From positions 3,330,001 to 3,362,000 of the forward strand of contig NZ_CP011041.1 in the NCBI RefSeq assembly GCF_002310835.1: a stretch of 32,000 nucleotides of DNA, given 5' to 3'. The translations under genes were made by a program, and so were the position numbers. Shown piece by piece: positions 1 to 32,000 of the stretch. Source of the stretch: Pseudoalteromonas tetraodonis (GTDB lineage: Bacteria; Pseudomonadota; Gammaproteobacteria; Enterobacterales; Alteromonadaceae). The notes beneath the pieces were generated by a model. It saw only the letters and a list, made by a program, of their open reading frames with translations, was not told where the DNA came from and searched no databases. Position 1 is the first letter of the stretch. Every line of letters starts with the position of its first letter.

Positions 1-208
1 GCGTTTGTAGCATAGGCAAAGCAAAGGTTGCTGTTTTACCTGAGCCGGTATTTGCCCCCGCAATTAAATCGCTACCAGCAAGTACATTTGGGATCGCCTT
101 AGCTTGAATTGGCGTAGGTTGGCTATATTGCAAATCAGTTAAACGAGCTTGTAGCTCTGGAATAAGGCCAAGATCGTTAAAAGTACTAGGGCTTGCGGCT
201 GAGGTCAT
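1..208 (-). CDS. DEAD-box ATP-dependent RNA helicase, N-terminal fragment (the gene runs off the window start)
   Basis: Reverse-complement translation from the ATG at 208-206 gives MTSAASPSTFNDLGLIPELQARLTDLQYSQPTPIQAKAIPNVLAGSDLIAGANTGSGKTATFALPMLQT. This carries the Q-motif (F...PTPIQ) and motif I (AxTGSGKT) of DEAD-box helicases. It is absent from the ORF track because it has no stop codon inside the window. Confidence 0.85.
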   Translation of the reverse strand, partial: MTSAASPSTFNDLGLIPELQARLTDLQYSQPTPIQAKAIPNVLAGSDLIAGANTGSGKTATFALPMLQT

Positions 209-469
209 ATTTATTACGGGCTTATTGCTAAAAAGTAGCCTGTAATTTTAGCGTATTTAGCAGCTATTAAGTAGAGGTTAGTGATCTAAATAAAATGCAT
301 CTTGTTTTATTAAACGATGATTCACTGAATATCACTTTGCATTAATACTATTTTTCACATACATCAATCATTACAAATAATAGCTGAACACGCTGTATTA
401 TTGATTTCAACATTTCAAGTGTGTTATTTTTGCGGCCTGATGGATTAATTTTAGATACAAGGAAATGTC

Positions 470-1558
470 ATGTCTCAATTTGATTTATGTTTCAATACGA
501 AAAGTCGAGCAAGTTTACCTTTTAACAGTAATGACTTAGAGCAATTAAAGCGATTTAGAGAGGATAACCCTCATATTATAGGTAACTTTATACCTCAAGG
601 AACCCCGTTCATTTTAAGAACTCCACAATCTGGGGATATGAGTGATTTCAGGCGCTCTCGTCCTGACATAGCTTGTGCACTTGATAATACGGTGTCTTGG
701 CCTGAGCATACAAAGAGAAATGTCAGTACTATAGTAAACAACTTCGGTGATGAAGATGCTTTGGCTATTGCCGCGCTATACGATGCGGAAATATCTCCAT
801 ATGTTGATAAAGTAAGAGGTTTAACGAGTCAACAAGTTCTTGGAAGAAATCTTGATACCTTGACTGCCACTGGCGCAGCACTTACTTCATTAGAGTCAAG
901 CCAAGTGAGATTAAGTACATTTGGAAAAGCGATTCTAAAATACCAAACTAGCTTAATTGAAATTAGAAAAGCATCGCAGAACAAGCAACCTAAATTAGAA
1001 TTAATCAAACTAGGTAACAAAGCTAAGCAAGCCCATCTAGAGTTAAACACTGAATTTAAAAGAGAAATGGTTAAATTCAAAGGCAAAGTGAAAGCATCTG
1101 CACGGGGTAATATCTGGTCTAATGCGCAACGAGGCATAGATACAGCAAGAAGCGCAAGAAGTTCAGCTCCCTTGCAATTAACTTCTTTAGCTAACATACA
1201 GCACTTACGTAAATTAGAGCAAGGATCCAACATTGCAGGAAAGTTTGTTATTGCGATTGATGCTGGTCTTCGAGCTGATAGCGTTTATGACGATTACAAA
1301 GCAGGTAAAGACTGGCAGCGCAGTGCAGTAAGGGAAGCTACAGGTTTTGGTTTAGGGACAGCTGCAGGAGCCTATGTTGGCGGTACGACTATAACCGCAG
1401 GGGTAGGAATAGCAATTGCAATGGGTCCAGTTGGCTGGGTAATTCTTATAGGTGTAGGCTTGGGGGCTGGTTATGCTGCAGGTAAAGTTGGTGATGCTGT
1501 TGGAAAGGGTTTCTCAGGTCTAGTTTATGACCTTAGCTCTAATATAAGCTGGTTTTAA
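470..1558 (+). CDS. Hypothetical protein with a C-terminal glycine-zipper membrane domain (candidate membrane-disrupting toxin)
   Basis: 362-aa ORF with no signal peptide. The C-terminal ~65 aa (nt ~1343-1520) read GFGLGTAAGAYVGGTTITAGVGIAIAMGPVGWVILIGVGLGAGYAAGKVGDAVGKGF, i.e. repeated GxxxG/A glycine-zipper helices. Its stop codon is 3 nt from the start of the next gene. The toxin role is inference. Confidence 0.55.
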   Translation: MSQFDLCFNTKSRASLPFNSNDLEQLKRFREDNPHIIGNFIPQGTPFILRTPQSGDMSDFRRSRPDIACALDNTVSWPEHTKRNVSTIVNNFGDEDALAIAALYDAEISPYVDKVRGLTSQQVLGRNLDTLTATGAALTSLESSQVRLSTFGKAILKYQTSLIEIRKASQNKQPKLELIKLGNKAKQAHLELNTEFKREMVKFKGKVKASARGNIWSNAQRGIDTARSARSSAPLQLTSLANIQHLRKLEQGSNIAGKFVIAIDAGLRADSVYDDYKAGKDWQRSAVREATGFGLGTAAGAYVGGTTITAGVGIAIAMGPVGWVILIGVGLGAGYAAGKVGDAVGKGFSGLVYDLSSNISWF

Positions 1559-1561
1559 GCT

Positions 1562-1924
1562 ATGTATCTTATGCCTGAAACTTTTTACTGGATAATAACT
1601 GGGCCATTTATAATTGCTTTTCTTATTTCAGCTTTGTGCTTCACTCGTATTTCAATGAAACACATAGAGAAGAAAATGCGTGAGGAAGGGATACATGAGC
1701 CACTTTGGGATAAAGGACTGGGCATAAGAGTGAGCATGTATGGCAAAGTAATAAGGCGGCAAAAACCCGCAAAGGCGACGGTTGTTAATGACGAAGCAAT
1801 TTTACGACACGCCAGACCTATCGATTTAATTTTAGCTCGCACAATGCATTACTCTTTCGTAATTATGATGACCCTAGCTGTATATGGTTATTTTGCATAT
1901 GACTTAGGTGAGCGCGCTTATTAA
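1562..1924 (+). CDS. Small two-TM membrane protein, paralog 1 (candidate immunity protein)
   Basis: 120 aa with hydrophobic N- and C-terminal segments. It is translationally coupled to the upstream gene. Its central 68 aa are 67/68 identical to the next gene. Confidence 0.6.
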   Translation: MYLMPETFYWIITGPFIIAFLISALCFTRISMKHIEKKMREEGIHEPLWDKGLGIRVSMYGKVIRRQKPAKATVVNDEAILRHARPIDLILARTMHYSFVIMMTLAVYGYFAYDLGERAY

Positions 1925-2019
1925 TTTTGTGCCTAAATTATAATCGTTAGGTGTTATGTTGATAAATCATCTTGCACCTTAATATATGCTTACTTCTCTG
2001 ATATGAATTGGTTTTAATC

Positions 2020-2382
2020 ATGTACATAATTCCCGAAATCATTTATTTTATAGTGTCGCTTCCAGCATTGATATTTTTCCTCATTTCAACCTTATGCTTT
2101 ACGCGTATTTCAATGAAGCATATTGAGAAAAAAATGCGTGAGGAAGGGATACATGAACCACTTTGGGATAAAGAGCTGGGCATAAGAGTGAGCATGTATG
2201 GCAAAGTAATAAGGCGGCAAAAACCCGCAAAAGCGACGGTTGTTAATGACGAAGCCATTTTGCGACACGCCAGACCTATCGATCTAATTTTAGCTCGCGT
2301 AATGCATATATCATTTATAGGTTTGATGTTCGTAATTGCCTATGGCTACTTTGCCTATGATTTAGGTAATCGCGCAGACTAA
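2020..2382 (+). CDS. Small two-TM membrane protein, paralog 2 (candidate immunity protein)
   Basis: The ORF track starts at a TTG at 2008. I prefer the ATG at 2020 (MYIIPEIIYF...) because it aligns in register with paralog 1 (MYLMPETFYW...). It has the same architecture as paralog 1. Confidence 0.6.
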   Translation: MYIIPEIIYFIVSLPALIFFLISTLCFTRISMKHIEKKMREEGIHEPLWDKELGIRVSMYGKVIRRQKPAKATVVNDEAILRHARPIDLILARVMHISFIGLMFVIAYGYFAYDLGNRAD

Positions 2383-2404
2383 AAAGGCGCACAAAGCGCC
2401 TTTT
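2381..2404. terminator. Bidirectional rho-independent terminator
   Basis: AAAAA-GGCGC-acaaa-GCGCC-TTTT. The GC stem is flanked by an A-run and a T-run. It sits directly after the stop of the 2020-2382 gene and after the end of the glmS remnant on the other strand. Confidence 0.6.
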
Positions 2405-2419
2405 ATATCAAACCTGTCG

Positions 2420-2670
2420 CCTATTGATTTTAAAATTTTTAGGCGACTTTGCCAAATAGCATGGTTCGTCAAAATCTGTGCTTTCATTTCCACTTTGTAG
2501 TGCGACAGTAACTGTAGTGGAATTGTATATACAATAGAGGCAATCACATGGTTTACACGCATGGTCATCTGACTCACAGTATGAGTATTTACCAGTAAAC
2601 TCTTCTTAGTCTGCAATATCATCAGCAAGTAATATTGCTTCTTCTAATTTGTTTGGTAAAACTTTAATCA
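2420..2670 (-). pseudogene. glmS: Decayed copy of the glmS 3' end (about the last 80 codons)
   Basis: Nucleotides 2510-2534 (aactgtagtggaattgtatatacaa) are identical to glmS 29342-29366. The flanking sequence aligns with substitutions and two 6-nt gaps. The minus-strand translation ...[24 protein letters not shown]... parallels the glmS C-terminus ...[30 protein letters not shown].... The terminal [13 protein letters not shown] motif is no longer recognisable. Confidence 0.75.
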
Positions 2671-2790
2671 CCTTAAAAATCACTCTTTGAACCTGAGCCC
2701 TACTCTTGTAATTAATTTAACTGTCACCGTGAGCACTCCAAACTTAAAGAGGCAATCATAAAAAAGCCAACAACTAAGTTGGCAATATTA

Positions 2791-3978
2791 TTAGTTCTTG
2801 CTAAGTTCTGCTTGTAACCTAGCTTTTGTTTCTTTTAAGTAATTTATATAAGGATATGAGTCATCTGCAATGACTAAAGCAGACTCCATCTGTTCAAGTG
2901 CTTGACGAGTATCACCTTGCATTTCATAGCCATAAGACAAGGCTGAAAGCGCATCGACTGATTTGGGGTGATTTTTTATATTGTATTTAAACACCTCAAT
3001 AGCACGGGTAAATTGCTTGCTGCCCGTTAGGTTATAACCGAGTGATCTAACAGCACGGTCTGGTGGAGATATCTGCTCACCCCATTGCTGAGATAATGTT
3101 TTGTAATAAGCATCAATAGAGGCTACATCGTCAGTTAAAGCACTTATAGGCATTTGTTTAGGTAAAAATAAGTTGTAATAGGCATTAAATACGCCAGCAG
3201 CAGCGGTTAAGTTATGCGAGATACCATCAAACGCATCACTAGAGAAGCGTAACCCTCGCACTTTATGCGATTGTATAGTTTGCTGCAATTCATCGTACCT
3301 TTCACGCATTATGCCGGCTTCTTCGCCAATATTGGTGTAAACGTAACTGTTAAGGTCTTTCGTTTTAGCTATAAACGATTTTGTACTTTTTACCATTGCG
3401 CCATAGTTCCACCAAACCGCAGGGCTATAAGCAATATGCGCTTGAAATAGTTCGGGCTTTGCCTGCAAAGCATACAACGCAAATACACCGCCCGCAGAGG
3501 CGCCAGCAATAACCTTATAGTCATGCGTGCGATAGTTTTTATTAACTAAAGGAATGAGCTCTTGTTCAAAGAACGCTAAAAACGCTGTAGCACCGCCCCC
3601 TTCACCAACTGGGCCCTGAGGTTCCTTGTTCACTGTAGGATACATATCTCTAAGTCGATTAGTGTTTTCGATAGCGACAATAATAACCTCAGGCGCACGA
3701 TTATCATTTTGTAAACGCTCAATAACAGCACTAGCAAGCGGTATATTAACCGCGCCATCTAAGCGATATATAACAGGATATACCTTATTTGGCTCAGCTT
3801 GATAACTCTTTGGTAACTGCACAACAACTGTGCGTTCTTCATTTAAAACAGTAGATTTAATAGTGTGCGTGTGCACAGAGTAATCTGTACTTTGCTGTTT
3901 AATGCCAGCTTGTGCAAATGCATTTTGTGAACTAAAAGCAAAAAAGCTAACAAAACAAATAACGGTTAATAAACGCAT
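2791..3978 (-). CDS. Secreted alpha/beta-hydrolase (putative esterase family) with a C-terminal TPR-like region
   Basis: 395 aa. N-terminal signal peptide (MRLLTVICFVSFFAFSSQNAFA). GxSxG nucleophile elbow (GASAGG). PVIYRLDG-type esterase N-terminal motif. TPR-like helical repeats in the last ~90 aa. Confidence 0.75.
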   Translation of the reverse strand: MRLLTVICFVSFFAFSSQNAFAQAGIKQQSTDYSVHTHTIKSTVLNEERTVVVQLPKSYQAEPNKVYPVIYRLDGAVNIPLASAVIERLQNDNRAPEVIIVAIENTNRLRDMYPTVNKEPQGPVGEGGGATAFLAFFEQELIPLVNKNYRTHDYKVIAGASAGGVFALYALQAKPELFQAHIAYSPAVWWNYGAMVKSTKSFIAKTKDLNSYVYTNIGEEAGIMRERYDELQQTIQSHKVRGLRFSSDAFDGISHNLTAAAGVFNAYYNLFLPKQMPISALTDDVASIDAYYKTLSQQWGEQISPPDRAVRSLGYNLTGSKQFTRAIEVFKYNIKNHPKSVDALSALSYGYEMQGDTRQALEQMESALVIADDSYPYINYLKETKARLQAELSKN

Positions 3979-4031
3979 GACTAATCCCTTAGAGAATAAT
4001 AAGTTACTTAAGCTAACAGACTTTCAGGCAC

Positions 4032-4057
4032 AAAAAAAGCGCCTTAAGCGCTTTTTT
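4032..4057. terminator. Bidirectional rho-independent terminator (native glmS terminator, displaced by the transposon)
   Basis: AAAAAAA-GCGC-cttaa-GCGC-TTTTTT. If the transposon is removed, this hairpin lies ~40 nt downstream of the glmS stop on the minus strand. Confidence 0.6.
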
Positions 4058-4067
4058 AACATTAATC

Positions 4068-4072
4068 AAAAC
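4068..4072. repeat. 5-bp target-site duplication (AAAAC), glmS-distal copy
   Basis: AAAAC lies immediately outside the TGTGCACG terminus at 4073. An identical AAAAC lies immediately outside the other terminus (29239-29243). Confidence 0.85.
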
Positions 4073-4216
4073 TGTGCACGTTAAATAATGTTCGAAACTG
4101 AGATGCTCTATAAATGTATGATCTTAAATAGAAAGTACGATCCCAGCCAATTTAAAGTGTACGCTCCCAGTTTCTACTTCTTAAAGTTCGCTACTAGATA
4201 ACTTCGCAACTAAACA
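4073..4216 (+). repeat. glmS-distal transposon end with an array of TnsB-type binding repeats
   Basis: After the terminal TGT there are about five related ~20-mers sharing a core of ...AA(A/T)..GT(T/A)CG(C/A)(T/A)AC.... They are ttaaataatgttcgaaactg (4081), aaatagaaagtacgatccca (4126), atttaaagtgtacgctccca (4150), tcttaaagttcgctactaga (4179) and gataacttcgcaactaaaca (4197). The sites are spread over ~145 bp, which is spacing like Tn7-L. Confidence 0.75.
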
Positions 4217-4241
4217 AAATAGGTATTAATCACTTTTTAGC

Positions 4242-5750
4242 TTAACTATCCGGGTAAAAGCAGCTCAAAAACCTCGATGCAACCTCAGTTATGCGCACAT
4301 CATTCAGCCCAGATTTTCGAAGAACTAACCACCTTGGTAGTGACATGTCGTCGCTATTTTTTAATGTATAAGTTAATCTCCTAATTTGATAGTCAGATAC
4401 ATCTTCTGAATATCTTCGAAGAAACTCAGCGGTTAAAGAAAGTTTATTGAATTGCTTTTCAATTGATGTGCCTTTATCCAAATGGCTCAGGTACCATTTT
4501 TGAGATCTTCTTGGGCCTTCAAGGTCATACAAATACAAATCCCTAATTTCTACTAATTGGCGAATCAGCTGAACATCTCTTTTGTGCCAGTCAACTCGTG
4601 TATTAATGTATGGTATAGGCTGTTTATATCGAAGGTTAACTTTAAGTAGCCAACCTTTATCGTGCCTGTATAGCCAAGCATATATAGCAGCTCCATTACC
4701 TGTACGAGCAATTTTAGTTCCTCTGGTTTTAACCAAATTGTACCAATCTTTTTTATAGCCTTTTAACTCCCTATCAGTGTGAGTACAACCCTTATATGTT
4801 AGTTCTTTTCCTAATTGAATTAACTTTACGCACCTTAAAATTTCAATAATATTCGCAGATTCCCCTTTAAGTGCATAAATAAAAACTAAGTGCTCAAGAT
4901 AGCTGAATGACCTCCGGTGTTTTCTGGTAATGCAGTGTAGCCAACTAGATTCTGATTCACTCGGAACTAGATTCATGGCGCTAAGCCAAAACAAAGGCCA
5001 AGCTTTTAATATCGCTGATTTTATCTTTAGATAGTCGACATAATTACCCTTGCTCATACCAGCTTCGTTCACTAGTTGATGGTAGAAAGCCGTCCATTGG
5101 CTATAGCTTGCTGAAGTTTCAGATCCTTTCTCAAGCAAACCCATTACTTGATTAGCAAGCCAATAAAAACAATGAAACTCAGATATGGTGTTCATTTTAA
5201 TATCGTCGAGCGAGATAATTGATAAGGGTATATATTCATGTCGCTTAGATACTGAGTGATATGGCTGCACTGAAACTAACTTTGCTTTATGAACAAGGCA
5301 GTATTCAACTCCACTAATCTGGTGTACTCGCATCCAGTATGGCTCACCCAAAGTGTTTAATTGCTCGGAATAACATTTAGGACAACACCGAAGGTGATGT
5401 AACTTTGGAATTCTTGAGCAGGCATACCCAGAGCGTAAATGCACCGCTCCATATGATTTACCTTTCAAAAGTTCTAAACATTGTACTCGACGGTCTTCCG
5501 GCATGAATGGCGCATATAATGGAAATAGCGTGTTGTTATAAGTCAATTGTTCGCTTGAACGCAGGGTTAAAGAGTTTGTTACACTCAGAGCATTAAGTCT
5601 GGAAGGGAAGTTAATTGTCGATATTGCTGTTCGAGTATCCATTGCAAGGTCAATCAATCGCTTGGGACTGACCTCACAAAATTGCACTCTCGCTCTCGCT
5701 AAAATGCTGTATAACAGCTCATCTGGATAAGGTTTGGGGAAATTTATCAT
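4242..5750 (-). CDS. tnsD: TnsD/TniQ-family target-selection protein
   Basis: The N-terminus MINFPKPYPDELLYSILARA is the TniQ signature, and a CCCH zinc-finger pattern is present (CCPKCY...C..H). It is the last gene of the tns operon and the element sits at glmS. The ORF track starts at 5786. I prefer the ATG at 5750, which overlaps the tnsC stop by ~30 nt. Confidence 0.85.
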   Translation of the reverse strand: MINFPKPYPDELLYSILARARVQFCEVSPKRLIDLAMDTRTAISTINFPSRLNALSVTNSLTLRSSEQLTYNNTLFPLYAPFMPEDRRVQCLELLKGKSYGAVHLRSGYACSRIPKLHHLRCCPKCYSEQLNTLGEPYWMRVHQISGVEYCLVHKAKLVSVQPYHSVSKRHEYIPLSIISLDDIKMNTISEFHCFYWLANQVMGLLEKGSETSASYSQWTAFYHQLVNEAGMSKGNYVDYLKIKSAILKAWPLFWLSAMNLVPSESESSWLHCITRKHRRSFSYLEHLVFIYALKGESANIIEILRCVKLIQLGKELTYKGCTHTDRELKGYKKDWYNLVKTRGTKIARTGNGAAIYAWLYRHDKGWLLKVNLRYKQPIPYINTRVDWHKRDVQLIRQLVEIRDLYLYDLEGPRRSQKWYLSHLDKGTSIEKQFNKLSLTAEFLRRYSEDVSDYQIRRLTYTLKNSDDMSLPRWLVLRKSGLNDVRITEVASRFLSCFYPDS

Positions 5751-7167
5751 GAAGAGTGAAATCTCCAATTGGCAATACGAGTCCAACTTCCTTGAGCATT
5801 AAGTAATAATTGTCCTCTTTTTGTTGAGATGCTATGTAACGCAAATCATCTTCAGGCAGAGTCTTCCATTGTGATTTTGATATGCGGCTAAAGTCTTTTC
5901 GCTGCATGGATTCCAATTTAGGCATTTTACGACGCTTTGGCTTTGAAGCTGGCAGCGGCAGAGGTTTAGCTGATTTATCGCATCGCTTTTCACGAGCAAT
6001 GTCAGAGAAAAACGAACGGTGCTGGCTAAAGTACTTTTTCTGTACTCTCAACATTAACTCTTTAGAAATGCTTTCCATTCCCGTATTTATAGCCTCATGC
6101 AGGCATCGTGCATAAAAGCGCACTGCTATTCCAACAACACCTTTACATGCGTTAAACCATATTTCTTTAAGTTCTTTATTTAGCTCAATATCCTGCGCTT
6201 TCAAGCAGTTAAACTTCCAAAGCCTAGCTGTAAATCGAGACCAGCGATCAGATAGTTCTTCGTTTTCACTTGCGAAAGCACAAAGAGGATCCCAGGTAAG
6301 CTTTTCCGAACTTATTTCATTAATGTCATAACAATCAACATCACTCGAAAGCATAACAACAGGAATTATGTCAGCAAGACCAGCTAAGTGTTCAAATAAC
6401 AATTCTCGTTTATCGGTAGGCCAATTCTGAGTCGATTCTAATGAGTCAATGATCAAAGTTCCCACATTATAGGTTGTTAGAAGACTCCTCATTTTCATAA
6501 ATGCAGCGCATACACTAGGGGCCACCTTCACTTCTTCATCAAACTTGTCTCTTCCTAAAGCAAGCTCTAAGGCTTCAAGGAACCGGGCGCAATACTCAAA
6601 TAGATTGGAAGCCCCTTTCAACTCAACTTTTAAATACACGACTTGAACTTGAGAAAGCTTCCCATGCCAAACTACTTGCGGATAGAGTGACAAACAACGC
6701 TCAATTGCTGCCGTTTTACCACAGTTCTTCGGCCCTACAATGGCGGTAATCTCTCGGCGCTTTTGTATTGCTGTGTCGTCATGCCAAACATGGGGACTAC
6801 CGCCCATAGCTAACATTAGGTTATTAGATAAGACTCGACCTTTATTCCTAATAGGAGCCTTATTTTGATACCCGCTTTTTATCGTCAAGTCTAAGCGATC
6901 GTACAAATCAACAATCTCAGGCACTGAAACATAAAAACTATCAATTAAAGACTGAATACTACTTTTCCGCCGGCTATCTTTGTCTTCAGCTGTTGCCTTA
7001 ATAACTTGATCATTTTTAAAATGAGCCTTTAATGAGCCCATATCTAATGTATCCCTGAGCACATCCACAAATTGATTACCGGTTGTGTCATCAGTTGAAA
7101 TCGTATCTTCAGCTCGCCAAGCTTTTGGTGGTATCGTTTCAATAGGTAATGTCTGCTGTTTTTTCAT
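5719..7167 (-). CDS. tnsC: TnsC AAA+ transposition regulator
   Basis: 482 aa. Walker A is GPKNCGKT and a Walker-B-like LIIDS follows. It lies between tnsB and tnsD, and its start is 3 nt from the tnsB stop. Confidence 0.85.
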   Translation of the reverse strand: MKKQQTLPIETIPPKAWRAEDTISTDDTTGNQFVDVLRDTLDMGSLKAHFKNDQVIKATAEDKDSRRKSSIQSLIDSFYVSVPEIVDLYDRLDLTIKSGYQNKAPIRNKGRVLSNNLMLAMGGSPHVWHDDTAIQKRREITAIVGPKNCGKTAAIERCLSLYPQVVWHGKLSQVQVVYLKVELKGASNLFEYCARFLEALELALGRDKFDEEVKVAPSVCAAFMKMRSLLTTYNVGTLIIDSLESTQNWPTDKRELLFEHLAGLADIIPVVMLSSDVDCYDINEISSEKLTWDPLCAFASENEELSDRWSRFTARLWKFNCLKAQDIELNKELKEIWFNACKGVVGIAVRFYARCLHEAINTGMESISKELMLRVQKKYFSQHRSFFSDIAREKRCDKSAKPLPLPASKPKRRKMPKLESMQRKDFSRISKSQWKTLPEDDLRYIASQQKEDNYYLMLKEVGLVLPIGDFTLHDKFPQTLSR

Positions 7168-7169
7168 AA

Positions 7170-9290
7170 TTAGTCCTCATCATCCATGAAAATTTCGTTC
7201 AGTCGTGTATTTGCAATCACGACAGAAGTTTGCGAATCGTTGTTGGAAGGATTGCGTTCGTTTCTCGCTGACTCAGGCTTTACAGCACCGTAAATCGCTT
7301 TACTTTCATCCCTTTGAGCAGCTTTATCACCAAGTTTAGAAAGCTCTTCATTCATTGTTCGATTAGCTGACTTTGACTTCTTATCTTCTATAGCTGCACG
7401 CACTTCTTCCTTGTTTTTTAACTGTTGTTCAAGCGCATACAGCGTGTGATGGTGCATTGCGTCATTATTTGTGTCTTGAATTTCTTTGTACCTCAACTCT
7501 ACGTCACGCCAAGTTAGTCCTTCAAATCGTCTATAATGAACATACAGGAGACATTTAATATACTTAGTCTCTCCATTCTTTGGCACTAGGTAGATAGCAG
7601 AGGCGTCTGATTGATCAATAGCAACCTCCATTTTTTGCCTGTTGTTGTAAACCCTTTCTCGTAGACCTGGCGCATCAGGGATCTCAAATTGAAGATGTTT
7701 GTAAGTGAGAATATAACCTCTAGACACGCTCGCTTTATCTCTTTCAAGCAATGAATACCAGAAATACTCTGGATCAACAGAATGAAGCGGACCTGTCCTA
7801 TGAGCTATGCCCCAATTCCATTTCGAGTTTGGAGAGGTATCAAGATTGGTTGGATAGTCTGCGTCGACTTTTCCCACTCCCATCGTTTTAGAGTTAAGCA
7901 CCATGACAGTTCGCGCAATAATGCGGTTCAACTCACTTAGCAGCATTGTATATTCATCGGGCTTGTACTTACCGCCATGTTTTTTTGGTAAGTAATGCGA
8001 AATCAAACCAGGAAGTAGGTGGCTTATTTCCGCATAAACTCGACCAAAACTTCTTTCACCTTTACCTCTTTTTTCTGGCTGGGAGGCTCCGCTATTAATC
8101 ATAGCTATTCCATGCTCGACAGAAACAGAAGTGATTTTTTTACTTCGAAGGTCAGAACCTAAGTCCCCAAAAAAAGCTTTTGGCAAGCCCTGCATCGACC
8201 AGTCACTTGGCTCGATTTCCAAACCAAATTCTCGACATAATTCAACTTTATCCCTGACCGCAACAGTCATAGCGTTCATTGCATTGAAATACGATGGGGG
8301 CGTTAGTGTCAGCAAGAAGCCTACACAGCTAGAAGTATCGCTATCAATAACTTCATAGAGGGTCGGCCTACCCAGAGGGAATCGCTCTTCATCGGCCAAT
8401 CCTGCATCGAAAGGCGTCGCATCTATTTCATAAGAGTATCCAGGGCCAACTAAATTGGCACTGACTGCTGAAGTAAGCTTTCTAACGTTAGCATTGAAAT
8501 GTTTTTCACCAAATTTAGCTTTTGCTCGGGCTTCAGAGCTGAATTTGTGATAATAGAAAGCTTTGAATAAATCAAAGCTAGGTTTTTCATTTTCCAATTT
8601 ACGAACATCCCCATTGCACCAGCGCGCTAGAAAGTCATAATAAGCATCTTGTATTCTGTTTGTATTCTTGGGTTTACCCTTTTTATCAACAGTGTATTTA
8701 CCGCTGAAAATTGTGTACTTGATAGCAGTTTCCATCACTGATTCCATTTCAGGAGTAGACTGAGTTGAATCATAACTTCCGTGTTCTTTAGGTCGACCTA
8801 AGCGTTTTTCCCGTCTTGTTTTTTTCTTACCTTTACCACCACAGTTAGCATAATCAGGCAAAAGTGCATTGGGGGTTTGTCCGCGCTGCCAATATCGTCT
8901 GAGATAACGATAAATCGTACTTTTTGCACCGACACCCATTGCAACAAGTACTTTAATTAATTCAGCCCGCTGTTTTTTAATCCAATATTTAGAGCCACCA
9001 ATGACACCTTGGATTCGAGCAAGGTTACTATCACGTATTGCATGATAATCATGACCTACTTCATAGCTACGATTTACACTTTCTCGCCATGGATCCTCAA
9101 CATTGATAATCTGGTGTTGATCATCAATATTTTCGACTTGTTGTACAGTTAGCTGAAAAGGGAGAGCGTCATCTTTTTCAATATTAATGAAAATGGCAAA
9201 GTCACCAAAATCATCCAATAAACGGTACTTATGTCCGTCCCAGCTGTAAACATGATTGCGCGTCATAAAATCAAGCATGAAGCACCTCAT
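7170..9290 (-). CDS. tnsB: TnsB DDE (RNase H-fold) transposase
   Basis: 706 aa. N-terminal HTH region (KSTIYRYLRRYWQRGQTPNALLPDY). DDE-type core blocks are YEIDATPFD, FFGDLGSDL and GKGERSFGRV. It overlaps the tnsA stop. The exact start (M1, M5 or M9) is uncertain. Confidence 0.9.
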   Translation of the reverse strand: MRCFMLDFMTRNHVYSWDGHKYRLLDDFGDFAIFINIEKDDALPFQLTVQQVENIDDQHQIINVEDPWRESVNRSYEVGHDYHAIRDSNLARIQGVIGGSKYWIKKQRAELIKVLVAMGVGAKSTIYRYLRRYWQRGQTPNALLPDYANCGGKGKKKTRREKRLGRPKEHGSYDSTQSTPEMESVMETAIKYTIFSGKYTVDKKGKPKNTNRIQDAYYDFLARWCNGDVRKLENEKPSFDLFKAFYYHKFSSEARAKAKFGEKHFNANVRKLTSAVSANLVGPGYSYEIDATPFDAGLADEERFPLGRPTLYEVIDSDTSSCVGFLLTLTPPSYFNAMNAMTVAVRDKVELCREFGLEIEPSDWSMQGLPKAFFGDLGSDLRSKKITSVSVEHGIAMINSGASQPEKRGKGERSFGRVYAEISHLLPGLISHYLPKKHGGKYKPDEYTMLLSELNRIIARTVMVLNSKTMGVGKVDADYPTNLDTSPNSKWNWGIAHRTGPLHSVDPEYFWYSLLERDKASVSRGYILTYKHLQFEIPDAPGLRERVYNNRQKMEVAIDQSDASAIYLVPKNGETKYIKCLLYVHYRRFEGLTWRDVELRYKEIQDTNNDAMHHHTLYALEQQLKNKEEVRAAIEDKKSKSANRTMNEELSKLGDKAAQRDESKAIYGAVKPESARNERNPSNNDSQTSVVIANTRLNEIFMDDED

Positions 9291-10104
9291 TTACAACTTG
9301 AATGTCAGCTCCCCTTAGGTCAAAGAAGTCTCTGTCAAATTTCAAAAAGAAAGCACCAAGCTGCACGAGTTGCTTAAACCTGTAAAGGTAGGTGCCATCC
9401 TGACCCCCTTTTTCTTCATCAAGAGCAACAAGTAAATTATGAATTCGTTCGTCTGGGTTGCTGAGAAAAACGTTCTCAATTGTGGCAACATGAGAGTAAA
9501 GCTCATCAACATCACAATCATCTAGGTTCGCGCCAATTATCCACTCCAGAGTACGGTGGGTTTTCCTACAAATTTGTTCTTCCGTAACCACATACAACGG
9601 AATGCCAAGTCGAGCCAACGAAGCTCGTTCTAATTGAAGCTTTTCAATCGTCCGCCATCCTTTTAAATCTTGTACGTATTTTACATAAACACCAAACATT
9701 TCATGTTCAGGACCGTCAAGCGTAACAACAAAATCGGTTGTTAGAGGCTTTTTCTCTGGCTCGTACTGTGGCGAGTGGTTAATCCCTAAATCATGGGCTA
9801 GCTTCAACGTGGTTTTTAGGTCATGTGGGTACTGAGATTGAATGTCGACCACTTGAGGATCCATATCCAAAATGATGAACACCATATATTCAAGTAAAGA
9901 CAGTGTATGTTCAATGCGCCCAGTTGTGCGACTTTTAACTCGTCGCATTTGACCCTTTGAAGAAACCGTGTGCACAGTAGCACCAGGCTGATAATCTTTG
10001 TCTGGAACATAAGCTTCTTCGACAATTTCATTTAACTTAAGACTCATTTGAGCCTCGCCACTCATATTCGTGGTACTTAACATCGTCAACATCCTTATCA
10101 ACAT
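9271..10104 (-). CDS. tnsA: TnsA endonuclease-type transposase subunit
   Basis: TnsA pattern: TGRIEHTLSLLEYMVFIILDMDPQVVDIQSQYP (catalytic E block), LTTDFVV (D) and VYVKY (K). This is followed by IPLYVVTEEQI and a C-terminal wHTH-like part. The true start may be the ATG at 10047 (MSLKLNE..., preceded by GAGG) rather than 10104. Confidence 0.85.
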   Translation of the reverse strand: MLIRMLTMLSTTNMSGEAQMSLKLNEIVEEAYVPDKDYQPGATVHTVSSKGQMRRVKSRTTGRIEHTLSLLEYMVFIILDMDPQVVDIQSQYPHDLKTTLKLAHDLGINHSPQYEPEKKPLTTDFVVTLDGPEHEMFGVYVKYVQDLKGWRTIEKLQLERASLARLGIPLYVVTEEQICRKTHRTLEWIIGANLDDCDVDELYSHVATIENVFLSNPDERIHNLLVALDEEKGGQDGTYLYRFKQLVQLGAFFLKFDRDFFDLRGADIQVVNEVLHA

Positions 10105-10374
10105 AAGACTCTTTGAGGCACCATCCTGATGCCCATAGGTACACGTAAATTTTAACAGATTTTGACCATCCTGATTTTAACTTATTGTTTTTTAATTATT
10201 TAATTTAATATAACCAAGTTAAAAACAAACTTTTTAAGTTGTTTTTTGTTGTTTATGAAGGAGATGGAGAAAATGAAAAAAAATAAAATTTTTTCTTCGT
10301 GGCTGAAGGTTTATATAGTTTTTAGCTGATTGAGTTAGTCTTATCCAGACTAATTGCTAGTGGGATATAACGCG

Positions 10375-10713
10375 TTAGTCACAATGTGTGTCATCAAACT
10401 TACACTGAATACGCAACCAGAAGTCGTGAGGCATGCCAGTAGTATCTCCAAGTTTTTTGGCGAAGTCTAAGTTAACACTCACCTTTCCTTGTAGAAATTT
10501 GTTGAAAAAGTTTTCGGTAATGCCTAAGCGATTAATTATATCTTCTCTACTAACACCATTACTCTTGAGTAAAAATAAATGGGCGAAATACACAGATGGA
10601 TGGAGCGAGCCTTTGTGATGAGGAACAACAACGAAACCCTCCTGAGTAAAATCATCAAGAGATAATACGCCCTCAACTAAAGCATCAATGTCTAATCGTT
10701 CATCATTTTTCAA
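10375..10713 (-). CDS. XRE-family HTH protein, HigA/VapI antidote-like (orphan)
   Basis: 112 aa. HPSVYFAHLFLLKSNGVSREDIINRLGITENFFNKFLQGKVSVNLDFAKKLGDTTGMPHDFWLRIQ matches the HigA-type HTH pattern (HPG..L.e.fL...g.s...lA..lgv....is.i..Gkr.it.d.A..L...fG.s..fWlnlQ). No HigB-like ORF lies next to it. Confidence 0.7.
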   Translation of the reverse strand: MKNDERLDIDALVEGVLSLDDFTQEGFVVVPHHKGSLHPSVYFAHLFLLKSNGVSREDIINRLGITENFFNKFLQGKVSVNLDFAKKLGDTTGMPHDFWLRIQCKFDDTHCD

Positions 10714-10867
10714 AATTGTTCCTCAGACTGTACTTTAGCATTTTAAATCTGGATTGCTTTTTTGTGTAAAAAGCGAATGTCGCTCCATATAAATGTCTAT
10801 TGACACTGACGGCCTTCTTTATCATTTATCTCTATTAATAGTTACCCTCCTATTGTAGTATTTAAAT

Positions 10868-11000
10868 TAGCCCACATGCAGATTTGTTGGTTGCGCTTCG
10901 CAACCTGTGACAACATTGTCCAAGTGACTCGCCTTCTCGGATTGCTTCATAGGCTTTCCCGAATTACTCGCTCGCGGCGCGTAAGAGTGCATGTGAGCTA
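10868..11000 (+). ncRNA. Predicted retron msr-msd non-coding RNA
   Basis: A 13-nt inverted repeat has arms TAGCCCACATGCA (10868-10880) and TGCATGTGAGCTA (10988-11000), pairing at 12/13 positions (a1/a2-type). The repeat brackets 107 nt and ends 32 nt upstream of the RT start. A G at 10881 directly follows the 5' arm and is the candidate branching G. There is a perfect 7-bp hairpin GGTTGCG-ctt-CGCAACC (10889-10905) and an imperfect extended hairpin at about 10923-10968 (candidate msd stem). Confidence 0.6.
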
Positions 11001-11032
11001 CTTTTCTAAGAAAAAATATATTAGGGAATAAT

Positions 11033-12793
11033 TTGATTCATAGAAGAAACTATTTGCTGCTTAAGCAGGCTAAAACCAAATCTGAGTTAGCCTCAATACT
11101 AGGCGTTTCAGCTGCTTTTCTTACTAAAACTTTGTATAAACCAGGCGTTCAGTCGCACGTAAATTCGCATTATCACCAATTTGATATTACTAAAAAGTCT
11201 GGTGGTGTCAGAACTATCAGTGCACCATCAGCTGAATTAAAAGACCTACAACGCAAATTGTCAGATTTACTGTTGGATTGTAAAACGGTCATTCAGCTTG
11301 ACAACAAGATTGAATGCAGTCTTTCTCATGGCTTTGAGCGAGAAAAATCCATTATTACTAACGCACGTATACATCGTGGAAAAAAGAATGTATTAAATTT
11401 AGATCTAGCGGATTTTTTTGGTAGCTTCAATTTTGGTAGAGTTCGGGGGTACTTCATTGCCAACAAGGATTTCAAGTTAGATCCCCATATTGCAACAGTT
11501 ATTGCTCAGATCGCTTGCTATAAAGATACCCTGCCTCAAGGTAGCCCATGCTCTCCAGTAATAGCAAATCTAATAACTAACAGTCTCGATGTGAAATTAT
11601 CAAAGTTAGCTAAAAGAAATGGCTGTTCTTATACCAGGTATGCCGATGATATTACTTTTTCAACCAGAAAAAAGAGCTTTCCCGCTGCCATAGTTAGCGA
11701 CATTGAAAATTTAACATTAGGTTCAAAGCTATTAGGTGAAATAAGGCGAGCTGGATTTTCCGTAAACCCCAAAAAAACTAGGCTACAATTTAAAGATTCA
11801 AGGCAAGAGGCTACGGGCCTAGTTGTAAACAAAAAAGTAAGTGTTAAATCAGAATATTGGCGTCTGACCAGAGCAATGGCCCACTTTCTATTTAAAACTG
11901 GAAAATTTCAAGTTGCCGAACAAGATGGCTCCTTTAGAGATGGGAATATTTCGGAGTTAGAAGGCAGGTTAACTTTTATCGACTCTATCGATTTTTATAA
12001 TAACTTAGAGAAAAAGAAGCACCCGGAACCCAAATTTGAACCAAAGATCCACTCTGGACTCAACAAATTCAAAGGCAAATTAAACTCACGAGAAAAAGTG
12101 TATGGTAGATTTCTCCAATACAAACATTTTTTTGCGAATGAATACCCAACAATTTTGACTGAAGGTAAAACAGATAACGTTTACTTAAAAAGTGCTTTAA
12201 GTCGCCTTCAAGCTGTTTACCCTAATTTAGTAACCCCAAAATCAGCTACCGCAGCTTACTCACCCAAACTAAAGTTTCCCGAATTGAATCGTAAAACAAT
12301 GTATTTACTCGATATAGGTGATGGTGCGACACCATTTGTTAGATTTGTTCAAAGATATGCCGATGAGTTAAAGAGCTTTGAAAAGAAGAAAGCTAAAAAT
12401 CCTGTAATTCTAGTGTTGGATAATGATACAGGCCCTAATGACTTATTGAACCATTTAGTGAAGAACGTTAAATCATGCCCTAACGATAAAGCCACATTAA
12501 AGAGCGGTGGCTTTATTCATTTATTCCATAATTTGTATCTTATTTTGACACCTCTCAATGCTGGAGGAAAAGATTCAGCAATGGAAGATCTATTTGACGA
12601 TGCAACACTTGGTCGTACTATCAATGGAAAAACTTTTTCAGCGGCTAAACACTTTGATGAAACCAAACACTTCGGCAAACATATCTTTTCAACTAAAGTA
12701 GTGCGGTCAGGTAAAGCAAATATCAATTTTGATAAGTTTAAGTATATTTTTGATGAAATTGAGAAAGTTAAGCAACATTTTTCAAAATTATGA
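11033..12793 (+). CDS. Retron reverse transcriptase fused to a C-terminal Toprim domain (Retron-Eco2/Ec67 type)
   Basis: 586 aa with a TTG start preceded by AGGGA. RT motifs are NLDLADFFGSFNFGRVRGYF, LPQGSPCSPVIANL and the catalytic YADD (nt 11639-11650). The C-terminal Toprim signature is TEGKTD (Glu at 12161-12163) and LDNDTG (DxD). The Ec67 retron RT is likewise a 586-aa RT with a C-terminal extension. Confidence 0.9.
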   Translation: MIHRRNYLLLKQAKTKSELASILGVSAAFLTKTLYKPGVQSHVNSHYHQFDITKKSGGVRTISAPSAELKDLQRKLSDLLLDCKTVIQLDNKIECSLSHGFEREKSIITNARIHRGKKNVLNLDLADFFGSFNFGRVRGYFIANKDFKLDPHIATVIAQIACYKDTLPQGSPCSPVIANLITNSLDVKLSKLAKRNGCSYTRYADDITFSTRKKSFPAAIVSDIENLTLGSKLLGEIRRAGFSVNPKKTRLQFKDSRQEATGLVVNKKVSVKSEYWRLTRAMAHFLFKTGKFQVAEQDGSFRDGNISELEGRLTFIDSIDFYNNLEKKKHPEPKFEPKIHSGLNKFKGKLNSREKVYGRFLQYKHFFANEYPTILTEGKTDNVYLKSALSRLQAVYPNLVTPKSATAAYSPKLKFPELNRKTMYLLDIGDGATPFVRFVQRYADELKSFEKKKAKNPVILVLDNDTGPNDLLNHLVKNVKSCPNDKATLKSGGFIHLFHNLYLILTPLNAGGKDSAMEDLFDDATLGRTINGKTFSAAKHFDETKHFGKHIFSTKVVRSGKANINFDKFKYIFDEIEKVKQHFSKL

Positions 12794-13073
12794 CTCGAAG
12801 AGTCAATTTCAACCTACTATTTAAATCATCTCAATGTCTCATAAAAGCCTAGTTTAAATTCATACATTCTCAGCCAGTCAAATCATGTAAAAGATTTAGC
12901 CAAGTCTATACCTTGTCGGTGCAATAATTGACCTTTATTATTTATCTAGAGCTAGATGCCGTCAAAAAATCTAATGTCAATTTCCGCAAAAATAGTCATT
13001 TTAAATAGATCTTACAAATCAAACTCCACTAGGGCGATGTAAAGTTTTCCCAACTTCAAAAGTAGGGGAAACT

Positions 13074-14261
13074 ATGAATTCACAAAAAAATAAAAATTTT
13101 ATTAGCGCGGCTTTACTCTTGGCGATCACGCAGGTTGTTGGCTGCACATCTGAAAGTGACGTTCAAAAGAGCGTTAACAACACTGGTAAATCAGATGCCA
13201 CAGATAACAAAATTTCTGGAAGTTTTAAAAGTGCGTATGACACAGGTGTGTTTTACTCTACAGAGATGATGCCTTCATCTCAGGTGTATGGAAGAAAAGC
13301 TAACGGGTGCACTCAACAGTACAACGATCACTACTTTGAAACTGCAAATGCTCTGGTATATGGTAATCCAGAATTACCTAGCAGCGACTATGAGAGAGTT
13401 GCTAGCTGGGTAGAAGAGAATTTTGATTCTGCCTTAAGTGCGATGCAAGTAACTAAAGGTGAGTATTTTTCAAATCGATACGCAATTCGTCTCGATGGCT
13501 TAAAGTATATCAGAAATAATCTTGCCTATAAGCAGTATGACTCAGTTTCATATCCATCAGAGTTTGATAATTGGAATTACGAACAACAGGTTGATTGGGC
13601 GACTAAAACAACAAAAAACATGGATACAGCTCAAGCTGTTGGACTGTTAGTTAATGATCCATATTCACCTTTCCAAACGGAATCAGAAGCTGTTTTGGAA
13701 GATAAACTCTACGTTTGTATCCATGAAACAACCTCAACGAATGGCTGGGGTGAAGGCAATTTGGTCGGAATTAATGTAGGTGCCCCGTCTATTGCTGTAC
13801 CACATGAAGTAGACAAAATCGTAAAGCACGAAATTATTCACACAATTCAATATGCGTTAACGGGCAATTTCGAAGGATTAGGATTACCAAGATGGTTTAG
13901 TGAAGGTCAGGCCGTCTCGCTGAGCGGCATGAACGTGGCTCATAAATCACAACACAGTGAATATGATCCAACGCTTGTTGTTTACTACAACGATGAAATT
14001 GGCGACCAAGCCACTGCCTATAGCCATTACGGCCTTGCCTATCAATACTTGAAAGATACTAACGGACAATCTTCAATTATCAGTTTTATGAAAGATGTGA
14101 AACAAGTCACGTATGATTTTTCTAAGCAACTGAACTCCCCACTAGAAGAGTATCACGGCTACGTTGAAGCCTTTGATAAAAGCATGAAGCAATTCAACGG
14201 TGCCCCACTATCTGTAGAGCAATACCGTTACGACTATCATTCATTACTAACTGACTATTAA
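13074..14261 (+). CDS. Lipoprotein, gluzincin (peptidase MA-like) metallopeptidase
   Basis: 395 aa. Signal peptide with lipobox (LLLAITQVVG|C). HEIIH zinc motif (nt 13827-13841) followed ~25 aa later by WFSEGQA, the HExxH...EGxA arrangement of MA-clan peptidases. Confidence 0.7.
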   Translation: MNSQKNKNFISAALLLAITQVVGCTSESDVQKSVNNTGKSDATDNKISGSFKSAYDTGVFYSTEMMPSSQVYGRKANGCTQQYNDHYFETANALVYGNPELPSSDYERVASWVEENFDSALSAMQVTKGEYFSNRYAIRLDGLKYIRNNLAYKQYDSVSYPSEFDNWNYEQQVDWATKTTKNMDTAQAVGLLVNDPYSPFQTESEAVLEDKLYVCIHETTSTNGWGEGNLVGINVGAPSIAVPHEVDKIVKHEIIHTIQYALTGNFEGLGLPRWFSEGQAVSLSGMNVAHKSQHSEYDPTLVVYYNDEIGDQATAYSHYGLAYQYLKDTNGQSSIISFMKDVKQVTYDFSKQLNSPLEEYHGYVEAFDKSMKQFNGAPLSVEQYRYDYHSLLTDY

Positions 14262-14287
14262 GCCAACAAGTTTAAAAGGTATCTATC

Positions 14288-14533
14288 ATGACAATTGACT
14301 CAAAAGTGATAATTCTAGAACACGCAGGCTTTGATATTTATGGCAAAAATTTAAATGCGCTAGAACACGTTATAGAGCTTAAAAAATTCATACAGGATAA
14401 GTATCCGAAAATAGCTGAGCTAAACGGCTTCGAAAACTCTTTCAATGAGTTTCCGTATGACTTCCTAGGAAATGTTCAAGCTGTTTCAGACCTTGCTGAT
14501 CAGCATCTAGGCTTTCTTGTTGTTGCAATGTAG
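14288..14533 (+). CDS. Hypothetical protein (81 aa)
   Basis: ORF lying 26 nt after the peptidase gene, co-oriented and tightly packed with its neighbours. No motif recognised. Confidence 0.4.
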   Translation: MTIDSKVIILEHAGFDIYGKNLNALEHVIELKKFIQDKYPKIAELNGFENSFNEFPYDFLGNVQAVSDLADQHLGFLVVAM

Positions 14534-14543
14534 AGATAGAAAA

Positions 14544-15302
14544 ATGAAATTAGCTATTTTTTCAGATATTCATAATGAATTTGGTGTTTGGCACCCTCCT
14601 AAACTAGATGCCGACGTGGTCATTCTGGCTGGTGATATACACTCCAAGCACCGCGGTGCTCAATGGGCTACTGAGTCCTTTGATGTACCCGTAATCTATG
14701 TACCGGGCAACCATGAATACTATGGTTCTAATATTGACTCTGTAAATAAGAAGCTTAAAGAACAGGTAGAAAACTCACATGTTCATGTACTGCTAAATGA
14801 GAATATCAATATCGGTGGAGTCAATTTTATTGGCTCAACCTTGTGGACTGATTTCAAACTGTTTGGAGAAAAAAAACAGCGTGAGTGCTCGTTTTATGCT
14901 GGTTCAAGAATCAATGACTATGAGCGTATTCGACTCAATGACAATGGTAAGTACCGCAAATTGAGAACTGCCGATACTCAAGGTTTTTTCGATAATTCAG
15001 TTAGCTTTATTGAAAAAACGCTAGCTAAAAATACCAACAACAAAACGGTGATCGTTACTCATCATGCACCGTCTGATAGATCAACACCGCAGCAGTACAA
15101 AGATGATTTACTGTCAGCCTCGTTTTCATCAAACCTTGAGAAACTTCTAGCGCAATATGACATTAACCTATGGGTACATGGGCACACACATCATAATGTC
15201 GATTACATGCTCTCTGGAACCCGAGTCGTTTCTAACCAGCGAGGTTATGCCAAGGTTGAAGAAAATACTTCATTTTGTGAAACATACACCATAGAGGTTT
15301 AA
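14544..15302 (+). CDS. Calcineurin-like metallophosphoesterase
   Basis: Motifs are MKLAIFSDIH (DxH), LAGDIH (GD), GNHEYY (GNHE), VTHHAP and GHTHH. I use the ATG at 14544 (MKLAIF...) rather than the track start at 14517. Confidence 0.8.
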   Translation: MKLAIFSDIHNEFGVWHPPKLDADVVILAGDIHSKHRGAQWATESFDVPVIYVPGNHEYYGSNIDSVNKKLKEQVENSHVHVLLNENINIGGVNFIGSTLWTDFKLFGEKKQRECSFYAGSRINDYERIRLNDNGKYRKLRTADTQGFFDNSVSFIEKTLAKNTNNKTVIVTHHAPSDRSTPQQYKDDLLSASFSSNLEKLLAQYDINLWVHGHTHHNVDYMLSGTRVVSNQRGYAKVEENTSFCETYTIEV

Positions 15303-15305
15303 TTT

Positions 15306-15593
15306 ATGAACATAAATTCGGACGAAATAGAAATTACCACTTGTGCCTCTCCTTACGATCCACCAATTGGCGCTCACGTAGGGGTTAGAATAAGGCATTT
15401 GAAGTTAAACATTGAAGTAACAAGCACAGACCAGAAATCGCAGCATAAAAATCATATGGTAGCGACGGAAAATCTTAAGTCAGAGTTAGCTAAATTTGAA
15501 CTCGTCAAATCTCGCTTTGAGGATATAGATGAGGATGATTTAATAGATGGTGAAACATTTTGGCGTGAGCTTAACTCCGGAAAATATGATTAA
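15306..15593 (+). CDS. Release-factor (RF-1/PTH domain)-like small protein lacking the GGQ motif
   Basis: 95 aa, starting 3 nt after the phosphoesterase stop. VRIRHLKLNIEVTSTDQKSQHKNHMVATENLKSEL aligns with class-I release factor domain 3 (..AVRITHIPTGIV.QCQ.DRSQHKNK..A...L.A.L). SQHKN lies at nt 15438-15452. The position of GGQHVN reads PPIGAHVG. Confidence 0.6.
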   Translation: MNINSDEIEITTCASPYDPPIGAHVGVRIRHLKLNIEVTSTDQKSQHKNHMVATENLKSELAKFELVKSRFEDIDEDDLIDGETFWRELNSGKYD

Positions 15594-15674
15594 AAACCTG
15601 AAAAAAATTTGATTCTTACAAGTTAAACTGAAGCTGCCTATGCGAGTATTTCGTCATCAATTTGGAGACGTAAT

Positions 15675-16349
15675 ATGAAAACAGTAATTAAAGCAAATAA
15701 TCAATACACAGCGAAGGTTATTGGTAATCACTTTGGGCTTGAATCACACGTAGTGAACAGCCTATTGATGAGTGTTGGCTACATTACAAAAGCGGCAGAA
15801 GGACATGGTTATTACTTAACAGAACTAGGCTTTAATAAAGGTGGCGAGCAGATCAGTGACACGATTAAGAATATCTCATCGGTAAGATGGCCAGAACCTA
15901 TTCTTAATGATCAGTTATTAATGTCAGCCATCGTTAACGTTAAAAATTCAGCAAAAAACGTTAAGGCCCCTACAGCAGGCGATACTACACTCGATTTCAG
16001 GAAAAAATACCCTGCCAATATCCGTACAACAGACGGACACTATGTAAGGTCAAAAGCCGAAGCATTAATTGATGACTTTTTATTTAACAACGGCATCGTA
16101 CATGCTTACGAGAAAAAGCTGCCTGTTAAGGAAGATTTATTTTGTGATTTCTATTTGCCTCAAGGCAAAGTATGGATTGAGTATTGGGGCTATGAAAACA
16201 AGCCGGAATATTTAGATAGAAAGAAGAAAAAACAGGCAATCTACAAAAAATATGGTGTCAATTTAATTGAGTTAACCGATATGGATATTCAGAACTTAGA
16301 TGACGTGTTGCCTCAAAAACTATTAGCGTTTGGTATCCAACTTTTTTAG
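15675..16349 (+). CDS. Hypothetical protein with a C-terminal PD-(D/E)xK (restriction-endonuclease-like) fold motif
   Basis: 224 aa. The C-terminal half reads RSKAEALIDDFLFNNGIVHAYEKKL...CDFYLPQGKVWIEYWG...YLDRKKKKQAIYKKYGVNLIELT. This is the S.E..i...L...gi.y.yE ... DFyl.....iEy.G ... K...Y pattern of nuclease domains attached to some helicases and restriction enzymes. The assignment rests on motifs only. Confidence 0.5.
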   Translation: MKTVIKANNQYTAKVIGNHFGLESHVVNSLLMSVGYITKAAEGHGYYLTELGFNKGGEQISDTIKNISSVRWPEPILNDQLLMSAIVNVKNSAKNVKAPTAGDTTLDFRKKYPANIRTTDGHYVRSKAEALIDDFLFNNGIVHAYEKKLPVKEDLFCDFYLPQGKVWIEYWGYENKPEYLDRKKKKQAIYKKYGVNLIELTDMDIQNLDDVLPQKLLAFGIQLF

Positions 16350-16387
16350 GCTGAGCACAATATTAATGTATAAGAGGAGAGTTTATA

Positions 16388-16791
16388 TGAGTAACGAAAA
16401 AGTCAGTGCGTGCGAGTTAACACAATTACCTGAAGAAGAACAAATTAAACTGATTAAAGCTTGGTTTTTAAAGTACTTTCATTGCCCAAGTGAAACTTGT
16501 TTTAGAGATGATGATACTGGCGGCTGGGTCTTTTTTAGTGGCCCTTGGGAGCAAGCCTCTGTATTAGAAAAGTATTTTGGCGAATATGTAGACCAGAACA
16601 TTATCAATCGCATTTCAGAAGAACTAAATGATCACGCCAGTGAATGGAATTCCGAATATGAAGCTCATGAAATCGATGATTTTTTATTGCCAATTGATTT
16701 AACGGTAAATAAAGCAACTCCAAAGATAGACACGCTATTAACTGCTGATTGCGTCATCAGCGAGTTCCTTGAACCAGAGGACGTTTTTTAA
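16388..16791 (+). CDS. Hypothetical acidic protein (134 aa)
   Basis: The ATG at 16388 is preceded by a strong SD (AGGAGAG). The track's upstream TTG extension (16330) overlaps the previous gene and is less likely. No motif recognised. Confidence 0.45.
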
Positions 16792-16927
16792 GGCTGTACT
16801 TTAACATTATTAACCTCATACAAAACACAAGGGCACACAGATCAATATTTTACAAAATAAAACATTCATCCAAAATGAATGTGGAAATGACTTTGTTATA
16901 GGTGACATCCACGGTAACTTAGATGCC

Positions 16928-17527
16928 TTGTTTGCATTATTGGAAAATGACTCGTTTAATTTCGACCACGATAGGCTATTCGCATTAGGTGATATCATAG
17001 ACAGAGGCGATAACTCCGAGGGATGTTTAGCTTTATTAAATGAGCCTTGGTTCTTTTCAGTGCTTGGCAATCATGAGGCCATGTTTTTAGAGTTATGTGA
17101 AAATGATAACTCTACATTATTGAATAAGAATATTGGTAATCAATGGCTGGAAAAATGGCTTAAACAAAAAGACCAATTAGTGCAATGGGCGCATGCTATT
17201 CAGCACAAAATGCCATTAACCATAACATTGGATTTCCATGGCTTCACAATAGGGCTTGTTCATGCAAAAGCACCAGAGCGCTGGCCAACACAAGCTGAAA
17301 AACGAGTATCATTAGCACAGCATAATGAAGAAATCTGGGATAGAACAGAATTTTATAACCGAACAGGGTTAACACCTTATCGAGGTACCGACATAGCCCT
17401 AATGGGGCATAACCCGGTTAGAAAGGTGACCTTACACGGAAACCGTATTTGGTTGGATACCCACCATACCTCTGGCCACCTCTCAATCGTCAAAGTAAGC
17501 CAGTTAGTAGAATTATTTAGGAAGTAG
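16928..17527 (+). CDS. PPP-family (lambda phosphatase/PrpA-PrpB-like) Ser/Thr protein phosphatase; the 5' end is problematic
   Basis: Motifs are GDIIDRGD (from 16988), GNHE (17066-17077), GLVHA and MGHNP. Catalytic motif I, GDIHGN, is encoded in the same frame at 16901-16918, upstream of the first ATG/GTG/TTG (16928). The frame is open back to 16814 but holds no canonical start codon. The stop is 1 nt before the kinase gene start. Confidence 0.7.
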   Translation: MFALLENDSFNFDHDRLFALGDIIDRGDNSEGCLALLNEPWFFSVLGNHEAMFLELCENDNSTLLNKNIGNQWLEKWLKQKDQLVQWAHAIQHKMPLTITLDFHGFTIGLVHAKAPERWPTQAEKRVSLAQHNEEIWDRTEFYNRTGLTPYRGTDIALMGHNPVRKVTLHGNRIWLDTHHTSGHLSIVKVSQLVELFRK

Positions 17528-17528
17528 T

Positions 17529-20500
17529 ATGAGCAGCAGTCAATTTAGTCAAAGTGAACTTGAGCTTCAAAAAGGATTTATAGAAAAGGCCAAAAGGGTT
17601 TTTGAGGTCATCAAAAGCGTTGCGCGATTTAAAACTTCTGACTCTGATGTAACTGCTAATGAGCTAAAAAATACATACGCTTATCTGTGCCAAGAATATA
17701 ATACTTATATAGCCTATCAACAAAACTGTTTACAGCTTTGTGATTTTATTTTGAAGTGGCTATGTGAGCCCGAGCAGTTTCAACAAGAGTTCAACTCGAA
17801 AGACGTTAAAGTCGATAGCTTTTTAAATAACGTTAAGGTAAATGGGCAGTATTTAAAAGCTGAGATCTACAATTTTATGGCGCTGTTGGAAACAGAAAAC
17901 GTTGGGGGCACCAAGTCGACACATAACTGGTCTCAACAAGTTAGAGTGCTTGAAAGGCACAGTAGTGACTTTAAATTATTCCTTGCTGATAAGCACTTAC
18001 ATGCTTTCCCCGATCTAATTGAATTAGACCGCAATGTATTGTTGTTAGGTTTTTTACGTTACTGTATTAATGATGGTCGCACAATTTTAGAAGAAAGCTT
18101 TCATCATTCAGTGAACAATGATGATGCAGAGCGGCCCGACCGTTTCAGTAAAATTTTGACGGCAAAACACTGGAGGGAGTCTTTTTCCAATAATAAAAAG
18201 TTGTTCAATAGACTCATTTTACGGGTTTGCGGTCTGCACCAAATAGAGTTTGCCTCACTTAAAAATTCCCGATTGAAATTCTTCGCCAAATTAGATGCAT
18301 TGGATAATGACTTAACCGCTTTTATGAACGACTTCTCTGACATCCTGGGCATTCGTTACTATCAAGATAAATTAAAAATCGACTCCGATGACATCGTTTG
18401 GAATTGGTTTAAGAAGGAAAAATTTTTAGATTTACTTGGCTTATTTGAAAAAGAGAAAGTCTACCTGCAACTAATTGAATTGGAACCGGAAAGTTCAGAT
18501 TTTTTACCTCTGGAAAAACAAGCGCTGGGGACAAGGTTAGGCTTGCCATTCAAGTCAGATGAAATTGACCAGGAAAAGTTGTGGATGATCGTTGGTGAGC
18601 CAAACACCGCTTACTTAAGAGTGCTAATTGATTTAGCAAGGCTCGCGGACAATTTTGATGAATTTAAAATGTTAGTGGTAAAGGAATTTGAGCCAACGTT
18701 CACAATTTCAACGAAGGAAAATAAAACAACCAAATTTGAGGAAAAAGCAAAAGAGTTAAAGCAAAAAGCTTTGGAGCAACTGCTTAAACCTTCAATGGAA
18801 ATGGGAGAAGGTAATTATAATAAAACGCAGTTATCTCAATCCTTCTTTCAACTGTTTGGCAAGTCAAAAAAACAACGCTCAAGTTTTGTTAATTTGTATA
18901 TAAAATACGTGGATCAAACCTATTGTTTGGACAGCGACAGATATCAAGCCAAAGCCTTTCCAGGCAAGAGTGATTTAAAAATTTTATTAAACGAAGTAGA
19001 CGAGGTGTCTTTTTCCAATAGTCACTTTGCTGAATGTTTCAGCGGCTATTTAGCAATCAACTCTCAAATGGGAGCCGTTGTCCGAGACTTGCACGATTAC
19101 ATCGAACGAGACAACCAGTCATTGTTAATCAAGCATTCGCTAGACGCCATGATGGAAAGCTTTAATCAGCCAGGTAATGCGACTAAGACCCTAACGGAAA
19201 TAATTAGTCTTATTGATGAGAAAGTTAGCAATGAAACTTTTTCTCAAAATGAAAACGAGGACGATTTTGTTTCATTTAAAGACTTATCAGGCTTTTCTAC
19301 AGAGCACACAAATTTTATCCCCTCTGACACTACTTTCGTTGTTGTTTATCGCTTAAATGTTTTATTGCGATTGATGATTAACACGGCAATTTCTGAAGAA
19401 ACTCCGTCTATTAACGCGCTAATTGAGCAAAGCTTGCAAGAAGAGTTTGAGTGTACTTACCGAGCTTGTTTTATCCGTCAGTCGATATTCGAAGAATTAA
19501 GCGCTAAAAATAGAAAAAAGGCGTTACAAGGTTATCGCACTTATCGAGATCAACAAATTGAGCTTGCTAAGATTTATGTCACTGTGAAACTCGCCATTAG
19601 TGGCAAGCCAGACACTGATCGGGCTTTACTAGATGCGACTAAATCATTAGCCAAAACCTATTTTAAAACCACAGGAAAACCTAATGATGTAAAGGCATTA
19701 ACTAAAATGCTGGATAAGGAGGATAATGTTAAAAAGATATTTGGCGAACCATTTTCACGCATTCAAATCCACCTTGAACAGCTCCTTTATTTGTTAGAGG
19801 AGAACGGTTCTGTTTTATCATCTGACTTCTTAACTAAAGAGTCTTTGGGGAAATTATTCGACCCAGGAAGTGATGACATTGATAGTCTCAAATATTTGCT
19901 GTTTTCATCCAACGTGATTGAATCTGTATGGAATGAATTAGTCACCATTGATGACGATTTATTCTTCGCTGTTTTAGTTTCGAGAATGTTAGATAAAACG
20001 TCTCCAAAAATTTCTGAACGAAATAATGTTCCTCACTATTTCTCGGGTTCACACAAAAACAGCATTTTAAAACAAATTACAAATTTCGATTATGAAAGCC
20101 TGCTTTTTCCCGCAACTGACGAACAACACGAAGTATTGAATACGAAGTTAGACACGCTTAAGAAGCTTCGAAAATTTAATGACGAGCGATTTGAAATTCA
20201 AAATATAAACCCTAATTTATCGGAAAAACTTGGAACTGGGGCCTTTGGTGTTGTTTATCTATGCAGAGACAAATTATTACAGACCGATGTAGCAATAAAG
20301 CTTATTCCTACTTGGGGTGACGATGAACGGATTAAAAAAAAGCTAATATCAGAAGCAGCTATAATGAGGCAATGCCAAGGCGAACACGTAGTTACAGTGT
20401 TTGACTTACATAAGTTCAATACCCGTCACTTTGAGTTCAATAATGGCTGCGTGGAAAGTGAAATCCAACGTCTTAATGATGACACAGTTTTTGGTATCGT

Positions 20501-22217
20501 CATGGAGTATGTTGAAGGAGCCGAAACACTTGAAACATTTTCTAAATCAAAAGAGTTTGGCTCGTTCAACCTTAACGAAAAGTTAGAACTTTTTCTTCAG
20601 ATATGTGGCGGTGTTGAGCAAGCTCATAATTTGCCATCTCCCATTATTCATGCCGATATTAAGCCATCAAATGTCTTGATAGACAAAAGAGCAGGTGCGG
20701 CAGTTCCTAAGCTAACGGATTTTGGAATAGCCAGTAAGACGGGCGCTTATTTGGGAGCCAGTTCAGGGGAGGTGTATTCGTCGCCTAATATATTAAATGG
20801 AGGGAAAGCCTGCATTAAAGACGACATTTACAGCTTAGGAATGCTTCTTCTTTACATTCTTTATCCCAAAATTATAGAGGCAGTGCAAAGTAATGTGTCG
20901 GACTGGGAAATTAAAGATAAGTTAATTGAGCTACTTTTCTGGGTTGTTAAAACAGAGCAGGAAAATATAGACGATTGTAAAGATGGTTATGAATCGTTCA
21001 TTCTTAAACACCTTGTCTCTAAAGACCTTCTTAGTCGGTTATCGTGCTTTTCCGAAGTTATAACAACATTGTTTGACTATCAATATAAACTGTCGGATGA
21101 CTCTTTATCACCGATTAAGTCTATTTTGTCATCGTTGATTGGAAATAGAGATATAAGTGAGTTTGACTGTGTAGACACTGAAGCAAGATTTAGTTCCTCT
21201 GTTGCTCCACATGGCAGTGTTCGCGAATTCTCTTTCCAGATTGGAATCTGCAAGAGCCTGGGAGTTGTCGATACAAAAACCGTCGCAACGTATGGCGGTA
21301 GAGTTTTGACTTTGGAAAGTTATAACGCTATCCCGAAGTGTGATCTCATTAAGGCCGCAAGGCTCTCAAATTATCAAAGGCCTGAATTGGAACTATTTTG
21401 CGCCATAGCTGCTGACACGTCTAAGCAAAGAAAGAGAACTTACTTAGGGCGTTTATGGGACTTTGAAAGCGGCTCAAAAGGCAAGGTATTTGGATTCGAA
21501 TCGCCTGGCTTTGTTCACGCTGAAATGCTCGAACGGACTTATATTTTTGACATGGAGTTAATTGCAGCTATAAAAAAAATCCATTACTCAGAGTTTAGCG
21601 TGGAAGAATTTTACAATGTCCTCAGTAAGTTAGCTATACGGGATCGGTTAGAAGAGTTTGACCCCATCGAGCTACCAGTCAACTTGGAATCTTTTTTAAG
21701 GAAATGCACATTAACAAACAGACTTTGCTCGAAAGCATATTCCGAGCTGAGGATTTGTTTTAAGGCCTTGACTGAGCAATGTATGTCAAAATCATTTATG
21801 AATGGGGTGAAAGTTATTAACTCGCTCTCTGTCGGTAGTTTGAAAGCGCTAAGGCTGAGCTTTGAGCAATCGAATAACGCTGAAGGAATGTTGGAGTTAC
21901 TTGTCGCCGATGGGCTACATGATTGGAATGGAGAAGGTGTCGAAAAGGTCGTCAATATTGTTTATGGCGATGAATACGGATTAGTGGGGTGGTTCTTGTC
22001 CCATGGACGCAACATGGAAGAGTGGGAGTTACTCATTGGGGCCATGGCAATCGCTGAAGAGTCATCCACTTATATAAGTATCATAACCCAAACCATAGAG
22101 AAGTTTTTAGTGAGTGAAGCATATGAAAAACTTGCAGTTGAACTAAAAGAGCTCGGTTTTTTGGTAAACGCCCACAAGCAGATAAGTGACAATAATGTTT
22201 TGGCTCGTTTATTCTAA
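17529..22217 (+). CDS. Giant (1562 aa) protein with a central Hanks-type Ser/Thr protein kinase domain and large uncharacterised N- and C-terminal regions
   Basis: The kinase subdomains are intact. They are LGTGAFGVV (res 901-908, nt 20229-20252), VAIK (K924), HADIKPSN (res 1041-1048), DFG (res 1064-1066) and DIYSLGMLL. About 890 aa upstream and about 420 aa downstream of the kinase carry no motif I recognise. Confidence 0.85.
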   Translation: MSSSQFSQSELELQKGFIEKAKRVFEVIKSVARFKTSDSDVTANELKNTYAYLCQEYNTYIAYQQNCLQLCDFILKWLCEPEQFQQEFNSKDVKVDSFLNNVKVNGQYLKAEIYNFMALLETENVGGTKSTHNWSQQVRVLERHSSDFKLFLADKHLHAFPDLIELDRNVLLLGFLRYCINDGRTILEESFHHSVNNDDAERPDRFSKILTAKHWRESFSNNKKLFNRLILRVCGLHQIEFASLKNSRLKFFAKLDALDNDLTAFMNDFSDILGIRYYQDKLKIDSDDIVWNWFKKEKFLDLLGLFEKEKVYLQLIELEPESSDFLPLEKQALGTRLGLPFKSDEIDQEKLWMIVGEPNTAYLRVLIDLARLADNFDEFKMLVVKEFEPTFTISTKENKTTKFEEKAKELKQKALEQLLKPSMEMGEGNYNKTQLSQSFFQLFGKSKKQRSSFVNLYIKYVDQTYCLDSDRYQAKAFPGKSDLKILLNEVDEVSFSNSHFAECFSGYLAINSQMGAVVRDLHDYIERDNQSLLIKHSLDAMMESFNQPGNATKTLTEIISLIDEKVSNETFSQNENEDDFVSFKDLSGFSTEHTNFIPSDTTFVVVYRLNVLLRLMINTAISEETPSINALIEQSLQEEFECTYRACFIRQSIFEELSAKNRKKALQGYRTYRDQQIELAKIYVTVKLAISGKPDTDRALLDATKSLAKTYFKTTGKPNDVKALTKMLDKEDNVKKIFGEPFSRIQIHLEQLLYLLEENGSVLSSDFLTKESLGKLFDPGSDDIDSLKYLLFSSNVIESVWNELVTIDDDLFFAVLVSRMLDKTSPKISERNNVPHYFSGSHKNSILKQITNFDYESLLFPATDEQHEVLNTKLDTLKKLRKFNDERFEIQNINPNLSEKLGTGAFGVVYLCRDKLLQTDVAIKLIPTWGDDERIKKKLISEAAIMRQCQGEHVVTVFDLHKFNTRHFEFNNGCVESEIQRLNDDTVFGIVMEYVEGAETLETFSKSKEFGSFNLNEKLELFLQICGGVEQAHNLPSPIIHADIKPSNVLIDKRAGAAVPKLTDFGIASKTGAYLGASSGEVYSSPNILNGGKACIKDDIYSLGMLLLYILYPKIIEAVQSNVSDWEIKDKLIELLFWVVKTEQENIDDCKDGYESFILKHLVSKDLLSRLSCFSEVITTLFDYQYKLSDDSLSPIKSILSSLIGNRDISEFDCVDTEARFSSSVAPHGSVREFSFQIGICKSLGVVDTKTVATYGGRVLTLESYNAIPKCDLIKAARLSNYQRPELELFCAIAADTSKQRKRTYLGRLWDFESGSKGKVFGFESPGFVHAEMLERTYIFDMELIAAIKKIHYSEFSVEEFYNVLSKLAIRDRLEEFDPIELPVNLESFLRKCTLTNRLCSKAYSELRICFKALTEQCMSKSFMNGVKVINSLSVGSLKALRLSFEQSNNAEGMLELLVADGLHDWNGEGVEKVVNIVYGDEYGLVGWFLSHGRNMEEWELLIGAMAIAEESSTYISIITQTIEKFLVSEAYEKLAVELKELGFLVNAHKQISDNNVLARLF

Positions 22218-22298
22218 GTCGACGTGATTTTTAATTTGTTACAAACCAAACTGCAATAACTATTGATTTAATGATGCCCAACAACCAGGAGTTGGTGG

Positions 22299-23087
22299 GT
22301 GCATTATATGCGTTATCCCACCTGCTCCTCATTAATGGAGCAGCTTATGAACTACAACAACAATACAAATCAAAACAACGGTGAAGGTGGTGCAGAGTTA
22401 GTCTTTTTACTTATCATTATCGCCGCGGTTTATTACTTTTTCAGCGAGAGTGAGCCAGAAGAAAAGCCTGAGTATATTCTTACGGCTGAGACTCGCATTA
22501 ACCAGCTGAATAAGACTTTAGATTATTATGGCTCATTGCGGAGTCGAGCAACCAGCAATTGTCAGAACTTTGCCACCGAGCTTCACAATAAAGGCCATTT
22601 CAACGTTTATCACTCCACCTTCCATGGCACAAATAGCTTATGGGATTTAAACAAGCATACGGCTTCAAACAAACTTACACCTTTAAGAAGTTGTTCGGTT
22701 AAACAAGTTAACTTCGACCAAAAAGGCACAGCCAATAATTTGGTGATGCTATGTGAAACTGGGGGCGGTGGCTGGACTACCAACCGTGTACTCGCCTCTT
22801 GCGCTATTGATGATGAGTTTAACGTTAGCAAAATTAACGTCTATTCAGGCAAATCGTTTCACATTATGGAAGGCACTGGAACTGGAGGCCCTGGTAATTT
22901 TGCCGGCAAGCTTGTATCAGGCAAGGTGAAGTTTGAGATTTATAAAAATAAGTATATCGATTATGTAAACGACAGCTTTTTGAAAGGTTTAAACAATAGA
23001 AAATCAATGGATGAATTGGTTTCAGATACAAAAAGCAAAATTAGCAAGGCTGAGTGGAATTTAGAGTTCTTGGCCAAAAATGGCTAA
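22299..23087 (+). CDS. Hypothetical single-pass membrane-anchored protein
   Basis: 262 aa, with a GTG start 7 nt after AGGAG. One TM segment (LVFLLIIIAAVYYFF) follows an Asn-rich N-terminus. No catalytic motif recognised. Confidence 0.5.
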   Translation: MHYMRYPTCSSLMEQLMNYNNNTNQNNGEGGAELVFLLIIIAAVYYFFSESEPEEKPEYILTAETRINQLNKTLDYYGSLRSRATSNCQNFATELHNKGHFNVYHSTFHGTNSLWDLNKHTASNKLTPLRSCSVKQVNFDQKGTANNLVMLCETGGGGWTTNRVLASCAIDDEFNVSKINVYSGKSFHIMEGTGTGGPGNFAGKLVSGKVKFEIYKNKYIDYVNDSFLKGLNNRKSMDELVSDTKSKISKAEWNLEFLAKNG

Positions 23088-23139
23088 CTCGCTGGCCACA
23101 CACTAGACACCAAAATTAACTTAAAAAGGATAATATTTT

Positions 23140-23961
23140 ATGAAGAAATTACTTATTGCACTATTTGCATTCACATTAAGCCCTAGCATTGTAAAAGCTG
23201 TAGAAATTGATCCTCAACTCCAATCAGCGCTACGCTCTTTTAAAGCGTTAACTCGATTAGAAATTAAAGGGGTTTCTCGAACACCCACAACAGGCATGTT
23301 CGCATTGTATACTAACAATGGTCCTATGCTGATTAACCACACAGGCCAATTACTTTATTCAAAAGACCAGTCATTTCATGCCGATGTTAAGGGCGCGATT
23401 ACAGGAAAGAAGCACCTAGAAATCAGAGCTGAAGCTCTTTCAGAAATTAACGAAGATAATGTCATCGTCATTAAAAAAGGGAGCGGCTCAAAACGTGTCG
23501 TTGTAAACACCGCCCTAGATTGCCCTTACTGCTTGAAACAAGAAAAGTTACTTGCAGCACAAGATAATTTAGACGTCACACTGCTGTTAGTTCCATCTGT
23601 TTTGGATAAACAGAACTGGCCTATTTTAGAAAAGGTCATGTGCAGTGCTGATAGGGCCGCTGCTTGGCATGATTATATGCTGAACCAAGTTGTTCCACAA
23701 AACAGTGGTAAATGTTATTGGTCTGATAACTTTAGTTTTCTAGGTCAAACCATTTATACATCAACCGTCCTTCGAACATTTGGTACCCCGCAAATGATTT
23801 ACGGAGACGGTAAGGTGCAAAATTTCAGAGAAGAAACTCCGTTAGGCTTAGTACCAACTTTTGGTAAAAATCAGAAAAATCTGTTTGACTCGAAGAGCAT
23901 TAAAACGGCTTATTTTTCTGACGAAGTCTACAAGACTAAGAAGAAACTGTTCAATTGGTAA
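23140..23961 (+). CDS. Periplasmic thiol:disulfide interchange protein, DsbC/DsbG-like
   Basis: 273 aa. Signal peptide (MKKLLIALFAFTLSPSIVKA). Thioredoxin-fold CxxC active site DCPYC (nt 23521-23532) in the C-terminal half. The N-terminal region is the size of the DsbC dimerisation domain. Confidence 0.7.
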   Translation: MKKLLIALFAFTLSPSIVKAVEIDPQLQSALRSFKALTRLEIKGVSRTPTTGMFALYTNNGPMLINHTGQLLYSKDQSFHADVKGAITGKKHLEIRAEALSEINEDNVIVIKKGSGSKRVVVNTALDCPYCLKQEKLLAAQDNLDVTLLLVPSVLDKQNWPILEKVMCSADRAAAWHDYMLNQVVPQNSGKCYWSDNFSFLGQTIYTSTVLRTFGTPQMIYGDGKVQNFREETPLGLVPTFGKNQKNLFDSKSIKTAYFSDEVYKTKKKLFNW

Positions 23962-23973
23962 AAAATATTAGTA

Positions 23974-23998
23974 AAGGGCGGTAAATATGCCGCCTTTT
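23974..23998 (+). terminator. Rho-independent terminator
   Basis: AAGGGCGG-taaatatg-CCGCCTTTT, 13 nt after the DsbC-like stop codon. Confidence 0.5.
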
Positions 23999-24068
23999 CA
24001 GATATAATATTTAAATTAATTCACAAGCGCATGAATTAATTAATTTTATTCTTTTAATAGTAGTACCT

Positions 24069-24596
24069 ATGGATAAACACGACATCACGAATTATTTTTA
24101 TACTATCCCCCCGAACCAATGGCAAGGAATGCTCGGTTTTCGTTACGAAACGGAGTATCACGGTATTAATACACCTGAGAATGTAGAATTTAATCGTCAA
24201 ATGGATGAGTTCGACGACTTTTGTAAGGAAAACAGTCTCAAAATTGAAGATTATCTTCCTTTGTTCGATCTAAAACCAATCATTAAAGCCTTAGGAGTTA
24301 TTTGTCATAATATAAATATCCCAAAAGCGAGCTTTACTCTTGTTGAGTTTCTTAGTTCAATATATGAAAGCTTGCCAAGTAAAGTGTTTGATAGCGAAGG
24401 CATGATTACTTTGGATGAGCTACCCGAATCTTGCTTTTGGCAACAAATAGACGAACACACCAGTGTTCATGTTGAAATTGGTGGTGTGGAGCTAGGATCG
24501 CGTGAGAGTATGAACTCTTACAAGGCTTATGTTTATATACTAAATTCTCAAACTGGGTATATGGAAGAGCTAGTTAAAATCGAAAGAGACGTTTGA
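24069..24596 (+). CDS. Hypothetical acidic protein (175 aa)
   Basis: ORF that follows a terminator and an AT-rich promoter-like region containing a perfect 9-bp inverted repeat. No motif recognised. Confidence 0.45.
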   Translation: MDKHDITNYFYTIPPNQWQGMLGFRYETEYHGINTPENVEFNRQMDEFDDFCKENSLKIEDYLPLFDLKPIIKALGVICHNINIPKASFTLVEFLSSIYESLPSKVFDSEGMITLDELPESCFWQQIDEHTSVHVEIGGVELGSRESMNSYKAYVYILNSQTGYMEELVKIERDV

Positions 24597-24738
24597 TTGT
24601 TAACTTCAATTTAGACAGCCATTATTTGGATAGCTGACAATAGAGGATTTTACATATAAATTTTGAAGTAATTGAAATGTTACAATCTAAACTCCAGAAA
24701 TGCGGTGTTTAATGCTTCTCAAATCGAGGAGCATTTAT

Positions 24739-27069
24739 ATGAAATATGTAAACAGAAATAACCAAGCAATTGAGGTATCAACTACTGAACTACATTTTGA
24801 CGAATTAAACACCTTTCCTATTGAAGTCATCACAGAAGTAATTAATTACTGGATGCCAACACTCACGGTGGCTAAGGCAATTAAATATGCTGATTGGCAA
24901 TCAGTGTTAAATTTATTTCATTACACCCAGTGTTTAGACCAAGCATTTTTTACTGAAATTCCTCCCTTTGAATTATTGGAGTGCACACCAAAAGAGTCAG
25001 TTCTTGCCCAAAACATTATTCTAAAGAAGCTTCGCCAAGTACAAGCTGTACAATTGTCTAAAGGCAATAAAGACGTGAAATCAAAATACGTTGAAGAGCC
25101 GTCACAAATTTCTAAGTTAATGTTATATCCAAACGAATTTTTGCGAGACGCGTTAACATTGCTACCAGAATGTGAGCGCGGAACGTTAGCGCCTTTTATT
25201 ATTCGAAGCGAAAACGGTGATAAATGCCCACTGTTACTACCTTTTGAAGAAGAGCCAAATTCTACAAAAGCTCAGCAAGCATTAGATAATTTAGTCGATA
25301 AATTAGAGCGTTACCTGAGAGAGCCTCATCATATTGGCTTTGAACCAGTAAATAGAAGCAACCAGGCGATCATCGAATATAAATTCTCGCAATTAGTGGG
25401 GTGTCACCCAGAACTGCTGGATGTCTGCTGCCAAGAGCAGCCTAAAAACAAACTCGCTAAAGTGTTGCTACCGCTTGAAAAGCAAATGAGAGAAGCTCTC
25501 TATGGATTTTTGTCACCTGAGTTAGCTACTGCCATTAAGGAAGAATTGCAAAAGCGAGAAAGTGAAACGTTTGAAAAATGGCAACAGCGCTTTAAAAATA
25601 AAACTAAAAACGAAATTAAGACATTCTTAGATAGAACAAGTGAACACGCATTTTTAGTCGCGTATAAGCCTTTATGTTTGTTAGAAAAAATCGTACAGAA
25701 AAAATCAGAGAGCCCTGAGCCTACCGCTGAAGCAATTGAAGTTATTGAACAACCGCCATATTGCTTTGAACAATTGGAAAACCGTTCGCAAGATTGCATT
25801 CGATATATGGTGCGCAACTCAACACCCAGTGAACTTTTAACCGCATTTTACTACAGTAAAGACATGCTCACTCTTGAACCGCTATTTGATGTATTTCCGT
25901 CGATGAAGCGTCGCTTTGAAGTTGAATATGCCGACTTCGAGCAACCCACAGTGGAGCAATCTTTAAGTGCACAACTCCAGCTAGGCACTTTATTAGACTC
26001 TTTTAGTGTATCTGGTACTTATGGACAGGATTCAGTAAATAAGGCCGATGAAAATGTAGAAGCCCCAACATTCATTGAAGAACAAGAATCAGAGCTACAA
26101 ACCATTGCTATCTTCGATAAAAATGAACTGGAAGAAACTGCAACCCTTAGAGAACTGACAGGGGAATACGGCGCAGAATTAGCAAATGAGGTTCTGAAAA
26201 AAGGCCCAGAAAAAAAAATTGTTTTAGCCACTGAATCAATGCTTGATGAGCTTGATTTAATGAAAGAGCAGTTTCCAAATTTCGAAGAGGTAATTGAAGA
26301 GCTTTATATTTGTTTAAAAGTGTCATTGTTAAACGCATCGCCGATTGAATTTCCGGTTATCAATTTACAATCGGTGCCTGGCTGCGGAAAAACCGAGTTT
26401 GTCAGAACACTTGCTAAAAGACTGAAATTAGAATTCTTTGATCTCAGTATCGCGACATGTCATTCAAAGGCTGATTTGATTGGCGGCTCCAGCCAGTTCA
26501 AGTCAAGTACAATGGGCGCAGTAGGAAAGGGAGTACTGCTAAAAACAGACACCTTTAATCCGATTATGTTCTTAGATGAGCTCTGTCTGGCAAAATCGGA
26601 TGGCGAGTGGGCGATTACACCAAGTTTATTGTCGTTGTTCGATATTGAGCAAAGAAAAAACGTTAAAGAACAGTTCTTAGATTTAAACTTTGATTGTTCA
26701 GGTGTGTTGTTTTTTACCACCACCAATAATTATGAGAATTTACTGCCAGCCCTGAAGAGTCGCTTAACCAATTTCGATATTCAGCCACCGTCCAAGGCTG
26801 ACATGAAAAAGATTTGTCAGAACATTTACCAAAGTTATCTGAAAGAAAAAAAGTTTCATCACCATTTTGAACAACAGCTCAGTTTTGACGTGACTGAGTC
26901 ACTAAGCTTGCTAACCCCGCGTGAAGCAAAAAATACATTAATTTCAGCAATCAGGAAGGCTTTTGTTCGTAGCGCAGATTGCAGTGAATTAGCGCAGGTA
27001 ACCTTGCAAGATATTGCCATTCGCAAAGGCAGTGTTTGCGAGCCACAGTCGGTTGGTTTTATTCATTAA
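24739..27069 (+). CDS. Lon-type AAA+ ATPase without a protease domain, with a ~530-aa uncharacterised N-terminal region
   Basis: I prefer the ATG at 24739 (MKYVNRNNQ...; GAGGAG lies 8 nt upstream) to the track start at 24700. Walker A is VPGCGKTE (nt 26377-26397), Walker B is IMFLDE and sensor-1 is FFTTTN. The block ITPSLLSLFDIEQRKNVKEQFLDLNFDCSGVLFFTTTNNYENLLPALKSRLTNFDIQPPSKADMK parallels the Lon AAA+ module (DPASALLEVLDPEQN..F.DHYL.V..DLS.V.F..T.N....P.PLLDRME.I.L.GY...EK). The protein ends right after the AAA+ lid. Confidence 0.8.
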   Translation: MKYVNRNNQAIEVSTTELHFDELNTFPIEVITEVINYWMPTLTVAKAIKYADWQSVLNLFHYTQCLDQAFFTEIPPFELLECTPKESVLAQNIILKKLRQVQAVQLSKGNKDVKSKYVEEPSQISKLMLYPNEFLRDALTLLPECERGTLAPFIIRSENGDKCPLLLPFEEEPNSTKAQQALDNLVDKLERYLREPHHIGFEPVNRSNQAIIEYKFSQLVGCHPELLDVCCQEQPKNKLAKVLLPLEKQMREALYGFLSPELATAIKEELQKRESETFEKWQQRFKNKTKNEIKTFLDRTSEHAFLVAYKPLCLLEKIVQKKSESPEPTAEAIEVIEQPPYCFEQLENRSQDCIRYMVRNSTPSELLTAFYYSKDMLTLEPLFDVFPSMKRRFEVEYADFEQPTVEQSLSAQLQLGTLLDSFSVSGTYGQDSVNKADENVEAPTFIEEQESELQTIAIFDKNELEETATLRELTGEYGAELANEVLKKGPEKKIVLATESMLDELDLMKEQFPNFEEVIEELYICLKVSLLNASPIEFPVINLQSVPGCGKTEFVRTLAKRLKLEFFDLSIATCHSKADLIGGSSQFKSSTMGAVGKGVLLKTDTFNPIMFLDELCLAKSDGEWAITPSLLSLFDIEQRKNVKEQFLDLNFDCSGVLFFTTTNNYENLLPALKSRLTNFDIQPPSKADMKKICQNIYQSYLKEKKFHHHFEQQLSFDVTESLSLLTPREAKNTLISAIRKAFVRSADCSELAQVTLQDIAIRKGSVCEPQSVGFIH

Positions 27070-27078
27070 GGAGAGACT

Positions 27079-27618
27079 ATGAAATTATTTGATCCGTCTT
27101 TACGTATTAATCTTAATCGCCAGAACTTTGAACTTGATGAATTTATCATGATTGACGTAGAGGCCTCTGGTTTGCGGCATTCGTCATACCCAGTGGAGGT
27201 CGCATTTGCGTCCTCTACTGCTGCACAGGCTAATTTTCTCATTAAACCTACCTCTGAGTGGTTAGAAAAAGGCGAGTGGGATAAAAATGCTGAGAAGCTA
27301 CATGGTTTATCGCAACAGCAATTGCTACAACATGGTGACAATATTGTTAATGTCGCCCAGCAATTAAACAAATACCTGTGTGGGAAATTAGTGCTGTGTA
27401 ATGATCTAACCTATGACGGGGCTTGGCTTTCCCAACTTTTTAAAGCAGCAAACACCTCAGTTACCTTTCATCTAATGGACTTAAGTGCCCTGTTCGATTT
27501 TTGGGGCGAACAAAAGACAAAGGTATTCAAAGAGGAATATGGCAAGACGCTTAATACCAATGAACACCGCGCGCTTCCTGATGCCAAACGTTTTGTTGAA
27601 ACCTACCAGGCATTGTAA
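27079..27618 (+). CDS. DEDDh (DnaQ/RNase T-like) 3'-5' exonuclease
   Basis: 179 aa. The start is 9 nt after the ATPase stop and is preceded by AAGGAGAG. Exo I is MIDVEASG, Exo II is CNDLTYDGAWL and Exo III is HRALPDAK (H-x4-D). Confidence 0.8.
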   Translation: MKLFDPSLRINLNRQNFELDEFIMIDVEASGLRHSSYPVEVAFASSTAAQANFLIKPTSEWLEKGEWDKNAEKLHGLSQQQLLQHGDNIVNVAQQLNKYLCGKLVLCNDLTYDGAWLSQLFKAANTSVTFHLMDLSALFDFWGEQKTKVFKEEYGKTLNTNEHRALPDAKRFVETYQAL

Positions 27619-27707
27619 AAAAACGAAGACTACTTTCAAGTCTTACAACTCAAGCGGAACAACCACCTTGTAAGCTTTAAAACATAAAGATTGCGCGAGA
27701 GGTTGGT

Positions 27708-28232
27708 ATGCAGAGATTAGATAAAACATATTACGAAAAGCTAAATCGTAAGGTTAAAAAGTATGGTTATACCGTTATGAGTGTTGTCTCTGACGAGCCT
27801 AGAAATGAAGACCATGCCGCATATTGTTACACCATTGGTTTATCAAATTATGGCTTTGCGGAGATCATGTTTGCTGACTGTTTTTATGACGATGTGATCG
27901 TGGCGGCAGACATGATTTTTGAATGTGTTAAAAATGGTCATAGACCGAACATTGGACAAATCATTCTCACTGAAAATGGACGCTTTAAACTGACGTCACT
28001 TTTACCTGGAATCAAAGAGGAAATTAGCGAACAGGCGTTGTTTTATTTTGAATTGTTCAGAAAAAGAGAAACAAATTATGACTTGGTTTATTTAGCGAAA
28101 GAGGATGAATGGGGGCTATTTCCTGACGAAAAAGTGTTTGCAAAATCTAAACACATTAACCAGCGATTTTTTGAACAGAGCGTAAATACAACTAAGCCTC
28201 TTGTTTTGGCTCTGCCCGAAGTTACCAATTAA
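27708..28232 (+). CDS. Hypothetical protein, DUF4262-like
   Basis: 174 aa. KKYGYTVMSVVSDEPRNEDHAAYCYTIGLSNYGFAEIMFADCF resembles the DUF4262 pattern (GW.v..V....... f.YTiGL....PEl.v.Gl). This is recalled from memory and was not searched. Confidence 0.45.
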   Translation: MQRLDKTYYEKLNRKVKKYGYTVMSVVSDEPRNEDHAAYCYTIGLSNYGFAEIMFADCFYDDVIVAADMIFECVKNGHRPNIGQIILTENGRFKLTSLLPGIKEEISEQALFYFELFRKRETNYDLVYLAKEDEWGLFPDEKVFAKSKHINQRFFEQSVNTTKPLVLALPEVTN

Positions 28233-28271
28233 CTTTGTCGCGAATCATATACTACATAGGAGAAATGTAAC

Positions 28272-28844
28272 TTGGATTTAAATAGTTTAAAAAAAAACTA
28301 CTTAGTTTTGGACTTGGAAGCGACCTGCTGTGACGATGATTCGTTCCCTACATCTGAAATGGAAATGATTGAAATCGGTGCACTTATGGTTTGCGGAGAG
28401 TCCTTGAAACCAGTGGGTGAATTCAATATTTTCATCAAACCGGTAAGGCACCCGCAACTGACGGAATTTTGTACCAAGCTTACAACCATTCACCAATCAG
28501 ATCTTGATGGAGCTCCTACATATAAAGAAGCAATTGCAAAGTTTAAAGCTTGGATGCTTCAGTTTGATAACTTCTTATGGGGAAGTTGGGGGCAATATGA
28601 CCAAAACCAAATTTGGCAGGATTGTAATTATCACAATGAGCCATATCCGATCCCAGCCCCACACTTAAATCTGAAAAAACAATTCAGTAAAGCGCAGAAA
28701 GTGAGAAAGCACCAAGGAATGGCCGGTGCCCTGCAACTCGCTGGCATTCCTTTGGAAGGCAGGCACCATAGGGGGATCGACGATGCTAGAAACATCGCAC
28801 GGTTATTACCTTTTGTCTTAGGTCGTAAATTTATTTCACAATAA
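28272..28844 (+). CDS. ERI-1/KapD-like DEDDh 3'-5' exonuclease
   Basis: 190 aa, with a TTG start 8 nt after AGGAGA. Exo I is LVLDLEATC...EMIEIGA, Exo II is WGSWGQYD and Exo III is HRGIDDARNIARL. Confidence 0.8.
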   Translation: MDLNSLKKNYLVLDLEATCCDDDSFPTSEMEMIEIGALMVCGESLKPVGEFNIFIKPVRHPQLTEFCTKLTTIHQSDLDGAPTYKEAIAKFKAWMLQFDNFLWGSWGQYDQNQIWQDCNYHNEPYPIPAPHLNLKKQFSKAQKVRKHQGMAGALQLAGIPLEGRHHRGIDDARNIARLLPFVLGRKFISQ

Positions 28845-28866
28845 AATTAATAAGGAAAAATATAAT

Positions 28867-29073
28867 ATGAAAACAGAAGAACTCATAGCAATTAACATCC
28901 CTAAAAGCCTGCTCACTAAACTACATTGGGCTTTAGCTTCGGGAACAGACACCAATAGAGTATACTTTGTCCTTCAGTTATACGTTGAGAAGGCCGAGCT
29001 AGAAGAGGGCGTAACATACCCGACAGATCGAGAGCCTGGGCATGACTTTGACGGATTTACCCTTAAAGTTTAA
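28867..29073 (+). CDS. Hypothetical protein (68 aa)
   Basis: ORF 22 nt after the exonuclease gene with an AAGGAAAAA-type SD region. It is followed by a terminator. No motif recognised. Confidence 0.4.
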   Translation: MKTEELIAINIPKSLLTKLHWALASGTDTNRVYFVLQLYVEKAELEEGVTYPTDREPGHDFDGFTLKV

Positions 29074-29112
29074 TCGGCTGTATTGTTCAATGTAATAAAC
29101 ATATGTCTAAAT

Positions 29113-29145
29113 AAAAACGGCCACACATTGTGACCGTTTTTGTTT
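29113..29145 (+). terminator. Rho-independent terminator closing the cargo operon(s)
   Basis: AAAAACGGCCACA-cat-TGTGACCGTTTTTGTTT. The stem is 9 bp with one mismatch and is followed by a T-run. Confidence 0.6.
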
Positions 29146-29238
29146 CGTACTTTGTACCAGTAGCGAACTTATAAGTTTCTGACTTTAATATTAGTTGCGC
29201 ACATTAAACACTGTTTCGAACATTATTTAACGTGCACA
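29141..29238 (-). repeat. glmS-proximal transposon end with four closely packed TnsB-type repeats
   Basis: Reading inward from 29238: TGTGCACG ttaaataatgttcgaaacag, tgtttaatgtgcgcaactaa, aacttataagttcgctactg, gtacaaagtacgaaacaaaa. The core is the same as at the other end, but the four sites are packed into ~100 bp, a density like Tn7-R. Confidence 0.75.
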
Positions 29239-29243
29239 AAAAC
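29239..29243. repeat. 5-bp target-site duplication (AAAAC), glmS-proximal copy
   Basis: AAAAC lies immediately outside the ...CGTGCACA terminus and is identical to 4068-4072. Confidence 0.85.
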
Positions 29244-29259
29244 CTATAACCTGTTGATT

Positions 29260-31080
29260 TTACTCAACTGTAACCGATTTTGCTAAGTTACGTGGCTGGT
29301 CAACGTCAGTGCCTTTAATGACCGCTACATAGTACGACAGCAACTGTAGTGGAATTGTATATACAACAGGGGCAATTACGTCATCTACGTGGTTTACGTT
29401 GATTACACGCATTGTGTCGTCTGACTCAAAGTGTGAGTCTTTATCAGCGAATACATAGATGATGCCACCACGTGCACGTACTTCTTCTACGTTTGATTTA
29501 AGCTTTTCAAGCAATTCATTGTTTGGTGCTACAACAATAATTGGCATGTCTGCATCAATAAGTGCTAATGGACCGTGTTTAAGCTCACCTGCTGCATAGG
29601 CTTCAGCGTGGATGTATGAAATCTCTTTAAGCTTAAGCGCGCCTTCCATTGCGATTGGGTATTGTGAACCGCGACCTAAAAACAGTGAGTGGTGCTTATC
29701 AGCAAACTCTTCTGCAAGGTCTGCAATACCATCAGCCAACAATAGCGTTTCCTCTAATTTAGCTGGTAGCAGTTTAATAGCGTTAACAATCGTGCTTTGA
29801 TCTAAGCCTTTTTCCTGCGCAATAGACGCAGTAAGCATTAACAAACCAACAAGCTGCGTAGTAAATGCTTTAGTAGAGGCTACACCAATTTCAGCACCAG
29901 CTTTGGTCATAAAGGCAAGGTCTGATTCTCGTACAAGCGATGAGCCTGGTACGTTACAAATAGTCATTGACCCCATATAGCCTTGCTCTTTAGCTAAACG
30001 CAGTGCAGCTAAAGTATCAGCCGTTTCACCTGACTGTGAAATCGTTACTAGCAGGCTATTTTCGTGTACAAACGATTGACGGTAACGGAACTCAGAGGCA
30101 ATTTCTACGTTACAGCTAACACCTGCAAATTGCTCAAGCCAGTAACGAGCAACCATACCTGAGTGATATGACGTTCCACAGGCAATAATTTGTACGTGTT
30201 TTACGTCTTTAAATATTTGCTGTGCACTGTCGCCAAAGGCATCAATCGCTACGCGATCGTCGTTTAAACGTCCTTCAAGGGTGTTACGTACTGCAAGTGG
30301 CTGCTCATAAATTTCTTTTAGCATGTAGTGACGGTAATCACCTTTACCTGATGCATCTTGTGTGATGTTTGATTCAACAACTTCACGCTCAACCGCGTTG
30401 CCATCTGCATCAAAAATCTCTACCGTGTCGCGAGTAATACGCGCTACATCACCTTCTTCTAAGAAGATAAAGCTGCGAGTTACCGGTAATAATGCAAGCT
30501 GATCAGAAGCAATAAAGTTTTCACCAAGGCCTAAACCAATAACTAACGGGCTGCCTGAGCGCGCTACAATAATTTCGTTATCATTCGCTTTATCAAACAC
30601 AACGGTACCAAATGCGCCTTCAAACTGTTTAACAGCTGCTTGAACTGACGCTAATAAAGTCGTGTGCTGCTGACGTAACTGATGAATTAAATGCACCATG
30701 ACTTCAGTGTCGGTGTCTGATAAAAACTCGTAACCGTCGCCTTTAAGTGCTGCACGCAAGCTTGCGTGGTTTTCAATGATTCCATTATGTACAAGCGCTA
30801 ATTGATTGCTTGAAACATGTGGGTGAGCATTGGCTTCAGTTACACCGCCATGAGTTGCCCAACGAGTGTGTGCAATACCTGTGTGACCGCTAACACCAGC
30901 TTGTTCAAGTGCTGACTCTAAGTTTACAACCTTACCTACTGCTTTAACTGTATTAAGAGTATTGCCTTCAAGTAAAGCTACACCTGCTGAGTCATAACCA
31001 CGGTACTCAAGACGCTTAAGGCCTTCAACTAAGATTTTATTTACTGGACGTTCTGCAACAGCCCCAACGATTCCACACAT
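29260..31080 (-). CDS. glmS: Glutamine--fructose-6-phosphate aminotransferase (isomerising)
   Basis: 606 aa. The N-terminal MCGIVGAV carries the Cys2 nucleophile. The protein has two SIS domains and the canonical C-terminus [13 protein letters not shown]. Confidence 0.97.
29264..29299 (-). other. Inferred TnsD recognition segment of attTn7 (within the glmS 3' coding end)
   Basis: This is inference by analogy. In E. coli Tn7, TnsD binds about +23 to +58 from the insertion centre, inside the conserved glmS C-terminal coding region. The same offset from the TSD centre (29241) falls on the codons for ...[13 protein letters not shown]. Confidence 0.45.
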
Positions 31081-31126
31081 AGTGTCTCCATTAATTTTTT
31101 AATTCTAGCAACTCACGATGTAGTTG

Positions 31127-31891
31127 CTATTCCATAATCTCTGCGCAAATTAGTTTTACACCACACGCCTCTATGGCTGCACGCTTATCACTTGCTAAGC
31201 CACTGTCGGTTATTAATGTGGTTACTGTTTGCCACGGTAATTCTAAATTTGGTATTTTTCGACCAATCTTTTCTGACTCAACCAGCACAATAACTTCGCG
31301 CGCCGCTTTAGCCATCACTTGGCTTAGCCCAACAAGTTCATTAAACGTGGTTGTTCCACGCGCTACATCAATGCCATCGGCACCTATAAATAGCTGATCA
31401 AAATCATATGAGCATAGAACATTTTCAGCTACTTGCCCTTGAAACGATTCTGAATGCGGATCCCACGTGCCACCTGTCATCAAAAGGGTAGGCTCGTTTT
31501 CAAGTGCTAATAAACGTGTTGCCACTTTAATTGCGTTAGTCATAACAACTAACCCCTGCTTGGTAGCCAACTCAGGGATCATCGCTGCAGTAGTGCGGCC
31601 GCTGTCAATAATAATGCGGTTATGATCTTTTATAAGCGCCGCTGCTGCCTTAGCAATTGCTACTTTGCGCTTAGAATCGATCTCATCGCTTACTATCTCT
31701 TTTGGTAGCGCAATAGCCCCACCATAACGGCGCAGCAACAAGCCACTTTTTTCAAGCGCGGTTAGGTCTTTTCGAATGGTTACTTCTGATGTTTGAAACT
31801 GTTCAGCAAGAGTCTCAACAGCCACTTCACCAAGCTCATTTACTTGGCTAAGGATCAGATGACGGCGTTGCTGGGTGTTTCGTTTGGTCAT
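31127..31891 (-). CDS. DeoR-family transcriptional regulator
   Basis: 254 aa. N-terminal DeoR HTH (RRHLILSQVNELGEVAVETLAEQFQTSEVTIRKDLTALEKSGLLLRRYGGA) and a C-terminal DeoR sugar-binding domain. It lies directly upstream of glmS on the same strand. Confidence 0.85.
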   Translation of the reverse strand: MTKRNTQQRRHLILSQVNELGEVAVETLAEQFQTSEVTIRKDLTALEKSGLLLRRYGGAIALPKEIVSDEIDSKRKVAIAKAAAALIKDHNRIIIDSGRTTAAMIPELATKQGLVVMTNAIKVATRLLALENEPTLLMTGGTWDPHSESFQGQVAENVLCSYDFDQLFIGADGIDVARGTTTFNELVGLSQVMAKAAREVIVLVESEKIGRKIPNLELPWQTVTTLITDSGLASDKRAAIEACGVKLICAEIME

Positions 31892-32000
31892 TAAGTAACT
31901 GCTATTAAGTTTCGTTTCGAAAGTTAGGGGATTTTAAACGAAACATAATAAATGGCAAGTGAATGCATAAAAAAAGCGCAGTTTTATTCAAATTATCATC

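Follow-up and report, generated by a model that had tools for sequence, protein, structure and literature searches.

A single, apparently intact Tn7-like transposon (tnsABCD) inserted at glmS, with cargo placed as is typical of its clade between the right end and tnsA, is in our judgement very probably what occupies most of the 32,000-nucleotide stretch of Pseudoalteromonas tetraodonis DNA analysed here (the window). The Tn7-like element forms one unit of ~25 kb (positions 4073-29238) directly downstream of glmS. Within its own transposon lineage this layout is the norm, and it is found in others too; it therefore constitutes a layout variant rather than a rearrangement accident.

Boundaries and gene content of the element

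The attachment-site gene glmS (29260-31080, minus strand; Pfam SIS and GATase_6/7) encodes a protein sharing 96% identity with the GlmS proteins of Pseudoalteromonas arctica and Pseudoalteromonas sp. P1-25; 21 bp separate the glmS stop codon from the terminus of the element. The 26-mer TGTGCACGTTAAATAATGTTCGAAAC is present exactly twice in the window, at 4073-4098 on the plus strand and at 29213-29238 on the minus strand, so that the terminal inverted repeats of the element are 26 bp long and perfect (0 mismatches), with no match in shuffled controls. Both termini are abutted by AAAAC (4068-4072, distal copy; 29239-29243, glmS-proximal copy), read from the sequence as a 5-bp target-site duplication. 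A hairpin read at 4032-4058 on the minus strand, AAAAAAGCGC-TTAAG-GCGCTTTTTT, is likely the native glmS terminator, from which the element now likely parts the gene.

The termini are of the 5'-TGT...ACA-3' type, and their subterminal repeat arrays, delimited by the inverted repeat and a weight matrix, are asymmetric. The right, glmS-proximal end (29142-29238, minus strand) consists of the terminal TGTGCACG and five contiguous TnsB-type repeats (14-17 bits), all inside offsets 9-97 from the terminus, while the left, distal end (4073-4210, plus strand) consists of the terminal TGTGCACG and five spaced repeats at offsets 9-26, 54-71, 78-95, 105-122 and 121-138. The sequence-only reading had correctly described an L-like spacing with five sites at the distal end and an R-like spacing at the proximal end, but had counted four proximal sites where five are found.

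Just inside the right end, a terminator-like hairpin with a U run (29108-29141, minus strand) was found by folding (-17.9 kcal/mol, z = -3.75), a simple consensus scan having missed it on account of one stem mismatch. Its orientation would halt read-through from glmS, and it is potentially bidirectional because T runs flank it on both sides.

The tnsABCD genes run from 10104 to 4242 and, like glmS, all lie on the minus strand, and are therefore co-directional with it. The tnsA gene (9271-10104; Pfam Tn7_TnsA-like_N, E = 9e-12) overlaps the start of the DDE transposase gene tnsB (7170-9290), whose product matches Tn7 TnsB (PDB 7PIK) over residues 12-646 with E = 5e-77; they are followed by the AAA+ regulator gene tnsC (5719-7167; Pfam Tn7_TnsC_Int, TniB, AAA_22) and by tnsD, encoding a TniQ-family target selector (4242-5786; Pfam TnsD 4.5e-23, TniQ 7.8e-22). 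All four ORFs are full length, and TnsB residues D290, D376 and E412, which match the catalytic positions of Tn7 in the alignment, do not vary across 21 clade sequences. The element thus combines the hallmarks of the Tn7-like family: a TnsB-type DDE transposase, TnsA encoded beside tnsB, TnsC, TniQ/TnsD, terminal repeats and a 5-bp duplication. No tnsE or second TniQ domain was detected with Pfam in any ORF of the element; a second target selector is not a defining trait of the wider Tn7-like family.

The tnsD stop lies 169 bp from the distal terminus, and the tnsA ATG (10104) lies 19,134 bp from the proximal one, a spacing that departs from the textbook Tn7 layout. These measurements bear out the sequence-only reading, which had placed the tns operon at the glmS-distal end, co-directional with glmS, with ~170 bp beyond tnsD and ~19 kb of cargo between tnsA and the proximal end. 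Its interval of 4073-10370 fits the tns module, but the full feature extends to the proximal terminus at 29238. In the field, whichever terminus lies upstream of the tns genes counts as the right end at any distance (PMC11406308), and the orientation of the element with respect to glmS is therefore fully canonical. Inversion of an internal segment or of the whole element was rejected as an explanation, since it would leave tns antiparallel to glmS with tnsA beside an end, a geometry different from the one observed.

Mini-Tn7 systems require just two ends in cis and TnsABCD for transposition, and internal gene order is therefore without effect on mobility. The window element, with its apparently intact ends and tns genes, may be mobile, and the known transposition mechanism, indifferent to internal gene order, is left unchanged.

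Layout in relatives and origin of the arrangement

A weight matrix derived from the element's own end repeats and scanned across the window confined strong TnsB-type sites (12-18 bits) to 4081-4210 and 29142-29230, with no internal end array between the termini. The terminal 26-mer has no internal copy between the termini with up to 3 mismatches, and the segment 10105-10870, which the sequence-only reading had proposed to scan for degenerate internal ends, yielded with the same window-specific matrix a sole match of 8.1 bits, at background level. A clade-wide matrix combined with cluster detection likewise placed every repeat cluster at an element end across the window and 14 clade loci (15 sequences).

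The same TnsB clade is represented by 21 loci with 37-95% TnsB identity, and cargo lies upstream of tnsA in all of them, the canonical arrangement in none. The proposal that this lineage can accommodate cargo on the right-end side of tnsA is thereby sustained by every informative relative, which favours a lineage trait. The glmS gene or the right end lies 3.6 kb (L011), 4.6 kb (L006), 6.6 kb (L001) or 6.8 kb (L091) upstream of tnsA, compared with 19 kb in the window, and the upstream bay exceeds the available ~9 kb in five further loci (L002, L003, L008, L090 and L099). In several metagenomic relatives the available DNA stops short of the right end, and their upstream genes are taken as cargo because of the absence of an end array and their defence-type content. 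As in the window, the glmS-proximal end of L006, L011 and L091 is the packed-site (right) end, a short fixed distance past glmS. The right end of the window element is 87% identical to that of L001, the spaced left-end repeat pattern recurs in L090 and L092, and equivalent hairpins occupy the same position inside the right end in L006 and L011. Three complete elements with this plan carry differing duplications (AAAAC in the window, AAACG in L006, where the element spans 4639-18734, and GGAAA in L011), and the family, whose duplications differ, is hosted by Pseudoalteromonas, Thalassotalea and other Alteromonadaceae. The window element belongs to a marine gammaproteobacterial clade with a right-end module comprising terminal repeats and a terminator hairpin, and with its main cargo site between this module and the tnsA promoter.

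Among 93 distant glmS-targeting Tn7-like loci, 76 are canonical, with the tnsA start less than 400 bp from the glmS stop. In the remaining 17, tnsA is set back from the right end by 0.5-8.8 kb of cargo, with three repeats on the right-end side and a lone orphan TnsB repeat still beside tnsA; DNA can therefore enter between the right-end repeats and tnsA. The description of the layout as non-canonical is thus apt against textbook Tn7, but does not hold more widely. Searches of the running text of open-access papers turned up no explicit account of this cargo placement.

These 17 loci could represent intermediates, outside the clade, of a single ancient event in the ancestor of the clade whose outcome was then inherited, either a tandem fusion or an insertion of foreign DNA that separated the right-end repeats from the tnsA promoter. 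We consider such a singular origin possible but doubtful: it has left no trace in the clade, the outgroup cases show that the layout arose more than once, and tandem fusion and simple cargo insertion are indistinguishable. This scenario addresses origin and is compatible with a single-element reading of the present copy. The element could instead be an immobilised relic, its 19-kb block gathered by ordinary host-island processes after the transposon ceased moving; close relatives at the same locus do differ sharply in cargo, which fits in situ homologous recombination over transposition, but perfect terminal repeats, an intact duplication, four full-length tns ORFs with the DDE triad kept, and the occurrence of the family, with differing duplications, in Pseudoalteromonas, Thalassotalea and other Alteromonadaceae make this unlikely. 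Finally, the sequence-only reading had also entertained a fusion of two tandem attTn7 insertions. A recent fusion of this kind, joining a distal low-cargo tnsABCD element to a proximal second element with subsequent loss of the inner ends (one left, one right) and of one tns set, is highly improbable. Tandem arrays at attTn7 are known (PMC8649781, with multiple ends; PMC11014353), and tandem insertion at one site would also give identical 5-bp duplications at both outer ends; but no leftover end array or terminal 26-mer lies between the termini, none of the cargo ORFs is a remnant of a second tns set, and the identical plan recurs throughout the clade, even at 37% TnsB identity, in other genera and in elements whose duplications are independent. 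With the plan common to all clade relatives, a recent accident in the window copy is unnecessary; the absence of internal ends and the clade-wide recurrence of the layout support a single transposon with a lineage trait.

Cargo exchange and tns control

The right-end cargo bay (10375-29073, plus strand; ORF calls and Pfam) fills the ~19 kb between tnsA and the glmS-proximal end with 18 ORFs, 17 of which lie on the strand opposite to tns, in line with the earlier description of about 20 genes almost wholly opposed to it; defence-type genes are among them. In the window the cargo comprises a retron and a kinase cluster, and the same position holds Hachiman and a retron in L001, a C5-methylase and HEF_HK/receiver genes in L091, and a type I R-M system and DarTG in L090. 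Close relatives therefore have the backbone in common and unrelated defence cargo in the bay, with homology breaking just inside the right-end terminator on one side and 125 bp to 2.8 kb upstream of tnsA on the other. The bay very probably acts as a swappable slot for anti-phage genes, the right end and tns backbone being retained, and the position between tnsD and the left end is an optional cargo site in the clade, empty in the window element.

No integrase or IS genes that could account for capture were detected in the cargo with Pfam, and a search of 10105-29140 for dif-like or attC-like recurrent recombination sites between cargo modules returned only short, patternless two-copy direct repeats. 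Rfam and tRNA scans of the window gave no matches. Reviews describe cargo capture mechanisms in Tn7-like elements as still unknown (PMC11406308), and relatives with 85-95% backbone identity make the boundaries of cargo exchange readable at base-pair level.

Comparison with relatives delimits a conserved tnsA leader/promoter region (10105-10229, minus strand), homology with L090 (a 95% relative) stopping at 10229. This leader contains a covarying hairpin, GGGCATC-AGGAT-GGTGCCT, at 10116-10134. Tn7 is autoregulated through its innermost TnsB site, which overlaps the promoter of tnsA. In 13 clade sequences (12 loci plus the window), the 250 bp preceding tnsA yielded no TnsB-type site: the best scores there were 2-8.5 bits against 11-18 for real sites and a random-window 90th percentile of 7.9 bits, although the weight matrix may overlook a divergent TnsB operator. 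A by-eye candidate for an orphan operator upstream of tnsA, GTTAAAATTTACGTGTAC, was discarded because its score stayed within the random-window background. The Tn7-type coupling between TnsB site and tnsA promoter, documented for Tn7 as autoregulation via TnsB site 4 (PMC9308760), would thus be missing from the window element, and tns expression would therefore need other control, for which the conserved leader hairpin is a possible candidate.

Joining these observations, we tentatively suggest that the interval between terminator and tnsA may be a dedicated defence bay exchanged by recombination, which conserved DNA bracketing both sides (glmS and the right end; the tns operon) would permit, and that autoregulation of the Tn7 type, with the tnsA promoter occluded by a fully assembled TnsB end complex, may have been given up and replaced by other control, possibly involving the AGGAT-loop hairpin. 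The clade offers a natural case of transposase-gene expression physically uncoupled from the right end, which bears on the self-limitation of Tn7-like elements. For annotation, pipelines and manual curators looking for the right end no more than a few hundred bp from tnsA would shorten such elements and lose up to ~20 kb of mobilised defence genes, or miscall two elements.

Comparison with known systems

The window element resembles prototypic Tn7 in the order tnsA, tnsB, tnsC, tnsD and in its TnsB (the match of E = 5e-77 given above), in its TGT termini, 5-bp duplication and insertion ~20 bp past the glmS stop, and in having a packed-site right end beside glmS, a spaced-site left end and tns genes co-directional with glmS. 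It differs in lacking tnsE, in having five sites per end where Tn7 has four (right) and three (left), in placing its 19 kb of cargo on the right-end side of tnsA, with none past tnsD, and in having no TnsB site over the tnsA promoter, where Tn7 has site 4 (PMC9308760). Canonical glmS-targeting Tn7-like elements from marine and other Gammaproteobacteria (L012 and L027 among them; TnsB ~28-33% identical) are alike in gene set, attachment site and orientation, and share the right-end module, in which a terminator hairpin comes after the repeats. The 17 exceptions among the distant glmS-targeting loci differ in the orphan TnsB repeat beside tnsA, which is missing in the window's clade. In type I-F3 CRISPR-associated transposons such as Tn6677, transposition modules can sit far apart with cargo between them, and the internal order of Tn7-like elements is therefore flexible; in these transposons, however, tnsA adjoins the right end and targeting is by RNA-guided TniQ-Cascade, whereas the window element has no cas genes or CRISPR array and its whole tnsABCD operon lies off the right end.

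Ends, orientation and internal order of the element

The host locus comprises glmS (29260-31080, minus strand), whose product is 96% identical to GlmS of Pseudoalteromonas arctica and Pseudoalteromonas sp. P1-25, and a DeoR-family regulator gene (31127-31891, minus strand), in a window of ~39% G+C; GlmS identity and base composition point most probably to a Pseudoalteromonas host. Also on the minus strand are tnsA (9271-10104), tnsC (5719-7167) and tnsD (4242-5786), each with the expected Pfam domain, and tnsB (7170-9290). TnsB gave no match in the local Pfam library; its residues 12-646 match Tn7 TnsB (PDB 7PIK, E = 5e-77), with D290, D376 and E412 aligned to the catalytic triad and invariant across 21 relatives.

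Two exact, inverted copies of the 26-mer TGTGCACGTTAAATAATGTTCGAAAC (4073-4098 and 29213-29238), which had no match in shuffled sequence, lie at the element termini, both flanked by an AAAAC duplication. Between the proximal terminus, here amended to 29238, and the glmS stop are 21 bp. Strong matches to a weight matrix made from the subterminal repeats (consensus ~TWTAAAGTWCGMWAC) fell in two groups and nowhere else: five spaced sites in the 138 bp next to the distal terminus, and five contiguous ones in the 97 bp next to the proximal terminus. The sequence-only reading had called these ends L-like and R-like, which holds with the correction that the proximal array contains five sites, not four. 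In Tn7, likewise, the left-end sites are spaced and the right-end sites packed, and the name right end is by convention given to whichever end lies upstream of tns (PMC11406308). The element shares with Tn7 this pair of ends and a right end adjoining glmS; since the packed end lies beside glmS and upstream of tns, its orientation is canonical, in agreement with the strand relationship between tns and glmS first noticed. The region is a single element, canonical in its ends, its duplication and its orientation.

The unusual feature of the element is its internal order. Between the tnsD stop and the left terminus there are 169 bp, and between the tnsA start and the right terminus 19,134 bp; of the 18 ORFs in the latter interval, 17 are on the strand opposite to tns, confirming the original observation of cargo, mostly in opposite orientation, between tnsA and the glmS-proximal end.

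Right-end cargo in related elements

Two explanations had been proposed for this order, a lineage tolerating cargo between tnsA and the right end, or a fusion of two tandem attTn7 insertions, and comparison with TnsB homologues favors the first. The TnsB clade of the window is isolated, with members at 37% identity or more and the next relatives at ~30%. In the 21 clade loci examined, from genomes and metagenomes, tnsA is never immediately preceded by glmS or an end array. The distance from glmS or the right end to tnsA is 3.6 kb in L011 (Pseudoalteromonas sp. NBT06-2, TnsB 45% identical), 4.6 kb in L006 (Thalassotalea sp. Y01, 37%), 6.6 kb in L001 (88%), 6.8 kb in L091 (87%) and 19 kb in the window, and this cargo bay exceeds the ~9 kb of sequence at hand in L002, L003, L008, L090 and L099. 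Two relatives, L006 (4639-18734, AAACG duplication) and L011 (GGAAA duplication), could be fully delimited, and are independent insertions with the same plan as the window. The gap separating tnsD from the left end differs between elements: L090 and the window lack one, L094 has 0.3 kb, L011, L092 and L096 have 1.6-2 kb, L006 has 3.5 kb and L001 more than 7 kb. Right-end cargo is therefore a lineage trait, shared throughout the clade.

The fusion reading is not supported. Allowing up to three mismatches, no second copy of the terminal sequence was found between the termini, the weight matrix revealed no cluster of repeat-like sites there, and no tns remnants were found among the cargo ORFs. 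The proposed scan of 10105-10870 for degenerate internal ends returned a single match of 8.1 bits, and shuffled windows give ~25 such matches. Inversion scenarios are ruled out by the geometry of the window, since they would place tnsA beside an end and tns antiparallel to glmS.

Several further differences were observed among clade members. With GGAAA as a guide, the L011 termini (5541-5552 and 16800-16809) begin 5'-TATA rather than the usual 5'-TGT, which is found in its relatives L094 and L096; the L011 copy may be immobilised, or its terminus mis-assigned. An extra ~124-aa ORF separates tnsA and tnsB in the 61%-identity subclade (L002 9630-10004; L010 ~952-1359), the two genes overlapping in the other members. 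The window and L090, its 95% relative, share an esterase gene (2791-3978) in the distal flank, and ~2.5 kb of window flank (292-2811), holding three ORFs without Pfam matches, is missing in L090 (16481-16581), a host-DNA indel beside the element.

The layout also recurs outside the clade. Of 93 distant glmS-targeting loci (TnsB 28-33% identical) with the glmS 3' end upstream of tnsA, 76 have a tnsA start no more than 400 bp from the glmS stop, and in the other 17 the gap spans 0.5-8.8 kb. All eight exceptions inspected (L021, L026, L037, L042, L043, L066, L071, L075) have three right-end TnsB repeats adjoining glmS, and six carry a single orphan repeat (AATAAAGTTGCATAC type) directly upstream of tnsA at ~9100-9170 (L037, L042, L043, L066, L071 and, more weakly, L026); none was seen in L021 or L075. 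Outer repeats at glmS together with an orphan repeat at tnsA indicate that DNA entered between the outer and promoter-proximal repeats, as if a putative promoter-proximal operator had been kept and DNA inserted outside it. Right-end cargo is recurrent, not unique.

Variable content of the cargo bay

Close relatives share right ends (84-87% identity) and tns backbones (85-95%) and have unrelated bay genes. Bay content is variable: Hachiman and a retron in L001; a C5 methylase and a HEF_HK/receiver pair in L091; type I R-M, DarT/NADAR and a UvrD-like helicase in L090; a retron and ~16 kb of other genes in the window. Homology breaks just inside a terminator-like hairpin by the right-end repeats (window ~29107) and, on the tnsA side, at 10229 against L090, 10724 against L091 and L092, and 12883 against L001. 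Neither a recombinase or IS (Pfam) nor a recurrent recombination site was found in the window cargo.

The window retron (10860-12793) is of the Ec67/type I-C kind, with an RT-Toprim fusion gene (11033-12793; NCBIfam Ec67-type, 726 bits against a cut-off of 450; PADLOC RT-Toprim_I-C, 1e-217). Upstream, at ~10870-11000, inverted repeats GCCCACATGCA ... TGCATGTGAGC look like a candidate msr-msd RNA gene; the retron region matched no Rfam family. Other cargo includes an AAA ATPase, DEDDh exonucleases and a cluster at 14517-22217, in which a 1562-aa Ser/Thr kinase-domain protein with mad6-like and PD-T4-6-like matches is flanked by two metallophosphatases, alongside an RF-1-domain fragment protein and a PDC-S69 candidate defence protein. 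This cluster is a possible uncharacterised defence system. Upstream of tnsA, a 112-aa ORF (10375-10713, minus strand) with a weak HigA/Xre-type HTH (TIGR02607, 25 bits, below cut-off) is kept in L001, L091 and L092 and absent in L090, which has an AlpA-like gene there; its product could be a regulator or plain cargo.

Hairpins, tnsA regulation and comparison with Tn7

Fourteen of the 15 clade sequences have a hairpin 24-45 nt ahead of the start of tnsA (10116-10134, minus strand, in the window; also L001, L002, L003, L006, L008, L010, L011, L090, L091, L095, L096 and L099). A C-G pair closes its conserved AGGAT loop, and the 5-7 bp stem shows compensatory changes between subclades, in the variants GGGCATC/GATGCCT, AGAAC/GTTCT, GTGTC/GACAC, TCGCC/GGCGA and TCGTC/GACGA. 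Both partners change in five of the six stem pairs, 88% of cells are paired, and covariation reaches 0.76 against 0.25 in shuffles (0/500 reach it), with all slid controls lower; stability alone is unremarkable (z = -0.6). At the right end, a second hairpin, strong and terminator-like and followed by a U run (z = -3.8 to -4.5), sits just interior to the last repeat and faces glmS in the window (29108-29141), L006 (4740-4776) and L011 (~5649-5683), and canonical outgroup elements have one at the equivalent place. The native glmS terminator appears to lie at 4032-4058, past the insertion point, and is plausibly replaced by the right-end hairpin.

For Tn7 to transpose, its ends must be in cis and the Tns proteins can act in trans, so that internal order is irrelevant to mobility and right-end cargo leaves the transposition mechanism unchanged. 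In Tn7 and its relatives, the tnsA promoter overlaps the innermost site of the right end, and TnsB bound there represses the operon (PMC9308760). In the window clade, by contrast, no such site was scored: the best weight-matrix scores within 250 bp upstream of tnsA are 2-8.5 bits, compared with 11-18 bits for genuine TnsB sites and a median of 4.8 (90th percentile 7.9) bits in random 250-bp windows. These low scores suggest that Tn7-type autoregulatory coupling at tnsA is absent in the clade. No explicit description of cargo at the right end was found in a limited search of open-access running text that included PMC8649781, PMC11014353, PMC9881144, PMC10293859, PMC11406308 and PMC9308760; the large survey among them (PMC8649781) probably includes such elements. 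The layout matters for annotation and poses a regulatory question that can be tested. Compared with textbook Tn7, this member of the Tn7-like family has a variant layout of a kind common in public data.

Follow-up and report, generated by a model that had tools for sequence, protein, structure and literature searches.

The gene for a giant Ser/Thr protein kinase of Pseudoalteromonas tetraodonis is hypervariable and is exchanged as a cassette, and this is the main new result of the analysis of the window, the whole stretch of 32,000 nucleotides that was examined. The kinase gene lies directly behind a phosphatase gene in the cargo of a Tn7-like element. The giant protein is tentatively interpreted as a cytoplasmic sensor-kinase that serves a mobile conflict system, most probably against phages; this reading is given slightly less than an even chance. 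The family is very rare. An exhaustive HMMER search placed it in 5 clusters (50% identity) among 1.84 billion (1.84e9) representative proteins, and the kinase is present in 1 of 185,579 species-representative genomes. It is known from approximately nine loci, referred to by L numbers where they need to be told apart, and all of these come from marine Alteromonadales or marine metagenomes. The pair consists of the following features, with positions counted from the first letter of the window.

16841-17527, plus strand: PPP-family (lambda/NinI/PrpA-like) Ser/Thr phosphatase, 228 aa (Pfam, NCBIfam, motifs; ATC start)
17516-17531, plus strand: gene junction, with Shine-Dalgarno AGGAAG, phosphatase stop TAG 17525-17527, one T, and kinase ATG 17529 (sequence read directly)
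17529-22217, plus strand: giant Ser/Thr protein kinase, 1562 aa, allele type A (open reading frame, ATG start)
17529-20183, plus strand: kinase N-terminal region, aa 1-885, predicted all-helical (AlphaFold2; without known domain match)
20220-21047, plus strand: Hanks-type kinase domain, aa 898-1173 (Pfam Pkinase, motifs, Foldseek)
21048-22214, plus strand: kinase C-terminal region, aa ~1174-1562 (without known domain match)

Chance origin of a 4.7-kb open reading frame in DNA of 38% G+C was ruled out. Classification as a Hanks-type Ser/Thr kinase was based on a Pkinase match above the Pfam gathering score together with the glycine-rich loop, the VAIK lysine, the catalytic-loop aspartate and asparagine, and DFG. 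Pkinase (PF00069) matched residues 898 to 1173 (E value, 7.6e-33; 114.4 bits versus a cut-off of 31.7), and the motifs G902-x-G-x-x-G907, VAIK924, H1041-A-D1043-IKPSN1048, D1064-FG, and DIYSLG are all there. In the alignment, K924, E942, D1043, N1048, and D1064 do not vary across the five allele types of the kinase. The domain is of the non-RD kind, with HAD in the window allele and HGD in the other alleles, and Foldseek matched it to kinase-domain structures. No match to residues 1 to 885 or approximately 1168 to 1562 was found in Pfam, NCBIfam, PADLOC, or PDB sequences. AlphaFold2 modeled the N-terminal region entirely as helices at a mean pLDDT of 48, for which the best Foldseek E value was only 0.37, and the C-terminal region at a pLDDT below 40. 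The preliminary description had reported the 1562-aa open reading frame, a phosphatase gene ending 1 nt ahead of it, the motifs of the kinase core, and the lack of a recognizable domain on either side of that core, all of which are borne out; its start for the phosphatase gene, at 16814, is not, as this is merely the first codon behind an in-frame TAA (16811-16813) and not a start codon.

No ATG, GTG, or TTG occurs between that TAA and the GDIHG motif of the phosphatase, and use of the first canonical start in frame, TTG 16928, would lose GDIHG. The phosphatase likewise lacks a canonical start in eight of nine related loci. These share an ATC 21 codons ahead of the Asp of GDIHG, with AAGG(G/A) before it, and in Litorilituus an ATT at the conserved site is the called start, such that an AAGGG Shine-Dalgarno sequence and an ATC/ATT start are kept in related loci. 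Since no canonical start precedes GDIHG and the ATC/ATT is conserved, the phosphatase is apparently best placed at 16841-17527 with a noncanonical start. If the phosphatase is regarded as an antidote, its weak translation would count against the sensor-kinase reading, since antitoxins are usually made in excess.

Assignment of the phosphatase to the PPP family (lambda/PrpA/NinI) required a Metallophos domain and the motifs GDxHG, GDxxDRG, and GNHE; Metallophos (PF00149) was matched in Pfam (1.2e-11; 45.9 bits versus a cut-off of 21.5), and GDIHG, GDIIDRG, and GNHE can all be read in the protein. Matches to the NCBIfam models of the PrpA/PrpB type (NF008516/NF007425) had E values of 1.9e-28 and 1.3e-25, with 99.9 versus 326 bits and 90.4 versus 332 bits, which makes the protein a family relative of Escherichia coli PrpA/PrpB and not an orthologue. 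Identity to phage NinI proteins and plasmid metallophosphoesterases is 31 to 36%, and no kinase neighbor was found beside the two nearest plasmid relatives whose context was read. The PPP motifs are thus common to this protein and lambda phosphatase, NinI, and PrpA-PrpB; unlike those enzymes, it comes coupled with a giant kinase and is read from a conserved AUC/AUU start. With intact catalytic motifs, both the kinase and the phosphatase look active.

Comparison of the related loci revealed five kinase allele types, between which identity is 28 to 35% in the N-terminal region, 53 to 67% in the kinase domain, and 24 to 42% in the C-terminal region, within flanking genes of 83 to 97% protein identity. 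Where the kinase was set directly against these flanks, its three parts were 26 to 28%, 52 to 61%, and 22 to 42% identical, in the same order. The hypervariable cassette extends from approximately 17540 to approximately 22265. DNA homology between types stops at 17532-17543 (about 10 nt past the ATG) and returns at 22267-22276 (about 50 nt past the stop), and the junction of Shine-Dalgarno sequence, TAG, T, and ATG is invariant in six aligned loci bearing four different kinase types. Conspecific strains differ in kinase type: the chromosomal flank of L016 is 97.1% identical to the window in DNA and its GlmS protein is 100% identical, yet its kinase is of type C, and L017 carries type E. Because dS between the window and L001 is 0.041 for the kinase versus 0.37 to 0.82 in the flanking genes, allele A is judged to have moved recently between diverged backbones. 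Intact open reading frames of 1522 to 1627 aa in four kinase types, together with a within-type dN/dS of 0.23 to 0.32, indicate that the kinase gene is not decaying. The phosphatase does not covary with the kinase, as a 93%-identical phosphatase stands beside a kinase that is only 26% identical in its N-terminal region. Judged from these alignments, the kinase gene is a hypervariable cassette with sharp boundaries, and its evolution resembles that of a conflict gene.

Type-C loci also contain free-standing orphan copies of the kinase C-terminal region, placed downstream of the kinase gene; a 348-aa orphan open reading frame in L016, for example, has 30% identity (E value, 2e-30) with the C terminus of type-E kinases. 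Exchangeable specificity cassettes are known from the hsdS genes of type I restriction systems and from polymorphic-toxin loci, in which C-terminal modules occur as orphans. They share with this kinase deeply diverged alleles recombined within conserved flanks and displaced C-terminal fragments left 3' of the gene. There is no homology to either, and this kinase differs from both in varying at both ends around a conserved middle. Polymorphic toxin systems were defined by an N-terminal trafficking domain that is conserved, a C-terminal toxin that varies, and a downstream immunity gene that covaries; the pair was not assigned to them, as the N-terminal region of the kinase varies no less than the C-terminal one, no trafficking domain was found, and the downstream genes are conserved across types.

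The mobile element and the remaining genes of its cargo are as follows.

4073-4098, no strand: distal terminal inverted repeat, TGTGCACGTTAAATAATGTTCGAAAC (perfect 26-nt match with 29213-29238; AAAAC duplication at 4068-4072)
4242-10104, minus strand: tnsA 9271-10104, tnsB 7170-9290, tnsC 5719-7167, and tnsD/TniQ 4242-5786 (Pfam for tnsA, tnsC, and tnsD)
11033-12793, plus strand: retron Ec67-family RT-Toprim (type I-C) reverse transcriptase (retron_Ec67_fus; RT-Toprim_I-C)
16387-16791, plus strand: conserved 134-aa open reading frame upstream of the phosphatase (open reading frame and translation; listed as 153 aa from TTG 16330)
22299-23961, plus strand: two conserved genes downstream of the cassette (translations; Pfam)
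23982-24677, plus strand: second variable slot, with a 175-aa open reading frame at 24069-24596 (blastn gaps, protein comparison)
24700-27069, plus strand: AAA+ ATPase, 789 aa, with a Lon-like ATPase module at ~aa 550-720 (Pfam AAA 5.8e-9; NCBIfam lon ATPase region)
27079-27618, plus strand: DEDDh 3'-5' exonuclease, 179 aa (Pfam RNase_T 2.2e-5; PADLOC DEDDh 9e-12)
29213-29238, no strand: glmS-proximal terminal inverted repeat (followed by AAAAC duplication at 29239-29243)

The element (4073-29238) carries tnsABCD, the Ec67-type retron, and the whole gene run. Elements were considered Tn7-like if they had tnsA/B/C with tnsD (TniQ), inverted repeats starting from TGT, a 5-bp duplication, and a site just downstream of glmS, and here the tns genes, a perfect 26-nt inverted repeat, the AAAAC duplication, and the glmS site were all found, with 21 nt between the element end and the stop of glmS at 29260 (TIGR01135; E value, 9e-257). 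The Pfam matches were to Tn7_TnsA-like_N, Tn7_TnsC_Int/TniB, and TnsD/TniQ; the open reading frame at 7170-9290 has no Pfam match and was called tnsB by its position and its 88% identity to a gene of L006 that has a weak TnsB_N match. The distal end is kept in L001 and L014, and the proximal end adjoins glmS in L001, L002, L014, L016, and L017. The kinase family has moved horizontally between genera, and the cargo is 83 to 93% identical in a host whose GlmS is just 72% identical. The retron (726 bits versus a cut-off of 450 for NCBIfam retron_Ec67_fus; 1.4e-217 for PADLOC RT-Toprim_I-C) is a known defense gene in the same cargo as the pair, which also holds proteins resembling the PDC-S69 and PDC-S10 candidate families. 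This context, a Tn7-like element at glmS with a retron and PDC-S69- and PDC-S10-like proteins, fits a role in defense.

Although the preliminary description correctly placed the pair in Tn7-like cargo next to a retron, and its question whether the homologues are core or housekeeping genes is answered by the rarity of the family (they are neither), its proposal of a self-contained two-gene module does not hold. The pair lies inside a cargo array of approximately 15 genes, the order of which is kept in nine related loci, and it was never met outside that array. The AAA+ ATPase, whose N-terminal half has no assignable domain, and the exonuclease always accompany the kinase. Because the pair occurs only within the array and these two genes are always present, the functional unit may exceed the phosphatase-kinase pair, and the kinase possibly works with the ATPase and the exonuclease. 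In L005, the most divergent locus, the kinase is directly followed by the AAA+ ATPase (36% identical) and the DEDDh exonuclease (58%), and the three genes found between kinase and AAA+ elsewhere are missing. No phosphatase was found there in the 310 nt of AT-rich DNA 5' of the kinase, up to the contig end, so the phosphatase may not be an obligatory partner of the kinase.

The 134/135-aa open reading frame is present in L002, L003, L014, and L016 and absent from L001 (indel). The first gene downstream of the cassette encodes a 262-aa protein that is anchored in the membrane at its N terminus, and the second encodes a 273-aa DsbC-like protein of the thioredoxin fold that bears a signal peptide and a CPYC motif (Pfam Thioredoxin_2, 9.8e-8); both proteins are 84 to 97% identical across loci with different kinases. 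The 175-aa open reading frame of the second variable slot is replaced by unrelated open reading frames in L014 and in L016/L003, without covariation with kinase type. The envelope proteins of the array, namely, a lipoprotein HExxH protease, the DsbC-like protein, and the membrane-anchored protein, do not resemble parts of a cytoplasmic defense system.

Among the best 25 of 27 PADLOC matches, all confined to kinase residues 866 to 1146, the highest were mad6 (1.7e-41) and PD-T4-6 (2.2e-28). Stk2, PD-T4-6, and MAD6 of MADS are the closest defense kinase domains among the matches listed, and nothing is shared with them outside the domain. The mad6 match spans only profile positions 24 to 251 of 659, the kinase scored 62.6 bits versus a cut-off of 460 with the MAD6 model (NCBIfam NF047741), and other mad genes were not found, which excludes assignment to MADS. 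The TerY-P triad, a defense module that Gao et al. reportedly described in 2020 as a TerY vWA protein, a PP2C phosphatase, and a Ser/Thr kinase, also combines a kinase and a phosphatase. Here the phosphatase is of the PPP type and not PP2C, the kinase is approximately four times larger, and no open reading frame of the window had a TerY, vWA, or PP2C match in Pfam or PADLOC. PglW of the Pgl (BREX type 2) system is, like this protein, very large with a central Ser/Thr kinase domain and belongs to a multigene locus with a phosphatase-type protein. PglW is absent among the best 25 of 27 PADLOC kinase-domain matches, however, PADLOC models matched neither the N- nor the C-terminal region, and the PglX methyltransferase, the PglY ATPase, and the PglZ phosphatase are absent from the window at a credible score, the sole PglZ signal being 15.6 bits versus a cut-off of 140 on another open reading frame. 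The lack of TerY, PglX, or PglZ partners noted earlier for the pair thus stands, and the pair was assigned neither to TerY-P nor to Pgl (BREX type 2).

Another close parallel is KKP, found on Pf prophages and composed of the kinases PfkA and PfkB and the phosphatase PfpC, in which the phosphatase neutralizes kinase toxicity and a phage protein tips the balance, leading to defense (PMC11341870). Both systems place Hanks-type Ser/Thr kinase activity and a protein phosphatase on a mobile element. Whereas KKP was recognized by a PP2C phosphatase (PF13672) followed by two Pkinase genes, both small, with a CSD domain in PfkA, the pair has a Metallophos phosphatase of the PPP/lambda type and a single 1562-aa kinase, with hypervariable flanks that lack CSD or FHA, and was therefore not assigned to KKP.

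If the giant protein is a sensor-kinase, its conserved central domain would be the catalytic output, and the hypervariable N- and C-terminal regions would set what the kinase recognizes or what can inhibit it. As those regions have no recognizable fold or domain and were modeled by AlphaFold2 at low confidence (pLDDT, 45 to 48), it is their evolutionary pattern that suggests sensing; the targets, the braking role of the phosphatase, and any defense phenotype are likewise inferred. An anti-phage role, which would be established by protection against phage that depends on the catalytic residues, is supported indirectly by the mobile context with its retron, by the hypervariable cassette, and by the resemblance of the kinase domain to those of defense kinases. 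The activated kinase would phosphorylate host and/or invader proteins and thereby block the invader, probably at the price of growth arrest. Stk2 and the KKP module act along these lines. The upstream phosphatase would undo basal phosphorylation or autophosphorylation and so set the firing threshold, and the conserved weak AUC/AUU start would hold its level low enough for the activated kinase to outrun it. Because a phosphatase acts on phospho-residues and not on the variable regions, one phosphatase could serve every kinase allele.

The constant company of the ATPase and exonuclease makes it conceivable, if rather doubtful, that the kinase is instead the exchangeable specificity subunit of a larger system with these two proteins and perhaps further array genes, in which phosphorylation or direct binding would license ATPase-driven nucleic-acid degradation and the phosphatase would be an accessory reset. 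Besides the arrangement of L005, this is suggested by the AAA+ family being as rare as the kinase, with full-length homologues solely within this gene cluster among 5.8e9 proteins, by the spacing of 10 nt between the AAA+ and exonuclease genes, by the variability of the N-terminal half of the AAA+ protein itself in L016 and L002, and by the array order kept in Litorilituus at protein identities down to 49 to 77%. Types A and E nevertheless share the same AAA+ protein (93 to 96% identical), so covariation is not strict; in most loci, three unrelated genes, two of them for envelope proteins, part the kinase from the AAA+ gene; and the constant order could merely reflect descent of one transposon lineage. 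L001 and L014 have independently suffered tns deletions and still keep the cluster, as would also be expected of a module that serves the element in addiction or regulation, namely, a type VII toxin-antitoxin pair of toxic kinase and antidote phosphatase that stabilizes the cargo or tunes host physiology and has no dedicated anti-phage role. The tight coupling of the two genes agrees with this, and kinase/phosphatase toxin-antitoxin modules of the KKP type also regulate resident elements (PMC11341870). Such a module is nonetheless unlikely, since addiction alone leaves the exchange of 28 to 35%-identical alleles between conspecific strains unexplained, it would be odd for an addiction module to encode its antidote 5' of the toxin and to start it at a weak AUC, and a simple toxin needs no 1300 residues of noncatalytic sequence.

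The variable ends could alternatively represent diversification of target or delivery, as in polymorphic toxins, in an effector exported against competing bacteria or eukaryotic grazers, with the phosphatase conferring immunity by enzymatic reversal of self-intoxication. The orphan C-terminal modules of type-C loci recall Rhs/CdiA toxin loci, the array also codes for envelope proteins, and the kinase has a weak likeness to the type IV secretion effector kinase LegK1 (NCBIfam, 6.6e-11, far under its cut-off). An exported toxin is very unlikely, however, as none of the kinase alleles showed a signal peptide or a trafficking domain such as PAAR, Rhs, LXG, or TPS and no secretion system is encoded in the element; polymorphic toxins, moreover, conserve their N-terminal trafficking part, whereas this kinase varies as much at that end as at the other, and the supposed immunity gene here lies upstream and does not vary alongside the kinase. 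An ordinary signaling pair with a housekeeping role like that of PknB/PstP, present in the island by chance, is disfavored as extremely improbable: bacterial signaling often pairs kinase and phosphatase genes and the best NCBIfam match of the kinase is the Stk1/PknB kinase domain, but transposon cargo, transfer between genera, hypervariability within species, and occurrence in a single species-representative genome all argue against it, and PASTA, transmembrane, and FHA partner domains were not found in the kinase. The swapping of this very rare kinase as a cassette between clusters that are otherwise nearly identical points to a role in the arms race between host and parasite.

The pair consists of a PPP phosphatase gene and, directly downstream, the gene encoding a giant Ser/Thr kinase.

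Genes of the pair (window coordinates)
16841-17527, + strand: lambda/NinI/PrpA-type PPP phosphatase, 228 aa, with a conserved noncanonical start
17529-22217, + strand: giant Ser/Thr kinase ORF, 1562 codons, with an ATG start

The kinase domain spans residues 898 to 1173 (Pfam; E value of 7.6e-33) and carries all of the motifs named for it in the preliminary description (G902-x-G-x-x-G907, VAIK924, H1041-A-D1043-IKPSN1048, D1064-FG, and DIYSLG); K924, E942, D1043, N1048, and D1064 are invariant in an alignment of all kinase relatives. The phosphatase contains GDIHG, GDIIDRG, and GNHE, is 31 to 36% identical to phage NinI proteins, and matches Pfam Metallophos (E value of 1.2e-11) and the PrpA/PrpB-type models of NCBIfam (1.9e-28 and 1.3e-25, both below the equivalog cutoffs). 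The junction, read directly, consists of the phosphatase stop codon TAG (17525-17527), one T, and the kinase ATG, with AGGAAG just 5'. The pair, its motifs, and its 1-nt spacing were therefore as first described, whereas the phosphatase start proposed at 16814 was wrong, this position being merely the first codon past an in-frame TAA.

No ATG, GTG, or TTG codon lies 5' of the catalytic GDIHG of the phosphatase, and initiation at the first canonical start (TTG at 16928) would lose that motif. Nine usable related loci, listed as L001 to L007, L014, L016, and L017, were obtained from fetched contigs and the AAA+ ATPase neighbor of the kinase; a canonical start is missing from eight of the nine as well. 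The peptide (I)NILQNKTF.QNE.GNDFVIGDIHG is common to all nine, as is an ATC codon located 21 codons 5' of the GDIHG Asp and preceded by AAGG(G/A), which is ATT in Litorilituus, where the existing annotation takes ATT as the phosphatase start. This nine-locus comparison settles the start and places the gene at 16841-17527. Initiation at near-cognate start codons reaches only a small fraction of the efficiency seen with AUG. In L001 alone, the phosphatase leader contains an ATG, at codon 10; this locus also lacks the 134-aa ORF found 5' of the phosphatase, with about 100 nt in its place (window 16324-16841 versus L001 9210-9313).

The kinase is a sharply bounded hypervariable cassette with a constant catalytic core. 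Compared with five related loci (L003, L006, L014, L016, and L017), the genes flanking the kinase are 83 to 97% identical in protein and about 85 to 94% identical in DNA, whereas the kinase itself is 26 to 28% identical in its N-terminal arm (residues 1 to 885), 52 to 61% in the kinase domain, and 22 to 42% in its C-terminal arm (residues ~1174 to 1562). DNA homology is unbroken across the Shine-Dalgarno sequence, the phosphatase stop, and the kinase ATG, collapses about 10 nt into the kinase gene, and returns at 22267-22276, where the following gene has its ribosome-binding region. At the point where homology resumes lies a conserved hairpin (22277-22299; CCCAnCAAC-CAGGA-GTTGGTGGG), the loop of which holds the Shine-Dalgarno sequence of that following gene. 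The alleles fall into five types, A (the window and L001), B (L002), C (L003, L004, and L016), D (L005), and E (L006, L007, L014, and L017), which are roughly equidistant from one another (28 to 35% identity in the N-terminal arm, 53 to 67% in the domain, and 24 to 42% in the C-terminal arm). L016 belongs to the same species as the window, because its chromosomal flank is 97.1% identical in DNA and its GlmS is 100% identical; its kinase is nonetheless of type C. Between the window and L001, both of type A, dS is 0.041 for the kinase, compared with 0.37 to 0.82 for the flanking genes and 1.1 for glmS, and allele A has therefore moved recently between diverged backbones.

Decay or pseudogenization was rejected as the source of this divergence: intact kinase ORFs of 1522 to 1627 aa are present in types A, B, D, and E and in the type C locus L003, and within-type dN/dS is 0.23 to 0.32. 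The type C kinase of L016 (1957-6526) is broken, close to where the kinase domain begins, into ORFs of 902 and 593 aa, each 99% identical to the intact L003 protein; either the gene was inactivated recently or the assembly is in error. A diversity-generating retroelement was also rejected, since the nearby reverse transcriptase belongs to an Ec67-type retron, no template/variable repeat pair was found, and the alleles differ along their whole length. Type C loci additionally contain a free-standing 348-aa ORF that is 30% identical (E value of 2e-30) to the C-terminal 280 aa of the type E kinase and a kinase tail fragment of 73 to 102 aa that matches the last ~60 aa. These ORFs look like displaced cassettes and are similar to the orphans seen at polymorphic-toxin loci; no C-terminal fragment of this kind is present in the window.

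Orphan C-terminal modules in type C loci
L016 8729-9775
L016 6634-6855
L003 14589-14897

The kinase arms of all five types lacked any Pfam, NCBIfam, PADLOC, or PDB sequence match, whether searched as single sequences or as a profile, bearing out the earlier impression of unrecognized sequence on either side of the kinase core. AlphaFold2 was run on shallow alignments of 5 to 6 sequences and returned mean pLDDT values of 48 for the N-terminal region, which was predicted to be all-helical, and 45 for a second model spanning the kinase domain and the C-terminal region, in which the kinase domain alone reached 60 to 84. Foldseek returned noise for the N-terminal model (best E value of 0.37; TM score of at most 0.1) and only kinase domains for the other model. 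The structural route failed because there was too little sequence depth.

The phosphatase does not follow the kinase in its variation. In L003 it is 93% identical beside a kinase that is 26% identical, and a phosphatase that is conserved with the backbone next to so diverged a kinase cannot be reading the variable arms; more plausibly, it acts on phospho-sites. The two closest plasmid relatives whose gene context was read have no kinase neighbor. L005 is the most divergent locus, and its 310 nt of available sequence 5' of the kinase are AT-rich and noncoding. The pair had been proposed as a candidate two-gene module, but the gene order is the same in all nine related loci and the pair is therefore not free-standing; it lies within a co-directional run of about 15 genes (13074-28844).

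Gene array containing the pair, in order
13074-14261: 395-aa lipoprotein with an HExxH motif and the lipobox VVGC
81-aa ORF
14517-15302: calcineurin-like phosphoesterase resembling PADLOC candidate PDC-S10 (3.6e-15, N-terminal part only)
15306-15593: 95-aa RF-1-like protein (RF-1 peptidyl-tRNA hydrolase domain, E value of 1e-6, below the gathering score)
15675-16349: 224-aa PDC-S69-like protein (2.6e-74) with a PD-(D/E)xK-type C-terminal end
134-aa ORF
the phosphatase, then the kinase
22299-23087: membrane-anchored protein, ~250 aa
23140-23961: 273-aa DsbC-like protein with a signal peptide and CPYC
23982-24677: variable slot
24700-27069: AAA+ ATPase, ~790 aa
27079-27618: DEDDh exonuclease
DUF4262 protein
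second DEDDh exonuclease
transposon end, then glmS

The PDC-S10-like and PDC-S69-like genes are possibly two further defense genes. The RF-1-like protein lacks GGQ, retaining only the SQHKN region, and is 85 to 87% conserved in related loci. Three array genes (13074-14261, 22299-23087, and 23140-23961) encode envelope proteins, odd company for a cytoplasmic kinase system. In the window, the variable slot is occupied by a 175-aa ORF (24069-24596), conserved at 97% in L017; L014 has an unrelated 187-aa ORF there, and L016 and L003 have the 348-aa orphan kinase module.

The most constant companion of the kinase is the AAA+/exonuclease pair, since these genes (36% and 58% identical, respectively) directly follow the kinase in L005 and since full-length AAA+ relatives were found only inside this cluster, the next-best matches being Lon ATPase modules at 24 to 27% identity. 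Types A and E share one AAA+ protein at 93 to 96% identity, without strict covariation. Covariation of kinase type with the 175-aa slot gene or the AAA+ gene was rejected on the basis of L017, which carries a type E kinase together with a slot gene at 97% and an AAA+ protein at 96% identity. The N-terminal half of the AAA+ gene (25044-26085) gave no DNA alignment with L016 or L002, whereas the ATPase part aligns at ~87% and 66%, respectively, and this half therefore constitutes a third variable segment. In three divergent homologs, AAA+ residues ~227 to 288 show a recurrent weak match to FliG_C, always below the gathering score.

The entire array is carried by a Tn7-like element inserted next to glmS and encoding tnsA, tnsB, tnsC, and tnsD.

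Element boundaries
29260-31080, - strand: glmS (TIGR01135, E value of 9e-257)
4073-4098 and 29213-29238: terminal inverted repeats TGTGCACGTTAAATAATGTTCGAAAC, perfect over 26 nt

Both repeat copies are bordered by AAAAC, a 5-bp target site duplication, and the right end lies 21 nt from the glmS stop. The element also encodes an Ec67-family RT-Toprim retron (NCBIfam, 726 bits versus a cutoff of 450; PADLOC type I-C), so that the initial placement of the pair in Tn7-like cargo adjoining a retron was correct. In canonical Tn7, tnsA is the gene next to the right end, the one nearer glmS, and the tns genes are followed by the cargo; here (4073-29238), tnsD adjoins the distal end and the cargo separates tnsA from the glmS-proximal end, a layout that looks atypical. 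L001 and L014 kept the distal end and lost tnsABCD through independent deletions, with the kinase cluster remaining; these elements are immobilized yet retained. The L001 deletion (4721-5042) joins the distal end to window position 12153, inside the retron reverse transcriptase, and the L014 deletion (6452-6606) joins it to 14132, inside the 395-aa gene. The cargo of L014 is 83 to 93% identical to that of the window though the host GlmS is just 72% identical, and the element therefore crosses genera.

Outside the transposon, left of an esterase gene, sits a diverged copy of the glmS 3' end (2410-2690; ~70 to 79% identical to 29313-29388 and beyond), possibly left behind when attTn7 underwent an earlier insertion or rearrangement. 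In L003, the equivalent of window 1-291 is just ~320 nt away from the cluster, so that 291-4072 may have been inserted separately. A 300-nt direct repeat (1618-1917 and 2076-2375; 86% identity) spans two paralogous small ORFs (1562-1924 and 2008-2382). No Rfam family, including the retron noncoding RNA families, reached the gathering threshold in the window, and terminator and promoter counts in a scan were at or below shuffled expectation.

The kinase family is rare. An exhaustive HMMER search of 1.84 billion representative proteins with kinase residues 1 to 885 recovered five clusters only: one of the window's own type (P0001, a 97% identical kinase from Pseudoalteromonas gelatinilytica) and four at 26 to 30% identity. 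Litorilituus lipolyticus was the sole carrier among 185,579 species scanned with one genome each, a metagenome scan added one locus, and scans of viral contigs and plasmids found no member. A word-indexed protein search with the C-terminal 395 aa gave no match and missed even P0001, so that its result does not signify absence.

Kinases and phosphatases acting in conflict are known in principle; the kinase family and its cassette behavior are new. The closest published precedent for such a pair is the kinase-kinase-phosphatase (KKP) module of Pf prophages (PMC11341870), from which the present locus differs in having a phosphatase that is not PP2C, one kinase rather than two, and no CSD domain. 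TerY-P is set apart by the absence here of TerY and PP2C, Pgl/BREX type 2 by the absence of PglX, PglY, and PglZ, and MADS by a score of 62.6 bits against a cutoff of 460 and the absence of other mad genes; the Stk2-like PD-T4-6 and mad6 resemble the giant protein in its kinase domain only. These missing features agree with the original statement that none of the precedents it named matches, and a limited set of papers searched contained no described PPP plus giant-kinase system. By analogy, the pair may work like kinase/phosphatase conflict modules while belonging to none of those compared.

We tentatively favor, at a little under an even chance, a mobile conflict module whose giant protein would combine the functions of sensor and kinase effector. 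Its variable arms would recognize invader proteins or evade invader inhibitors, and its conserved non-RD core would stop the invader by phosphorylating targets. Basal phosphorylation would be reset by the phosphatase, which its conserved weak AUC/AUU start would keep scarce. The gene anatomy and the evolutionary pattern are observed; sensing, targets, phenotype, and the braking role of the phosphatase are inferred. The conflict role first suggested for the pair is likely, whereas the unit is probably larger than two genes. Ordinary signaling is essentially excluded by the distribution data. An addiction or regulatory module and an exported effector with enzymatic immunity are lesser alternatives.

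The main rival, which we consider unlikely, is a larger system in which the kinase would serve as an exchangeable specificity subunit alongside the AAA+ ATPase and exonuclease, its most constant neighbors. A bolder reading, slightly less likely still, would make the kinase the swappable recognition subunit of a new multigene immune system borne by Tn7-like transposons: the arms would bind fast-evolving invader proteins, and firing, gated by a deliberately undertranslated PPP phosphatase, would switch on the family-specific AAA+ and the DEDDh exonuclease as effectors, with populations keeping a library of kinase alleles and orphan C-terminal modules recombined like hsdS specificity genes.

To our knowledge, kinase-based immunity in bacteria is represented by only a few small systems, and little is understood of the way their kinases detect infection. 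The locus provides a natural experiment, with five deeply diverged kinase versions in one background, together with a constant core and phosphatase. Though the kinase family is tiny and its putative sensor domains are opaque, the cassette pattern is clear and can be put to the test. A built-in setting of the enzyme ratio is suggested by the AUC/AUU start conserved in the phosphatase gene. If the kinase is a sensor, allele swaps should directly retarget specificity, and the rules by which a kinase-type immune receptor achieves recognition could then be tested; if the system is not defensive, it would still represent a striking cassette-type balancing polymorphism within transposon cargo.

What the first reader, a model, noticed from the sequence alone, without database searches (positions are those of the whole stretch)
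24739..27618. Protease-less Lon-type AAA+ ATPase with a large unknown N-terminal region, coupled to a DEDDh exonuclease
The C-terminal ~240 aa of the 776-aa protein align block by block with the Lon AAA+ module. The matching blocks are Walker A PGCGKT, Walker B FLDE, the LLSLFDIEQ...FLDL segment, sensor-1 TTTN and LPALKSRL. The ORF stops right after the lid domain, so there is no Lon protease domain and no recognisable Lon N-domain.

The first ~530 aa are unassigned. They contain an internal echo, VNRNNQAIEV near residue 4 and VNRSNQAIIEY near residue ~205, which hints at a duplicated module.

Nine nt downstream, behind a strong SD, starts a DnaQ-like exonuclease with intact DEDDh motifs. A Lon-like ATPase paired with an exonuclease does not correspond to any named system I know. 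BREX BrxL is Lon-like but occurs in a different gene context. An NTPase sensor or motor plus a nuclease effector is the generic logic of many defence systems.
Basis: partly seen in the sequence, partly recalled or inferred. Interest (0 to 1): 0.7.

Follow-up and report, generated by a model that had tools for sequence, protein, structure and literature searches.

The report
Kinase-linked Lon-like ATPase–exonuclease module
A protease-less Lon-type ATPase and the small exonuclease gene fused to its end are real, always travel together with a giant protein kinase on mobile DNA of marine bacteria, and look like the core of an undescribed anti-invader system rather than a housekeeping pair.

Summary
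Window 24739-27069 encodes a 776-aa protein whose residues about 507-710 are a Lon-type AAA+ module. It has no Lon protease or Lon N-domain. Nine nt downstream, 27079-27618 encodes a DEDDh exonuclease with all five catalytic residues.

The pair is conserved. The exonuclease gene follows the ATPase stop by 8-15 nt in 12/12 loci measured, down to 35% ATPase identity. A 1,100-1,630-aa Ser/Thr kinase lies upstream in every locus with enough sequence. A 393-398-aa HExxH lipoprotein and a DUF4262 protein are usually present.

In the window the block is cargo of a 25.2-kb Tn7-like transposon at glmS in Pseudoalteromonas tetraodonis, beside a type I-C retron.

The ATPase N-terminus is an orphan. Residues about 230-440 resemble FliG middle and C-terminal domains. 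Residues 101-455 are a swapped, hypervariable cassette. One lineage embeds a tail-less ZorA/ZorB pair between kinase and ATPase.

No PADLOC model or paper matches. My best reading is a new mobile-element-borne defence module. This is inferred, not shown. The proposed internal duplication is not supported.

The parts
24739..27069 (+). Protease-less Lon-type AAA+ ATPase, 776 aa (WP_157740508.1). Residues 1-200 are an orphan region. Residues about 230-440 are FliG M/C-like helical domains. Residues 425-456 are an acidic low-confidence linker. Residues about 507-756 are the Lon-type AAA+ module. The C-terminal GFIH is invariant.
27079..27618 (+). DEDDh 3'-5' exonuclease (Exo1), 179 aa, starting 9 nt after the ATPase stop with an SD that follows the stop directly. 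It is shortened by a 1-nt deletion relative to close relatives, but the catalytic core is intact.
17529..22217 (+). Giant Hanks-type Ser/Thr kinase, 1562 aa, with the kinase domain at residues about 897-1173 (VAIK, HADIKPSN and DFG present). A kinase of this kind lies upstream of the ATPase in every related locus with enough sequence.
16928..17527 (+). PrpA/PrpB-like Ser/Thr phosphatase (metallophosphatase), ending 1 nt before the kinase start.
27708..28232 (+). DUF4262 protein, 174 aa. It occurs in most related loci but its position varies.
28272..28844 (+). Second DEDDh exonuclease (Exo2), KapD-like, 190 aa. It is an accessory, present in some related loci and sometimes on the other side of the cluster.
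13074..14261 (+). Lipoprotein of 395 aa with a lipobox Cys and an invariant HExxH. It co-occurs with the kinase-ATPase-Exo1 block, and in loci outside the window's lineage is usually transcribed divergently from the kinase.
22299..24596 (+). Three lineage-specific genes between kinase and ATPase: a single-TM protein (22299-23087), a DsbC-like periplasmic thioredoxin-fold protein (23140-23961) and a 175-aa unknown (24069-24596). Other lineages carry nothing, a 346-aa unknown, or a ZorA-like/ZorB pair at this position.
14517..15593 (+). Metallophosphoesterase (261 aa) plus a 95-aa RF-1-domain protein. This accessory pair travels with the cluster in several loci.
4073..29238 (.). Tn7-like transposon that carries the cluster. 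It has perfect 26-nt terminal inverted repeats (4073-4098 and 29213-29238) and a 5-bp target duplication AAAAC. tnsABCD lie at 4242-10104. The glmS stop is 21 nt from the end.

Best explanation
The ATPase and exonuclease form the effector half of an undescribed multigene conflict (anti-phage or anti-plasmid) module carried as cargo on mobile elements of marine Gammaproteobacteria.

Shown:
- The protein keeps every catalytic feature of a Lon-type AAA+ ring, including an aromatic pore-loop residue (F587 in GGSSQF). It has lost the protease.
- It ends in an invariant GFIH peptide.
- Its gene is tightly joined, and probably translationally coupled, to a catalytically intact DEDDh exonuclease gene.
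- A giant Ser/Thr kinase always lies upstream.
- Residues 101-455 of the ATPase are a swapped, hypervariable cassette that includes FliG-like domains.

Inferred mechanism:
- The kinase, reset by its phosphatase, senses infection or envelope breach and switches the system on.
- The ATPase hexamer is recruited or activated through its variable FliG-like N-terminal region.
- It uses ATP to thread or strip a substrate, either invading nucleic acid or the proteins protecting its ends.
- It hands 3' ends to the docked exonuclease, possibly held by the GFIH tail.
- The lipoprotein, the DsbC-like protein and, in one lineage, the ZorAB-like genes suggest that the trigger arises at the envelope.
For: - Lon-type AAA+ module with an intact catalytic set.
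- Exo1 catalytic residues are invariant.
- The ATPase stop to Exo1 start gap is 8-15 nt in 12/12 loci measured, with a purine-rich SD-like sequence at or just after the stop.
- Of loci found through the ATPase, 11 of 12 with downstream sequence have Exo1 next.
- All Exo1 relatives at 40% identity or more that I looked up sit behind this ATPase and a kinase.
- A more distant clade keeps a short AAA+ ending in IGFV or IGFI, followed by a related exonuclease, with no kinase.
- The kinase is upstream in all loci with enough sequence.
- The block is cargo of a Tn7-like element with a target-site duplication. The same element carries a type I-C retron (1e-217) and PDC-S69.
- Other copies lie on elements with a relaxase and a serine recombinase, one of them beside BrxR and Zorya genes.
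- Mosaicism: locus L001 has glmS 99.8% identical to the window, yet ATPase residues 101-455 are 23-40% identical while residues 456-776 are 87-96% identical.
- Several copies are pseudogenised.
- FliG-like region: Pfam FliG_C hits 6 of 8 members, best 3.5e-6. A PDB profile search gives 7.7e-4 over residues 233-438. The Foldseek top 12 are all FliG.
- ZorA-like (2.7e-12) and ZorB (8.4e-59) genes are embedded between kinase and ATPase in L012-14.
- No PADLOC family matches the ATPase.
Against: - There is no phenotype, interaction or biochemical data of any kind.
- Synteny alone cannot show that the kinase, ATPase and exonuclease form one machine rather than co-travelling systems.
- The nearest AAA+ relatives outside the clade (38-42% identity) sit in small integrative elements next to an integrase and an HD/OB TraI_2-like protein, with no exonuclease. 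That points to element DNA processing.
- The periplasmic partners are unexplained.
- The FliG similarity is weak. E-values are near 1e-3 to 1e-6, the model has pLDDT 70, and global TM-scores are low.
- ZorAB-like genes are embedded in only one lineage and are absent from the window.
- One locus (L023) lacks Exo1 after the ATPase.
- Whether Exo1 acts on DNA or RNA is unknown.
Confidence: 0.5

Rival explanations
1. The ATPase and exonuclease serve the mobile element itself, for example DNA processing during transfer, replication or integration, and not host defence.
For: - The closest AAA+ relatives outside the clade lie directly after an integrase and an HD/OB TraI_2-like relaxase-type protein in small integrative elements.
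- Weaker relatives are plasmid-borne.
- All copies with known context are on Tn7-like or relaxase/recombinase elements.
Against: - The same cluster rides on unrelated element types: Tn7-like elements, and elements with a relaxase and a serine recombinase. It therefore behaves as cargo, not core machinery.
- In the window it lies 14 kb from the tns genes.
- A hypervariable cassette, frequent pseudogenisation and a giant kinase partner are not expected for element housekeeping.
Confidence: 0.15
2. The cluster is an envelope-stress or protein-quality-control signalling unit. Kinase and phosphatase signal, a Lon-derived unfoldase remodels phosphorylated proteins, and the DsbC-like and lipoprotein metalloprotease partners act in the periplasm. 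The exonucleases are incidental.
For: - An aromatic pore loop typical of protein-threading HCLR-clade AAA+ enzymes is conserved.
- Lipoprotein HExxH, DsbC-like and single-TM proteins recur in the cluster.
- Kinase-marked substrates feeding an AAA+ unfoldase are known from McsB-ClpC (my own knowledge, not tested here).
Against: - Exo1 is the most constant partner and the one most tightly joined to the ATPase. It persists in the kinase-less clade.
- The DsbC-like and TM genes are lineage-specific.
- Patchy distribution on mobile elements and allelic hypervariability do not fit a housekeeping stress system.
Confidence: 0.12
3. The ATPase-exonuclease adjacency is a chance or lineage-inherited neighbourhood with no functional coupling.
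For: Loci L001-L003 are syntenic over the whole 14-kb block, so on their own they cannot isolate the pair.
Against: - Adjacency with an 8-15 nt gap survives to 35% ATPase identity, across rearranged neighbourhoods and different mobile elements.
- It recurs in a distant clade with different upstream genes.
Confidence: 0.03

Closest known systems
LonA protease (AAA+ module, HCLR clade)
   Same: It is the best and only strong match. Walker A/B, sensor-1, the Arg finger, the LLxxxDxEQ...FLD segment and an aromatic pore-loop-1 position all align.
   Different: There is no S16 protease domain and no LON N-domain. The sensor-2 region is shortened. About 19 aa are inserted before the AAA+ core. About 500 aa of unrelated N-terminal region are present. 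The protein ends about 25 aa after the lid, in GFIH.
Zorya (ZorAB 5:2 motor plus soluble nuclease effectors; PMC11946911)
   Same: One lineage (L012-14) embeds a ZorA-like and a full ZorB gene between the kinase and the ATPase. The overall logic, envelope sensing followed by nuclease attack, would be similar. Envelope proteins recur in the cluster.
   Different: The window has no ZorA or ZorB. No ZorC, ZorD or ZorE is present. The embedded ZorA-like protein has 286 aa and lacks the long cytoplasmic tail that Zorya needs for signalling.
FliG (flagellar rotor protein, middle and C-terminal domains) / MgtE_N
   Same: Residues about 230-440 match FliG M/C by Pfam HMM, by PDB profile and by fold search. 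The match includes the MFxF-hinge and torque-helix region.
   Different: There is no FliF-binding N-domain and no flagellar context. The region is fused to an AAA+ ATPase. The similarity is weak.
BREX BrxL
   Same: It is a Lon-related protein that works in a defence system.
   Different: BrxL keeps a Lon-protease-like domain and sits with PglX, PglZ and BrxC. No PADLOC BrxL hit was found, and no methyltransferase or PglZ gene is present.
Kinase-based defences (PD-T4-6, Stk2-type, MADS mad6)
   Same: The neighbouring giant kinase's catalytic domain hits mad6 (1.7e-41) and PD-T4-6 models (about 1e-28).
   Different: Only the kinase domain matches. PD-T4-6 is modelled as a single gene. MADS needs a methylase and a specificity subunit, and neither is present here. 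None of these systems has a Lon-like ATPase or a DEDDh partner.
ClpX-ClpP (IGF-loop docking) and other AAA+/partner pairs
   Same: This is an analogy only. A short invariant hydrophobic Gly-Phe peptide (I/V-G-F-I-H) on a flexible tail of an AAA+ ring could dock a partner enzyme, as ClpX IGF loops dock ClpP (my own knowledge).
   Different: The partner would be an exonuclease, not a peptidase. Docking is untested. More distant AAA+ relatives without an exonuclease neighbour also carry a GF near the C-terminus.

Membership tests
LonA protease | Lon-type AAA+ module | tested here: met
   PDB Lon chains score 8.8e-16 to 1e-9. TIGR00763 scores 1.1e-17 but only 63.9 bits against a cut-off of 608.
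LonA protease | C-terminal S16 protease domain (Ser-Lys dyad) | tested here: not met
   There is no PF05362 hit. The ORF ends about 70 aa after the last Lon-aligned residue.
LonA protease | LON N-terminal substrate-binding domain | tested here: not met
   There is no PF02190 hit. An exhaustive profile search with the N-terminus finds only family members.
DEDDh (DnaQ-like) exonuclease | Exo I DxE, Exo II D and Exo III Hx4D motifs | tested here: met
   D26, E28, D113, H163 and D168 are invariant in 7 orthologues. PF00929 scores 25.5 bits against a cut-off of 24.
BREX (BrxL) | BrxL model match and PglX/PglZ/BrxC neighbours | tested here: not met
   PADLOC gives no Brx or Pgl hit for the ATPase or for the ORFs scanned between 10375 and 29073.
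Zorya | ZorA and ZorB plus ZorC/D or ZorE | tested here: not met
   No Zor hit was found in the window ORFs scanned. ZorA-like and ZorB occur only in related loci L012-14, without ZorC, ZorD or ZorE.
IetAS | IetA ATPase with IetS subtilase partner | tested here: not met
   IetA hits are marginal (E about 0.002, 16 bits, P-loop region only). The window has no subtilase.
MADS | mad6, mad7 and mad8 mandatory, with a methylase and a specificity subunit | tested here: not met
   Only the kinase domain of the neighbouring gene hits mad6. No methylase is present in the window.
FliG | FliG middle and C-terminal ARM-like domains | tested here: inconclusive
   Pfam FliG_C hits 6 of 8 members, best 3.5e-6, but the window protein scores 21.8 bits, below the 23.3-bit cut-off. 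A PDB profile search gives 7.7e-4. Foldseek gives probability 0.99 but E=0.06.
FliG | FliF-binding N-domain and flagellar gene context | tested here: not met
   Matches begin at residue about 214. No flagellar genes occur in any locus.

The most novel reading that the evidence does not exclude
The FliG-like region on the Lon-derived AAA+ ring is a true rotor-type receiver for a 5:2 ion-driven stator. The stator is the embedded tail-less ZorAB-like pair in some lineages, and possibly a host stator or ExbB/TolQ-type motor in others. Envelope breach by a phage would then be passed mechanically to an ATPase-exonuclease effector that destroys incoming nucleic acid at the entry site, with the giant kinase gating the process. 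This would be the first non-flagellar stator-FliG pairing and a second solution, without a ZorA tail, to Zorya-type signalling.
Probability: 0.1. Interest if true: 0.9.

Novelty: new variant of a known kind. Interest (0 to 1): 0.66.

Why it matters
If the cluster is a defence system, it adds a type built from parts not seen together before. These parts are a Lon-derived AAA+ ring without its protease, a coupled DEDDh exonuclease, a giant kinase/phosphatase switch and envelope proteins.

It would give a testable case of an AAA+ ring feeding or activating a nuclease instead of a peptidase. It would also give a possible link between FliG-type domains and ZorAB-type motors outside the flagellum.

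The ATPase N-terminus is very rare: four representatives among 1.84 billion protein clusters. It is allelically swapped between near-identical strains. That makes it a natural place to look for a specificity determinant.

Tried and rejected
- Full-length AlphaFold model from 4 sequences: pLDDT 42, unusable. The N-terminal model from 8 sequences reached pLDDT 70 and was used instead.
- Internal duplication: hhalign of residues 1-195 against 196-480 gave 0.35% probability. Shuffle tests gave 30/1000 and 55/300. Rejected.
- DUF4262 as the Shedu domain: one preprint writes DUF4262 for the Shedu nuclease domain. From my own knowledge the Shedu hallmark is DUF4263, so I did not use this lead. A PDB sequence search with the DUF4262 protein found nothing meaningful.
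- The Exo1 profile against PDB gave no hit at E<=0.01.
- GFIH as a relic of the first strand of the Lon protease domain: a MAFFT alignment with Lon sequences did not place it convincingly. Dropped.
- MADS and PD-T4-6 membership: only the kinase domain matches.
- Viral contigs gave only weak generic AAA+ matches at 21-33% identity.
- Plasmid relatives at about 30% identity have no consistent partner genes.
- Rfam found no RNA family in the window.
- The promoter and terminator scan was no better than shuffles.
- Literature searches for a Lon-like ATPase with a DEDDh partner, and for FliG-like domains in defence, found nothing.
Full report
**Observation**

The window has an ORF at 24700-27069. 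An ATG at 24739 lies behind GAGGAG and gives 776 aa. The stop is followed directly by AAGGAGAGACT and then the ATG of a 179-aa ORF at 27079-27618, so the gap is 9 nt.

Residues 507-703 align to B. subtilis Lon (PDB 3m6a) at E=8.8e-16, and all 32 PDB hits are Lon proteases. TIGR00763 (lon) matches residues 536-709 at 1.1e-17. PF00004 scores 5.6e-9. No Lon protease or Lon N-domain model hits.

In an alignment with bacterial Lon, several features line up and are invariant across eight divergent family members:
- Walker A (PGCGKT);
- pore-loop 1, where Lon has GHRRTYVG and this protein has GGSSQFKS, with F587 invariant;
- Walker B (LDE);
- the LLSLFDIEQ...FLD segment;
- sensor-1 (TTTNN);
- the Arg finger (KSRL).

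The sensor-2 region is shortened.

The exonuclease hits PF00929, the PADLOC DEDDh model at 9e-12 and phrog_192. D26, E28, D113, H163 and D168 are invariant in seven orthologues.

- The window's exonuclease has a 1-nt deletion relative to close relatives. This removes a non-conserved 21-aa tail.
- The VNRNNQAI / VNRSNQAI echo is marginal, because 30 of 1000 shuffles reach its score. Profile comparison gives no support for a duplication.

**Source and genomic setting**

The proteins are identical to Pseudoalteromonas tetraodonis entries. The ATPase is WP_157740508.1, annotated only as "AAA family ATPase".

glmS lies at 29260-31080 on the minus strand. Perfect 26-nt inverted repeats, TGTGCACGTTAAATAATGTTCGAAAC, sit at 4073-4098 and 29213-29238. 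The same 5 bp, AAAAC, flanks both ends. tnsA, tnsB, tnsC and tnsD homologues occupy 4242-10104 (by reading the translations).

The whole of 4073-29238 is therefore one Tn7-like transposon inserted 21 nt past the glmS stop, and the finding is part of its cargo. The same terminal sequence lies next to glmS in three related loci, including Litorilituus lipolyticus.

Other cargo includes:
- a type I-C retron RT-Toprim (PADLOC 1e-217);
- a PDC-S69 candidate;
- a PDC-S10-like phosphoesterase.

**How rare the ATPase is**

A word-indexed search of 5.8 billion proteins found three full-length relatives. An exhaustive HMM search of 1.84 billion cluster representatives, using the N-terminal 477 aa, found four proteins in total. 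A second profile search added two more. The N-terminus is thus an orphan region restricted to this family.

More members turned up through the exonuclease and through a metagenome scan. They come from Pseudoalteromonas, Thalassotalea, Colwellia and Litorilituus, plus a Francisellaceae MAG and a MAG labelled Psychroserpens.

**Conservation of the pair and of the larger cluster**

The ATPase stop and the Exo1 start are 8-15 nt apart in all 12 loci measured, with a purine-rich SD-like sequence at or just after the stop.

Of loci found through the ATPase, 11 of 12 with downstream sequence have Exo1 next. L023 is the exception. Every Exo1 relative at 40% identity or more that I looked up sits directly behind this ATPase. 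At 38% identity the exonuclease stands alone, beside HIRAN, DUF559 and McrBC genes.

Every locus with enough upstream sequence has a giant Ser/Thr kinase of about 1,100-1,630 aa before the ATPase. It is directly adjacent in L006, L007, L008, L009 and L010. Elsewhere one to three variable genes intervene.

Other recurring members:
- A 393-398-aa lipoprotein with an invariant HExxH is present in 7 of 7 loci examined.
- DUF4262, a PrpA-like or other metallophosphatase, a DsbC-like protein, a single-TM protein and a KapD-like second exonuclease recur. Their position and presence vary.

The conserved unit is thus kinase, ATPase and Exo1, with the lipoprotein and DUF4262 as frequent partners. It is not an isolated two-gene pair.

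A more distant clade (L033-35) keeps a short AAA+ of 271-364 aa ending in IGFV or IGFI, followed by a related exonuclease. It has no kinase. It has a weakly HerA-like 708-747-aa protein and lipoproteins upstream instead. The ATPase-exonuclease pairing therefore appears to be the older core.

**Signs of conflict-type evolution**

Locus L001 has glmS 99.8% identical to the window's, yet its ATPase is only 62% identical. By segment, identity between the two ATPases is:
- residues 1-100: 76%;
- residues 101-455: 23-40%, no closer than to the most distant members;
- residues 456-776: 87-96%.

Residues 101-455 have therefore been exchanged as a cassette. The non-catalytic parts of the kinase are just as divergent, and in L001 the kinase gene is split. 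Pseudogenised ATPase copies occur in P. gelatinilytica and in a Colwellia MAG, where the gene is split at Walker A.

The cluster rides on unrelated mobile elements. One kind is the Tn7-like transposon. The other carries a relaxase and a serine recombinase, in one case beside BrxR and Zorya genes.

**The N-terminal region**

A model built from eight sequences reached pLDDT 70 and is all-helical. It has low-confidence linkers at 199-205, 326-340 and 425-456.

Three independent lines point to FliG middle and C-terminal domains for residues about 230-440:
- Pfam FliG_C hits six of eight members individually, best 3.5e-6. The window protein scores 2.4e-4, just below the curated cut-off.
- A profile of the family hits T. 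maritima FliG-MC at 7.7e-4 over residues 233-438. The match aligns the MFxF hinge and the region of the torque helix.
- The Foldseek top 12 PDB matches are all FliG, with probability up to 0.99. The isolated FliG C-domain gives TM 0.70 at 3.3 A, although E-values are only about 0.06.

I treat this as a probable but unproven fold assignment. Residues 1-200 remain unassigned, and the 462-aa Thalassotalea version lacks them.

**A lead on mechanism**

In the uncultured-Pseudoalteromonas lineage (L012-14), the two genes between kinase and ATPase are a 286-aa ZorA-like protein and a full-length ZorB. The ZorA-like protein matches the MotA/ExbB-type membrane part (2.7e-12) and lacks the long tail. 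ZorB scores 8.4e-59.

In Zorya, ZorAB is a proton-driven 5:2 motor that signals through the ZorA tail to nuclease effectors (PMC11946911). In flagella, the stator acts on FliG's C-domain (established knowledge). A tail-less stator encoded next to a FliG-like domain is suggestive. It is one lineage only, and the window has no such genes.

**Most likely function**

I think the module is a mobile-element-borne defence system.
- The kinase, with its phosphatase, is the sensor or switch.
- The AAA+ hexamer is recruited or activated through its variable FliG-like region. It threads or strips a substrate using its conserved pore loop.
- The coupled DEDDh exonuclease degrades the exposed 3' ends. It may be held by the invariant GFIH tail, by analogy with ClpX IGF loops.

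Only the anatomy, the conservation and the context are shown. Every functional step is inferred. Confidence is about 0.5.

Rival readings:
- An element DNA-processing role (0.15). The nearest outside AAA+ relatives sit next to an integrase and an HD/OB TraI_2-like protein.
- An envelope-stress or protein-remodelling unit (0.12).
- Chance adjacency (0.03, largely refuted).

**Comparison with known systems**

- The ATPase works like the AAA+ part of LonA, but it fails two of LonA's three defining features.
- It is not BrxL, IetA, MADS or Zorya by the membership tests.
- PADLOC v2 has no model for the ATPase, DUF4262, the lipoprotein or the intervening genes.
- Full-text searches found no description.

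I rate it a new variant of a known kind, namely an ATPase plus nuclease defence-island module. It has unusual parts and very narrow taxonomic reach.

Noticed in passing
window 4073-29238: This is a complete Tn7-like transposon with perfect 26-nt terminal repeats and an AAAAC target duplication at attTn7(glmS). Its layout is unusual. tnsABCD sit at the glmS-distal end and read towards that end, and about 19 kb of cargo lies between the glmS-proximal end and tnsA.
   Followed up: partly
window 2481-2556 vs 29313-29388: A 76-nt copy (79% identical) of the 3' coding end of glmS, which is the TnsD target region, lies outside the transposon. This suggests an older or tandem attTn7 event. Nearby, 1618-1917 and 2076-2375 are an 86% direct repeat encoding two paralogous small membrane proteins.
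   Followed up: no
window 11033-12793 (and upstream 10720-11030): A type I-C retron RT-Toprim gene is present (PADLOC 1e-217). Rfam found no msr/msd RNA at gathering threshold. The roughly 300-nt upstream gap may hold the non-coding RNA.
   Followed up: no
window 15675-16791: A 224-aa protein matches the PADLOC candidate PDC-S69 (2.6e-74), with a PD-(D/E)xK-like C-terminus. An overlapping 153-aa partner is conserved in L001-L003 and L019.
   Followed up: no
window 14517-15593: A metallophosphoesterase (261 aa) is followed by a 95-aa RF-1-domain protein. In that protein the GGQ motif reads KSQ. The pair is 87-95% identical in loci whose ATPase is only 40% identical, so it moves as a separate mosaic block.
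   Followed up: partly
window 27612-27618: A 1-nt deletion (GCATTTGTAA becomes GCATTGTAA) ends the exonuclease 21 codons early relative to L001 and L002. The Litorilituus orthologue also lacks this tail.
   Followed up: yes
L012 6000-7565 (also L013, L014): A tail-less ZorA-like gene (286 aa) and a full ZorB gene are embedded between the giant kinase and the ATPase. Further downstream in the same loci lies an S8 subtilase-like gene.
   Followed up: partly
L015/L016 7674-9988; P. gelatinilytica: Some ATPase genes are split into two ORFs. In the Colwellia MAG the pieces are 543 and 223 aa and Walker A is lost. In P. gelatinilytica the pieces are 330 and 413 aa. These are probable pseudogenes.
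   Followed up: partly
L025-L032: A sister clade of 454-483-aa AAA+ proteins is 38-42% identical in the ATPase module, with tails ending in two hydrophobic residues and His. These sit in small integrative elements in the order AlpA-like, integrase, HD/OB TraI_2-like protein, 185-aa protein, ATPase. No exonuclease is present.
   Followed up: partly
L001 1957-6526: In a strain whose glmS is 99.8% identical to the window's, the giant kinase is split into 902-aa and 593-aa ORFs. It is only 26-50% identical to the window's kinase.
   Followed up: no
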